From the NCBI RefSeq assembly GCF_902713615.1, contig NC_052154.1:81261072-81325071 (forward strand): 64,000 bases of DNA. Reading direction: 5' to 3'. Both the position numbers and the translations under genes were made by a program. The DNA comes from Scyliorhinus canicula. Taxonomy: Eukaryota. This document shows positions 1 through 64,000 of the stretch, in pieces. The notes beneath the pieces are model-generated. The model was not told the DNA's origin. It saw only the letters and a list, made by a program, of their open reading frames with translations, and did no database searches. How positions within the stretch are numbered: the first letter of the stretch is position 1; the number at the start of each line of letters is the position of its first letter.

Positions 1-269
1 ACGTTTGACAAATAGCGATTAGGCTTTTCAGAAATTAAGATTCGTTTGTCGGTGGGATTTCCTCATTTTCTTTTTCAATTATCGACTACCTGGAATGACC
101 AGTTTTACGGGCAGCACAAAGAAAGGAAAATATAGATTGTCTAATGCTGAATTTACTAACATCCCCGAAGTTGGTTTTGTTTCCTAACAGGTAAACGACC
201 CTGAATGGGAAACAGCAGTGGAGCGCTGACAAATCGTGCCAAAGACCAAATTTCCCTGAAGTTTAGATT

Positions 270-800
270 CCAGTTTTGATCTCCTTGGACCCATGTTTCC
301 TTCATGGCCATGAGATCATATCCATTTACCGTTTTTGCAACTCCAGTTCATCTACTTTATTCCGAATGCATTAAGGCCCAAAGCATTTCGACTTGCTCTT
401 TTGCCATTTTTTATCATCCTAATGTTTCTTTGTCCTGTGCACCTATTTGCCTCACGCCCTTGATTACCCTGTCCACTGTTTCTGCATGTTACTGCTCTTG
501 TTTTTATTACTGTCCTTGTTTCTGGTTCCCTTGCCACTCTACTTAATTCCCCCTCACATTCCCCGCCATTCTAGTTTAAACTCTCCCAAACGCACGAGCA
601 AACATTCGTACGAGGACATCAGTCCCTATCCTGCCAGATGTAACCCATCATGTTTGCACTTGTCCCACCGTCCCCAGAACTGGTTCCAATGCCCCAGGTA
701 TCTGAAACACTTCGCCTTTCCAGACAGGTGTTCAGACAGTATAACCTGCTGTTTCTACTACGTGGCACTGGTAGCAGCCTGATATCGCTACCTATGAGGT
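270..800 (-). mobile_element. CR1-clade LINE fragment (ORF1 end / ORF2 endonuclease start)
   Basis: The minus-strand ORF 352-537 ends RASRNALGLNAFGIK, resembling the CR1 ORF2 start LRVLYLNARSIRNK seen in the copy at 57312-57740. Degenerate. Confidence 0.65.
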
Positions 801-1244
801 CCTACTTTTTAACTTACTTCTTAACTCCTATAATCAGTTTTTAGGATCTCGTCCTTTTTTTTACCCATGTCGTTTGTACCAATGTGTAATACCTGACCAT
901 TAGCTGTTCACCCTCCCCTTCCAGAATATCCTGGAGCAGCTCTGAGAAGGAAGAATGGATGACAGTTTTGTTTTGTTGACCCCACAATCGAAAAGCCTGC
1001 CACCACCAAAAGGTGCTTAGATGAGCACATGAAAGTCCAAGGCCGACTCTGCAGATATACGGTAAAGAAACCTACAACGTTGGGGAGGCAGAAGTGAGCA
1101 CCGGAAGGCTTTAAAGTCACAATCAAATATTCGAGTTATTACTAGTACCAGCAACTAATTTAAGTATGTTACTCGCTTTGATGGACTGAAAATGTTCCAG
1201 CATAAAAAGTATACAGAACATATTGCCAAACACCAATAATATAT

Positions 1245-2018
1245 GTAGTAAATATTACCAGATTGTAATCTTGTAAAATATATTACTTAACAGTTGAATT
1301 AAATATCTTCCGGTCCATCGAAAGATATAAACATAGAGACATCTGGTGGCGGCCATATTAAGAAGAATTCCCTCTCCGATGTATGGCGAATTGGACTAGA
1401 AATGGGCGTGTGAGAAGACTCAGCCCTGATAGAGTGAAGCAGTCGGAGCTGGTATCGCGGGGCAGCATGGCGAAGGGTCAGGACCAGGGAGCGGTGGCTC
1501 AGTGGTCTAAGAAGCAACAGATGAAGTTCTTTAAGGACTGTTTCGCTGAGCTGAAAAAGGAAACGCTGGACCCGATCAAGGTAGTAAATATTACCAGATT
1601 GTAATCTTGTAAAATATATTACTTAACAGTTGAAGTAAATATCGTCCGGTCCATCGAAAGATATAAACATAGAGACTTCCGGTGGCGGCCATGGAGGAGT
1701 AGGTCACACATTCGATAGCTCCCACCTGGAACAGACTTTCTGACCTTTATCCCGATTTTACTCAGGCTTTATGGGATAGATCGGTGAAGTGGACAATATT
1801 AAGAAGAATTCCCTATCCGATGGGTGGCTAGTTGGACTAGAAGTAGGCCGTGTGAAAAGACACAGCCCTGATAGAGTGAAGCAGTCAGAGCTGGTGTCAC
1901 GGTGCAGCATGAGGGTCAGGACCAGGGAGCGGTTGCTCAGTGGTCTTGGGGGCAACAGGTGAATTTCTTTAAGGACTGTTTCGCTGAGCTGAAAAAGGAA
2001 ACGCTGGACCCGATCAAG
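1245..2018 (+). repeat. Tandem duplication (1245-1580 and 1581-2018) spanning unique flank plus an L1 5' end
   Basis: gtagtaaatattaccagattg...ggtggcggccat starts at both 1245 and 1581, and both units end at cccgatcaag. Unit 1 lacks about 105 bp that is present in unit 2. Confidence 0.9.
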
Positions 2019-5000
2019 CCTGCGGTTGATCAAATGGTATTGAATCAGGCGGTCCAAGGGAAAGCGATACCAGAGATTGAGCTGAAGTTATCCAGCCAGG
2101 AGGACTATCTAACCGTGCTGGGGCAAAAGGTGGAGATGTTAGACGATCGCCACAAGAGAATGCAGGAGAAGCTGGAAGACCTGGTGAACAGGTCCAGGAG
2201 GCAGAACTTAAGTATTGTTGGCCTCCCTGAAGAAATTGAGGGGTCGAACCCAGGAGCATATGTGGCGGGAATGCTGGAGACGCTGATGGGGGCCAGGGCG
2301 TTCTCTCAGCCCCTGGAAGTGGACAGAGCGCATCGAGCCCTCGCAAGGAAGTCTAAGGTGAATGAACCGCCGAGAGCCATGGTGGTGCATTTCCACCATT
2401 TTTCGGACAAAGAACTTTTCCTGCGGTGGGCCAAGAAAAAGTAGGAGAACAGCGAGGTGCACATCTATCAGGACCTGGGAGCGGAGCTGGCCAAGAGACG
2501 TGCTGAGTTCAACCGGGTGAAGGCGGTCCTCTTCAAGAAGGGAGTGAAATTCGGGATGCTGTATCCAGCGCAGTTGTGGCTTACGCATGAAGACCGGCAT
2601 TTTTACTTTGAGACACCGGACAATGTATGGACATTTATCAAAGAAAAGAAGTTAGAAGCGTCTTAAAGGACACTTAAATCTCGAAGAAGTTATGTGACAG
2701 TGGTTCGTAACTTTTGCAATTTTTGTATCGGTTCAAACAAGATTGTATGTAGTTTTGGGTTAATTATTGGGCTGGGGTAGTGTGAAGTTAAAACTCACCA
2801 CTATTCTTAGAATTCCCCCTATACCAAACAAAGGTCGATATTCTAAATGGTGAACAGGGATTCTCACTCCCTGACTCCAATGCAGGCTTCTGTGGGTGCT
2901 ATTCTGGTCAAACTATCTTTTCAAGTTATCCCCTGGTATAACCCATACCTTCACCGAAGAATTTTACCTACTTACCCCTTAATAGCATTGATGTCCTGGG
3001 TCTTGCGTTATTAAGGAAGTGAAGTAAGCTAATAACCACTTTTTCAGGTTAAGTTATTTTTATTATTATATTTTTTCTTTTAAAAGCTGCAAACACTTTC
3101 TTTACAGAAAGGAAAAAAGATCTTGCTTCTGGCTGCTGGTTGGTTGAAGGGACCTTCAGGCCCACGACACTCAATCTTCTTTAAATTCTGGTCTTCTTGG
3201 GATGTATTCGCTGGTTAGCTCTGTTGCTGTGTCTTGTCGATCCATGTACTGAGCTAAAAGAGCTAACTCTGCTAGCTATCTCTAAGCTGACTCTGACTCC
3301 TGTTTAAATTCTAGTCTTCCTTAGATGTATAACTGTTTAAACTCGGCTGCTTGCCTTGTCTTTCCCATGACCGAGCTCTCTCTCTCTCTCTCTCTCTGAG
3401 TTCTCCTCCCCTTCTCTCCTGTTGCTGGTTTCCTCTGTCCTCTGCTGCTGCTCTCTGGGTTTATATTCTCTTTCTAAGGGTTATTAAGTTTTAACGACTT
3501 TATTGTAAATGAGCTTGTTTCACTTTGATAGTTTAAAAGTATCTTTGATGTAAACATTTTACTACAACTAATTATTCATTTTGGGCATATCGTCTCCTCT
3601 CAGATCTGATTAAAAAATGCTTTGGTTTCAATAGTTAACTTTTATTTCTGTGATTTCGAATCGGTTAATTTTCCAATTGTCCCCAGCTCATAACTTTGCC
3701 TTTGATTTTGACTTAAATGATGTTTCTCGTAGACAGGTCGTCTCCAATTTTCTTTTAATTGTCTTGATGTTCATAGAATTTTACACTTTAAAATTGACAC
3801 CAAATTCGACTGGGCATCTTCCATCCTTTCCAGCTGTTTACTAAGAGAGTTTATTTCAATTAAGGTGTGAAACTTTGCTTTTAGCTGTATGCTAAAATTT
3901 AACTTGGTTATGACTTGAAAGACTTGCCTGTTTTAAACATTCGTCACTTAATGCAATTGAAACTCTCATCCATGCTTTTTCAGATGCTTCCTGAGATAGT
4001 TACATTCCATGAAGGTGTGAACCATTGTTTTAGCTTACCACATGAAACCTGTGTGTTTGCTAAGCCTGTTTGTGAGCCAGAATCTGCATTTTACAACCCT
4101 GCTCTTTGCAGCTGCTATTAACCTTTTGTGGGATCTTTCCCTGTACCCTCTCAAACCAGATATTGCCAGACTTCCATGTTTCAAATGACACATTTTTCTG
4201 TATTTTCAAGAACAAGTGGTTTGAGGGTGCTTTGTTTTGCAGGGATTTGATGTGGGGGGAGGGGGGCCCTGAAGTTGGTGCTACTCGGTGGGAGGTTGGG
4301 TTTTGTTTCAAGTGATTGTTCCTTCATTGGTTTATGTTAATTTATTTCTACATGAGGTTGTTTACTTACTGGGGATTGCGATGTTGTTAAATGGTCTATT
4401 CATGTAGGGAGCGGGGTTTGAACAATAGGGAGTCAGACTGCATGGCACCAGGGTCAGGGGTTATCGGGGTTAGCATGGCTCAGCTGACTCTCGGGAGTGA
4501 GGTGGTGGGTATGCATATGCTAAGTCGGTGCTTGACCCGGAAGATTAGGTTTCGGGTGCTGCTGTGGGGTGGGAGGGGAGGGGCAGGGAGAGGCTGCTTT
4601 GCTGACAGGGGAAGAACCATTTCTGGGGAACAACTGGGAGGTCAGCAACGGGTGCTGCTCATGGGGGTGCTCGGGAAAGCAGGGGATGAGAGCTTGGGGC
4701 TGGGCAAAAAAAGGTTATGGCTAGTTGCGCCCCCCCCCCCCAAAGGTTATGGCTAGTCGCCCCCCCCCCCTGTCCAGGCTGATTACATGGAATGTGAGGG
4801 GTTTGAATGGGCCGGTCAAAAGGGCTCACGTTTTCGAGCATTTAAAGGTGCTGAAGGCAGGCGTGGCAATGCTTCAGGAGACACATCTAAGTATTACAGT
4901 ATAGACCAGATGAGATTGAGAACGGGTTGGGTTAGTGAGGTGTTTCACTCTGGGCTGGACTCAAAGACCAGGGGAGTAGGAATATTGATCAGTTAGCGAG

Positions 5001-8000
5001 TGGCGTTTGAGGCTGGAATAAATGTGGCAGAAAAGGGGGATAGATATATAATGGTGACTGGGAAGTTGAAGGGGTGCAGGTGGTGCTTGCGGACGTATAT
5101 GCTCTGAACTGGGACGATGTGGGATTTATGAGGCGGGTGTTAGGCAGGATACCGGACTTGGAGTCTCACAGCCTGATCATGGCGGGGGTGGGGGGGGGGG
5201 GGTGGGGGGGGGGGGGGGGGGGACTTTAACAAGGTAATTGATCCCAATCTGGACCGGTCAAAATCCAGGACTGGGAGGAGGCCTGCGCGGCAGAGGAGTT
5301 GAGGGGTTCCATGGAGCTGATGGGGGGGTGTGGATCCATGGAGATTCGGGCGGCCGAGTGCAAAGGAGTTTTCGTTTTTTCCACATGTCCATAAATTTAT
5401 TCCTGTATTGATTTTTGTGTTCTAAGCAGGGCACTAATTCCGAAGGTAGCGGGGATGGAATAGTCGGCGATTGCAGTCTCTGATCATGCCCTGGATTGGG
5501 TGGATTTGTGGTTGGTTGAGGAGAGAGGGCAGCACCCGCTGTGCAGATTGGATGTGGGGTTGTTAGCAGACGAAACGGTCTGCGGGCAGGTGAATAAGTC
5601 CATCCAGAACTACCTGGATACAAATGACACAGTAGAAGTATCAGAGCAACGGTTTGGGAGGGTCTGAAGGCAGTTGTAAGAGGTGTCAATTGTAATTTCG
5701 ATTTGGTGCCACAGAGAAGAGGAGGAACAAGCGGAGAGAGAGAGATTAGTAGAGGAGATACTTTGAGTAGATAGGAGATATGTGGAGGCCCCGGACTCTG
5801 GGCTCCTGAGGGAGCGCCGGAAGCTACAGGCTGGGTTTTAGTTGTTGACCACAGGGAAAGTAGTGAAACAGTTGAGGAAGGTAAAGGGGGCAGTTTCCGA
5901 ATACGGGGAAAAGGCGAGCAGCATGCTGGCACACCAGCTTAGGAAGAGAGAGGATTCCAGGGAGATAGGGAGAGTAAAGAATAGGGAGGGTAACATGGTC
6001 TTGGACTCGGGACGGGGGGAGGGGGGGGGGTGTAGTTTCAGAATGTTACAGTAAATTATATGAGGCGGAAACCCCAGCTGGAGCAGAAGAGATGATGCAA
6101 TTCCTAGATCAGGTGAGTTTTCCGAGGATGGAGGAGGACCTGATGGAGGGCTGGGGGCCCCGATTGAAGCAGAGGAAATTGTTAAAGGACTGGAGGGCAT
6201 GCAGTCGGGCAAGGCTCCGGGGCCGGACGGTTACCCGGTAGAATTTTATAAGAAGTTCTCAGAGATGTTGTGGACTTTTAACGAGGCTACAGAGAGGGGA
6301 ATCCCCCCCCCCCCCCCCCTCTCTCCAACGATGTCGCAGGCCTCGATTTCTCTCATTCTTAAACGAGAGAAGAATCCGGAGCAATGTGGATCTTTTATGG
6401 TGATTTCGCTTTTGAAAGTAGATGCCAAGCTGCTGGGTAGGATTCTAGCCACTAGGATAGAAGACTGTGTCCCAGAGTGATGGGGAGGACCAAAATGTAT
6501 TTGCTAAGGGCAGACAGCTCAATGCTAACGTCCGGAGACTTTTAGATGTTATCATGATGCCCTCAGAAGGAGAGGAGGCGGAGGTGGCAGTTGCATTGGA
6601 CGCGGAGAAGGCTTTTGATCGGGTGGAGTGGCAGTACCTGTGGGAGACACTGGGAAGGTTTGAGTTTGGTGAGGACTTTATTGACTGGGTGTGATTGCTC
6701 CGCCAGGTGCCTATAGCGAGCGTGTGCATGAACCGGCTGAGTTCAGGGTATTTTAATTTACACAGAGGGACGAAGCAGGGGTGCCCTCTCTCCCCGTTGC
6801 TGTTCACTCTGGCTATAGAGCCTTTGGCCATGGCGCGGAGAGCATCAAGGTATTGGCAGAGGCTGGTTCGGGTGGGGTTGGAGCATCGGGTTTCACTTTA
6901 CGTGGACGATCTGCTCTTGTAGGTTTCGCACCCGGTGGAGGGGTTAAGGGAGGTTATGCAGATCTTGGGGGAATTTGGCAGGTTTTCGGGGTATAAATGG
7001 AACATTGGAAAAAATGAATTGTTCGTGATCCACGCAACGGGGCAGGAGAGGACACTGAAGGAGCTGCCGCTCAAGATGGTAGAGAGGAGCTTTCGCTAGC
7101 TGGGAATACTGGTGGCTCGGAAATGGGAGGCATTACACAAGCTCAAGCTAACCCGGCTGGTAGAGTAAATGGAGGGGGACTTTAAAAGATGGGATATGCT
7201 CCCGCTAGCGTTGGCGGGGTGGGTACAGGCCATGAAAATGACGGACCTACCCAGATTTCTGTTTATTTTCCAGTGCCTCCCCATCTTCATCCCGAAGGCA
7301 TTTTTCGGTTGAACAAGATTATTTCTGGCTTTGTGTGGGCGAATAAAATCCCACGAGTGAAGAAAATGTTGTTGGAGCGCAGTCGGGGGGAGGGTGGGCT
7401 GGCGCTGCCGGAATTCTGCAACTACCCCTGGGTGGCTAATATAGCGATGATTAGGAAGTGGGTAATGGAGGAGTGGGTGGCATGGGAGCGGATGCAGGCG
7501 GCGTCATGCAAAGGCACCAGTTTGGGGGCATTGGTAAAGGCACCTCTGCCATTCTCACTGGCCCGTTACTGCACTAGCCCAGTGGTGCTGGCGGCACTGA
7601 GGATCTGGGGGCAATGGAGGAGGTATAAGAAGGTGGAGGGTGCGTCGTCTGGACCCTGATTTGCAATAACCACAGGTTTGCACTGGGCAGGATAGATGGC
7701 GGGTTCCAGAGCTGGCAGAGAGCAGGAATTAGACGGATGGGGGATCTATCCATAGACGGGAGTTCTCCCAGTCTGAAGGCACTGGTGGATAAGTTCAAGT
7801 TGCCGCCAGGGAATGGTTTCAGATATTTGCAAGTGCGGGACTTTCTGAGGAAACATATGTTGGCTTTCCCGCTCTTGCCGCTAGAGGGAATACAGGACAG
7901 AGTAGTCTCTGGCACCTGGGTGGGGGAGGGGGAGGTGTCAGATGTCTATCCGAAGTTGTTGGAGGCAGAGGAAACCCCGGTGGAGGGACTGACGGGCAGG

Positions 8001-8728
8001 TGGGAGGAGGAGCTAGGTGGAGAGTTGGAGGCTGGTCTCTGGGTGGTTGCCCTAAGTAGGGTTAATTCCTCCTCATCATGTGCCAGGCTCAATTTAATAC
8101 AGTTTAAAGTGGTACACCGGGCACACATGAAGGCGGTGAGGATGAGAAAGTTTTACGGGGTAGAAGATAGATGTGCGAAGTGTGCAGGAAGCCGAGCAAA
8201 CCATGTCCACATGTTTTGGGCATGCCCGAAGCTTAGAGGGTTTTGGCAGGGTTTCACTAAAGCAATGTCCAGGTTGCTGGACACGCGGGTGCCAAGTCCG
8301 GAGGTAGCGATCTTTGGAGTGTCAGAAGATCCGGGAGTTCAGGGCCGATGTTCTGGCCTTTGCCTCCCTGGTAGCCCGGAGACGGAGCCTTTTAATGTGG
8401 AGGGACTCAAAGCTCCCGAGTGTGGAGACCTGGGTCAGTGACATGGCTGGGTTTCTCAGGATGGAGAAAATAAAATTTTCCTTGAGAGGGTCAATGCTGT
8501 GGTTCTCTCGGAGGTGGCAGCCGTTCGTCGACTTTCTTGGGGGAAATTAACATGTCGGCAGAAGCAGCATTCCGAAGGGGGGGGGGGCGGTTAGGTGCAA
8601 TATGGTTGAGGGATGTATGGAAGGGGTTGGGTGGGAAATGTCTTTTTTACCATATTTATGTTATTATTGTGTTTGTTACTGTTAAAAAATTTTGCAAATA
8701 CTTCAATAAAAATATGTTTTGAAAAAAT
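1674..8728 (+). mobile_element. Full-length decayed L1-clade LINE (L1-a)
   Basis: Starts with gacttccggtggcggccatgg. ORF1 remnants at 1902-2666 (LEDLVNRSRRQNL, LEVDRAHR). ORF2 remnants at about 4775-8550: APE, RT (RGTKQGCPLSPLLF, LYVDDLLL) and a C-terminal CxxC/HMFWACP. AATAAA and an A-rich tail follow. A 17-bp TSD at 1657-1673 / 8729-8745 has 2 mismatches. Confidence 0.92.
2780..4150. mobile_element. Unclassified AT/CT-rich insertion in the L1-a inter-ORF region (possibly LTR-element derived)
   Basis: Composition shifts abruptly from G-rich L1 sequence. Contains internal direct repeats (tttaaattct.gtcttc at about 3180 and 3303) and a (CT)n tract at about 3375-3397. I could not define termini or a TSD. 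Confidence 0.35.
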
Positions 8729-8749
8729 AAAGATATAAATGTAGAACAT

Positions 8750-9270
8750 GGGACACAGGAGTCAGCCATTCAATTCCTTGAGCTTTCTCTGTCATTCGAT
8801 GTGATCATAGTTGATCATCTACCTCAACACCACTCTTAGCACGGTCCCATATCCCTTGATGCTTTGAGCGATATAGATATTTTTTACAGCACGGAAAGAG
8901 GACCATCGGCCCAACAGTTCTGTGCTGGCCCTCAAGCACCTATTATTTTTTTCTATACTATTTTCCAACACTTGGCTCGTAGCCTTCTATGCTCTGGCAT
9001 TTCAAGTGCTCATCTATATTCTTCTAAGTTCTGTGAGGCTTCCTGACTTTACCACACTTTCTGGCAGGTAGTTCTTTGCTATCTAGAGATCTATTGGTGT
9101 ATGTCTTAATCAGATTCAATGACCGAGCCGCCCGAGGTAGAGAATTCCAAACATTTACCACTTTCTGAATGAAACAATTCCTCCTCGTCTCATTCCTAAA
9201 TGGCTTAGTCCTTATTCTAAAGCAGTGTCTCCTGAGTCTAGCAACCCCAGCTGCCCTCGCCACCTAACAC
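8750..9270 (-). mobile_element. CR1-clade LINE 3' fragments
   Basis: The minus-strand ORF 9024-9263 contains FRNETRRNCFIQKVVNVWNSLP, the typical CR1 ORF2 C-terminus. Confidence 0.75.
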
Positions 9271-9994
9271 CCACTCGAGGAAATTAAATAGGTTACATGT
9301 TATTATTAATAGCAATAACTAAATAAAGTACAGGTGTATATACAATATGGGTGGGATATATATATGGATATATATTTGTGTGTGTGTTCTTTACCTAAAT
9401 TATAGTGCACACGATATCCTGCTTGCAAATTACACCAAAGAAAACTGAATGCACAACAAAAGATGCCAATATTTTTTACATTTTTATATAAGAAATGTAA
9501 TGAGCAATTCATGTGTAGTGAACTTCTGTTGTTAGTTGAAGATTAACTGAACATCTCTGAGACATTAACAGACATAACACAAGCAGCCTTCGACACAGAT
9601 AATCTGGAATAATTAAAGAAATATCGGACACACAGGACAATATTATTGTCATCTTCCATATATCTTTAAATGTTTCTTCATTTAGATATAGATTTATTCC
9701 TTTGGGGAAGCTACAGGCTCCTTCGTGTTGTAAAGGTACTTCTCTGCTTAAATTGTTTCAAATGCTTAATGCATTGGCTAAAACTGATGAATTGGTGCAC
9801 GGAATGAGCTACAAATGGCACAGTTGGCCACGATATGCCTTTTCCAGCACTCTTTATTCAACAATTGAACCTCTAAATTAAGATCATCCCCACTTCATAA
9901 CAGCTCATGTCCCAATTTGTGTCGTTTCCTTTGTGGCACCTTGATCTCGTACCGAGAATATAGATAACTCCGAGGAAAAGAACAACTTGAAATA

Positions 9995-12900
9995 ACTTCT
10001 GGTGATGATCTGTAGATGGAGGTCGCAAGTTGGGTGACTCCTGCTGGAGTTTTTGGTTTCTGGCCCTTTATGCCAAGTTTTGGGGGGATTTGTTTGAAAA
10101 GTTAGTTGTTGGAAGGTCTGAAGAGGTTGGGGAATGTCAAAGTTCCAGCAGAAGTATCAGAAGATGAAGGGGTGAGCAAATATTCATCGGCGCGTATGAC
10201 TGTGAGTATAACAGGAGGAAAGATGGCAGGCGCTAGATCGTCTGGGCAGCACGGTAGCACAGTGGTTACCACGGTGGCTTCACAGTGCCAGGGTCCTAGG
10301 TTCAATTCCCGGCTTGGGTCACTGTTTATGCAGAGTCTGCACATTCTCCCCGTGTCTGCGTGGGTTTCCTTCGGGTGCTCTGCTTTCCTCCCACAGTCGA
10401 AAGATGTGCAGGTTAGGTGGATTGGCCATGCTAAATTGCCGGTAGTGTCTAAAAAGGTTAGGTGGGGTTACTGGATTACGGGGATAGGGTGGAGGTGTGG
10501 GGCTCAAGTGGGGTGCTCTTTCCAAGGGCCGGTGCAGACTCGATGGGCTGAATGGCTTCCTTCTGCACTGTAATTCTATGTCTGGGGGGACTGCTCCCAT
10601 TATGGTGGGAAAGCTGACTGAAGCGGCTGTTCTCCAAGCACTTTGGCATGCATCAGAAAGAGATGATGACCTTGCTCAAGAAATGGATTGATGAGACTCT
10701 TGCCCCAATACAGGTGGCTTTGATTAACACATCAGCAGAGATGCAGGATCAAGTAGAGGTGTTGAATGGGGTAGAGGAGGCATTGTCGTAGCACAGCGAC
10801 CAGTTCACCTCGATGGGTGAGGAGCTGCAGTGGGTGAATAAAGGGCTGAGAGAAAAAGTGGAGGACCTGGAGAACAAGTCACAAATGCAGAATTTGAGGA
10901 TCAAGGGATTGCCTGAGGGGGTGGAGGGCTGAATTCTGATTGAGTACTTTGCAGAGATGATCGCTATGTTGATGGGGGAGGTGAATGATCACTCTCTTTT
11001 GGGGTTGGACAGGGCCCCTCGGTCACTCCAGCCAAAGCCAAAAATGAATGAACCACCCAGGGCTGTGATAGTCTGCTTCAACAGCTACCAGTTGAAGGAG
11101 AAGGTCTTACGATGGGAGAAGAAGAATCAAGAGATGAAGTGGAAAGGCATTGGATATTTGAATATACGAAGATCTTATGGCGGAGCTGGTGAGAAGGCAG
11201 GCGACGTTTGACATCGTGAAGGCGGCATTGTATAGTGGAAACGTTTTGTTTGGACTGGTCTACCCGGCGAAGCTGAGGGTGACTCGCAAGTCGCAGGACT
11301 TTTATTTTGTTTTGGCAGAAGACGCGTTTGTGAAGGCTGAAGGACTTGGACAGAGATGAGTTTAGACTTTAATGATGTTGACCGTGATCTTTCGTTTTTC
11401 TTTTTTTGTATGTATCCCACCTCGTTTTTCTTGTTATTTGGGGGTTGTTTATTTTTGGTGTTGTGTTGGGAAAGGGAGCGTTTGGGGGTTGGTAGGAATT
11501 GGCTGGGACTTTCTGTGTTTTTTCGGGGTTGGGTTTGTGGAATTATGGGGTGGCGAGTTAGGAAGGTTTGACGAAGGGTGACTGGGTGTTGGTTTAGTTT
11601 CTGTGTTGGGGTGGGGCTCTGGCAGGGTCACCTCACTAGGGGAATGAGGTGGGTGGAGGGTTGATGGTCATTGGACCCTGTATGGACAGGTTTCGATGGG
11701 CCTGGGAGGTGTGAATGGTGGGGGATGGGGATGATATTGGGTGAGGAGTTTTCGAGAGGAAATGGTTGGGGATTCTGGGATGGGGAGGGGCAGGGGGCTG
11801 ACTGTGACTAATGTTTGGTCTGGCATCTGCCTGATGGGCAGAGCCTGGAGTAGTGGATATGGTGGAAAGAAAGAGTGGGGGGGGGGAGAGTGAGAGGATG
11901 TCGGTCAGGGTGATGAAGTGCAATGTGAGAGGGCTGGGGTACCGGTGAAGAGAGTGAGAGTTCTCTCGCTCTTGAAGAGTTTAAACGTGGATGTTGTTCT
12001 GTTGCAGGGGACTCATTTGAGGCTGGAGGATCTGGAATACAGTGATGGTGCCGAAGCTGGACAGGTCCCAGCCACGTTCAGTGACCCCGACGTGGGGGAG
12101 GGGGCCAACGCGTTGGCCGGGTTTATAAGGGAGTAGGGAGGGCTGGACCCGTGGACGTTCTTGCAACCACGGGACAGGAAGTGCTCGACTTTTTCTGCCT
12201 GTGCACAAGGTGTATTTCAGGATCGACTTTTTTGGAATGGGAAAAATGCTGTAAGGCGGGGTGAGGAAGGCAGAGTTTTGGCGATTTTGATCTCGGACTG
12301 TGCTCCACATTGGGTGGATATGGTCCTGGAGAAGGAGTCAGTCCAGAGCGGGCGTGAGGTTGGATGTGGGACTGTTGGTGGACCCGAATGTTTGTAAAAG
12401 GGGGTACGTGATCGAATATTATGTGGAGTTTCATAGTAGTGGGGAGGCTTCGCCATCAGTGTGAGGGGTGAGGTTATTTTGTTTAAGGTGGATAGGGAGG
12501 CGAGGGAAGAACGGCAACGGTTGATAGTGGAGAAGTCAGTTACATAGAGGACCCAGTCCCAGATCCGGGTCTTCTGATTAGGAAAAAGGAGTTACAGGCA
12601 AGGTTTGAGCTTCTGTCTGCAGGGGAGGCGGTACAGCAGCTGTAAAGGGTGAGCGGGGTTGTTTATGAACATCGGAAGAAGGCTATCCGCATGTTGGTGG
12701 GCCATCTCCGTAGGCAGGCAGCAGCGAGGGAAGTAGTTTGAGTCAGAGATGGGGGTCGGTGGTGGTGCCGGAGCAGGTGAACAAGCTTTTAAAGAGTCTT
12801 ATAGGGTCATATATAGGTCAGTGACACCGGAAGATGCACCGGACCTGAGGGAGTTTCTGGGGTGGCTGGAATGTCGAGAGATAGGAGAGGTGGCGAGGCT

Positions 12901-15603
12901 GGGATTGGAGGAGCCAGTGCGGGTGGAAGAAGTGCGGGCAGCGATAGGGAAGATGCAATTGGGTAAGGCACCGGAGCCGCATGGTTTTCCGTTGGAATTT
13001 TATATAATATTTAAGGATACATTCTCCCTGCATCTGCATGGTCTCGCCCCCACAACGCAAAGATGTGCAGGGTAGGTGGATTGTCCCCACAAAATGCCCA
13101 TTAATTGGATGTTTTAAAATCATATAAAAAAAAGTTTAAGGATAACTTGGCACTGCTATTGGTAGACGTTTTTGAGGACACTACGGTTAGGGAGGACTTG
13201 CCGGAAACAATGGGTCAGGCATCCATTTCGTTGTTGCATAAAAATGAATAAAGATCCGGTGGAGTGTGGGTCGCATAGGCTCATATCTCTGTTGAATGTG
13301 GATGCCAAGATATTGGTGAAGGTGGTTGCATGGAGGTTGGAGGAGTGCTTTCCAAATGTGATTGGGGAGGCCAGACGAGGTTCGTTAAGGGTAGGAAGTT
13401 GTCATCGAATGTGCGGCAACTGCTTAATCTGGTGCTTTCTCCGACAGAAGGAAGGGAGTTGGAGGTGGTGGTGGCATTGGTGGCAAATAAGGCATTCAAT
13501 GGGGTGGAGTGGAGCCATCTGTTTGCAGCATTGGAGAACTTTGGGATTGGAGACGTTTGTGGCATGGGTGAGATTCTTGCATAAGGATCGAATGGGCAGT
13601 GTGCAATTGAATTATGTGAATTCAGGGTACTTTCCACTGCATCGGGGAATGAAGCAGGGATACCTAATGTCCACTTCTATTGATGATGGTAATAGAGCCC
13701 TTAACCATTGTACTGAGGTGCTCGGATTTATGGAAGGGGTCTGTGAGTGGGGGAGGGGGGGGGGGGGCAGTGGAGCACAGGGTGTCTCTGCATGGATGAT
13801 CTGCTATTATATAATTTGGACTCAAGTTTTTTGGTATGGGAAATAATGGGTCTGCTTCAGATATGTGGGACATTTTCTGGATATAAGTTGAATTTGGCGT
13901 GGGGGGGGGGGGGACGAGTAGTTTGTGCTGTCTTCTCCGGGGTTTGGGGTTGCAGTGGGACGGTTGCTGTTTTCGAGTGGCAACAGCCCATGTCAGGTAT
14001 GTGGGGGTGCAGGAAACCTGGGATTAGGCGCGGCTTCATAAAATGAACTATACGAGTTTGGTTGAGAGGGTGAAAGAGGTTTTATTAAGGTGGGGCAGTC
14101 TTTCCCTGTCGCTAGCATGTCGGGTGCAGGCAGTTAACATGAACATTTTGCCGCACTTTCTATTCTTATTTCAGTGCCTTCCGGTGTTTTGCCGAGGTTG
14201 TTTGTTAAGGGGACTGACAGGTTGGTTTTGTCATTTGTTTGGGCAGAGAACATGGCCAGGATAAGAAAGGTGTCACTTCAGAGGGGCTGGCAGTTTCGGG
14301 TATTATTACTGGGTGGTGAAGGTGGAGAGGTTCTGGGGCTGGAGTAGAGACTTGGAGGCTTTATAGGTGAGGATGGAGGTGGGTTCTTGTAGGGGGCGCA
14401 GTTGCAGGTGCTGGCGATGGCACTACTGTTTTCCCCAGGGGAGTATTCAGGAAGTCCTGTGGTGGTTGCCACGTTGACTATATGGAGGTAATGTAGCCAC
14501 CTACTTTAAGTTGGGAGTGGAGTCAAGGCTGATGCCGATCCGGGGGAATCATGTGTTTGAGCCAAGGATGATAATTGCAAGGTTTCAGGGATGGGACGAG
14601 AGAGGGATGAAGGAGATGAAGGATTTGTTTTTAGAGGAGCTGCTTGCAAGCTTGCAGGATTGTGGGGTAAGTTTGGGTTTCTGTGTGAGGAGAGTTTTCG
14701 GTAGATGCAGGTGTGGGACTTTGCTAGAAATGTTTTACTGACCTCTCCAATAGCGCCTGCCTCCTCGTTGTTGGAGGAGGCTTTGTCAGTCATGGGTTGG
14801 AGAGTGGGGTCATTGCAGTCATTATGGGAGGGTCTTGGAGCGGATAAGGTGTCTGTGGAGGGGATCAAGGCCAAGTGATAGGGGGAGTTGGGGTGAGGCT
14901 GGAGGAGGGACTGTGGTGTGAGGTGCTGTGGAGGGTGAATGCCTCAGCCTTGTGCGCAAGTCTGCGGTTGATAAAGTTGAAGGTGGCACAGAGAGCGTAT
15001 TTGGCGAAGTCAAGGATGAGCTGGTTGTTTGAGGGGTAGAGGATACGTGCAAACAGTGTGCAAGGGGCCCAGTTATTCATGTGCACATGTTCCGGTCCTG
15101 CCAGCTTGGATAAATTGTCGGGATCGTTTTTCAGCACCATGTCGACAATCCCACATGTGGATTTATAGCCGGATCCAGTGGGGGCCATATTCGTGGTGTC
15201 GGACCTTCCGGAGTTGCAGACAGGAGCAGGCAGATGTTTTAATCTTTGCCTCGTGATTGGTCACAGGAGGTTTCTGTTGGGGCGGAGGACAGCTTCTCCG
15301 ACCTCTGCCTCAGCATGGCTGGGGGACCTAATGGAGTTCCTACATCTTGAGAAGGTTAAATTTACCCTAAAGATGGGGAGGGGGGATGAGGAATCCCAGA
15401 GAGATGGGGTTTGTTTCGTTTGCATTTCTGAGAGCTAGTTACAATCTACTGTTAGGTGGGGGAGGTAGGGGGTGCAGGGAGAGGTAAGTTGGTGTGAGGG
15501 CAGGGCTTTAGGCAGGGTATGTTGTATTTGGGGTGTCATGGTTCTGCTTTGTTTTGTAAAATGTGAAAATGATAAAAATGTAAATAAAAATGCTTTAAAT
15601 AAA
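9995..15603 (+). mobile_element. Near full-length, heavily decayed L1-clade LINE (L1-b)
   Basis: L1-type 5' start acttctggtg. ORF1 remnants (PKPKMNEPPRAVIVCF at about 10957-11359). ORF2 remnants (RLISLLNVDAKIL, CMDDLLLY, VAQRAYL). The 3' end has aataaa. A possible short TSD gaaataa(ct). Confidence 0.85.
10244..10580 (+). mobile_element. tRNA-head SINE (HE1-like, CR1-type tail) inserted in L1-b
   Basis: gggcagcacggtagcacagtgg head, ggttcaattcc B-box, and a tail ending ttctgcactgtaattctatg. Confidence 0.9.
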
Positions 15604-16611
15604 GAAATAACTCATGCCAATCTTGTTGTAATCTTTAGATTAACTAACTGTTGAAAAATAAAGCAAGCGTTTTAATATTTAGGCCAAACTGTGTTTTGTA
15701 AAAAAATACTCTCACATTCTACTGGCCCGGCATGCTGTCTGCCAATCACTTATTTAACTGGATTCGATGGCGAGGAATCTTTCGTGATCGGAAAGAATGT
15801 TGAACAGTTTTCTAATTTGCAAATATATCTGCCAACTAAACAAAAAAAACAGAAGTTAGAAATTAACGTTTTTGTAAAATGGCAGAAAATAACAGAATAT
15901 TTCAAAGATAGAAATGTATATATAAGAGACGCATAGGAGGGCTGGAAATTACTCAGAGCCAACTAGCTTAATATTCCATTGCTTTCATTTGACATTTGTT
16001 TCTGTTACTGCAATTTGAATGATGCAACATTAGCAAGAGAACTTGCGCAATCAGAAGCTACATTTACTCATTCAGCCTGTTGCAGCGGAACCGCAATGTT
16101 TCGCAATCTGATTAAAACGACAGATGTGCTTACGGTTCTTTCTCTTTAAATTTCTGGTCAGCAAGATTTGGTTGCCTGTCTGCAAATGCATTCAGTAAAA
16201 CTCACTGCCAGAATATGTAGTATATGATAAACCATGTACTGACCATGAATAAATGCGCCGTAAGTCAAGTGATATTAATGATAGAAAATAGGTAAATTGG
16301 CAGTGGTCTGTTCTGGTGCCAGGAAGGACGTTCACCAGAGAAAACCAACGGGATTGTGCAATTGACAGAACACAAAAATGTTTTCTGAAGGAAGAAGTGC
16401 AGTAAGTGGGGTTACGTAATGTTTATGTCACTAGATGTAATCCAAGGAATGTTACTCCAGATCTGAGAACGAGAATTTGAAATCAGTTTAAAAAATAAAA
16501 CGCCACGATTTGTTTTAAAAAAAGCTTTCAAGGAGATTGGTGTATTTTTTTAAAAATTCGTTTTGAGCTGGGCGTCCCTGGCTGCTTCAGTGTTGTTTGG
16601 CCTTTTCTAAT

Positions 16612-16900
16612 TAATAATAATCGTTATTATTGTCACAAGTAGGCTTATATTAACACTGCAATGAAGTTACTGTGAAAGTTCCCCGGCTGTCACACTCCCG
16701 CGACTGATTGGGTACGCAGAGGAGAATTCAGAACGTCCAATTCATCTAACAGCACGTCTTTCGGGGCTTTTGGGAGGAAGCCGGACCGCCTGGAGGAAAC
16801 CCACGCAGACACGGGGAGAACGTGCAAACTCCGCACAGTGACCCAAGCGGGAATCGAACCCGGATCCCTGGCGCTGTCAAGTAAAAATGCTACCATGCCG
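16612..16900 (-). mobile_element. tRNA-head SINE, second tail type
   Basis: Reverse complement of the HE1-like body, with tail ...cttcattgcagtgttaat.taagcctacttgtgacaataa. Confidence 0.85.
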
Positions 16901-17586
16901 GGTGGGGTGGGATTCGAATCCGGATCCTCATTACACTGCATCTCCAGAATACCACTGCTCCACTACCTGTCCTATAGTCAAAGCGCTTCACTAATCCTAG
17001 GAAAACATACCTTGGTCTCTGGACTCTATGTGGCACCTGTCCTAAACGAAGAAAGTGACTCAAGCCTGTCCTCTGACAAATTGAAGTAACGCACTGAGTT
17101 GTAACGAAACTTCAAGTTAAGATGTCAGCAGTGAGGGGGGAGGGGGGTTAAAATGGGGAGGCAGGGTAATTGGGAAGTGGGGGACGGGTTGGTGCGATAT
17201 TTTGTTTACTTTGTTAGTTGCAGCCCTGTTAGTTTGTTTTGATTTGCGATGAGGTTCGTTTTGTGAATTTATAAATGCCCTCAATAAAACATATTTTTTA
17301 AAATTATAATCGTTACTGGACCAGATACTGAAACAAAAAAGTCTGCTTACATTTCAGTTTGAGATTAGTTAATGGGATAAGATTGTCACTTTTCTTGTCA
17401 ACAAAGCAAAGGTGCCTAAGTGCAGAAATGGAAGTTTTAGCAGCTCCTCAGTCAAGCCGTTGTTACAACATCAATTTCCTGCAATCCGGCCCGACAAGTT
17501 ATCTTCACTAAAAACTCAAAAAGGTTAATCTCCTGCTACAACCGTCAATGCTTCACACACCAGCTAACTTTTCAATTCGCTGCTTA

Positions 17587-17770
17587 ATAATAATAACCTT
17601 TATTGTCACAAGTAGGCTTACATTAACACTACAATGAAGTTACTGTGAAAAGACCCTAGTCGCCACATTCCGGCGCCTGTTCAGGTACACAGATAGAGAA
17701 TTCAGAATGTCCAAATCACCTAACAGCGCGTCTTTCGGGACTTGATGGAGGAAACCAGACCACCCGGTTC
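17587..17770 (-). mobile_element. 5'-truncated SINE, second tail type
   Basis: ttattgtcacaagtaggcttacattaacact...ggaaacc. Confidence 0.8.
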
Positions 17771-20377
17771 ATTCGTGATATTAAATTGTCCAAATGTTCA
17801 TTTGGGTAAGATTTTTAGGCATATATATCAAGAAAATGGAGTTAAGTCAGCCGCACTGACTGGAGGTCCAGTCTGCCAGAAGGTGATTGAATGACCCAGT
17901 ACCCTATAGAGTCGGAGTGGCTTACTACTGTTCCTGTGTTCGTATTTAATGCTGTACACTTCTGTCCGTTGATAAACTTGTTTGACTGCCAAACCATTTA
18001 ATGAAGACCCTAAGTCCATGATAATGGACAGGTGTTGATCTTGCCATGAATTCTGGTTTTGAACCAAAGTCCGAGAACGTGCAGGACAGTGAAGATAGCA
18101 ATTGTCCAATTTGAGAACTTCTGTCGTCAGCCAATCGGGTTTTCATGCACTCAAAACTAGTACTTGCAGACGGGCTTCCACCAAACGTTCCTGTAAATGC
18201 CTGATGTTCGATAATTATTAATCATGATTTTCATTTATATTCCTCAAACTTCCAATGGACGGTACAAGACAACAGAGAGCATTACAGTCCCTTGCATGGA
18301 CATGCCTCACATACGTAAATCAGGTCCATGTAAAAAGAAAATGCAGATATTCCGAGTCAACGGGAATAAAGGATAACATTATTTTGACGTTAATACTTTT
18401 CGTAAGTTAACTGTTTGTTATTGGAGCAGTGCTGAATAAATAGACGCATAATGAGAACGGTTAAGGATAGTGTTCGTAATAAATAGATTAAAAACTGCAA
18501 AAAAAAAAGGCCTTTGCTTGCAGCTAAGCTGCAAAAGTTGATCTACTAGGGGATACAGATTTCTATTAGTAAATGACAAAAAATGTGTAACAGATAGAAA
18601 TACCATCGTATTCAGGCAAGCCGAATTCAACAGACAAAATTGACCGGGGGGAGGGGCAGAAACATGTCAAATATAAATTCTAAATGAGATATACAGGTCC
18701 GTTACTCTTATCTGAATGGATGTAGTTATCGACACAACAATATATTCAAATTGCCAATATGACACTTTCATGACGAAACTAATATTCCAACCTTCTGTTC
18801 CCTCTTTGGAGAAAGCTCCTGGGCGGAAATCTGCACCATCTGTGAGCTCCAGAGGAGATGCTGAAATGTGTAATCAAATGTAATGCAGAATTCTACTCTG
18901 TGCGTTTCAAATCAAAGTTGGAGCATGGATTGACATTCCAGATATTCCGGCGTCACACGGTCTTCCGCGTCAGAATAAAATATGCTTGGCAATACATTAA
19001 ATATTTGAAAGTCGACTAATTTTCAAATAGGCGCATAAGATATTATACGATAATAATGGACGATGAGAATTACGGGGAAAACGCAAGAGGATTAAATGTT
19101 TCCGTACACACTGTGTTGCACTATGCAGAGATGAATTGTATTCGCGGCCATTGCTCTCACACCTAACCCGCTCCATGACCTCCTGTTTCAATTCAGAGCA
19201 GTGACCCCCTACCTCCCTATATGTTATCAACACTGTGTGGGGTCATCCTCCCTGTATATCGTTAGCAATATATCCGAATAAATTGCGATGCTCCGTTAAA
19301 GTATTTTTAAAATAAATACAAACACAAAGTAAAAGAAATAATAAAACGGGTCATTGTTCTACTGTAGGAGTATAACAGAACAGCTGCGGTATACAAAAGC
19401 CAATGTATTCCTTAAAATTAAAAATGACCATTAATTTTCCAGTCGAAATTCCTTGCAATAAACTGAGTGCCGTGAATAACCAGCCCTGCTTTCAATGAAA
19501 TCTCCCTTCTCTTCGCAACCAGCTCGAGGAGAATGGGATTTAGTTTGCTACTCCTCGCAGTTCCATCAGCGGATATCATCCAACTCCTCGAAAATTACTT
19601 CCTTCAGAAGAAGTTATATTCGGCTCCAAACAGTGAATCTGCTTCTCTCTCTGCAGATGCTGCCGGACCTGCTGTGTTTTTCCAGCACTTTCTGTTTTTA
19701 TTTCAGGATATCCGCGTTATTTTTCCCATTATTAAATATCTCTCGTTGCATGTCAGGTCTGCTGGACTAATAGCAGTAACAGTGAAACCGGTAGATACAG
19801 GACTAGAATGTCATCTCTGGCTCTGTGAAAATAAAATTAGCCTCAACAGCACTGAAATTAAAATTAGTGAGATGAGCAGCATTGTTAATCCTCATTGTCA
19901 TTACAGTGATTTCTCCTACCAGCCCGCTGGCTGGAGGCTGGGTGAGGTCTCGATTGCACTCGATTCTAAGTACTAAGGAATAAATATGTGCACACCTTAT
20001 TCTCCTGCATGAAGTAGAATGACTTAGATGGCGTGCTGGAAGACCACCTGAGACCCGAATTGTTAATTTCAGGATTTAATGAAAGATCAAATGTCTGGTG
20101 CTGACAATAAAAAACTATTGGAACCAATTGTGCCGGAAGCGGTTGAAAAACCATGGCTCTTCAAGTGACAGCGTTTGAGCAGCAGTTAGTACGTCAGTTC
20201 TACTTCCCGACACAAACACAAGTCTAAACTCACCCAATACGCTGTTTTAGTCATGTGACTTCTCATGTCCTGTTCACACGTTTCATAAACTTACCCAGGA
20301 AATCTATAATTTACCTAAACCGTTGTGAATATCGTTCTCATTTCCAGCAAGCAGCCAACTAATGTGATATTTGCAAT

Positions 20378-20432
20378 ATGTCGATGCAGATTACAGTTCA
20401 GTGCATGGCTCTTCTGGGCATTGTTTGGACAG
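20378..20432 (+). CDS. Exon 1 (signal peptide) of an NKp30/NCR3-like VJ-C1 IgSF receptor
   Basis: ATG at 20378 gives MSMQITVQCMALLGIVWT, followed by a phase-1 donor ACAG|GTATCT. It lies 201 bp upstream of a phase-1 V exon, the standard IgSF leader layout. Confidence 0.75.
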
Positions 20433-20633
20433 GTATCTTTAGCAACTAGATGCTGCAGGTTTCACAATAGCAGGTCCTAATTTAAAAGATTCTACATCCG
20501 TTACTCATTGTAAAATTAGATACTATACTTCAGTAAATCGGTAGCTGGTGTCTCTTAATGGTTTTTATAATTTACTTGTCTCAGTTAGTTTGCTTTATCT
20601 ATTGTATCGCCCTCTTTGTTAATTTTCTGATAG

Positions 20634-20939
20634 CCGCTGGAGTAACCTTTCGCGAAGTGGTTCAGTTGCCTAAATACTTGAAGGTGAACAGAGGTGAGAA
20701 TGCTTCCATGCACTGTGCATTTCCCCTAGATGAAGATCTGCCCGATGTTCGCTGGTGGAGACGCGAAAAGCCATCATTTCTCGAACCAGACAGCAGAAAG
20801 CGATTTGATGTGAACAAGGGAAGTGGTTCGTTGCAATTCTTGAATGTGACGTTTGCAGATTCCGGAGTTTATTATTGCAAAGTAAACTATCGGGAAAAAT
20901 CTAATGTAACTGGAACGGGCACCCAGCTCACTGTGTACG
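20634..20939 (+). CDS. Exon 2: V-set Ig domain with a germline-encoded J-like G strand
   Basis: Acceptor ttttctgatag|, donor TACG|GTAGGT, 306 nt, phase 1-1. Protein AGVTFREVVQLPKYLKVNRGENASMHCAFP...VRWWRRE...SLQFLNVTFADSGVYYCKVNYREKSNVTGTGTQLTVY has the B-strand Cys, C-strand Trp, DSGVYYC and GxGTxLxV. Confidence 0.95.
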
Positions 20940-21129
20940 GTAGGTGTTATTGGAAGCGGGAGGATTTCAGCTCTGTGCCATATATGTAATTTGTTCTTTT
21001 TAATGCTGGAGGAAAACCTGGTTGTAGCGAATTTATTTCACACAACACCGGATTGTCTGCCATTGACCTCGGTGCACAACAGGCATCTTAGTTTTGAAAT
21101 GAAGCAATGGAATCAGACCAAATAAAAAT

Positions 21130-21320
21130 AGAACGTTTTGGAAATACTGAGGGAGCCTCTGTGGAGAGAAACAAAATTAACCTTTCATGTCAATGATCAG
21201 AATCGATCTGAAACATTAACTCAGTTTCTCTGCACAGATGTTGCCTGACCTGCTGAATAGTCCCAGCATTTCCAGTTCGGATTTCACATTTGCAGCATCT
21301 GCAGTATTTTGCGTTTATGT
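21130..21320. repeat. Dispersed short repeat with an imperfect inverted structure (related pieces at about 19640-19705, 23625-23720, 52050-52170)
   Basis: Shared motifs gcagatgctg, gaaatctgaaat and gacctgctg.g...ccagcattt occur in both orientations. Family not determined. Confidence 0.6.
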
Positions 21321-22420
21321 TGTAATGGGATGAGATGGTCTGCTTCCTTCTCGCTAAAATACCTGTGCCACAATTCAACAATGGGAGCAACTGGAACACC
21401 TCCCAGGTCGTCATTTACAAAACATCAAAGATCATTTAATTCACCTCAACAAGGAAGGAAGATTCCGGGTGTGCTGGGTGATTCCTGCAGATAGAAATGG
21501 GAGGAGTAATGAACCCCCATTGTGGTGATTGCAGAGAGAAAGGAAATTCCCATTAAAGTAAGACAGGTCATTCGCGGTATTCGGTTTATTGCTTTTCACC
21601 GTTTCCAAATCGAGTTAGTTGATGTGAATCAGGAGGCGAATATCAATCGGGATTCCTGCTCCTTATCGCCGTCCATTTAAACTGAACAAGATGTCAACAA
21701 GAACAACGGCTAGCCTGTAACCAACTTCCAACCAAAGGTCAAAAGCCTTGGGTTCTTTTGCCAATCACCTTAAATCTGTATCTTCCGGTTACCGACACTC
21801 GTCACTGAGAAGAGTTTCTCCTTATTTACTTTATCAAAACTGTCCATAACTCTCAATGTCGCTGTCTAGCCTCATCTTAACCTTCTGGGCTCTCAGAGAA
21901 CAAACGTAACATCTCAAGTCTCCCACGGAACACAGGCCCCTTAACCCTGGTAAACTTATCACAAATCTTCGCCGAAGTCCCATTAAATGCCTTTTTTATA
22001 ACCTCGGATCAAACCTCCTGGCACAGCGACGAATATTCCACAACCCAGACAATGTTTCCGTCAATCCAATGCGCGAACTTGCCGATGTAACACTTTCTAT
22101 ACCGCAATGTCCGAAATTGAGATGGCTAAATCTTTGCTAGGTATGGGTATCAGGGAAATAGAATCGAGTTAAGGTAGAGCTCAGGTATAATCTAAATGAA
22201 TGGCAGAGCCGGCTAGAGGGACAGAATGGGCCCATGTTCCTATGTCGGCCGAGTTTATTTCTTAATTGTGTCCATTAAGAACGTGTTTGAAATTCAAGCT
22301 CTTTCCACAAAGGGAGCCTGCAACCCAGTCAGAGCGAAGATGTTGATCCTGCCCTCAATGCTGTATCCTATCCCTATCCTAGAGCTCGCAGGACGGTTAA
22401 GGTGTCCAATACCCATGTTT

Positions 22421-22736
22421 GAACATAGAGTGCAGAAGGAGGCCATTCGGCCCATCGAGTCTGCACCAACCCATTTAAGGCCTCACTTCCACCCTATCCC
22501 CATAACCCAATAACCCCTCCTAACCTTTATTTTTAGTCACTAAGGGCAATTTACCATGTCCAATCCACCTAACCTGCACGTCTTTAGACTGTGGGAGGAA
22601 ACCGGAGCACCCTGGGGAAACCCACACAGATAGGGGAGAACGTGCAGATTCCGCACAGTGACCCAGCGGGGAATCGAATCTGGGACCCTGGTGCTGTGAA
22701 GCCACACTGCTATCCACTTATGCTACCGTACTGCCC
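22421..22736 (-). mobile_element. tRNA-head SINE (CR1-type tail), in intron 2
   Basis: Reverse complement of the HE1-like consensus, ending ctgccc. Confidence 0.88.
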
Positions 22737-22819
22737 AACCTCTGGGGCACGCCAATCGGACCTTCCCTGATTAACTCACAACTGCTAAAGTGAAGGTTGG
22801 ATATCACCGAATATTTTGA

Positions 22820-23121
22820 TAATCATAATCTTCCTTAGTGTGTCAGAAGTAGGCTTACATTAACACTGCAATGATGTTACTGTAAAAATCCTCTACTCGC
22901 CACATTGCGGCGCCTGTTCGGGTACAGAGAGAGAACATTCAAAATGTCCAATTCACCTAATAAGCGTCCGTTTTTGAATAGTGGGAGCACCCGGAGGGAA
23001 CACACCCAGACACCGGGAGACCGTGCAGACTCCGCACAGAGACTAACCCAAACCGGGAATCGAACCCGGGTTCCAGGCATTGTGAAGCAACAGTGCTAAC
23101 CACTGTGCTACCGTGCCGCCC
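22820..23121 (-). mobile_element. tRNA-head SINE, second tail type, in intron 2
   Basis: gtaggcttacattaacactgcaatga...tgctaccgtgccgccc. Confidence 0.88.
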
Positions 23122-23993
23122 ATCCTCTGGCTCCATTTTTGTAATTCATGATTTTCATATACACTCCCCATTTTCGGAGGAAGGTTAGGACAGGTGACAG
23201 AGAGAACACTGGCTTATTTCTGCGGGGGGGGGGGGGGGGGGGGTTCAGTCGCATTTTGCATTATAACGAAAGATCCATGGGGAAAGAATGGAGGAATTCT
23301 GAGGTTTTCCCGGGAATAAAGACCAACATAAGTTTGACAGTTACCAATGTCTCTAATTTAATAATTTGCTTTTACTAGAGTAGGAAATGTAAAATTCTGA
23401 ATAAAATATATTAAACAGCTTAATTATAGTAAATAAAACAATGCAAACCTCAGAAGGGACTTCACTTCGATCTGAAAGGCGATTGTAGATGGAATGGACG
23501 GACAGTTAGAGCGGTTCTCGTCAGAAAATAGTCAAATTGGATTGCTCGAGGCAGAGTATTCTCCAGACAAAATGCGTTTAACAGACCGAATAAAATCACA
23601 GAAGGACAATCCCCTGAAATTAGCCACTCAAAACAAAACAAAATACTGCGGATTCTGGAAATCTGAAATGAAAACTCAGTCAGACCTGCCGAGTTAGTCC
23701 AGCATTTTCTGTTTTTATCCCTGGAATTGAACCCTGGGTTAGTATTTCCTATTCCGTTTGGGCAATCTGAATGGGTGTTGTGATCTATATAGCGATATTA
23801 TAATTAGAAAAGTAAAAGCTTTCCTGCCGTGCAACACATTTGCAGTGTTCTGACACACTAAGGAAGATTATGATTATTCACGGTAGGAAATAGGCCGGCA
23901 GCAGCAGCAACGGCGGGGTGGGGAGGGAGGGGGCTTGGTTCGGTGGGAGGGAGAACTGTGTGCATGGGTTTGTGGGAAATAGAATCGAGTTAA

Positions 23994-24069
23994 GGTAGAG
24001 ATCAGGTATAATCTAAATGAATGGCAGAGCCGGCTCTGCCATTCATTTAGATTATACCTGATCTCTACC
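23994..24069. repeat. Perfect 76-bp palindrome (38-bp arms, no spacer)
   Basis: ggtagagatcaggtataatctaaatgaatggcagagcc|ggctctgccattcatttagattatacctgatctctacc, checked base by base. Confidence 0.97.
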
Positions 24070-24333
24070 GGGTGTTATCTCTTTCCTTTTGTTGTTTGGG
24101 TGTTCTTTTGTTTTTTCTTTTGTTTCCAGTGCTTTTGAAGTGGGGGGGGGGGGGGGGGGTGCTGTTCTTGGGTGTTTAGCGCGGTTGTTTCGTTAATATT
24201 GTGGTGATATTTATATTTTGTAAAAATGTTAATAAAAATATTTTTTTATAAAAAACCACAAAGCACGGTAGAAGCCAGGGTCGATTCTCGCTTGGGTCAC
24301 TGTCTGTGCTGAGTCTGCACCTTCTCCCTGTGT

Positions 24334-24659
24334 CATAGAATCATAGAATTTACAGTGCAGAAGGAGGCCATTCGGCCCATCGAGTCTGCACCGGCTCCTG
24401 GAAAGAGCCCCCTGCCCAAGGTTAACACCTCCACCCTATCCCCATAACCCAGTAACCCCACCCAACACTAAGGGCAATTTTGGACACTAAGGGCACTTTA
24501 TCATGGCCAATCCACCTAACCTGTACATCTTTGGACTGTGGGAGGAAACCGGAGCACCTGGAGGAAACCCACGGGGAGGATGTGAAGACTCCGCACAGGT
24601 AGTGACCGAAGCTGGAGCTGTGAAGCGATTGTGCTACCCACAATGCTACCGTGCTGCCC
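24334..24659 (-). mobile_element. tRNA-head SINE (CR1-type tail), preceded by a + strand SINE head fragment at about 24258-24333
   Basis: catagaatcatagaatttacagtgcagaagg tail through gctaccgtgctgccc. Confidence 0.88.
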
Positions 24660-24982
24660 CTCCTCTCTTCCTGACATATCCAGACAGGAATATCACTCGA
24701 GGTCGCTGATGCCAAACATATTCCCGCGCAAGAATCTGGTATTTTAATTCTGAGCAGTGACACAGTCTTCCCTGGTTATTACCAATTGGCGAGATTGATC
24801 CTCTTGCTCACGAAACAGCTGGTAATTTTACCGAGCGCCCCATAACATTGTATACAATAAGTATAAACCCAAAGTTTAAATATAACGGGTAACTATTATC
24901 GCATTATGACTGTAAGAACAAGGTTACACAACTGAGAATATGCTCCTTTCAACTCAAAAATGTTTTTCACCTCTTATTAAAG

Positions 24983-25279
24983 TTCCTCCAACTCCCCTGA
25001 AAATGGTTCCGATTGAAGAGAATTCAGCGATTTCTCTGAAATTCGAGTGTCAAACGGCTGCCTTTTACCCGGAGGATTTCAGAATCTCCTGGCAAAGAGA
25101 TGGTGTGGAAATTCTGACCGGAATAGAAACTGTGAAAAGCGAGACAACGGAGGGTCTTTTTGAGGTTTCCAGCTCTTTGGCAGATGCAAGGCCTGTACTG
25201 AATGGAGTAGTTTATACCTGTCTGGTATCTCATATCTCCCTTAAGGGCCCCGCCAGTGTCAGCTACACCGTCATTCAAG
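24983..25279 (+). CDS. Exon 3: C1-set Ig domain
   Basis: Acceptor ctcttattaaag|, donor CAAG|GTAAGA, 297 nt, phase 1-1. Protein has C1 hallmarks: LKFECQTAAFYPEDFRISWQRDG, EGLFEVSSSL, VYTCLVSHISL. Confidence 0.95.
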
Positions 25280-26571
25280 GTAAGATTGGAAACATTTACA
25301 GAGGGGAGCGCGGGAAATGCTGCAAACTGTAGTTATTTATTAGACATGTATTAGAACAGCTGTTCAAACTCGGATATACAGGGAGAATGTAGATCGTATT
25401 TACTCACAACGTCAGGTCAATGGGAATCAATTAAACAATCAAGATGGTTTGTAGCTGGGGAAGCGAGACTTTCTCCCTGAATAGATCTGAAACCGGAGGT
25501 TGATGTGGGAATTGTTCAATACTGAAAGCTCATTCGTCCTCCAATTGTCAAATGAAATTAACTTATACATAAAATTGATCAGTTTTAGTCGTCACTTTTA
25601 TTTGGGACATATTATGTGTGGAACTTTAGGCAACATTTTCCAAGGGCGTTACTTCCATCATCCAGATTCCTTTTAGCATTAATAATCTGGTTTTTTTTAA
25701 TCCATCAATTAAACTTTGAAAACATTTGACCTGGGTTTACTTCATTCACTGAATTCCTTCTCTCTTCAAGTTTTTGCTCATTGCTGATTTATGAAGAGTT
25801 GTTTCCAAATGAACAAGGGTGGTAACTGCAGCTATGGACCCTTTGCTCCAATAAACAATTGTATTTTACAGTTATTTGCACTGTGAGTGTACATTAACGA
25901 ATTGCCCCGGAAGTAGCGAGAATTTGACATTTGGTCCCTGTGTCAGGGAGAGCCTGTCTGCCATGATGGGAGCCGACCCGAGCTCCCAGAGTGAAAATCA
26001 AGAACCTTAAAGCATATGTGTCGTCCTTATGTACTTCTCAGTGCGGGGAGTCAGCTAAATCGAGTGTGATTTGATCGCTGAGGGCGGTGTTGGGTGTCCG
26101 ACTTGTAGTGTCCCATGTTATTGTTATAAAATCCACTTCTGCTTTCTTCTACCCAGCCAAAAATATTTGAAAGATATTTGTTCAGGATTTAATTATCACT
26201 ATTGCTAATAAAACTACCGGAGAGAACAGAGTATATCAATTCTATCCTAAAATGGACATCGTTATCCTATATTCATTATGGAACCAAACTTCGGAATAGA
26301 AAATAAGCCAATGGCCGACAAGTTGGCGCTGTCACCAAACAACAGGCTGCCTCGGAAATGGAACACACCATGGTACAACTCACATGGTGCTCATTTTGCC
26401 GAGTATAGTTTGAGGTTATTATCATGAGTTAATCCAACGTTGGAAATTTAATATTGGTCCCGAAGTTTAGATTAACAATATTGTGGATCCATTTCAGTGT
26501 ACCAAAGGCAATGGTATTTGCTTCCGTCCGATAATACCTATTGATGCGTATCTTTTAATCCGGTATTGTAG

Positions 26572-26678
26572 ATCACAGTTTCCGCAACATTGTGATTCCA
26601 CGGCTTGTTCTGGGTTTTCTGATCATTCTTGGATTGCTGGGCATAATTGTGGACCATGTAAGATATGTTCAACTGAAG
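26572..26678 (+). CDS. Exon 4: transmembrane exon with an intramembrane Arg
   Basis: Phase-1 acceptor gtattgtag| gives DHSFRNIVIPRLVLGFLIILGLLGIIVDHVRYVQLK. Phase-0 donors occur after 26657 (CAT|GTAAGA) and after 26678 (AAG|GTGAGA). The four exons sum to 765 nt, or 255 codons, with no stop. Confidence 0.85.
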
Positions 26679-27336
26679 GTGAGAGGACGTCATTTTAATT
26701 CAATAAACCACATACAAAGTCTATACACAGATAGCATTGGTGGGCTGGTCATGGAAAATGTGCTTTTGTCCATCGAGCTCACCTAATTTAAGATGAACGA
26801 TGAATGATACTAAATTCTGCTGTCAAATAACTGACAACGTAGAAGATGGACACTTTTAACACAATTTTCATGTTTTGTGTTAAGGAAAAGTCACAGACAT
26901 GAAACGTTAGCATTTCCTTTTCCCCGCGTGTAGCCTGATATGCCGAGTATCTGCCGCATTTTCAGTTTTAATTTTTCATGATATATGTTTCCTCCCCGTG
27001 CCTGCGTAGGTCTCACTCCAACAACCCTAAATATGTGCAGGGTAGGTGGAATGGCCATGATAAATTGCCCCTCTTTTGGAAAAATGTGGGCACTTTAAAT
27101 GTAAAAAAAATTAAAAATAACATAAGTTTCGATATTTAGTTCAGTTTCGTGCAGAATAAGCCAAGTAATAAACACCGTTTAGTTTTTAAAAAATATTTTA
27201 TTCAAGGTATTTTCATAAAAATAAACAAAAGCAGAAGAACAACCATACAGCATTATAAACAACCAACACCCACTCCACTCCATTCCCCCACGATCGCCCC
27301 CTTCTGCCATCCTACCTTCCCCATTTTAATCCCGTT

Positions 27337-27367
<31 letters not shown>

Positions 27368-27681
27368 ACCTCCATCAGGCCCCTTTGCTGATTCCTCAAA
27401 GCTCCTTAAATAAATCAATAAATCACGTCTGCGTGAACCCATCGACCGACCCCCTCAAGGTGAACGTGACCCTCTCCATCCTCAGCAATTCAGCCAGGTC
27501 ACTCACTCACATCCCCGCTTTCGGCAGCTCTGAGTGGCGCCACCCGAGCAAGGTCCATCTCCAGGCTACCAGGGAGGCAAAGGCCAAAACATCGGCCTCT
27601 CTCACCCCCTGGAGTCCTGGGTCTTCTGACACCCAAGAATATCACCACATCTGGACTTGTGGCCACCTTCACCCCAGTATC

Positions 27682-28023
27682 GGTAGCATGGTGGTTAGCA
27701 TAAATGCTTCACAGCTCCAGGGTCCCAGGTTCGGTTCCCGGCTGGGTCACTGTCTGTGCGGAGTCTGCACGTCCTCCCCGTGTGTGCGTGGGTTTCCTCC
27801 GGGTGCTCCGGTTTCCTCCCACAGTCCAAAGATGTGCGGGTTAGGTGGATTGGCCATGCTAAATTGCCCGTAGTGTCCTAAAAAAAAGTAAGATTAAGGG
27901 GGGGTTGTTGGGTTACGGGTATAGGGTGGATACGTGGGTTTGAGTAGGGTGATCATTGCTCGGCACAACATCGAGGGCCGAAGGGCCTGTTCTGTGCTGT
28001 AATGTTCTATGTTCTATGTTCTA
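27682..28023 (+). mobile_element. Young SINE subfamily copy
   Basis: Near-identical to the copies at 34338, 41489 and 56791, with a (tgttcta)n tail. Confidence 0.92.
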
Positions 28024-28794
28024 TTACATCCGTAAATCCCTGCAAGGACTCCTTCAGCTTTGGACATGCCCAAAACAAATGGACATGATTTGCAGGACTC
28101 TCCACGCCCCTGCCCACACCTAACCTCTACCCCCTCAAAAAACCTACTCATCCTTGCTACTGTCCTATGTGCCCTATGGACTACTTTAAACTGAATGAGG
28201 CTTAGCTTCACACACGACGAGGACTCATTCAACCTCCATAGGCCACAGCCCACGTCCCAGCCTCCACCTGCCCTCCCAGCTGCTCCTCTCACTTGCAATT
28301 TCTATCCCTCATCAGGGCCCCCTCCCAGTCCATCAACTCCTTGTAGACCTCAGATACCTTCCCCTCCCCTATCTCATCCCTCGACAGTACCTTATCCTGC
28401 AACGCCTGGGGTGGCAGCCCAGGAAAAGAGGCCACCTTTCTCTTTACAAGGTTCTGAAACATGAACCTTTGTAACACCATAATTTCATCTGTCTGCACCC
28501 GTCCCACCAGCGACAATTGCAGCACATCCCACCTGTTAAAGTCTCCCTTCATCTGCTTTACCAACCAAGTCAGGTTCAACTTGTGCAGCTGCGTCCAACC
28601 CTGCGTTACCTGGATGCTCAAGTACATAAAACCCACCCCACCACCTTGAACAGTAGCTCCCCTAACCTCCTCTCATGACCGCTTGTCTCAATCCAGAACA
28701 GTCACTCTTTGCAATATTCAACTTTTATCCGGAGAACCGGCCAAATTCCTCCAAAATCCCCATGATCTCCCCGATATTGCCCAGTGGGTCTGAG

Positions 28795-29272
28795 TGTCGT
28801 GGAAATAAGATAGTCAGATGCTTTGAGCTTCATTTCAGGTCATTTATTTGGACACGAATCATGGAGGGGTCATAGTTGTCAGAAGGCCACTCCAAATACC
28901 CTAACTTACAATATTAAGAGCATATATTTATACCAGGAAATAAACAACCTCAAGGACAAAAAACAGGCTTCAACAGCCATGTTTACACAACACAAGCCTT
29001 GGGAATGTTCAGGACAAGTTATCTTAGTATGTTTTCTGTCTGTGGCTAAAACAATTTCAAAGCAGATTGTCAGCAGAAAAATAGCGCAGCTGTCGTATTT
29101 GTTTACACTATTCGACCTTCCAAGAGTTTGTACAGAAGAAGATAAAAATATAGTCAAGTATCCCATCATGCTTTTAGCAAGTGCCTTTTCTTATAAAATA
29201 TAGTCAAGCAACTAGATATTAATGAATGCCCTGAAGCGGGCAACTATTGCGCACACTAAATTCCCTTCTACA
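28795..29272 (-). mobile_element. Solo LTR (478 bp) inserted in the L1-c RT region
   Basis: TGTCGTGGAA...TTCTACA termini and a perfect 5-bp TSD CTGAG (28790-28794, 29273-29277). Removing it restores the host L1 sequence (rc ...tatatatctcagacccactgg...). The minus strand has TATAAA at about 28930 and AATAAA at 28843-28848. Confidence 0.85.
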
Positions 29273-29628
29273 CTGAGATATATAACAGCAGGTCGTCCGC
29301 ATACAGCGAGACCCTGTGCTTGATATCTCCCCACACAATCCCTCCCATGTCCCTTGATGTCCTAAGCATCATTGCCAGTGGCTCTATCACAAAAGCAAAG
29401 AACAATGGGAAGAGCAGACACCCCTGCCTCATCCCCCGTTGCAGTCCAAAGTATCCCAAAGCCACGAGGTTCATCAGCTCATTTGTGACCAGTGCCTGTA
29501 TAGCAACCGGACCAAGTCACAAACCCCTGCCAAACCCAAACCACCTCAACACCTCAACTCAATCAAATGCCTTCTTCACATCCATCACCATCACTACCTC
29601 CACCTCCTGCCTCTCTGATAACAATCAT

Positions 29629-32600
29629 TTTTAAAAAGATAATATTTATTGAAAAACTTTGTATTTATACAGCAACATCGAATAAAATACCAACAATAAC
29701 AATAATGATAGCAATCATAAACACTCGCCCCTCCTCAATGAACACAACATATTAACAACTTAAATTAACACAATGTTAGGTTACATAACCATAGAAAAAA
29801 AATAGAAACTACAATAAGGAACACCCCCCCCCCCCCCCCCCCACCCCCCTGGGGTTGCTGCTGCTATTGACCAAGATACCTATCTTTGAACCAGGAAGTC
29901 CAGAAAAGGCTGCCACCGTTCATAGAACCTTTGTATTGATCCTCTCAGGGCAAATTTGACCCTCTCCAATTTTAGAAATCCCGCCATGTCACTGATCCAG
30001 GTCTCCACACTTGGGTGCCTCGCATCTTTCCACTGCATCAAGATCCTCCGCTAGGCTACTAGGGACGCAAAGGCCAGGACACCGGCCTCTTTCGCCTCCT
30101 GCACTCCCGGCTCCACCGCAACTCCAAAAATCGCGAGTCCCCACCCTGGTTTGACCCTGGACCCAACCACCCACGACACCGTCCCCGCCACCCCCTTCCA
30201 GAATTCTTCCAGTGCTGGGCATGCCCAGAACATATGGGAATGATTCGCTGGACTCCCCGAACACCTGGTGCACCTGTCCTCACCCCCAAAGAACCTACTC
30301 ATCCTAGTCCCGGACATGTGGGCCCGGTGCAGCACCTTGAATTGGATGAGACTAAGCCTCGCACATAAAGAGGAGGAGTTGACTCTCTCCAAGGCATCCG
30401 CCCAAGTCCCGTCCTCTATCTGCTCCCCAAGTTCCCCCTCCCATTTAGCCTTCAGCTCCTCCACTGACGACTCCTCCACCTCCTCCATCACCTTATAAAT
30501 GTCAGACACCTTCCCCTCTCCGACCCACACCCCCAAAAGCACTCTGTCCATCGCCCCCCGTGAGGGCAGCAAAGGGAACTCCTCTACCTGTCGCCTAGCA
30601 AACGCCTTTACCTGCAAGTATCTGAACATGTTCCCTTGGGGGAGCCCAAATTTATCTTCCAGTTCCCCCAGGCCCGCAAACCCCCCGCCAATAAACAGGT
30701 CCCTCAATTCACTGATGCCCACCCTTTGCCACCCCCTAAATCCCCCATCAGTGTTCCCCGGGATGAACCGATGAATTCCACCTAATGGAGCCACCATCGA
30801 GCCCCCTGTTTCCCCCCTATGCCATCTCCACTGTCCCCAGATTCTTAGGGTCTCCGCCACCACCGGGCTCGTGGTATACCTCTTAGGAGAGAGCGGCAAC
30901 GGCGCCGTTGCCAAGGTACCCAGGCTCGCACCTCTACATGACGCCATCTCCACTCTTTTGCACGCCGCCCCCCCCCCCCCCATCACCCATTTACACACCA
31001 TTGACACATTGGCCGCCCAATAGTACCCCAAAAGGTTGGGCAGCGCCAGCCCGCCTCTATCCCTCCCTCGCTCCAGGAAAACCCTCTTCACTCTCGGAGT
31101 CCCATGTGCCCACACAAAGCTCAAAATACTGCTAGTCACCCTCCTAAAGAAGGCCCTGGGGATGAAGATGGGCAGGTACTGAAAGAGGAACAAGAACCTC
31201 AGAAGCACCGTCATTTTGACGGACTGCACCCTCCCCGCCAACGACAACGGCAGCATGTCCCACCTCTTGAACTCCTCCTCCACCTGATCCACAAGCCTGG
31301 TGAAATCATGCTTGTGAAGAGTTCCCCAGTCCCTGGCCACCTGCACCCCCAGGTACCTAAAACTCTCCCATGCCCTCCTAAGCGGGAGCCTACCAATTCC
31401 TTACCCCTGGTCTCCAGGGTGCACCACAAATACCTCACTCTTGCCTAGATTTAGTTTATAGCCTGAAAAGGTCCCAAACTCAGCTAGCAGCTCCATCACC
31501 CCCGGCATTCCTCCCACCGGGTCCGCCACATACAGTAACAGGTCATCGGCATACAATGACACCCTATGTTCCTCCCCACCTTGCACCAAACCTCTCCACC
31601 TCCTTGAATCCCTCAACGCCATCGCCAATGGCTCGATTGCCAATGCAAACAACAAGAGGGACAGGGGGCAACCCTGCCTGGTAAAGCCGGAGGTACTCCG
31701 ACCTCCTCCCATTCGTGGCCACACACGCCATCGGGGCCTCATATAGCAGCCTCACCCATCTAATAAACCCTTCACTAAATCCAAACCTCCCATAAGCACC
31801 CCCACTCCACTCTATCGAAGGCCTTCTCCGCATCCAGCGCCACCACTATCTCAGCCTCCCCCTCAATCGCCGGCATCATAATGACATTCAACAATCTCCG
31901 CACATTCGTGTTCAGCTGCCTTCCCTTTACAAAACCTGTCTGATCCTCGTGTACAACCCCTGGCACACAGTCCTCTATCCTGGTGGCCAGGATTTTTGCC
32001 AGCACCTTGGCATCTACATTAAGGAGAGATATGGGCCTGTATGAACCACACCGCTGGGGGTCCTTGTCCCTCTTTAAAATTAACGAAATCAGCGCCCGCG
32101 ATATCGTCCCCCCTTCCCATGCTTCATTAAGTGTCCGCACCAGCAAGGGGCCCATTAGGTCCACACACTTTTTATAAAATTCCACCGGGAACCCATTCGG
32201 CCCCAGTGCCTTCCCTGACTGCATCTGCCCGATCCCCTTAACTAGCTCCTCCAGCTCAATCGGCGCCCCCAACCCCTCCACCTGCTCCTCCTGCACCGTC
32301 GGGAAAGATAGCCCGTCGAGAAACATCTCCATTCCCCTCCTCTCCACCGTTGGCTCCGACCGGTACAGTTCCCCGTAAAAGTCCTTGAAGACCTCATTCA
32401 CCTCTACCCCGTTCCGCACCACATTCCCACTCTTGTCTCTCACTCCAGCAATTTCCTTAGCCGCATCCCGCTTGCAGAGCTGATGAGCCAGCATCCTGCT
32501 CGCCTTTTCACCATGTTCATACACTGCCCCTTGTGCCTTCCTCCACTGTGCCTCCGCCTTCATAGTGGTCAGCAAATCAAATTTAGCCTGTAGGCTGCGC

Positions 32601-35600
32601 CTCTCCCCCAACAGTCCCTCCTATGGTGCCTCCGCGTACCTCCTATCTACCTCCAGCATCTTCCCCACCAGCCTATCCCTCTCACTCCTCTCGCTCCTCT
32701 CCCTGTGTGCCCGGATGGATATCAGCTCCCCACGAATCACTGCCTTCAGGGCTTCCCAGACCATCCCCACCTGGACCTCCCCCATATCATTCACCTTGAG
32801 GTACCCCTCAATACTTGCCCGGACCCTCCTACACACCTCCTCCTCCGCCAACAACCCCACATCCAACCGCCACAATGGGCGCTGGTCCCGCACCTCCCCC
32901 ATCTCCAACTCCATCCAATGCGGAGCGTGGTCGGAGATTGCAATGGCCGAATATTCAGCCTTCTCCACTCTCGGAATTAGTCCCCTACTCACCACGAAGA
33001 AGTCTATCCGAGAATAAACCCTATGTACGTGGGAGAAGAAAGAGTACTCCCGTGCCCTCGGCCTCACAAACCTCCATGGATCCACCCCTCCCATCTGGTC
33101 CATAAACCCTCTTAGTACCATGGCCGCCGCCGGCCTCCTACCTGTCCTTGAACTGGACCGATCCAGTGAAGGATACAACACCGTATTGAAGTCCCCCCCA
33201 TAATCAGACCTCCCACCTCTAGACCCGTCCCAGCATACGCCTCATAAAGCCCACATCGTCCCAATTTGGGGCATACACACTAGCAAGTACCACCTTCTCT
33301 CCCTGTAGCCTGCCCCTAACCATAACATACCTACCCCCCTTATCCGCCACCACCTCAGATGCCTCAAACAACACATTTTTCCCCACCAGAATCGCCACTC
33401 CCCGGTTCTTCACATCCAACCCAGAGTGGAAAACCTGCCCCACCCAACCCTTCCTCAGACGGACTTGGTCCACCACCTTCAGGTGGGTCTCCTGAAGCAT
33501 TGCCACATCTGCCTTTAGCCCACTCAGATGAGCAAGTACCCTCGACCGCTTCACCGGCCCATTCAATCTTCTCGCATTCCAGGTGACCAACCGGATCAGA
33601 GGGCGTCCCGCACCCCTCCCCCGTCGACTAGCCATAGCCCGTCGACTGCCTGCCCCACGCCAGCACACCCCGCCCGACCCAGTCCCCAAAGCGACAACAC
33701 CTCACCTCTGTCCCCCCCCCCCCCGGCCCACACCAGTTCCTTCCTGACCCTGCCAGCAGCAACCCGGTATTCCCCTTCCCCCCAGGCTAGGAGCCCTCCT
33801 AGCCGCGAACCGTCCTCCATTGTACTTCCATGGGTCAGCTAGCTTCTGCTGACCGCGGAAACTCCCGCCAAAAACCCGACCCCTCCCAAAGTGGGATCAT
33901 CCCCCATCCTGTCCATCCTCCAGGCCCCGCCCCCCCGTCATCATCTCCACCCCCCAGCCCCGCAACACGGGAATCCAGAGGAAAGCCCGCGCTTTCGCAC
34001 TGCCCCACCACACCCTTCTGACGCAGCTCCCAAATACCAGCCCCACTCCATACCCCCAACCCGATATAGAATACAACAAACCCCCCCAACCCTCCCCGCA
34101 AGATACAAAACTCAAACAATGCCCCACAACAAAAAAAACACAACAACACCCCAATAAATAACCATATCAAAAGTACAAAAATACAGAAAAAGAGAACACA
34201 GCAACAGCAGAAACCAACAATAAAGCATTACAACCGACCCCGCAACTCCCAACCCCTAGTTCGAGTCCAGTTTCTCCGTCCACACGAAGGCCCACGCCTC
34301 CTCCGGGGAATCAAAATAATAATAATCAAATAATAAAGGGGCAGCAGGGTAGCATGGTGGTTAGCATAAATGCTTCACAGCTCCAGGGTCCCAGGTTCGA
34401 TTCCCGGCTGGGTCACTGTCTGTGTGGAGTCTGCACGTCCTCCCCCTGTGTGCGTGGGTTTCCTCCGGGTGCTCCGGTTTCCTCCCACAGTCCAAAGATG
34501 TGCGGGTTAGGTGGATTGGCCATGCTAAATTGCCCGTAGTGTCCTAATAAATGTAAGGTTAAGGGGGAGGAGGAGGGAGGGGTTGTTGGGTTACGGGTAT
34601 AGGGTGGATATGTGGGTTTGAGTAGGGTGATCATGGCTCGGCACAACATTGAGGGCCGAAGGGCCTGTTCTGTGCTGTACTGTTCTATGTTCTAATGTCG
34701 GTCCAAATAAATTACCCACAGGCGCGCAGGCTGCAGCATTCCAAACTTTATCTTCTTCTTGTAGAGCACCTCTTTCGTCCGATTAAACCTGGACCGCCGC
34801 TTAGCCACCTCCGCACTCCAATCCTGGTAGATCCGTACTACCCCATTCTCCCAGTTGCTGCTCTTCACCTTCTTGGCCCAGCGCAGCACACACTCCCGAT
34901 CACTGAACCGGTGGAACCTCACCAGCACCGCACGCAGGGGTTCATTCTCCTTAGGCCTCCTGGCCAGTACCCTGTGGGCTCCCTCCAGCTCCAGGGGCAG
35001 ATGGAAAGATCCTGCCCCCACTAGCGAGTTCAGCATCGTGGCCACGTAGGTTGTCAGATCCGACCCCTCCAGCCCCTCCGCAAGGCCCTAGACCCTCAGA
35101 TTTTTCCACCTCATGTGGTGATCAAGCTCCTCAAAGCGGTCTTGCCACTTCTTGTGGAGTGCCTCGTGCCCCTCCACCTTACGCATGAGGACCATGGCCT
35201 CCTCCTCTCATTCAGTGGCCTGCGCCTGCAGCGCCTGGATGGCAGCACCCTGGGTCATCTGAATCTCCAAGAGCTTTTTATTCATTTCCTGCAGAGAGCT
35301 CAGCACCTCAGCCTTGAAATCTGCAAAACAGCGCAGGAGAGCAGCTTGCTGATCTAGGGCCCACTGCTTCCACTCCTCTGGTGCTCCGCCGGCCACCATC
35401 TTGGAATCCTTCCCCCGTTTTTTCTGGGGAGCTGCTGCTGTTTTTTCCCCCTTTCCACTCCCAGTTCAAGTCATGAAATGCGGAGAAAGTCAATCAGCAC
35501 ACCTGCTCCCACCGGGAGACATCGAAAAAAATTCCGTTTTGGGCTCTAAAAAGAGCCGAAAAGTCCGTTTGAATCGGGAGCTCCCAAATGTGCGGCTTCC

Positions 35601-35626
35601 TACGTCATCGCCGCCACCGGAAGTCC
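29629..35626 (-). mobile_element. Full-length, relatively young L1-clade LINE (L1-d)
   Basis: Perfect 16-bp TSD ctctgataacaatcat (29613-29628, 35627-35642) and a 5' end rc gacttccggtggcggcg. ORF1 remnants at about 34270-35400. ORF2 survives in long pieces at 33689-30051 (RLVTWNARRLNGP, YADDLLL, CTRCSGSPANHSHMFWACP). Confidence 0.95.
34338..34694 (+). mobile_element. Young SINE subfamily copy interrupting L1-d ORF1
   Basis: Full head, body and tail. The L1 ORF1 reading (DRHYYFDSP) is split by it. Confidence 0.93.
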
Positions 35627-36170
35627 CTCTGATAACAATCATAATTACATTGAAAAGCCTCCTCACATTTGCCGCCAACTGCTTCCCTTTCACCCTTTGT
35701 TCCTCTCCCATCATGTTGGGATGCAATCCTCGATTCACGAGGCCAGCACCTGTACTAACAGCTTGGTGTCCATGTTCAGTAACAAAAGTGGGTGGTACGA
35801 CCCACACTGCTCTGGATCCTTGTCATTTTCCAATGTCATGGAGATGGAAGCCTGTGACAATATAGGGGGAGTTCCCCCCTCTCCTTTGGCTCATTATATG
35901 CCCTCACCAGCAAAGACCCCAGTTCTCCCCGAAGCTTTCTATAAAACCCCACTGCAGATCACTGCCTGCATTGCCCCTGTACTGTCCATCACCTCCCTCA
36001 ACCCAACTGGGGCTCCCAATCCCTGAACCAACCTCTCCTGTACCTTGGGAAATTCCAGCCCATCCAAAAACCGCTGCATGCCCCCCCCCCCCCCCCCCAC
36101 AAAACCCGGCCAGTGCTGACTCGTAAAATGTCTCAAAGATGCCATTAACCCCCTCCGTGTCCAACACTAC

Positions 36171-37967
36171 AAACAAAGAACAAAGAAAAATACAGCAAAG
36201 GAACTGGCCCTACAACCCTCCAAGCGTGTGCCGACCATGCTGTCCATCTCAACTAAAATCTTCTACACTTCCGGGATCCGTATTTATGTATTTGTCAAAA
36301 TGTTCCTTAAATATCACTATTGCCCCTGCTTCCACCACCTCCTCTGACAGCGAGTTCCAGGCACCCACTATCCTCTGTGTAAAAAACTTGCCTCGTACAT
36401 CTCCTCCAAACCTTGCCCCTCGCATCTTCAACTTATGCCCCCTAGTAATTAACCCCTCTACCCGGGGAAAAGACCTCTGACTATCCACTCTGTCTATGCC
36501 ACTCATAATTTTGTAGACCTCCATCAGGTCGCCCCTCAACCTCTGATGTTCCAGTGAGAACAAACCAAATTTATTCAACCTCTCCTCATAGCTAATGCCC
36601 TTCATACCAGGCACAACATCCTGGTAAATCTCTTCTGCATCCTCTCTAAAGCCTCCACATCATTCTGGTAGTGTGATGAGCAGAATTGAACACGATACTC
36701 CAAGCGTGGCCTAACTAAGGTTCTATACAGCAGCAACATGACTTGCCAATTTTTATACTCAATGCCCCGGCCAATGAACGCAAGCATGCTGTATGCCTTC
36801 TTGACTACCTTCTCCATCTGTGTTGCCCCTTTCAGTGACCTGTGGACCTGTATACCTAGATCTCTCTGACTGTCAATACTCTTGAGGGTTCTACCATTCA
36901 CTGCATATTCCCTACCTGCATTAGACCTTCCAAAATGCATTACCTCACATTTGTCCGGATTAAACTCCATCTGCCATCTCTCCGCCCAAGTCTCCAAACG
37001 ATCTAAATCCTGCTGTATCCTCTGACAGTCCTCATCGCTATCCACAATTCCACCAACCTTTGTGTCGTCTGCAAACTTACTAATGAGACCAGTTACATTT
37101 TCCTCCAAATCATTTATATATACGACGAACAGCAAAGGTTCCAGCAGTGATCCCTGCGGAACACTGCTAGTCACAGCCCTCCAATCAGAAAAGCACCCTT
37201 CCATTGCGACTCTCTACCTTCTATGACCTAGCCAGTTCTGTATCCACCTTGCCAGCTCACCCCTGATCCCGTGTGACTTCACCTTTTGTACCAATCTGCC
37301 ATGAGTGACCTTGTCAAAGGCTTTACTGAAGTCCATATAGACAACGTCCACTGCCCTATCTGCACCAATCATCTTTGTGACCTGCTCGAAAAACGCTGTC
37401 AAGTTAGTGAGACACAACCTCCCCTTCACAAAACCGTGCTGCCTCTTGCTAATATGTCCATTTGCTTCCAAATGGGAGTAAATCCTGTCTCGAAGATTCT
37501 CTCCAATAATTTCCCTACCACTGACGTAAGGCTCACCTGCCTGTAGTTCCCTGGATTATCCTTGCTACCCTTCTTAAACAAAGGAACAACATTGGCTATT
37601 GTCCAGTCCTCTGGGACATCACCTGAAGACAGTGAGGATCCAAAGATTTCTGTCAAGGCCTCAGCAATTTCCTCTCTAGCCTCCTTCAGTATTCTGGGAT
37701 AGATCCCATCAGGCCCTGGGGACTTATCTACCTTAATATTTTACAAGACGCCCAACACCTCGTCTTTTTGGATCTCAATGTGACCCAGGCTATCTACACA
37801 CTCTTCTCCAGACTCAGCATCCACCAATTCCTTCTCTTTGGTGAATACTGATGCAAAGTATTCATCTAGTACCCCACCCATTTACTCTGGCTCCACACAT
37901 AGATTCCCTCGCTTGTCCTTCAGTGGGCTCACCCTTTCCCAGGCTACCCACTTGCTTTTTATGTACC
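36171..37967 (-). mobile_element. 5'-truncated CR1-clade LINE inside L1-c
   Basis: RT ORFs at 36602-37204 (ISKFADDTK) and 37214-37471 (VYMDFSKAFDKV), C-terminal FFTQRIVGAWNSL, and an (aacaaag)n tail. Confidence 0.93.
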
Positions 37968-40900
37968 ACCTTGCCCTTATCTTCCTTTACTCCGTCAATC
38001 TCCCTCGCCGCCTCTTGCTTCCTCAACTGGTGGTCCAACATCTTGCTCGCCTTCTCCCTGTACTTGTACACTGCCCCTCTGGCCCTCTGTAGCTGCCCCA
38101 CTGCCTTCCCCATAGAAACCAGTCCAGACTGCATCTGCAGCCTCTGCCTGTCCTTCAACAGTCCTGCTTCTGGGGTCTCCGAATACATCCTATCCACCCT
38201 CAGGATCTCATCAACCAGCCTTGGCACCTCAGCCCACTCTGCTTCCTCCCTCTGCACCCGAATTGAAATTAACTCCCCCCTCATTGCCGCCTTGACCACC
38301 TCCCACAACATGGTGGCTGTGATCACCCCTGCGTCATTTAACTCAACACCTCCTTATCCACCAACGGCTCCACATCCAGCATCCACTGTGAGTGATCCGC
38401 TCCCATCCACTCGCAAATCCATCCAGAGTGGCACGTGGTCAGAGATCACGAACAGAGACCAAATATTCTGAGTCAACCACCCCCACCAGCAACACCTTAT
38501 CAAGCACAAAAAGTCAATCAGGGTGTACACCAGGTACACATGGGAGAAGTATGAACATTTATTCATCCTCAGTCTCCTGAACTTCCATGGGTCCACTTCC
38601 ACCACCCCCAATGTGCTCCATGAAACCCTTCAGCTCCTTCGCCACTGCCAAAACCTTCACCGACCTTGACTCGACCAGTCCATGCGTGGTTCTATAATCG
38701 TATAAAAACCGCATCCCCCTATGATCAACTGGTATGAGTCCAAGTCTGGAATCTTCCCTAACACCCGCCTCATAAAATCTACATCATCCCAATTCAGGGC
38801 ATAAATGTTTGCCAGGACCACCTGCAACCCTCCAGCTTCCCCGTCACCATCACGAAACTCGCCCACAGAGTCTGCCACAATATTCTCCACCTAGAACACC
38901 ACCTGCCTATTAACCAAAACTGCCACCCCCCTCGTCTTCATATCCAATCCCGAGTGGAACACATGCCCCACCATCTATTGCTCAACCTTGTCTTGTCCCC
39001 TATGTTTAACTGCATTCCCCGCAAAAAGGTCACATCCGCTTCAGCCTCCTCAGGTGCGTGAACACACGTGACCATTTGAGCAGCCCATTCAGCCCCTTCA
39101 AGTTGCATGTGACCAGCCTGGTCGGCCTCTCCCCGCCCCCCTCCCCAGCTAATCAGCCATATCCCTTTTTGGGCCAGCCCCCAGGCCGTGTCACATGATG
39201 CTCCAGGCCCACCCTTGGATGTCCACCATTATCAATCCTTTTCCAGCTGTGCCAACTTGACCATACACTTGTCAAAACACCTTCCCCCACCCTTAAGCAA
39301 AATATCAGTCCCATCCCACCTCCACTGTATCTACATCCTGACAACCCCCACTTCACTCCCTTTAACTAGCCCGTCCAGCTGGCATGGTGGCCCAAGCGCA
39401 AGTCCTCCAACTTCCCTGCCACCCACAACTCCCCTCCCTCCCACTAACCATGCCCCCTAAAGAGCAACAAAAGGTGCACTCACCCTTGATGCTCCCCCAT
39501 GAAAAATGTGCCCTTCAGAAACCCACCATCAAAAACTCTTTAAAGGAAAAAGTTTTCAGGGAATAAACACACACACAAACTCCTCCAAAGTTCAATGTCC
39601 TCACTCTCCTCCCAGACCATTGTCCCTCATGAACTCCATCACCTCTTCTGATCTGCCAAAATAGTACTCTCTCTTCTGGAAAGAGGCAGACTGTGTATAG
39701 TACTCCTTTTTAAATAGCACAGCCATGACCCAATAAAATCCAGCTGTCCTCTTCACCAGTTCTGCTCCCAGGTCCTGGTACACCTGCAACTCGTTCCCAT
39801 CCCAGATGCACTTCCTAGTCTGTCTGGCCCATTGGACAATTCTCTGCTTATCCAGAAAACGATGCAACCGCACCACCATAGCCCTTGGCGTTCACTCGCC
39901 TGCGGTCTACTCGTCAGTGCACTGTGCGTGAGGTCAACCTTCAGGGCTGGTTAAAGGCTCCCTCCCTCATCAGCTTCTCCAACATTTTGGCCACGTGTGT
40001 ACCGGCCTCAGCATCTTTGATGCCTTCGGGCATCCCCTTGATCCTCAGATTTTGTCTTCTGGAACGATTCTCCAGATCCTCCACTTCCTCCTGCAGCTCT
40101 TTTGGGTCTCCCGCATCACCTCCACCTTGACTATTAACAAGGCGAGCTGCTCCTTGTTATCCTCCACCACCTTCTCCACGCCTGGCTCTGGGACTCCAGC
40201 CTCTGCTTCACTCTGTTGATACCCGACTTAATCAGCTCCACCACCTTAGCCAGGGCTTCCAATGCCTCTTTCATCTGCTGGCAGAACTTTGCATTTAGAA
40301 ACTCCACAAGCTGCTTCGTTGACCACTGGGTGGCAGGGAAGACCCCTTGCGCTCAGCCATCTTATCCTGTGATGCACCACGAAGGCTCTCCTGCTCCTTC
40401 TTGCCCCACTCCTAGTCCATGGATCCACCGCTAGCCACACCCGAGGAGTGAAACTTTCCACAGGCACTCTTGCACCTCTGCACTCAAATACTTCGGCCGA
40501 GAGCCACCAAATGTGCGACCACTCACTCCATGGCCGCCACGAACGTCAGTTTAAGCATTGACTTCATGTTCGATCCTTTCATTAAAAAGGTTCTGCTTTC
40601 AAACTTTCACTTGAGATACTTGAGCACAAAACCCGGTCTAATATTTCAGCGCAGCACTGCTCGAAGTTGGAGCTCTTTTCGGCACCTTAAACTGACCCAC
40701 CTCTGTTCTGTACGGTGGTCGCAAAGATCCCATGGGACATTGTCAGAGCTGAGCGTCGGAGAGCTGGCCGCTGACCTGATCAGTGTTTAACTCTCCATTG
40801 CTTCAGTGAAACCGATTCAGTTTTCGTTTCGGTTGGTATTATTTGCTCTTAGGAACGCACTATGTTTTCTTTCAGTACTCTTTGAACTTCCAGTGGCTGT

Positions 40901-41488
40901 GAAATGTGTTATATAAATATTAATCCTTCATTCGATTTTACAAGATTTTTATGCATGGTTGAATAATTCGTTACACGGCAGCCAATTTCCTCGAGTACTC
41001 TTTCCATTATTGCGTTAATCTGTGCGAAAACTGGGAGATTAATAATCTGGCAAAGGTATTTAATTTCGCATGTATTCTTCTGAAGGTGAACTATTTCTGT
41101 GTGGTTACTTGTATCAAGTTATCCTCTTTGCTTCCCTTCTCGAGGCACGGTGTCGAGCTGGGACGCTCACCATCTTCTCCCTCTGCCTAAACTTGCTTCC
41201 AAATTACCTGGAAAGACGTGAGCATCAGGTGACTGAGCTCGGATTAGTCCTGGCTAAATTAGGAATTGCAGTCGGGGCCTCGGAATAAGGATCTGGAGCA
41301 GAATGTAACGTTAATTTCCCCCTAGATCTCCCCGAAAAGGCTTAGATCTTCAACTGCTGCAGAACTCGGAGCATATGATGGGCCGCCACGATGGGCCGAA
41401 TGGCCTCCTTCTGCACTGTAAATTCTATGAAAATTCTATGAAATATAATACCGCACATAGAGGACATCTAACCAGACATTGTTAGACC

Positions 41489-41834
41489 GGGCAGCAGGGT
41501 AGCATGGTGGTTAGCATAAATGCTTCACATCTCCAGGGTCCCAGGTTCGATTCCCGGCTGGGTCACTGTCTGTGTGGAGTCTGCACGTCCTCCCCCTGTG
41601 TGCGTGGGTTTCCTCCGGGTGCTCCGGTTTCCTCCCACAGTCCAAAGATGTGCGGGTTAGGTGGATTGGCCATGGTAAATTGCCTGTAGTGTCCTAATAA
41701 AAGTAAGGTTAAGAGGGGGGGTTGTTGGGTTACGGGTATAGGGTGGATACATGGGTTTGAGTAGGGTGATCATGGCTCGGCACAACATTGAGGGCCGAAG
41801 GGCCTGTTCTGTGCTGTACTGTTCTATGTTCTAT
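41489..41834 (+). mobile_element. Young SINE subfamily copy
   Basis: Near-identical to the copy at 34338-34694. Confidence 0.93.
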
Positions 41835-42007
41835 TGTCTGATGCATGTGGCTTTGTGCGACACCCACGGGTTTCATCCGTCTTTATTTAGAATTAGAATA
41901 TGATTAATTTACATGTGCACAAGTATTGGATACCAAGTGACTGGGGCTATTTTGAAAATTTCTAATCAGATGCATAACCATGGCTATATTTTATTTAAAT
42001 GTCTTTC

Positions 42008-42311
42008 GGCCAACATGGTAGCACAGTGGTTAGCACCGTTGCTTCACAGCACCAGGGTCCCAGGTTTGATTCCTGGTTTGGGTGGCTGTCTGGGCCGAGT
42101 CTGCACGTTCTCCCCGTGTCGGTGTGGGTTTCCTCCCACAATCCAAAGATGTGCAGGTTAGGTGGATTGGCCACGCTAAATTGCCCTTAATTAAGGTGGG
42201 ATTACTGGTTTACGGGATAGGGAGGTGTCGTCTTAGGTGGGATACTCTTTCCAAGAGCCCGTGCACACTCACTGGGCTGAATGACCTCCTTCTGCACTGT
42301 AAATTCTATGA
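42008..42311 (+). mobile_element. tRNA-head SINE (older, CR1-type tail)
   Basis: Head catggtagcacagtgg, tail ttctgcactgtaaattctatga. Confidence 0.85.
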
Positions 42312-43554
42312 ATTGGTGAAAACCCATCAGGTTCGTCTTAGGTAATCAGGAGGTAACATTTATCTTCTATATAAAAGAGATGTAACACACAATTACACAC
42401 GCACAATAATCAAAGATTATTGCTGAATGCAATTGAAAACACGCATGCAAGTTGAGGAAGCCGATGTTTTGTAACTTTGGAAATGGCATATTTATCAAAA
42501 TTAAATTAGCTTAGATCCTGGTTGTATTTATTGTAAGGATATTTTAATTAGTATCGTCAGATTACAATGAAAGGATATAATTGGAGGCAGTTCCTTTAAT
42601 TGAGTAGTCGCTTGATATTGATGCAAATGAATGTGCATCTAAAACTATAGATATAATGCTGCATGTACTTGGGATATTGATGCTGACGGGCGATTAAATA
42701 GGATTTGTGTGTGGTTATAAAATAGAAATCAAGAATGAAATAAAGTGTATCATTTAGAAAACAATCTTCCATTTTGTTTTAATAGTCTGTTAAAGATTGA
42801 ATGATAATCTCTGCCTCTGCTGTTCACAATCACACAAGCTCCACATCTTAGCCTTTGGGAAAGAAGAGCACGTGATCGGATGCAGGCGGGAAAACAAAAA
42901 AGAGACACAGGAATCAAGGAACAAGTTGAAGGAACCACAATCGAGGTGGATGAATGCTTCATGCAGCATTCGCTTACAGACATTCTCCGTAGAATTTCAT
43001 GACACAATCTTCGTGTAACATTGCAATAGAAAAGTACAATTAGTAGTGCCCCCCATGTATAAAATTAGCTGAGTGCTTTTAATGTAATTGCAGTAACAAG
43101 AATGGAGAAAAGGCCATAAAGGAATCCTCATGTTGGATTTTTAAGAGAGCTGGCACATATCCTAATGTATGAACCTCGTCAAATAACGTTTTTTTTCAAT
43201 AAATTTGAATTGTTGATACTTATACGCATCACGTTACATGCAAATCTTTCATATGTATTTTACCCACACCTTTGGAACTGACAGGGAGAGATAATCATCT
43301 TCATAGAATTTAAATCTAAAATGCATTTTAGGGCCTTTAACACCAATCATTGCTGGATGTATTCCTGTCTCTGTCAATAGTCAATATAAAAAACTACAGC
43401 AGTTCAGGAAGGCAGCACAACACCAACTTCTCAGGAGCAATAAAGGGTGACCTGTGCAGCAAGTAACCATCCATTGCACGAATAAACAAAAACTGAAGGA
43501 ATGCTGTGTTGTTCACTCTCTCCTCTTTCAGACTAGACCTTAAACCAAGACGCT

Positions 43555-46500
43555 GGGCTGGATTCTGTGTAGGCTGATGCCGAAATCGCAAAACGCGATT
43601 GGGCAGAGAATAGGTTCTGACAGCAAAATCGCTACGGATACCCATTTAACGCAAAATCGCAATTCTCCGTCCCCTCGACAGTGGCGTCAACGCGGTCTGA
43701 AACACATGTACAGTAAATAGCATTTGCATGTCATTAGCGGGCCGACCCATATTCTCCAGGGCCTCTGTTATTCTCCACCTCCGATGAGCTGAGTTCCCGA
43801 CTTGAGTTCACTTTTGCTTTTAAAAATCATCAAACCCGAATCATGGCTGGTGAGGGAGAGAGGGAGGTGGGAGGACACAGAGAGGCGTGGCTGTGGTCTG
43901 CCAGGCCAGACACTGAGCAGGTCGGAGTGTGGGGGGGGAGGTGCTGCCAGAGCCGGGGGAGGGTAAGTGACAGGGAATGGGCCGAGTGGCCGAGGGGACC
44001 CCTCATAGGATGTGGCGGTGTCCAGGCATGAACCATCATTGCCACGGCCTGCAAGTCAGCCATCTTGCTGTGCTGCCAGGGCCGGGGGGTGGGTAAGTGA
44101 TGGGGAATAGGCCGAGTGGCCGAGGTGACCCCTCATAGGATGGGGTGGTGTCCAGGCATGGACCATCATTGCCACGGCCTGCTCACACCCCACTGGCCAC
44201 CCAATGTGGCCCCTGATTCTGCAGAGTCACAACGTCCGTATAGGTGCCCCAAACTCCACCAATCCCCCCGCACACGGCCGCCACACGCCAGGGGGTGGCC
44301 CACCCAATGGCAAAGCCCACAGTAGTCCCCATTGGGGCACCGATCGGGCTGCAGGGTATACCATTGGCAAGGGCAGCGCCAGCCAATGGTACACCTGGCA
44401 TCAGGGACAGGCAGCAGGGTCAGAGGCCCCTATGGTGCCAGCCACCTCCAGGGCCAGGGGTGTGGGGATGTGGGGGACATTTGGGGTTGGAGTCTGCAGG
44501 GTCCACCGGGGCCACCATGTAGCCCTGTGGACCTGGTTGGGCACAGGGGCATGCACCATGCTCCTATCAGACAATGGATATTGGAATTCAACAAGCAATT
44601 ATGGTCTTCCTGCTGGTCACCGCAGTCCTGGGTGATGCCTTGTGGCTGTATGAACTGGCACTGCTCAAGGAGGGGGAAGCTGCAGCAGCAGAGAGGGCAG
44701 CAGCAGAGTGTGCAGCAGAGGAACAGGAAGCAATCGCCCAGGATGGAGAGCGGGATACCCTACAGGCTGTGGAGAAGGAGGTACCAAGGAGATGCCACAT
44801 GAGCCCTTGTGTGTACCAGCAGTGCCTGTCATTTGAGCACCTGCTGGACCGGGCATGCTGTTGAAGACTCCAGCCGGTTAGGGAGACAGTGCAATATATC
44901 TGCCGGATTATGGCACACCAGGCACCGTGGGATATGGGGGAGGACACCTGCTCGTCGTGACCATCAAGGTGATGGTTGACCTGAACTTTTACAGCATGGG
45001 GCCCTTCCAGCTACCGAGTGGGGACCTATCTACAAGCTCACACACCTCGGTACACAGGTGCATCCGTGCCATCTTGGAAGCCGTTAGTTACCAGGCAGCT
45101 CAATGCAATATGGACCGAGCCTACCAGGATGCCCGGGCAGCAGGGTTTGCTGCCATCGGTGGGTGCCCAATGTCCAGCGGGTGATTGATTGGATGCATGT
45201 CCCTCTTTGAGCACCTGCTGGTGACAGGCCACTCTGCAGAAACTGAAAGGGGCTCCACTCGATGAACGTGCGGCTGATACGTGACCATCAGCTGTGAATC
45301 ATGGCCGTCTGCAGCTGATAGCTGGGCAATGTGCATGACACCTTCATCCTGGCACATTCAAAGATTCCTGACATTTTCGAAATGCACACTCCGCCCCCGC
45401 CCCCCGCCCTGGCTAGACAGTTGGCTCGTGGGCAACAGGGATTATCCATTGCGGTCGTGGCTGATGACACCTATCAAGGGGCCACTGCCTCAGGCGGAGA
45501 CCCACTACATCAATGCCCATACAGGAACCAGGAGTGTGATCGAGCAGTACTTTGGCCTCCTGAAGATATGGCTCAGGTGCCTAGACTGCTCTGGAGGATC
45601 CCTCCAGTGTGATGCTGAGATGGTGCTTGCATCGTGGTGGCCTGCTATGTCCTCCACAGCATCGAGCAGCAGAACAGCGATGTGCTGGATGAGGAGGAGG
45701 AATGACAGGCCTCGTCTGATGAGGAGTATGCGGGGGAGAGGGAACTTGGGTAGGACATGGATACCAGATAGGCAAGGGAGGCCGCATGAAGTGTGCACCA
45801 AGTCCAACGTGGTTAGGACACTTTGATCACCTCCAGATCCACCAACCTGGGGGGCCTGCTGGCCAGGGGCATGGATGCCGCATCCCACCCCACACCCTTC
45901 CCCCTGCCCCACCACCCCCTCGCCTGCAACCCTTTCTGTGATACATACCTGCCGCACTACGTGGTGTGGGCCCTGCATAGGCAGTAACACTGTGTCTGGT
46001 GCATGGGATGGACGATGATGACAACCCACTCTGCATATTGTTTGACAACGTTTGATTTCTGCACATGTTGGCACTTTCCACATCCACCTGATTGAACCCT
46101 GCATGCGAGCTGGCCATTCCATCACACAAATCCCTGGGGTGACAGTGGTGGGGACAGTTGTGGGGGGAGGGTTTGGAGCTCAGGCCACCCACAACGTCTG
46201 CTCATTCCACCTCCAACGTCCGACCATCAGCCCATTTGTGTGTTTAGCAGAGTGGGCTAAACAGCTGGCTTGTAATGCAGAACAATGCCAGCAGTGCAGG
46301 TTCAATTCCCGTACAGTCCTCCCCGAACAGGCGCCGGAATGTGGTGACTAAGGGCTTTTCACAGTAATTTCATTGAAGCCTACTTGTGACAATAAACTAG
46401 TATTATTTTTATTTGGATTATTTATTATTATTAGTGCCCCCTCTCACTGTGCCACTGTGTTACCCATCATGCTCACTGCCCTTGCCACCTACACCCAGGC

Positions 46501-46803
46501 ACGGTGAATGGTGACAGCTGGCAGTCTCCTTCCTGGACCAGGGTACAGGGTCGTCCACCTCTCCTCCAGTGCGTCCAGAAGTGTCCCCAGCTTGGCATAG
46601 GTGAAGCATGAAGCTGCTATCCTTGTTGCCATCTTGTTGGCTGGAATGGTATTTGTGTGGGAGGAGTGCAGTGTGCAATGTGGCTGCAGCTTGTCAGCCT
46701 GCTGAGTCTCAATCGCGAAACTGGCGAATCCTGCACCTTTTCCATTGTTATTGATTGTGTTCCACATGGTGCTAGACCCTCAACAGTAGCAGAATCGGTC
46801 CAG
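43555..46803. mobile_element. Decayed PIF/Harbinger DNA transposon (transposase on +, Myb/SANT-like ORF on -)
   Basis: Transposase remnants: VIDWMHVPL*AP...N*KGLHSMNVRL...NVHDTFIL (about 45170-45360) and LVGNRDYPLRSWLMTP...TRSVIEQYFGLLK (about 45420-45600). Myb/SANT-like N-terminus at 46489-46767 on - (CFTYAKLGTLLDALEERWTTLYP). Left end gggctggattct; imperfect right end cagaatcggtccag. Confidence 0.85.
46241..46410 (+). mobile_element. Short SINE with a different head and the second tail type, inserted in the Harbinger
   Basis: B-box ggttcaattcc, followed almost directly by aacaggcgccggaatgtgg...cctacttgtgacaataa. Confidence 0.75.
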
Positions 46804-47446
46804 GAACAGCACCAGTTTTGCTGTTGTGAAACTTCACAAATTTTGCACCAGCATCAGAGATGGAGTGTCTCGCCCCAAATGTTCCCGTTCAGTCACAAAT
46901 CACGTGGGAGTGACCAATATCCACGTTCTTGTATTATTTGAACTGGAATTCAATTTCGTTCATTTGAGACTTTTCCAAAAATGGTCACAGGAGGCAGTTC
47001 GGTGAAGCAACTCAGGAAACATTACTTAAGTTATGAATTAATACTTAACAGAGTAGGCCAGCGAACAGATGGGCATACTATGGCTCTTGCTTTCCAGTTC
47101 AGCTTAGGACACAGAGTGACATTTGGCTTCCGTTCCCACCCTGTAACTTCTGTTAGTCTTCTGCTTTCCTATGGACATCAAGCTCTGCAAATTTCACTTT
47201 CAAACTTAGTGCCACTTGCCCACTGAAAGCTGCCGTTTATTAACCCTTTCCAAACCATGACCCACTGCATGATGAACAATGTTATTGTTTCCCAATTGGC
47301 TTATGATCAATCTGTGATTGGTCACGGTGGGTGTGATCAGTTTCGAATTGGTTTCCTATGGGTAAGAGTCATCTGTTGATGTAATTTCCCACAGTCCCCT
47401 GACTGGTTTTCTAGGTGCCAGTTAGTCGTGGTACCATCCCTCTCGT

Positions 47447-47754
47447 GGGCGGCACGGTAGCACAGTGGTTATCACTGTTGCTCCATAGCGGCAGGGACCC
47501 AGGTTCGATTCCCGGCTTGGGTCATTGTCTGTGGCCCAAGACACGTTCTCCCTGTATCTGTGTTGGTTTCCTCCAAGTGCTCCGGTTTCCTCCCACAAGG
47601 CCCGAAAGGTGTGCGGTTTGGTCATTTGGACATTCTGAATTCTCCCTCTGTGCACCTGAACAGGCGCCGGACTGTGGCAACTAGGGGCTTTTCACAGTAA
47701 CTTCATTGCAGTGTTAATGTAAGCCTACTTGTGACAATAAAGATTATTATTATT
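47447..47754 (+). mobile_element. tRNA-head SINE, second tail type
   Basis: gggcggcacggtagcacagtgg head, tail gcctacttgtgacaataaagattattattatt. Confidence 0.9.
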
Positions 47755-48558
47755 AAAGTTTGTTTTGTCACCTCCTGCTAAGATCAAGGGATGTTTTAAG
47801 GTACCTTTCTCGCCCATTGTTTCGGATAAAGGAAGCATATAATCTTATTTTTTTAAATGACGTCTTAAACTCTTCTTGCAATTTGATGAATTGGTGCAGG
47901 CTCCTCATTATATCAAAATTCTCAGTTACTGCTTTAGAGGACCTGTCCGTTAACATTTGGTGTTGGGACTTGGATTGGGTTAATTTAATGTTAGAACAAA
48001 GAACAAAGTGGTAAAGTCGTTTACAACTTAAAAACCATGTATATCTAATACAGAATACTACAAGATACTAATATAGAAAGTTATAAAACAACTTGCACAT
48101 AAAGTTACACAGATTGATTATACAATATACATGTAAAGCAATACAGTAGTCACTGTTTAAAATGTGATGTTCCAAACAGGTCTCCTTATACCTTTCTTTA
48201 ATACATAGTGTTGAATAATAAAGATCTAAAAAGTAATTCTGTTACAGCTAGCCAAACACACTATCACAAAGTTTAACTCTAATGAAGGGTTAATGGTAAT
48301 TCTCAACAACTTATGAGCTGAACTAATGTAAGGAACATTTATTTTTGTATTTCCTGTCTCACCCATAAATTCCTGCTAACCTTCCTTTTCTGATAACAAA
48401 TCTGAGCTGGCCATTCAACCTTGAAAGGGGTTATCTGTACTTAACCCATCCATGGTTAGCTTTGTCCTGTCCAAAATCCCAAAATGCAATGTGCTGTAAA
48501 GTAAAGCTAAGATTAGTCACGTACTAAACTAATATTCACTCCCAGTTTAATCAGAATA

Positions 48559-48945
48559 TGTCATGTTAAGCACACTGAGATAACACAGAATGCAACTGGA
48601 TGCAGCTTTAACTGAAAGATACTCCAGACCTTGAAATTAGTTCAATCTGTTTTATTGAACCTGTCACACAGTTAGCACAGTTCTCTGTGAGTTTGACTCT
48701 GCTAACCTAAGTGATTTACTCTGTCTGACTGAACCAGACTAGCTCTTAGACACGTGCTGTAGGTGTTATGTGATATATACACCCTGACTCACTCTGTAGA
48801 TGTCCCCAGTGGAAAGAGATGGAGTGTGAATACCTTGTGCCTATTATAGTGGCAAACTACCCCCAAGTGTCCTCCCTGCTGATTGGTTATGTCCTGTTCT
48901 CTGTGTTCATTAGATGCCTGTTTGTATCTCATTATGTGCATGACA
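48559..48945 (-). mobile_element. Solo LTR (387 bp)
   Basis: Perfect 7-bp inverted termini TGTCATG...CATGACA and a perfect 5-bp TSD GAATA (48554-48558, 48946-48950). The minus strand has CCAAT (about 48884), a TATA-like motif (about 48845) and AATAAA (48651-48656) in LTR order. Confidence 0.9.
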
Positions 48946-49619
48946 GAATAGTATGTTGATTAATTATTATACTAAACAAAACCATTGATGGCCATGATTT
49001 TACCCAGTGTTGATGATATGCCTTCTTCAACTGCTGAAGCCCTTATCTTATTAGGGAGGGAGTTCCAGCATCATGATCGGCAATATAGTTCCACGTCAGG
49101 ATGGTGTTGGAGGGAAACTTTCATGTGGTGGCGTTCCCATGCATCTGCTGCCCTTGTCATTCTATGTTTCACAGACGTTGGTGCAGAAGATGCTGTACAA
49201 GGAGATTGGTGAGTTGCTGCAGTGTATCCTGTAGAGGGGCTATTAACTAGCACCAACTCAGCAATCAACTGGTACCAATACTCAGTTGGGTCCCACCAGT
49301 CCCCATTACAGCCTTTGTGCGAACATGGGCAAAAGTGCTGAATTCCAGAGGTGAAGTGAAAGTGACTGTCCCTGACACCAAAGCAGCATTTTAGTATGTT
49401 TGGTATCATAAATCTCTGGGAAATTGAAGTCAATGGTATTCAGAAGAAAAACTCTGCTGATTGGAATCATATTTAGGACAGAGGATGTGGCTGTTGGGGG
49501 CTAGCCATGTCAGTCCCAGAACATGACATCAGGCGCTCCTCCACATAGAACTCAACTGGCAGCAATCTTTTATTTCTTCATTCGTTCATGCGGACTGGTG
49601 GAACCCAACTGAGCATTGG

Positions 49620-49890
49620 TACCAGTCATTTACCAGCTCCCCCCCCCCCCCCCCACCCCGCCCCACATTTCCTCAATACCACCTGCCCCTCTGCATATCT
49701 TTGTATCATCTGTCAACTTGGCAACAGTTCCCTCAGTTCCTTCTTCCAGATTGTTAATGTATATTCTGAAAAGTTGTGGTCCCAAGACTGAACCCTGAGG
49801 TGCACTACTAGTCATCAGCTGCCATCCTAAAAAAGATCCCTTTGTCAGTTCCAGTATTGCTTCCGAAATTCATCTCCATCTTCCTAGAAC
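49620..49890 (-). mobile_element. CR1 RT fragment
   Basis: PQGSVLGPQLFRIYINNLEEG...KLTDDTK. Confidence 0.85.
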
Positions 49891-50129
49891 ATGATCATTG
49901 AATTCTCTGAATTGTCCTTGCGAAAGAGCTCTCACCAAACATATCACATGAAGATGATATTATATTAAATATTAATTTCCTTCCTCGTATTCCCTGATCT
50001 GCTCGCAGTCTTTGGCAAGCTTGATCACATCACCATCCCCAGTGCACTCCATTGTCGTCCAGGTGGATGGGGCTCCTCTCACGCGGTTCAATTCTTATCT
50101 ATCTATTCGAAGTCAGAGAATCAATTGTA

Positions 50130-50471
50130 ACATGGTAGCATTGTGGATAGCACAATTGCTTCACAGATCCAGGGTCCCATGTTCGATTCCGGCTTGGGTC
50201 ACTATCTGTGCAGAGTCTGCACATCCTCCCCGTGTGTGCGTGGGTTTCCTCCGGGTGCTCCGGTTTCTTCCCACAGTCCAAAGATGTGCAGGTTAGCTGG
50301 ATTGGCCATGATAAATTGCCCTTAGTGTCCAAAATTGCCCTTAGTGTTGGGTGGGGTGGCTGGGTTGTAGGGATGGGGTGGAGGTGTGGACCTTGGCTAG
50401 GGTGCTCTTTCCAAGAGCTGGTGCAGACTCACTGGGCCAAATGGCCTCCTTCTACACTGTAAATTCTATGA
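50130..50471 (+). mobile_element. tRNA-head SINE (CR1-type tail)
   Basis: Full HE1-like body and tail. A second partial copy lies at about 50535-50663. Confidence 0.9.
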
Positions 50472-50664
50472 TAAAACACCTTCTCCACCTGCTCCCTTAT
50501 TGTTACAACTAGTGCCTCTCAAGGTTCTCTACCACTGCTGCTAAACTAGCTCACTGCGGGTTCGGATAGCGTCCCTGGTCACTGTCCGTGGGGAGTTGGC
50601 ACATTCTCCCCTTGTCTGCGTGGGTTTCACCCCCACAACCCAAAGATGTGCAGGTTAGGTGGAT

Positions 50665-51720
50665 GTCACTGAACGGGCATTCTAAAGGAGGCAGATGAAA
50701 AGTCAGAGGTCGTGGTACACGTTGGTACCAACGATATAGACAGAATTAAGGATGCGGTCTTGCAACAGGATTTCAGGAAGCTAGGGAGCAGATTAAAAAG
50801 TAGGACGTCAAATGTTATAATTTCTAGATTACTCCTGGTGCCATGTTCTAGCGAATACACAAATAGGAGAATAGGGTAGAAGAATAAGTTAGTGAGGGAG
50901 AGGGAGGTTGCTTCCTGGGTTACTGAGACCGTTTCTGGAGAAGGTGCGATATGTACAAGTGGAATGGTCTGCAGCCGAACCAGAATGTGGCCGACAGCTT
51001 TGCGAGTAGTTTTGCTGTTGGGAGGAGTTTAAAACAATTCAGTAGGAAGAGGGGTTGCAAATCTAGAGCAGAGCATCGGGGCGGCGTTCAAAAAGGAAAT
51101 AGTGTGGGGGGGGGGGGGGGGGGGGTACAGGCCCAACATGATACCTTTAGGAGCAGCAAGCTCAGAAATGTTTAGGAATATTCAGGACTGGATAAGAAAG
51201 GAAATAATGGTTTTTAGAAGGTACAAAAGTTGCAAATCAATGGAGGCCTTAGTGGAGCATAGAAGATGCAGGGGTGAACATAACAAACCAATTAGGAGAG
51301 CAAAGAGTGGGCATGAAAATGCACTGGCGGGTAGGATTAGGGAGAAGCCCAAAATCTTCTATAAGTATACTTAGGGAAGAGGATCACCAATTAAATAATT
51401 GGGCCCATTGGGGACCACGGGGGCAATATCGGCATGGAATCTGAGGACATTGGTAGGACGACAATGAGTATTTCACATCTGTCTTCACTCAGGAGGATGA
51501 TGTAGGTATAGAATTCAGAGTGAGGGACTATGGGATTCTTGAGCAGTTTGACATAGGTAGTGAGGAGCGACTGGTGGTTTTGGTGGGTTTAAAAGTGGAC
51601 AAATGTCCAGCTCTGGATGAGTTTTGTCCCAGGTTGCTGTGGTGGGGGGGGGGGGGGGGGGGGGGGGGCAAGAAAGGGAATTACAGGGGCTCTGACCCAA
51701 ATTTGGACTTTAACCTGGTG
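50665..51720 (+). mobile_element. Decayed CR1 (ORF1 esterase end and ORF2 pieces)
   Basis: gtcgtggtacacgttggtaccaacgatata encodes VVVHVGTND. Further on are REKPKIFYKY and LKVDKCPALDEFCPRLL. Confidence 0.8.
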
Positions 51721-54452
51721 TTGTAAGCCTTCTTGAAAGGATAAGCCGCTAGAAGGTTGGGGTCACGCTTGCGGACCGAACGGAGGTGTTTCTCTAAGCG
51801 GTCACGAGTCTGCGTTCAGTATCTCCAACGTAGAGCAGACCGCATTGCCGCAGTAGACCAAGTTGAATGAGGTGCAAGTGAAGTGAAGATTGGTTATTTA
51901 TGTGAAATAAGTGGTCGTAATTCTAAGCGTGCATTCTGTACATAACAATTTTCTGCACTCAAGCCTTTTACCGATAATCTGCGAGATTGGCGAGTTAAAC
52001 TCTTTTTTCTGATTGGGTAAAAAGGAAAGTGCGAAATAAAGTGGGCGAAAAAAACAAAATACTGGAAATCCGAAAGAAGAACAGAAAATGCTGGCTAAAC
52101 TCAGGAGGTCTGGCAGCATCTTTGGAGAAAGAACTGGGTATCGGTTGACAGAGAGACCACCCAGCTAAGAAAATAAATAATCGTTCATGAGTACTTTTGA
52201 AAAGATTATCCAACATAATTTGGAAATTGACCTTGATGATCTATTCATTGTGGGTGGAACTCTTTATTTGTAACATTGCATTAACACAACAAAACACAAA
52301 TATATGCAAATCGAGATTGATAATTTGTGAATAATCGACATCAAGATGCATTTGTAATGTTTGTGTCGGCCGCCATATTTGCTTGTATGCATGCGACAGC
52401 AAGACTACATTGTGCATAATCACGTGCAATGCATTATTAAAGGGGCAAGCGCCAATTCATTACTGTAAGAGATTCCTTCAAAATGGTAACGGTAAATATC
52501 GCCCGGCTTGGATTTAATTTCCTTTTGTGATACCGATCTGGCTATTGCAGGCTGACTAGAGCTGGATTTTAATATTGCAGCACCTCTCCGGTGACACCAA
52601 TATGACATTTTTTTTGCTTTGCCTCTGCTCAATGCCTTGGCCTGGCTGAAACGGGACAGGAATCCTGCGCAATATCTGCCCCTACATCACCGGCAAATTC
52701 CAGTTCAATTTTGAACAAAACAATGTGAGGAAAGGTTGATTCGGTAATGGTCCTCACAAAATGAAACAATTCTGGGTTACTTGTGCTTTATTTGCCGAAG
52801 TCTTCACTGTTTGGATAATATGCAGAATTAAATGTTATGAGCCGGGGTCATCAAAAATATTACGGCATCGTAAGGCATGAGAAAGTTGTCCCACTGAAAA
52901 TGTGAGCGGACTTCCGGTGATGGGGACGCACAAACGGTGCACACACTTCTCCTGAAAACTCGAAATTAGGCGCTTTATAGCCAAAATAGCCCGCTAAAAC
53001 ACCGAGAGAAGAAACCTCAGAACCCTCCTCCAGCAACACCAGGACAAGACATGCCACGCGGAGCAGCTCCAGGGGACGAAAAGATGGCAAAGGCAGCAAA
53101 AGCCTGGAAAGAAGAACCGAGGCGATGGCAAGCCTGTGGGCCAGTGAGGCCCCAGCCACACCTGACCACCAGCCCGCAGGCAAGGTTCCATCCCGATGAA
53201 CAGATGGAGAGAGTTCCTTACACAAGAACTCCAGGAGCTCAAAAAGGCAACTAAGATGGAGATGAGGGCAATAGTCAAAGTGGCGTTGGCAGAGTCTCTG
53301 ATTACCCTGCAGGCAGCACTAGAAAAGGCAGAAAGGAGGCTGAAGACTGAGGACGCAATGATCAAGGAGCTAGCAAAGGCCTCACCTGAGCAGAGCAACC
53401 GGATCACAGCATAAGAGATGGAAATGGCATCGTTGTTGGCGACGCAAGGGACACTAAGAGGGAAAGTTGAGGATCAGGAAACCGATGGCAGGAATCCCAC
53501 GGAATATGTGGCCCAGATGTTGGGTAAGCTGGTGGAAAAGGAAGCTTCCCCAAGCTGCCAGAAGCTGACAGAGCCCACAGATCACTCCAGTCAAAGCCCA
53601 AGTCTGGGGGAAAACCGAGGGCCACCATCGCGAAGCTGAACTGGCACTAAGACGGGAAAGGATCTTGAACTGGCCAAGACAGACCAGGTCTTTTAACTGG
53701 GGAGGGCACTCGGTCTGGGTGTAATAGGACATTGGGGCAGACCTGGCCAAGCACCGGGCAGAACTCAACAAAGCCACGGCCGCCCTTTACAAGAACAATG
53801 TGCGGTTTGGAAAGCTGTACCCAGCCAAGCTCGGTGTGACTTTCCCTGGCATATTGTTTGACCACACCCACAGTTGTGGACAGTTTTGTGCACAAACATG
53901 GGCTTAGAAGACAACAGAACAAATGCTGAACCAGATATCACAACATATTGGGATAATGGGAAACTGTTTGCGTGGGACAGTACCGCCTCATTTTGAACGT
54001 TGGAGCTAAGTCTCAGCAAGGAGGGGGTGGGAGCCGCAGGGTACAGGAGGGATGAGGAGGAGCAACGGGGAGCAGAAACGCAGTGGTCGGGCGGGGGGGG
54101 AAGGCATGGGCCAACCTCAGGAGGAGGGCACCACATTAGTAGGTAAACTAGCACCAGGAAGTACAAGCAAGGGGGCCGGGCACATCTCCCATTGGGGAGG
54201 GGGTGCCTGGTGGCAAGAGGGGAAAACACAACGAATTGGGAGATAATGGGGGGGTAAACGTGAGGGGTACTCAGAGGGGCAAGGGTGGGAGAGAGACAGA
54301 CTCAGGGGGATAGCAGATGGACAAGGGAGGCAAGAGCTCTAGGCTGGATTTGACTGACTGCACATGACAGGAAGGAGCATAAAGGCATCGCAAGAAGCCA
54401 CTTTGGAGGGTCCCCAAACAAAGGGAAACATCGGAATGCAAGGGCTCACCCA

Positions 54453-57400
54453 TATAAGACCATAAGACATAGGAACAGAATTAGGCCACTTGGCCCATCG
54501 AGTCTGCTCCGCCATTCAATCATGGCTGATATTTTCTCACTCACATTCTCCTGCCTTCTTCCCATAACCCCTGATCCCCTTATTAATCAAGAACCTATCT
54601 ATCTCCATCTCAAAGACACTCACTGAATTGGCCTCCACAGCCTTCTGCAGCAAAGAGTTCCACAGGTTCACCACCTTCTGGTTGAAAAAAATCCTCCTTG
54701 TCTCTGTTTTAAAGGATCGTCCCTTTAATCTGAGATGGCATCATCTGGTTCTAGTTTTTCCTACAAGTGGAATCATCTCTCCACTTCCACTCTACCCAGG
54801 CCTTTGCAGTATCTTGTACGTTGCAATAAGATCCCCTCGCCTCCTTCTCAACTCCAACGAGTACAGATCCAGAGTCTCAAACGTTCCTCATAAGACAAGT
54901 TCTTCATTCCAGGGATCATTTTTGTGAACCTCCTCTGGACCCTTTCCAAGGCCAGCACATCCTTCCTTAGATACGGGGCCCAAAACTGCCCACAGTACTC
55001 CAAATGGAGTCTGACCAGAGCCTTATGCAGCCTCAGAAGTACATCCCTGGTCTTGTATTCTAGCCGTCTTGACATGAATGCTAACATTGCATTTGCCTTC
55101 TTCACTGCCGACTGAACCTGCATGTTAACCTTAAGAGAATCATGAACAAGGACTCCCAAGTCCCTTTGTGCTACTGCTTTCCGAAGCATTTCCCCATTTA
55201 GAAAATAGTTTATGCCTAGATTCCTCCTTCCAATGTGCATAACCTCACACTTTTCCACATTGTATTTCATTTGTCACTCCATTGCCCACTCTCCTAGCTT
55301 GTCCAAGTCCTTCTGCAGCCCCCTTGCTTCCTCAATATTACTTGTCCCTCTACAGATCTTTATATCATCTGCGAACCTCACAACAGTGCCTTCAGTTCCT
55401 TCTTCCAGATCATTAATGTCTATTGTAAAAAGTTGTGGTCCCAGCACAGACCCGAGGCACACCACTAGTCACCGGCTGCCATCCTGAAAAAGACCCCTTT
55501 ATCCCCATTCTTTGCCTGCTGCCAGTCAGCCAATCCTCTATCCATGCCAGGACCATAACACCATGGGCTTTTAACTTATTTAATAGTCTCCTATGCGGCA
55601 CCTTGTCAAAGCCCTTCTGGAAATCTAAATAAATCAGGTCCACTGATTCTCCTTTGTCTATCTTGCTTGTTACCTCCTCAAAGAACTCCTCAAAGAACAG
55701 ATTTGTTAGACATGACCTTCCTTTGACAAAGCCGTGCTGGCTTAATCCTATTTTACCATCCACTTCCAAGCGCTTCACGATGTCATCTTTAATAACAGAC
55801 TCTAAAATATTACCAGTGACCAGAGTCAGGCTAACCGGCCTATAATTTCCCGTCTTCTGCCTCCCTCCCTTCTTAACCAGTGGTGTTACATTAGCCACCT
55901 TCCAGTCCTCTAGGACGCTTCCTGCCTCCAGTGATTCCTGAAAGATCATCACTAATGCCTCCACAATTTCCTCAGCTATCTCTTTTGGGTCCCTGGGTGT
56001 AGTCCATCCGGTCCAGGTGATTTATCCACCTTCAGACCTTTCAGTTTCCCCAGAACCTTCTCCTTAGTAATGGTCACTGCACTCACCTCTGCCCCCTGGT
56101 TCTCCTGGAGCTCTGGCATACCACTGGTTTCTTCCACCGTGATGACTGATGCAAAGTAACTATTCAGTTTGTCTGCCATTTCTTTGATTCCTATTATTAC
56201 TTCTCCAGCCACATTTTCTAGTGGTCCAATGTCTATTTTTACCTATCTCTTACCTTTTATATATTGAAAAGATCTTTTCCTATCTTTCTTTATATTACTA
56301 GCTAGCTTGCACTCGTAATTCATCTTCTCCCCCCCCCCCCCCCCCCCCCCCCTATTGCTTTTTTAGTTGTCCTCTGCTCGCTTTTAAAGGCTTCCCAATC
56401 CTCTTGTTTCCCAGTAATCCTCACCACTTTGTATGCTTTTTCCTTAGGCTTTATGCTGTCCTTGACATCCCTCGTCAGCCATGGACGCCTTGTCCTCCCC
56501 TTAGCATGTTTCCTCCTCCTTGGGATGAATTTCTGTTGTGCCTCCCTAATAACCCTCAAAAACTCCTGCCATTGCTGTTCCACTGTCTTCCCTGCTAGGC
56601 TCCTTCTCCAATCAACTCTGACCAGATGCTCCCTCATGTCTTTGTAGTTACCCTTATTTAATTGTAATACTGTTACATCTGATTGCAGCTTCTCCCTCTC
56701 AAACTGCAGGGTAAATTCTATCATATTGTGGTCACTGGTGCCTAAGGGTTCCTTTACCTTAAGTTCCCTGATCAAGACTGATCAAGACAAGCAGGGTAGC
56801 ATGATGGTTAGCATAAATGCTTCACAGCTCCAGGGTCCCTGGTTCGATTCCCGGCTGGGTCACTGTCTGTGTGGAGTCTGCACGTCCTCCCCCTGTGTGC
56901 GTGGGTTTCCTCCGGGTGCTCCGGTTTCCTCCCACAGTCCAAAGATGTGCGGGTTAGGTGGATTGGCCATGCTAAATTGCCCGTAGTGTCCTAATAAAAG
57001 TAAGGTTAAGGGGGGGTTGTTGGGTTACGGGTATAGGGGGGATACGTGGGTTTGAGTAGGGTGATCATGGCTCGGCACAACATTGAGGGCCGAAGGGCCT
57101 GTTCTGTGCTGTACTGTTCTATGTTCTATGTTCTATTACACATTACCAAATCCAGAATTGCCTGTTCCCCAGTAGGTTCTGTCACTAGCTGCTCCAAAAA
57201 ACTATCTCATAGACATTCCAAAAATTCAATTTCTTGGGATCCACTAGCAACCTGATTTTCCCAATCCATCTGCATATTGAAGTACCCCATGATTATTGTA
57301 ATATTGCCTTTTTAACATGCCTTTTCTATCTCCTGATTTATTTTCTTCCCCATATCCTGACTACTGCTCAGTGGCCTGTACATAACTCCCATCAGGGTCT

Positions 57401-59160
57401 TTTTACCTTTGCTATTCCTCAACTCTACCCACAGAGATTCTATGTCTTCTGATCTGATATCGCTCCTTGCTATCGATTTAACTTCATTCCTTACTAATAA
57501 TGCAACCCCACCCCCTTTGCCCATCTGCCTGTCCTTTCGATAGGACATGTATCCATGGATATTTAGATCCCAGCCCTGATCCCCTTGCAGCCATGTCTCT
57601 GTGATACCCACAACATCGTACCGGCCAATTGCAATGTGCGCAACAAGCTCATTTACCTTGTTCCTTATACTGCGCGCATTTAGGTACAACACCCTCAATC
57701 CTGCATTGGCCACCTCCCTTTTCACACTCTCCTCAATCACTGTACCCTGTACTGTGGCCCTTTTTTAATTTTGACTATGGCTTCTCTGCCTTACACATTC
57801 CCCCTTACTGCTTTTCGTTTCTGGCCCCGTTTTTCTTCCCTCCGACTTCCCACATTGGATCCCATCCCCCTGACACATTAGTTTAACCCAGCCCAACAGC
57901 CCTAGCAAACTGCGCCCCCCCCCCCCCCCCCCCCCCCAACAGGACATTGGTTCCAGTCCTGCCCAGGTACAGACCATCCGGTTTATACTGATCCCACCTC
58001 GCCCAGAACCGGTTCCAATGCCCCAGGAATTTGAATCCCTCCCTCTTGCACCATCTCTCGAGCCATGCATTCATCCTATCTACCCTGATATTCCTACTCT
58101 GACTAGCTCGTGGCACTGGTAGCAATCCTGAGATTACTACCTTTCAGGTCCTTCTTTTTAGTTTGGCTCCTAACTCCCTGAATTCAACTTGTAGGACCTC
58201 ATGCCATTTTCTATCTATATCGTTGGTGCCGATGTGCACCACGACAGCTGACTGTCCACCCCCCCCCCCCCCCCCCCCCCACCAGATCTGCAGCCGCTCC
58301 AAGACATCCTTGACCCTTGCACCAGGGAGACAACATAGCATCCTGGAGTCTGGATTGCATCCGCAGAACCGCCTGTCTACTCCCCTTATGATTGAGTCCC
58401 CTATCACTATAGCCCTGCCATTCTTCTTCCTGCCCTCCTGCGTAGCAGAGTCAACCACGGTACCGTGAACCTGGCTGCTACTCCCTTCCCCAGATGGGCC
58501 ACCTCCCTCCACAGTATCCAAAGCTGTATATCTGTTTTGCAGTGAGATGACTGCAGGGGACACCTGCACTGCTTTCCTACTCTTACTCTGTGTTTTGGTC
58601 ACCCATTTTCTATCTCCCTCAGTACCTTTCACCTGTGCTTTGACCAACTCGCTAAATGTGCCATCCAGGACATACTCAGCATCGCGGATGCTCCAAAGTG
58701 AGTCCATCCGCAGCTCCAGAGCCGTCAAGCGGTTTAACAGGAGCTGCCACTGGACCCATTTCTTGCACATGAAGGAGCCAGGGATAGTGGACGTGTCCCT
58801 GAGCTCCCACATCGCACACAAGGAGCATGACATGGGTCTGGGATCTCCTGCTATGTCTTAAACCTTAGGTTAACTTATTCAACTACAATTCCAAAAAAAC
58901 GAAAGAAAATATAAATAAATATAGAAATGTAAAGAAAAACTACTTACCATTCACTTACTCGGGATAAAATGCACCTCCACGCCACCCAGTTTAGAATTCC
59001 CACCTAGCTTCAAATTCCCAAACTCAATCTTCGCTGTGTCTCATTCTGGCCGTGTCTTCTCTGGCTCACTGGGAGAACTCACTGGAAGTGAGTTAAAGTT
59101 GCTCTTTTTAAATTGGCTTGAGTTGACTCCACCCCCCCCCCCCCCACCTGCTTTTAGATC
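54453..59160 (-). mobile_element. Near full-length CR1-clade LINE
   Basis: ORF1 at 58144-58833 has an N-terminal Cys-rich/coiled-coil region and an SGNH-esterase motif (IVIGDSIIRG, VVVHIGTND). ORF2 has APE (YLNARSIRNK, GITETWL) at 57312-57740 and RT pieces at 54848-56775. The tail is (ataagac)n. Confidence 0.93.
56791..57135 (+). mobile_element. Young SINE subfamily copy inside the CR1 endonuclease region
   Basis: Near-identical to the copies at 34338 and 41489. Confidence 0.93.
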
Positions 59161-60577
59161 AAAGTAGCTTAACATGGCGGAAATCCCCAACATAGACACA
59201 CACCGACTCACTTTGAGGAAGATTTTAACTATGTACAGGACCCACGGACAGACAGATCAAACCCCAAATTGGAGGGAAAAAACAATAATGGCAAAAGAAC
59301 TAAGCATGTTCATGGAATAGATGGAGGCAGTAGGCCCATGGAGGTTCATGCACCCAGGGGAGAAGGAGTTCACCTTCTTGTCCCAGGTACACAGGGTCCG
59401 CACCAGGTTAGAATTCTTTGAGTGGGGAAATCAGTGCTTCCAGGGGTAGCGGAATACTCTGCAATCACAATCTCTGATCACGCTCTACACTACATGGATA
59501 TGTGGTTGGAGGCGGACCGGGCTCAATGGACCATGGCTCTACACTACATGGATGTGAGGTTGGAGGCAGACCGGGCTCAATGGACCCCATGGAGGTTGGA
59601 GAAGGCCTTCTTTGCAGTTAAACCATTTTGCAGAAAAATATCACATGGCATAGATGGGTACACTACCAACAACCAGATTGGGGAGGTGTCATACTTCACG
59701 TTTTGGGAGATGCAGAAGGGAGTAATTAGGGGGGAAATTATTGAATACAAGGTGCACAGAGATAGGAAGGAGAGGTCGGCTAGGCAACAACTGCTCGGCT
59801 TCATACTGGAGGTGGACCGGCAGTACTCCACAGACTGACCTTAGAGGTACTCGTGGAGGGGGAAAAGCTACAAATGGCCTTTGATCAGCTATCCATGAGG
59901 AAAGCAGCACACCAAGTCCACCAGGCACGAGGGCTCTTTTATGAGCATGGAGACAAAGCCAGCCGCCTGTTGGCCCACCAGCTGAGAAGGCAGGAAGCCA
60001 CTAGGAAATAGCACAGGTTAGAGGCAACTCTGACCTGAACCAGTAAAGATTAACAAGTCCTTCTACAGGGGGGTAGTAAAACCCCAGCACCCCACCCCCC
60101 GAGCGAGATTTGGGAATGAAGTAGTTCCTCAATGAACTGGACATGCCAGTTGTGGGAGAAGATAAGAGACAAGGTCTGGAAGCACTAATCGAATTGGGGG
60201 ACGTCATGGAGAGTATCAACTTCATGCAGGAGAAGAAGGCACCAGGGCCGGATACATTCCCAGCGGACTTCTAAAAATTGCTGCACCAGCTTTGGTACCG
60301 GATTTGTGGGAGATGTTCGCAGTCTCGCTGGTAAGGGACTCTCTGCCATCAATACTAGCAGAAGCCTCAATACTGCTGAAACCAAAAGAAGACAAGTCAT
60401 CTCGCTGCTCAATGTGGTTGCAAAACTTCGGCAAAAAGCCAGGCTAGGCAGCTGGAGAGCTACGTACCAGAGTGGTCACAGAGGTCCAGACGGGCTTTGT
60501 CATGGGCAGACAACTAACATGGAACATCAGGAACCTCCTAAACGTGATAATGACCCCCATCTGGGAGAGAACACCAG

Positions 60578-60739
60578 GGGCTGGATTCTCCACACCACAT
60601 TTCTGCCCTGACCCGCCGGCAGGATTCTCCGTTACGCCGGCCAGCCAATGGGGTTTCTCATTGTGGGGCAGCCCCATGCCATCGGGAAACCCCCTGGCGC
60701 CGGCATAATGGAGCACCCTGCCAGCAGAGAATTCCGCCC
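60578..60739. mobile_element. Harbinger-type MITE (162 bp) in L1-e ORF2
   Basis: TIRs GGGCTGGATTCTC / GAGAATTCCGCCC match at 11 of 13 positions. The left TIR matches the Harbinger left end at 43555. It interrupts the L1 reading between ERTP and VIISLD. Confidence 0.8.
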
Positions 60740-63700
60740 AATAAGTGATCATCTCCCTGGACACGGAAAAAAAACCTTCAACAGAGTTGATGACTTCGAC
60801 AGAGTTGAGTGGAAGTGCCTCATAGATGTAGTGGAGTAGTTTGGGCTTGGACCAGGGTTCACCGCTTGCGTGAAACTACAGCACTTTGATGGTGAGCGTC
60901 TGGACAAACACCATCAGTTCTAGATGCTTCCAGCTGCATAGAGGCATGAGACCCACTGTCTCTGCTGCAGTTTTCCCTGACAAGTGAGCCACTGGCAATC
61001 ACCCTCAGAACGGCAAACGGCTTGAGCGGTATCCAGAGAGTTGGACAGAGAGCACAGAGTCTCACTATATGTGGATGGCCTGCTCCTCTATATCTCGGAC
61101 CCCCAGGTCAGCATGGAAGGGATCATGAAGCTGTTAAAGGAGTTTTCAGTCTTTTCTGACTACAAACTCAAGCTGAGAAAGAGTGATGTCTTCCCAGTGA
61201 ACCGCAGGAAGAGGGTCAGAGCTGGAGGGACTACCAGTCAATCAAATCCAAAATAAATTCCGCTACCTGGGGCTCGAAATAGCGATTGGAAATGGATCCA
61301 CATATGAAACCTGACTAGTCTGGTGGAAAAAGTCAAACATGACTTGCAGAGTTGGGGCACATTTCACTCCCGTTAGAAGGGAAAGTGGAGATGATGAAAA
61401 TTAACTTACTGCCCAGGTTCCTCTTCCTGTTCAGATCTCTCTCAATCTACAGCCCCAAGGCCTTTCTTTAACACAACAGATAAACTAATCATGGCGTTTG
61501 TTTGTGCGGGGGGAGCGGGGGGGGGGGGGGGGCAGGGGGGGGGGGGAGAGAGAACCCAAAGGATCCGACAAAGGAAAAGAAGTATGGGAGGCCAGGCCTT
61601 CTCAAACCTATAGTTCTACCACTGGAAGGCCACAGCAGAATTGGTGAAAGGATGGCTGAAGGAACCGGGAGCCAACTGGGTGAGGGTGGAGGAGATTCCC
61701 TGCAAAGGGTCATCCTATGAGCCCTAATCACAACTGCACTGCCATCCCCTCTGACCAAACACTCAAGAAGTCTAGTGGTGGTAGCCACACTCAGAACATA
61801 GTATCAGATCAGACAGCACTTTGGCCTAACCAATGGATCCCATCTGTAACAACCACAGAATTTACCCTCAGAACAATGGACACCACCTTCAATAGGAGGA
61901 GACAGGCCGAGGGGATACTGACAGTTAGCAACAAGTACACAGACAACAGTTTAGTGACCTTGGAGGAACTCATGGAGGGGTTCCAAGTACCTAAAGGAAA
62001 CAAAATGAGGTATATTCAGGTCAAAAACGTCCTCCGTATAGAAATTACGTGTAACCCCAGACACCAGCTCACTCGTTATTTGAGGAACTCTTGGATGTGA
62101 GTGGCCTAGGGAACGGGAAATGTGGAGGCTTGTATGGGCGACTGTTGGAGAAGGTACAGTCCCCCCTGGACAAGACAAGGTAAAATGTGAGGAAGAACTA
62201 GGCATAGAAGTAGGGGGGAGGAAGGATAGAGTCTGGATGGAAGCACTACACAGGGTCAACTCCACCTCCACATGGGCATAATATAGCCCATGGAGAAGAT
62301 AAAGTTCACCATCGGGTTTCCACAGGACGTGAAAGATGTTCCCCAACCGGTTGCAAAACCTGTTCTTAGCCAGTAACCAGTAGAGCAGAGGCGGGGGGGG
62401 GGGGGGGGGGGAGAAGAGGGGTAGTCACAGACCAGCCACGGAATAGAAAGGAAGAGGGAGGGGGGAATAGAAGGGGCGGGGGAAAGAAGGTTTGGAGGGG
62501 GTTGCAAAGACTCACAAGAAAAAGAGAGATCTGAGGCACAAAGGGCAGAGCCACAGGGGCGGGTCCGAGGGCATGTTGGAAACCAGAGGGAGCAACAATA
62601 CGCCGGATAATACACGCTTGGGCCAACACTGGGGAGGGCAGCTGAGCCAGACCAGCCAACTGGGATCCACAGCCACAGTGGGGGCGGGGGGGGGGGGGGG
62701 GGGGGTGAGGGTAATATGTCGATGTAAATATTTATTGTGATCTTTTTTTCTTCATATTTTCTTTCTCGCTCTTTGGTTTAACTCACTTTTATAAATTTTA
62801 ATCTTTCCTTAGTTGCTTTTGCTTGGTATAATGCCCGGTTATGAAACTTGTAATTTAACGGACGAACTGAAGTGTGTAACATCAAATGTGAAGACCAATA
62901 AAAGCATTGAAAAAAGATGTGCGGCTGAATAAGGAAACAAAACAAATCTGCATTTAGAAAGCAACATATGGAAAGCGAACGAATAAAACATGCCTGAGGG
63001 CGAAGGTCTTGCACGTTACCAATTGTACCAATAGTGCGATTAGCAATGTAACATTGCTAACTTTGATGTAGAATATCTGTGGACTATGAACAGCGACTGT
63101 TGTCATGATTACACTAAACATGTGATGTGAAATTACTGGTATTATTTCACAGTAGGTACATTTGCAACATGCTCCGATTAACTAAGTTAAATTTAGATCT
63201 TGGTGTCTTGGTGCTTCGAGCAGAGCAACTGAACCACATCTTTAGTTCGCTCGCTTGAGCAATTCACCCTGGTTAATATTTAGCAGCACATTCATGTAGA
63301 TACCGGCAGAAGATTGGCAACCCCAACTAATAGTTATACTTTTTGAGAACGGGGAGAACGCCCACACAGCGACCTTTCATTTCCTGTGCATAGATATACC
63401 AGCGTTAAATAATGATCAACAAAATCTACACCAGATCGGTATCAGAAAAAATACTAGAAGACAATAATAAGGAGGCCGATATCTCCCATTACCATCGCGA
63501 ATGAAGATAGGGCAATTATGAAGTGAATTGCGTTTTCATTCCCCTTGCGAGTATCGACAGTATATGATAATACACAAGGCATTTTGAAACAGCGCGTTGT
63601 TATTATATGAGAAAAACAACACGAAGTAAACGGAAACATAATGATCGAAAAACAGTCAGAGATTTATTTGTATTTTTGCGAAGATCCCTGTAATTCGACA

Positions 63701-64000
63701 GAAATGTTCTTGCAGAAACACAAGTTATGAATTCAAATCAACACGAATTTTTAAAAAGTGCAAATCTTGTTTGATTGTCGCTGTAGATTTTTTAAAGACC
63801 CCGTGCGCAGAATAAAGGACATGCAGTAAAGATCAATCGCGCAGATTTGTTTTCAGAAAGCAATGTGACAGCATAGCGAATTGATTCTTAAAACTAAAAC
63901 TGGTGGGAATTATCAAATCGGAGTTGGACATGCCGTTGAAACCGAGAATATTGTAGGGTTTTAAAGGGAAAGCCGGAGCAAGGAACGAACTGAAATTAAA

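Follow-up and report, generated by a model that had tools for sequence, protein, structure and literature searches.

The catshark gene that starts at position 20378 of the window (the whole 64-kb stretch of Scyliorhinus canicula DNA that was analysed) encodes a type I membrane glycoprotein with one non-rearranging VJ domain and one C1-set domain. With moderate confidence, we consider it an activating-type member of a paired activating/inhibitory receptor family of cartilaginous fishes.

A first-pass annotation, made from the letters of the sequence, had proposed four exons on the forward strand joining in phase into a stop-free frame of 255 codons. Borders, phases and positions of these exons are as claimed, and all splice sites are canonical: exon 1 has its ATG at 20378 and a GT donor at 20433, and exons 2–4 each have an AG acceptor and a GT donor. 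The extent of the frame stands for exons 1–4 only; exon 4 ends at a donor site, and a fifth exon completes the coding sequence. The features are:

20378..20432, + strand: exon 1 of 55 nt (18 codons and 1 nt), with the ATG and the initial piece of the split leader; its residues match XP_038662025.1
20433..20633, + strand: leader intron, 201 nt with GT..AG borders
20558, + strand: ATG in the leader intron, used by the alternative RefSeq isoform X1 (P0029), which reads through into the V exon (ORF 20558-20989)
20634..20939, + strand: exon 2, end of the leader and the whole V domain, including a J-like strand
20940..24982, + strand: intron 2, 4,043 nt, with highly repeated SINE-like elements at about 22400-24800
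24983..25279, + strand: exon 3, C1-set domain (Pfam, AF2 and RNA contigs)
26572..26678, + strand: exon 4, short stalk, transmembrane (TM) helix and membrane-adjacent VRYVQL; AG acceptor and GT donor
26679..42785, + strand: intron 4, 16.1 kb, inflated by decayed minus-strand LINE remnants
42786..42800, + strand: exon 5, SVKD and TGA, preceded by a polypyrimidine tract and AG
43198..43203, + strand: candidate AATAAA polyadenylation signal about 400 nt past the stop, read directly from the sequence

The last coding exon, 16.1 kb downstream of exon 4, was located by tblastn and a regular-expression search, which brings the full coding sequence to 259 codons in five exons (20378-42800). This span of 22,423 bp is also the gene span recorded for the RefSeq model, which consequently has no UTRs. 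At 259 aa, the product shows 100% identity to that model, XP_038662025.1 of S. canicula, which bears the automatic name “SIRP-alpha-like”; the gene is already a RefSeq prediction. The repeats of intron 2 reach a word depth of up to 3x10^5 and have many intra-repeat joints, with loose ends = GGGAATCGAACCTGGGACC. In intron 4, the ORFs 31775-32611 and 36602-37204 match RVT_1, 33219-33689 matches an endonuclease family, and 36755-37228 gives a tblastn match to a TE-derived extension of P0035.

The anatomy proposed at first pass (split leader, VJ in a single exon, one C1-set domain, TM segment with arginine) proved correct, and Pfam assigns a V-set (2.5e-14) and a C1-set domain (3.7e-08 vs. 4e-04 for C2-set_2). 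The V domain has C46, W59 and C100 as well as N-glycosylation sites at N41, N89 and N109, and the J-like strand quoted by the first annotator is present within exon 2 at residues 110-120 (G112-x-G114-T-x-L117-x-V119). In the C1 domain, C143, W157 (in FRISWQRDG) and C200 were found together with YTCLVSH. The stalk is short and has no Cys; the TM helix (I226-V246) contains the arginine as R230 (codon 26601-26603), five residues inward of the outer face, and is followed by D247-H248 and a cytoplasmic tail of 13 residues. Three residues past the helix, the tail's VRYVQL fits the ITIM consensus, and its conservation does not extend to other genera. The 12 residues invariant in the family are all kept, among them the two disulfide pairs and the two core Trp. 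In the AF2 model (mean pLDDT 84.8), both domains are beta sandwiches and a long helix follows them, with V strands at 28-121 (pLDDT mostly >90), C1 strands at 127-216 and the helix at 222-258.

The absence of an RSS beside the V exon, also noted at first pass, was borne out: scanning 20300-21300 on both strands yielded one weak intronic match only (6/7 heptamer, 6/9 nonamer), which corresponds to the background rate of the window (0.19 per kb). A rearranging or germline-joined IgL/TCR gene was rejected, given no RSS, only 16-23% identity to light chains and TCR-beta, and no membrane-proximal Cys after the C domain for an interchain bond. Another reading would make the product one chain of a dimeric TCR-like receptor, its V-V and C1-C1 contacts formed with itself or with another family member, since VJ plus C1 and a split leader are the layout of antigen-receptor chains and the best PDB sequence match, UrIg2 (9dmx, 3.3e-18), is a homodimer (PMC12227049). 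However, the stalk offers no Cys for an interchain bond, FR2 reads WWRREK instead of a WYQQ-type interface, and the Phe/Trp of the J motif is Val (read from sequence). Further, the modelled V-C1 pair is extended as in B7 and SIRP proteins (rmsd 2.4-3.8) and not elbowed as in light chains (rmsd at least 8), which together make such a dimer very improbable.

The gene belongs to a multigene family that is so far known from cartilaginous fishes alone and is listed under inconsistent automatic names. This family amounts to about 100 sequence clusters, counted as approximately 100 single-stretch representatives within the top 150 that an exhaustive profile search gave; word-indexed searches gave 28 family relatives, or 31 with the profile. 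All 20 of the 20 representatives looked up are chondrichthyan, Callorhinchus included, and every family match with a source name comes from a shark, ray or chimaera. The first non-chondrichthyan database match, a SIRP-beta1-like protein, reaches 88 bits vs. at least 224 bits within the family. In the first set, the C1 motif was found in 38 family proteins, and 35 of these have it only once. Several members carry the automatic NCBI name “NCR3 ligand 1-like” and none is named “NCR3-like”. The earlier suggestion of a possibly uncharacterised family member likewise holds, the family being large, so far chondrichthyan-only and inconsistently, automatically named.

Two classes of TM segment and tail were recognized in this family. 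In the first, to which the catshark gene belongs, an Arg-bearing TM ends in Asp/Glu-His and is followed by a tail of 9-30 aa; this R...D/E-H type was found in six genera (Scyliorhinus, Heptranchias, Mustelus, Carcharodon, Cetorhinus and Heterodontus). In the second, the TM is uncharged and of the GCAGG type, and LTYAAL and TxYA[DEG]V motifs occur in a long ITIM/ITSM tail; close paralogs of this class lie on the same chromosome as the catshark gene. Ectodomains can be nearly identical across the classes: between the catshark sequences P0002 (Arg TM) and P0033 (ITIM tail), V is 97% and C1 92% identical, and P0047 and P0102 form a similar pair. When class labels were placed on the ectodomain tree, 9 changes were needed vs. 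a mean of 9.4 for shuffled labels, showing that the classes are interleaved throughout the family. Near-identical ectodomains on opposite tail types are the hallmark of paired receptors. The first-pass reading of an activating, innate-type receptor is strengthened by an inhibitory-type paralog whose V domain is 97% identical to that of an Arg-TM gene; the output itself we infer.

The name “NCR3 ligand 1-like” given to several members would also suit a B7H6-type surface ligand for the shark NCR3 (NKp30) family, which would not be a receptor in its own right. Human B7-H6 (4zso_E) is indeed the top structural match of the whole model (Z 17.5, rmsd 3.8, 188 residues, 23% identity), and AFDB lists B7H6 at 2.7e-13. 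Moreover, B7H6 and NKp30 gene numbers reportedly correlate “from sharks to mammals” (as attributed to Flajnik et al. 2012, Immunogenetics 64:571), which would mean that shark B7H6-like genes have already been counted. Nevertheless, Rst/Neph1, butyrophilins and PD-L2 come within one Z unit of this structural match and thus tie with it, and B7H6 is missing from the 60 best PDB sequence matches, which include SIRP-alpha and SIRP-gamma. The gene itself combines an Arg TM with a tail of 13 residues, and the split into Arg-TM and ITIM-tail forms with matched ectodomains follows a receptor-type signalling logic, which to our knowledge does not occur among B7 ligands. We therefore regard a ligand of this type as unlikely and favor the paired receptor.

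The catshark gene is real and transcribed. A 414-nt contig of the public run X1 joins the V to the C1 exon (20649-20938, then 24982-25105), so that the junction 20939/24983 proposed at first pass was seen directly, and the V exon runs unbroken in RNA. The junction 25279/26572 follows from depth, as the 26425-26624 bin fits run-on into exon 4 with no read across, and the read cover takes in neither the 20432/20634 nor the 26678/42786 junction. RNA contigs cover 24982-25277 without differences, and their depth across the C1 exon is 49-113. For the V exon, matching words were present in 7 runs belonging to 4 studies; many further runs of the species lack them. The runs in which the gene occurs give their tissues as codes.

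The individual domains of the gene point to different histories. Compared with its paralogs, it is 49-50% identical in V, 87-92% in C1 and 86% in the TM. In the C1 tree it falls inside the catshark clade (support 98) on an end branch of 0.077, and in the V tree it falls outside this clade on an end branch of 0.53. As judged by these sequence comparisons, the gene is a mosaic with a diverged V and homogenised C1 and TM. At the position of the exon 5 stop, the paralog P0002 encodes Arg and continues for 17 residues, and the sequence 3′ of the stop still reads 65% like the P0002 tail, which may indicate some decay of the tail. One could accordingly see a decaying, non-signalling copy here, i.e., an orphan activating-type gene which lost its ligand, with V drifting and the tail cut by a nonsense change. 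The long V branch as opposed to the short C1 branch, the TGA with recognisable tail sequence behind it, the RefSeq model without UTRs, and two raw-read RNA runs with no placed reads on the exons would all agree with this. On the other hand, the 259-codon frame and its splice sites are intact, each of the invariant residues is kept, and the V domain folds with high confidence in AF2. Spliced contigs in run X1 reach depth 36-113, the V exon is present in runs of the four studies mentioned, and a transcribed allele differs by 3 replacement and 2 silent changes, with no stops. A decaying copy is thus quite unlikely.

For the favored activating-type receptor, the following mode of action can be proposed. 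The V domain would bind a ligand, and the buried Arg may recruit an ITAM-bearing adaptor dimer through the TM Asp of the adaptor; ITIM/ITSM-tail siblings with matching ectodomains would deliver the opposing signal via SHP-type phosphatases. NKp30 and NKp46 use CD3zeta/FcRgamma, and SIRP-beta uses DAP12. By analogy, the gene would work like SIRP-beta or an NKp30-type activating receptor; adaptor coupling, activating output, ligand binding and the expressing cell type are what we infer here. A 2014 survey did not find the FcRgamma chain in shark data, which counts against this proposal (PMC4016189). The Arg, being near the outer interface, could also simply snorkel to lipid head groups.

Compared with known systems, the gene lacks defining features of SIRP, NKp30, B7H6 and UrIg alike, while resembling each in part. 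With SIRP it shares a germline V domain in a single exon, with a J-like GxGTxLxV strand and directly followed by a C1-set domain, and the family shares pairs with near-identical ectodomains, in which LTYAAL-type ITIM tails stand against short tails joined to a TM with a basic residue. In tetrapods, SIRP-alpha is inhibitory and SIRP-beta1 activating via DAP12. In the PDB sequence search, SIRP-alpha gives a single alignment across V and C1 (residues 26-210, 40.6 bits), and among pLM look-alike clusters the commonest family set (28 of 100 matches) has SIRBL as the name of its best cluster. In contrast to the V-C1-C1 layout of SIRP, the catshark gene has one C1 exon between V and TM, and instead of a mid-TM Lys it has an Arg close to the outer face, with Asp/Glu-His conserved at the inner end. 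Identity to SIRP is only 20-25%, and P0041, the one SIRP reference compared, scores 88 bits in the V domain only. A 2026 survey places the SIRP family at Tetrapoda (PMC13262535).

NKp30/NCR3 is similar in being innate and germline-encoded, with a non-rearranging VJ-type V in one exon, a TM Arg and a short tail. An NKp30-type TM Arg with a short, motif-free tail is seen in R230 and the 13 residues, with the caveat of the membrane-adjacent VRYVQL. NKp30, however, has no C domain, whereas here a C1-set exon (24983-25279) is spliced to V in RNA; this exon (Pfam 3.7e-08) sets the gene apart from NKp30/NCR3. A shark NCR3 family has reportedly been described (attributed to Kinlein et al. 2021). NCR3-like genes also appear in the sawfish MHC gene list under the NCBI name “NCR3-like” (PMC10751288 supplement). 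There are no MHC genes within the 64-kb window; the catshark MHC is on chr13, and the host chromosome of the gene measures 198.79 Mb.

B7H6/NCR3LG1 has a comparable extended ectodomain of V and C1-like domains, its top structural rank being shared with other B7/butyrophilin proteins, but it is a ligand with an uncharged TM and a long tail, unlike the Arg TM and 13-residue tail found here. We know of no paired Arg-TM and ITIM forms of B7H6, and its sequence scores no better than SIRP. UrIg and UrIg2 likewise have a single-exon VJ, a canonical split leader (here with a 201-nt intron) and C1-type domains, and are known from cartilaginous fishes only, as is the catshark gene's family so far. The best single stretch of the UrIg2 match scores only 26.7 bits. 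UrIg is secreted and has three C1 domains, and UrIg2 exists as a disulfide-linked homodimer and has nine or more C domains (PMC12227049), in contrast to one C1, no stalk Cys, an Arg TM and a multigene paired family in our case. Membership in UrIg/UrIg2 was rejected on one C1 exon vs. three or more and on the stalk without Cys. Finally, the PRARP genes of chicken are reportedly non-rearranging VJ-C1 genes (attributed to Fu et al. 2019, which PMC10751288 cites). By this description, PRARP is, like the catshark product, a germline VJ plus C1 membrane protein, and it is said to be discussed as a relic of a pre-RAG receptor.

The four exons proposed in the first-pass annotation (20378-20432, 20634-20939, 24983-25279 and 26572-26678) have AG/GT borders and join in phase to 255 codons, as had been claimed. 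The four-exon frame is correct, but exon 4 terminates at a GT donor and no stop codon occurs there; a terminal coding exon had been overlooked. The gene is real and already exists as a RefSeq prediction, its complete product of 259 residues being identical to XP_038662025.1 of the small-spotted catshark Scyliorhinus canicula, for which the automatic name is SIRP-alpha-like. Since the recorded gene span of 22,423 bp corresponds exactly to 20378-42800, the RefSeq model is CDS-only. Besides the four exons, the locus contains the following features:

42786-42800, plus strand: terminal coding exon (SVKD, then TGA), 16.1 kb downstream of exon 4, with a good polypyrimidine tract ahead of it
20558-20633: alternative start of RefSeq isoform X1, an ATG within the leader intron with read-through into the V exon
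22400-24800, intron 2: two SINE-like repeat blocks, with a word depth of up to 3x10^5 in sequencing runs and loose ends GGGAATCGAACCTGGGACC (tRNA-like)
30051-33689 and 36602-37228, minus strand, intron 4: remains of decayed LINEs, whose ORF fragments match reverse transcriptase and the endonuclease/exonuclease/phosphatase family

The TGA of exon 5 sits at the position of an Arg codon in P0002, a catshark paralog with an Arg-bearing transmembrane (TM) segment, whose tail runs 17 residues further, and the 16 codons past the TGA (window 42798-42850) are still 65% like the P0002 tail. Judged from P0002 at the protein level, a change from CGA to TGA could account for this. Heterodontus and Heptranchias use the same terminal exon, which some models splice straight to C1, giving TM-less forms. 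In RefSeq isoform X1, the signal peptide is exchanged for a different hydrophobic N-terminus, which may represent a genuine alternative start or an artefact caused by reads that retain the intron. The LINE remnants explain much of the 16.1-kb length of intron 4. The N-terminal extension of the Heterodontus model P0035 matches this reverse transcriptase, so P0035 is probably a transposon fragment fused to a receptor. The SINE-like blocks of intron 2 show many repeat-to-repeat joints in the read data. No further family exons were found within the 64-kb window, extra matches being restricted to transposon-derived parts of two gene models; the window thus holds a single family member, and the remainder consists of repeats.

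In Pfam, the product matches V-set (2.5e-14) and C1-set (3.7e-08), the latter over the cut-off and far ahead of C2-set_2 (4e-04). The V exon contains its own J-like strand (G112-x-G114-T-x-L117-x-V119) and passes directly into a GT donor. The reported lack of a recombination signal sequence (RSS) was confirmed as well: a heptamer-spacer-nonamer scan of 20300-21300 returned one weak intronic match, which equals the window background rate. The leader is interrupted by a 201-nt intron, a split that the gene has in common with antigen-receptor V genes. The V domain carries C46, W59 and C100 together with three N-glycosylation sites, and the C1 domain C143, W157 (FRISWQRDG) and C200 with the signature YTCLVSH. 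A seven-residue stalk without Cys leads to the TM helix (I226-V246), in which R230 is the fifth position, followed by D247-H248 and a tail of 13 residues. AlphaFold2, run on a family alignment of 25 sequences, predicted two beta-sandwiches and one long helix (mean pLDDT 84.8). A homodimer prediction of the ectodomain scored 0.00 and carries no weight either way.

Transcription was assessed in public sequencing runs of the species. Run X1 consists of assembled contigs, and its 10% share of locus words agrees with the exon fraction. A 414-nt contig of this run (depth 36) lies on 20649-20938 and then on 24982-25105, so that the predicted V-to-C1 splice (20939/24983), for which confirmation by RNA had been proposed, is directly seen. 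More contigs tile the C1 exon at depths of 49-113. One contig covers 25217-25277 and then goes on elsewhere; the bin 26425-26624 has a depth of 13.5, which fits this contig continuing into exon 4, and from this we infer the junction 25279/26572. The V exon is so diverged that it has no 31-mers in common with paralogs. Its words are present in seven runs from four studies; they are missing from many other runs of the species, which suggests restricted expression. The raw-read RNA runs X4 and X5 have reads on intronic repeats only and are uninformative on the gene. The same V-exon allele, with H45L, E52K, P65Q and two silent changes, was recovered at these positions:

20712, 20719, 20732, 20772 and 20848: V-exon allele sites, in runs of two independent studies

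The contig carrying the allele extends over 124 nt of C1 without any difference. The haplotype may reflect polymorphism of the V domain.

Protein databases were searched for relatives. Word-indexed searches gave 31 family relatives, and in an exhaustive profile search, approximately 100 of the best 150 matches were family representatives (clusters at 50% identity) that align in a single stretch. These representatives all contain both GxG[ST]xLxV and YxCxVxH and are at least 29% identical to the catshark protein. Cartilaginous fishes are the source of all 20 representatives looked up and of every family match with a source name; the genera are Scyliorhinus, Chiloscyllium, Hemiscyllium, Heterodontus, Heptranchias, Mustelus, Carcharodon, Cetorhinus, Mobula, Hypanus, Hemitrygon, Narcine and the chimaera Callorhinchus. 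The first non-chondrichthyan match, a bovine SIRP-beta1-like protein, reached 88 bits, compared to at least 224 bits within the family. Beyond the family, the word-indexed searches returned only this bovine protein and a weak frog Ig-like match (32 bits, at a looser threshold). Within each species, a single chromosome-sized record holds nearly all listed members, suggesting a single locus; only a Mobula birostris member lies apart, on an unplaced contig of 33.7 kb. The XP numbers of the gene and its paralogs are absent from the MHC and paralogon tables of PMC10751288. Automatic naming of members is inconsistent (SIRP-alpha-like, SIRP-beta-1-like, B7H6-like, Ig lambda-like, TAPBPR-like, TCR-beta-like, MHC class II beta-like), and comparative work will be led astray by it as long as the family stays uncurated. 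The gene is a member of a large family of paired VJ-C1 receptors in cartilaginous fishes that has no name of its own, and the first-pass interpretation as a non-rearranging receptor of putative activating, innate type, possibly an uncharacterised family member, was essentially right.

Alignment and tabulated TM and tail features split the family into two classes. Members of the Arg class, found in six genera, carry Arg at a depth of four to six residues in the hydrophobic stretch, which closes with Asp/Glu-His on the inner side, and have a tail of 9-30 residues. Members of the ITIM class have a GCAGG-like motif in an uncharged TM segment, and their tails of 60-140 residues contain conserved AxYAxLN, LTYAAL and TxYA[DEG]V, which follow the ITIM/ITSM consensus. 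The ectodomains of the two classes can be nearly identical: catshark P0002 (Arg TM) and its paralog P0033 (ITIM tail) share 97% of the V and 92% of the C1 domain, and a similar pair is made up of P0047 and P0102. On an ectodomain tree of 68 sequences, class labels, which are heuristic calls, required 9 changes compared to a mean of 9.4 when shuffled; hence, the two classes are interleaved throughout. Paired receptor families are recognised by this combination of matched ectodomains and interleaved classes. P0004 (XP_038661931.1), on the same chromosome but beyond the window, has an inhibitory-type TM segment with Arg for the Cys of GCAGG (GRVGG), and its tail ends ahead of the ITIM motifs, which suggests a second, apparently independent route to the activating type. 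The Asp/Glu-His at the cytoplasmic TM end (IIVDHV in the catshark gene, window 26652-26669) is kept in Scyliorhinus, Heptranchias, Mustelus, Carcharodon, Cetorhinus and Heterodontus; we know of no counterpart in mammalian activating receptors.

By analogy with NKp30, NKp46, FcalphaRI and SIRP-beta, the Arg buried near the outer third of the TM helix and the short, motif-poor tail of the catshark protein are predicted to mediate assembly with an ITAM adaptor dimer through the Asp of the adaptor TM segment, and its ITIM/ITSM siblings would exert SHP-type inhibition. The Arg is probably functional, as argued by the mutual exclusion of the two TM/tail types and by its conservation over six genera. 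The gene would work most like SIRP-beta or NKp30, as an activating-type receptor. However, several points stand against certainty here: no adaptor was identified in this analysis, FcRgamma was not found in sharks in a 2014 survey (PMC4016189), the tail is truncated, and the membrane-adjacent VRYVQL formally fits an ITIM.

The domains of the gene differ in their history. Compared to catshark paralogs, C1 is 87-92% and TM 86% identical, but V only 49-50%, and the V domain is nearer to those of Heterodontus (61-62%). The C1 tree places the gene within the catshark clade (support 98) with an end branch of 0.077, and the V tree places it outside this clade with an end branch of 0.53. Either V evolved fast, or an old V lineage was joined to locally homogenised C1 and TM exons. 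The gene is a clear-cut case of mosaic evolution: V diverges and C1 and TM stay uniform, a pattern expected for pathogen-driven activating receptors.

Comparisons with solved and annotated proteins did not single out one known family. The best sequence relatives of solved structure were UrIg2 (3.3e-18), with the match distributed over several C domains, and SIRP-alpha (4.3e-16), with V and C1 in one stretch. The best structural match was B7-H6 (Z 17.5), level with the ectodomains of other B7 proteins and of butyrophilins. Foldseek against PDB and AFDB Swiss-Prot placed light chains, TCR-beta, TAPBPR, B7H6, SIRPs, CD276 and PD-L1 all at 1e-13 to 1e-16, without discrimination. Domain profiles against PDB ranked titin, contactins and heavy chains on top because multi-domain scores add up and, therefore, do not discriminate between candidate families either. 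Only generic V-set, C1-set and butyrophilin-type clusters were obtained in the Protein Atlas. A germline-joined IgL was considered and rejected, as identity to light chains is 18-23%, no RSS relic is present and a TM exon forms part of the gene.

None of the candidate families fits in full, each having a defining trait that the gene does not share. SIRPs have two C1 domains and the catshark gene one; NKp30 is without a C domain, whereas the gene has C1. B7H6 combines an uncharged TM segment with a long tail, in contrast to the Arg-bearing TM segment and 13-residue tail found here. Both UrIg and UrIg2 are disulfide-linked dimers with at least three C domains, compared to one C1 and a stalk without Cys here. 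IgL and TCR genes show an RSS or high identity to an isotype, and the gene has neither. Some family members may already have been described, e.g., as shark B7H6.

A further reading, which we consider improbable, is that the family is the surviving cartilaginous-fish line of an ancestral single-chain VJ-C1-TM receptor, the source of SIRP, of B7H6/tapasin-type proteins and possibly of rearranging receptors. If it were true, adaptor-coupled activation and ITIM pairing on an antigen-receptor-shaped chain would have existed already at the base of jawed vertebrates. In sharks, the family would also add a third lineage of non-rearranging, antigen-receptor-like genes to UrIg/UrIg2 and NCR3, one absent from the receptor-origin papers of 2023-2025 that were consulted; those of 2023 and 2025 on shark non-rearranging receptors discuss only UrIg, UrIg2, NCR3 and PRARP. 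A 2026 survey placed SIRPs at Tetrapoda (PMC13262535). The family bears on two open questions, namely how the pre-RAG receptor looked and signalled, and where SIRP, B7H6 and tapasin-type V-C1 proteins originated.

Paired activating and inhibitory receptors (SIRP, KIR, Ly49, PILR) are central to innate self/non-self control and have been described mainly in bony vertebrates. FcR-, KIR- and LILR-type receptors were not found in sharks in the 2014 survey (PMC4016189). With this family, cartilaginous fishes would be seen to apply the same paired principle to another framework, a chain of VJ and C1 that resembles half an antigen receptor.
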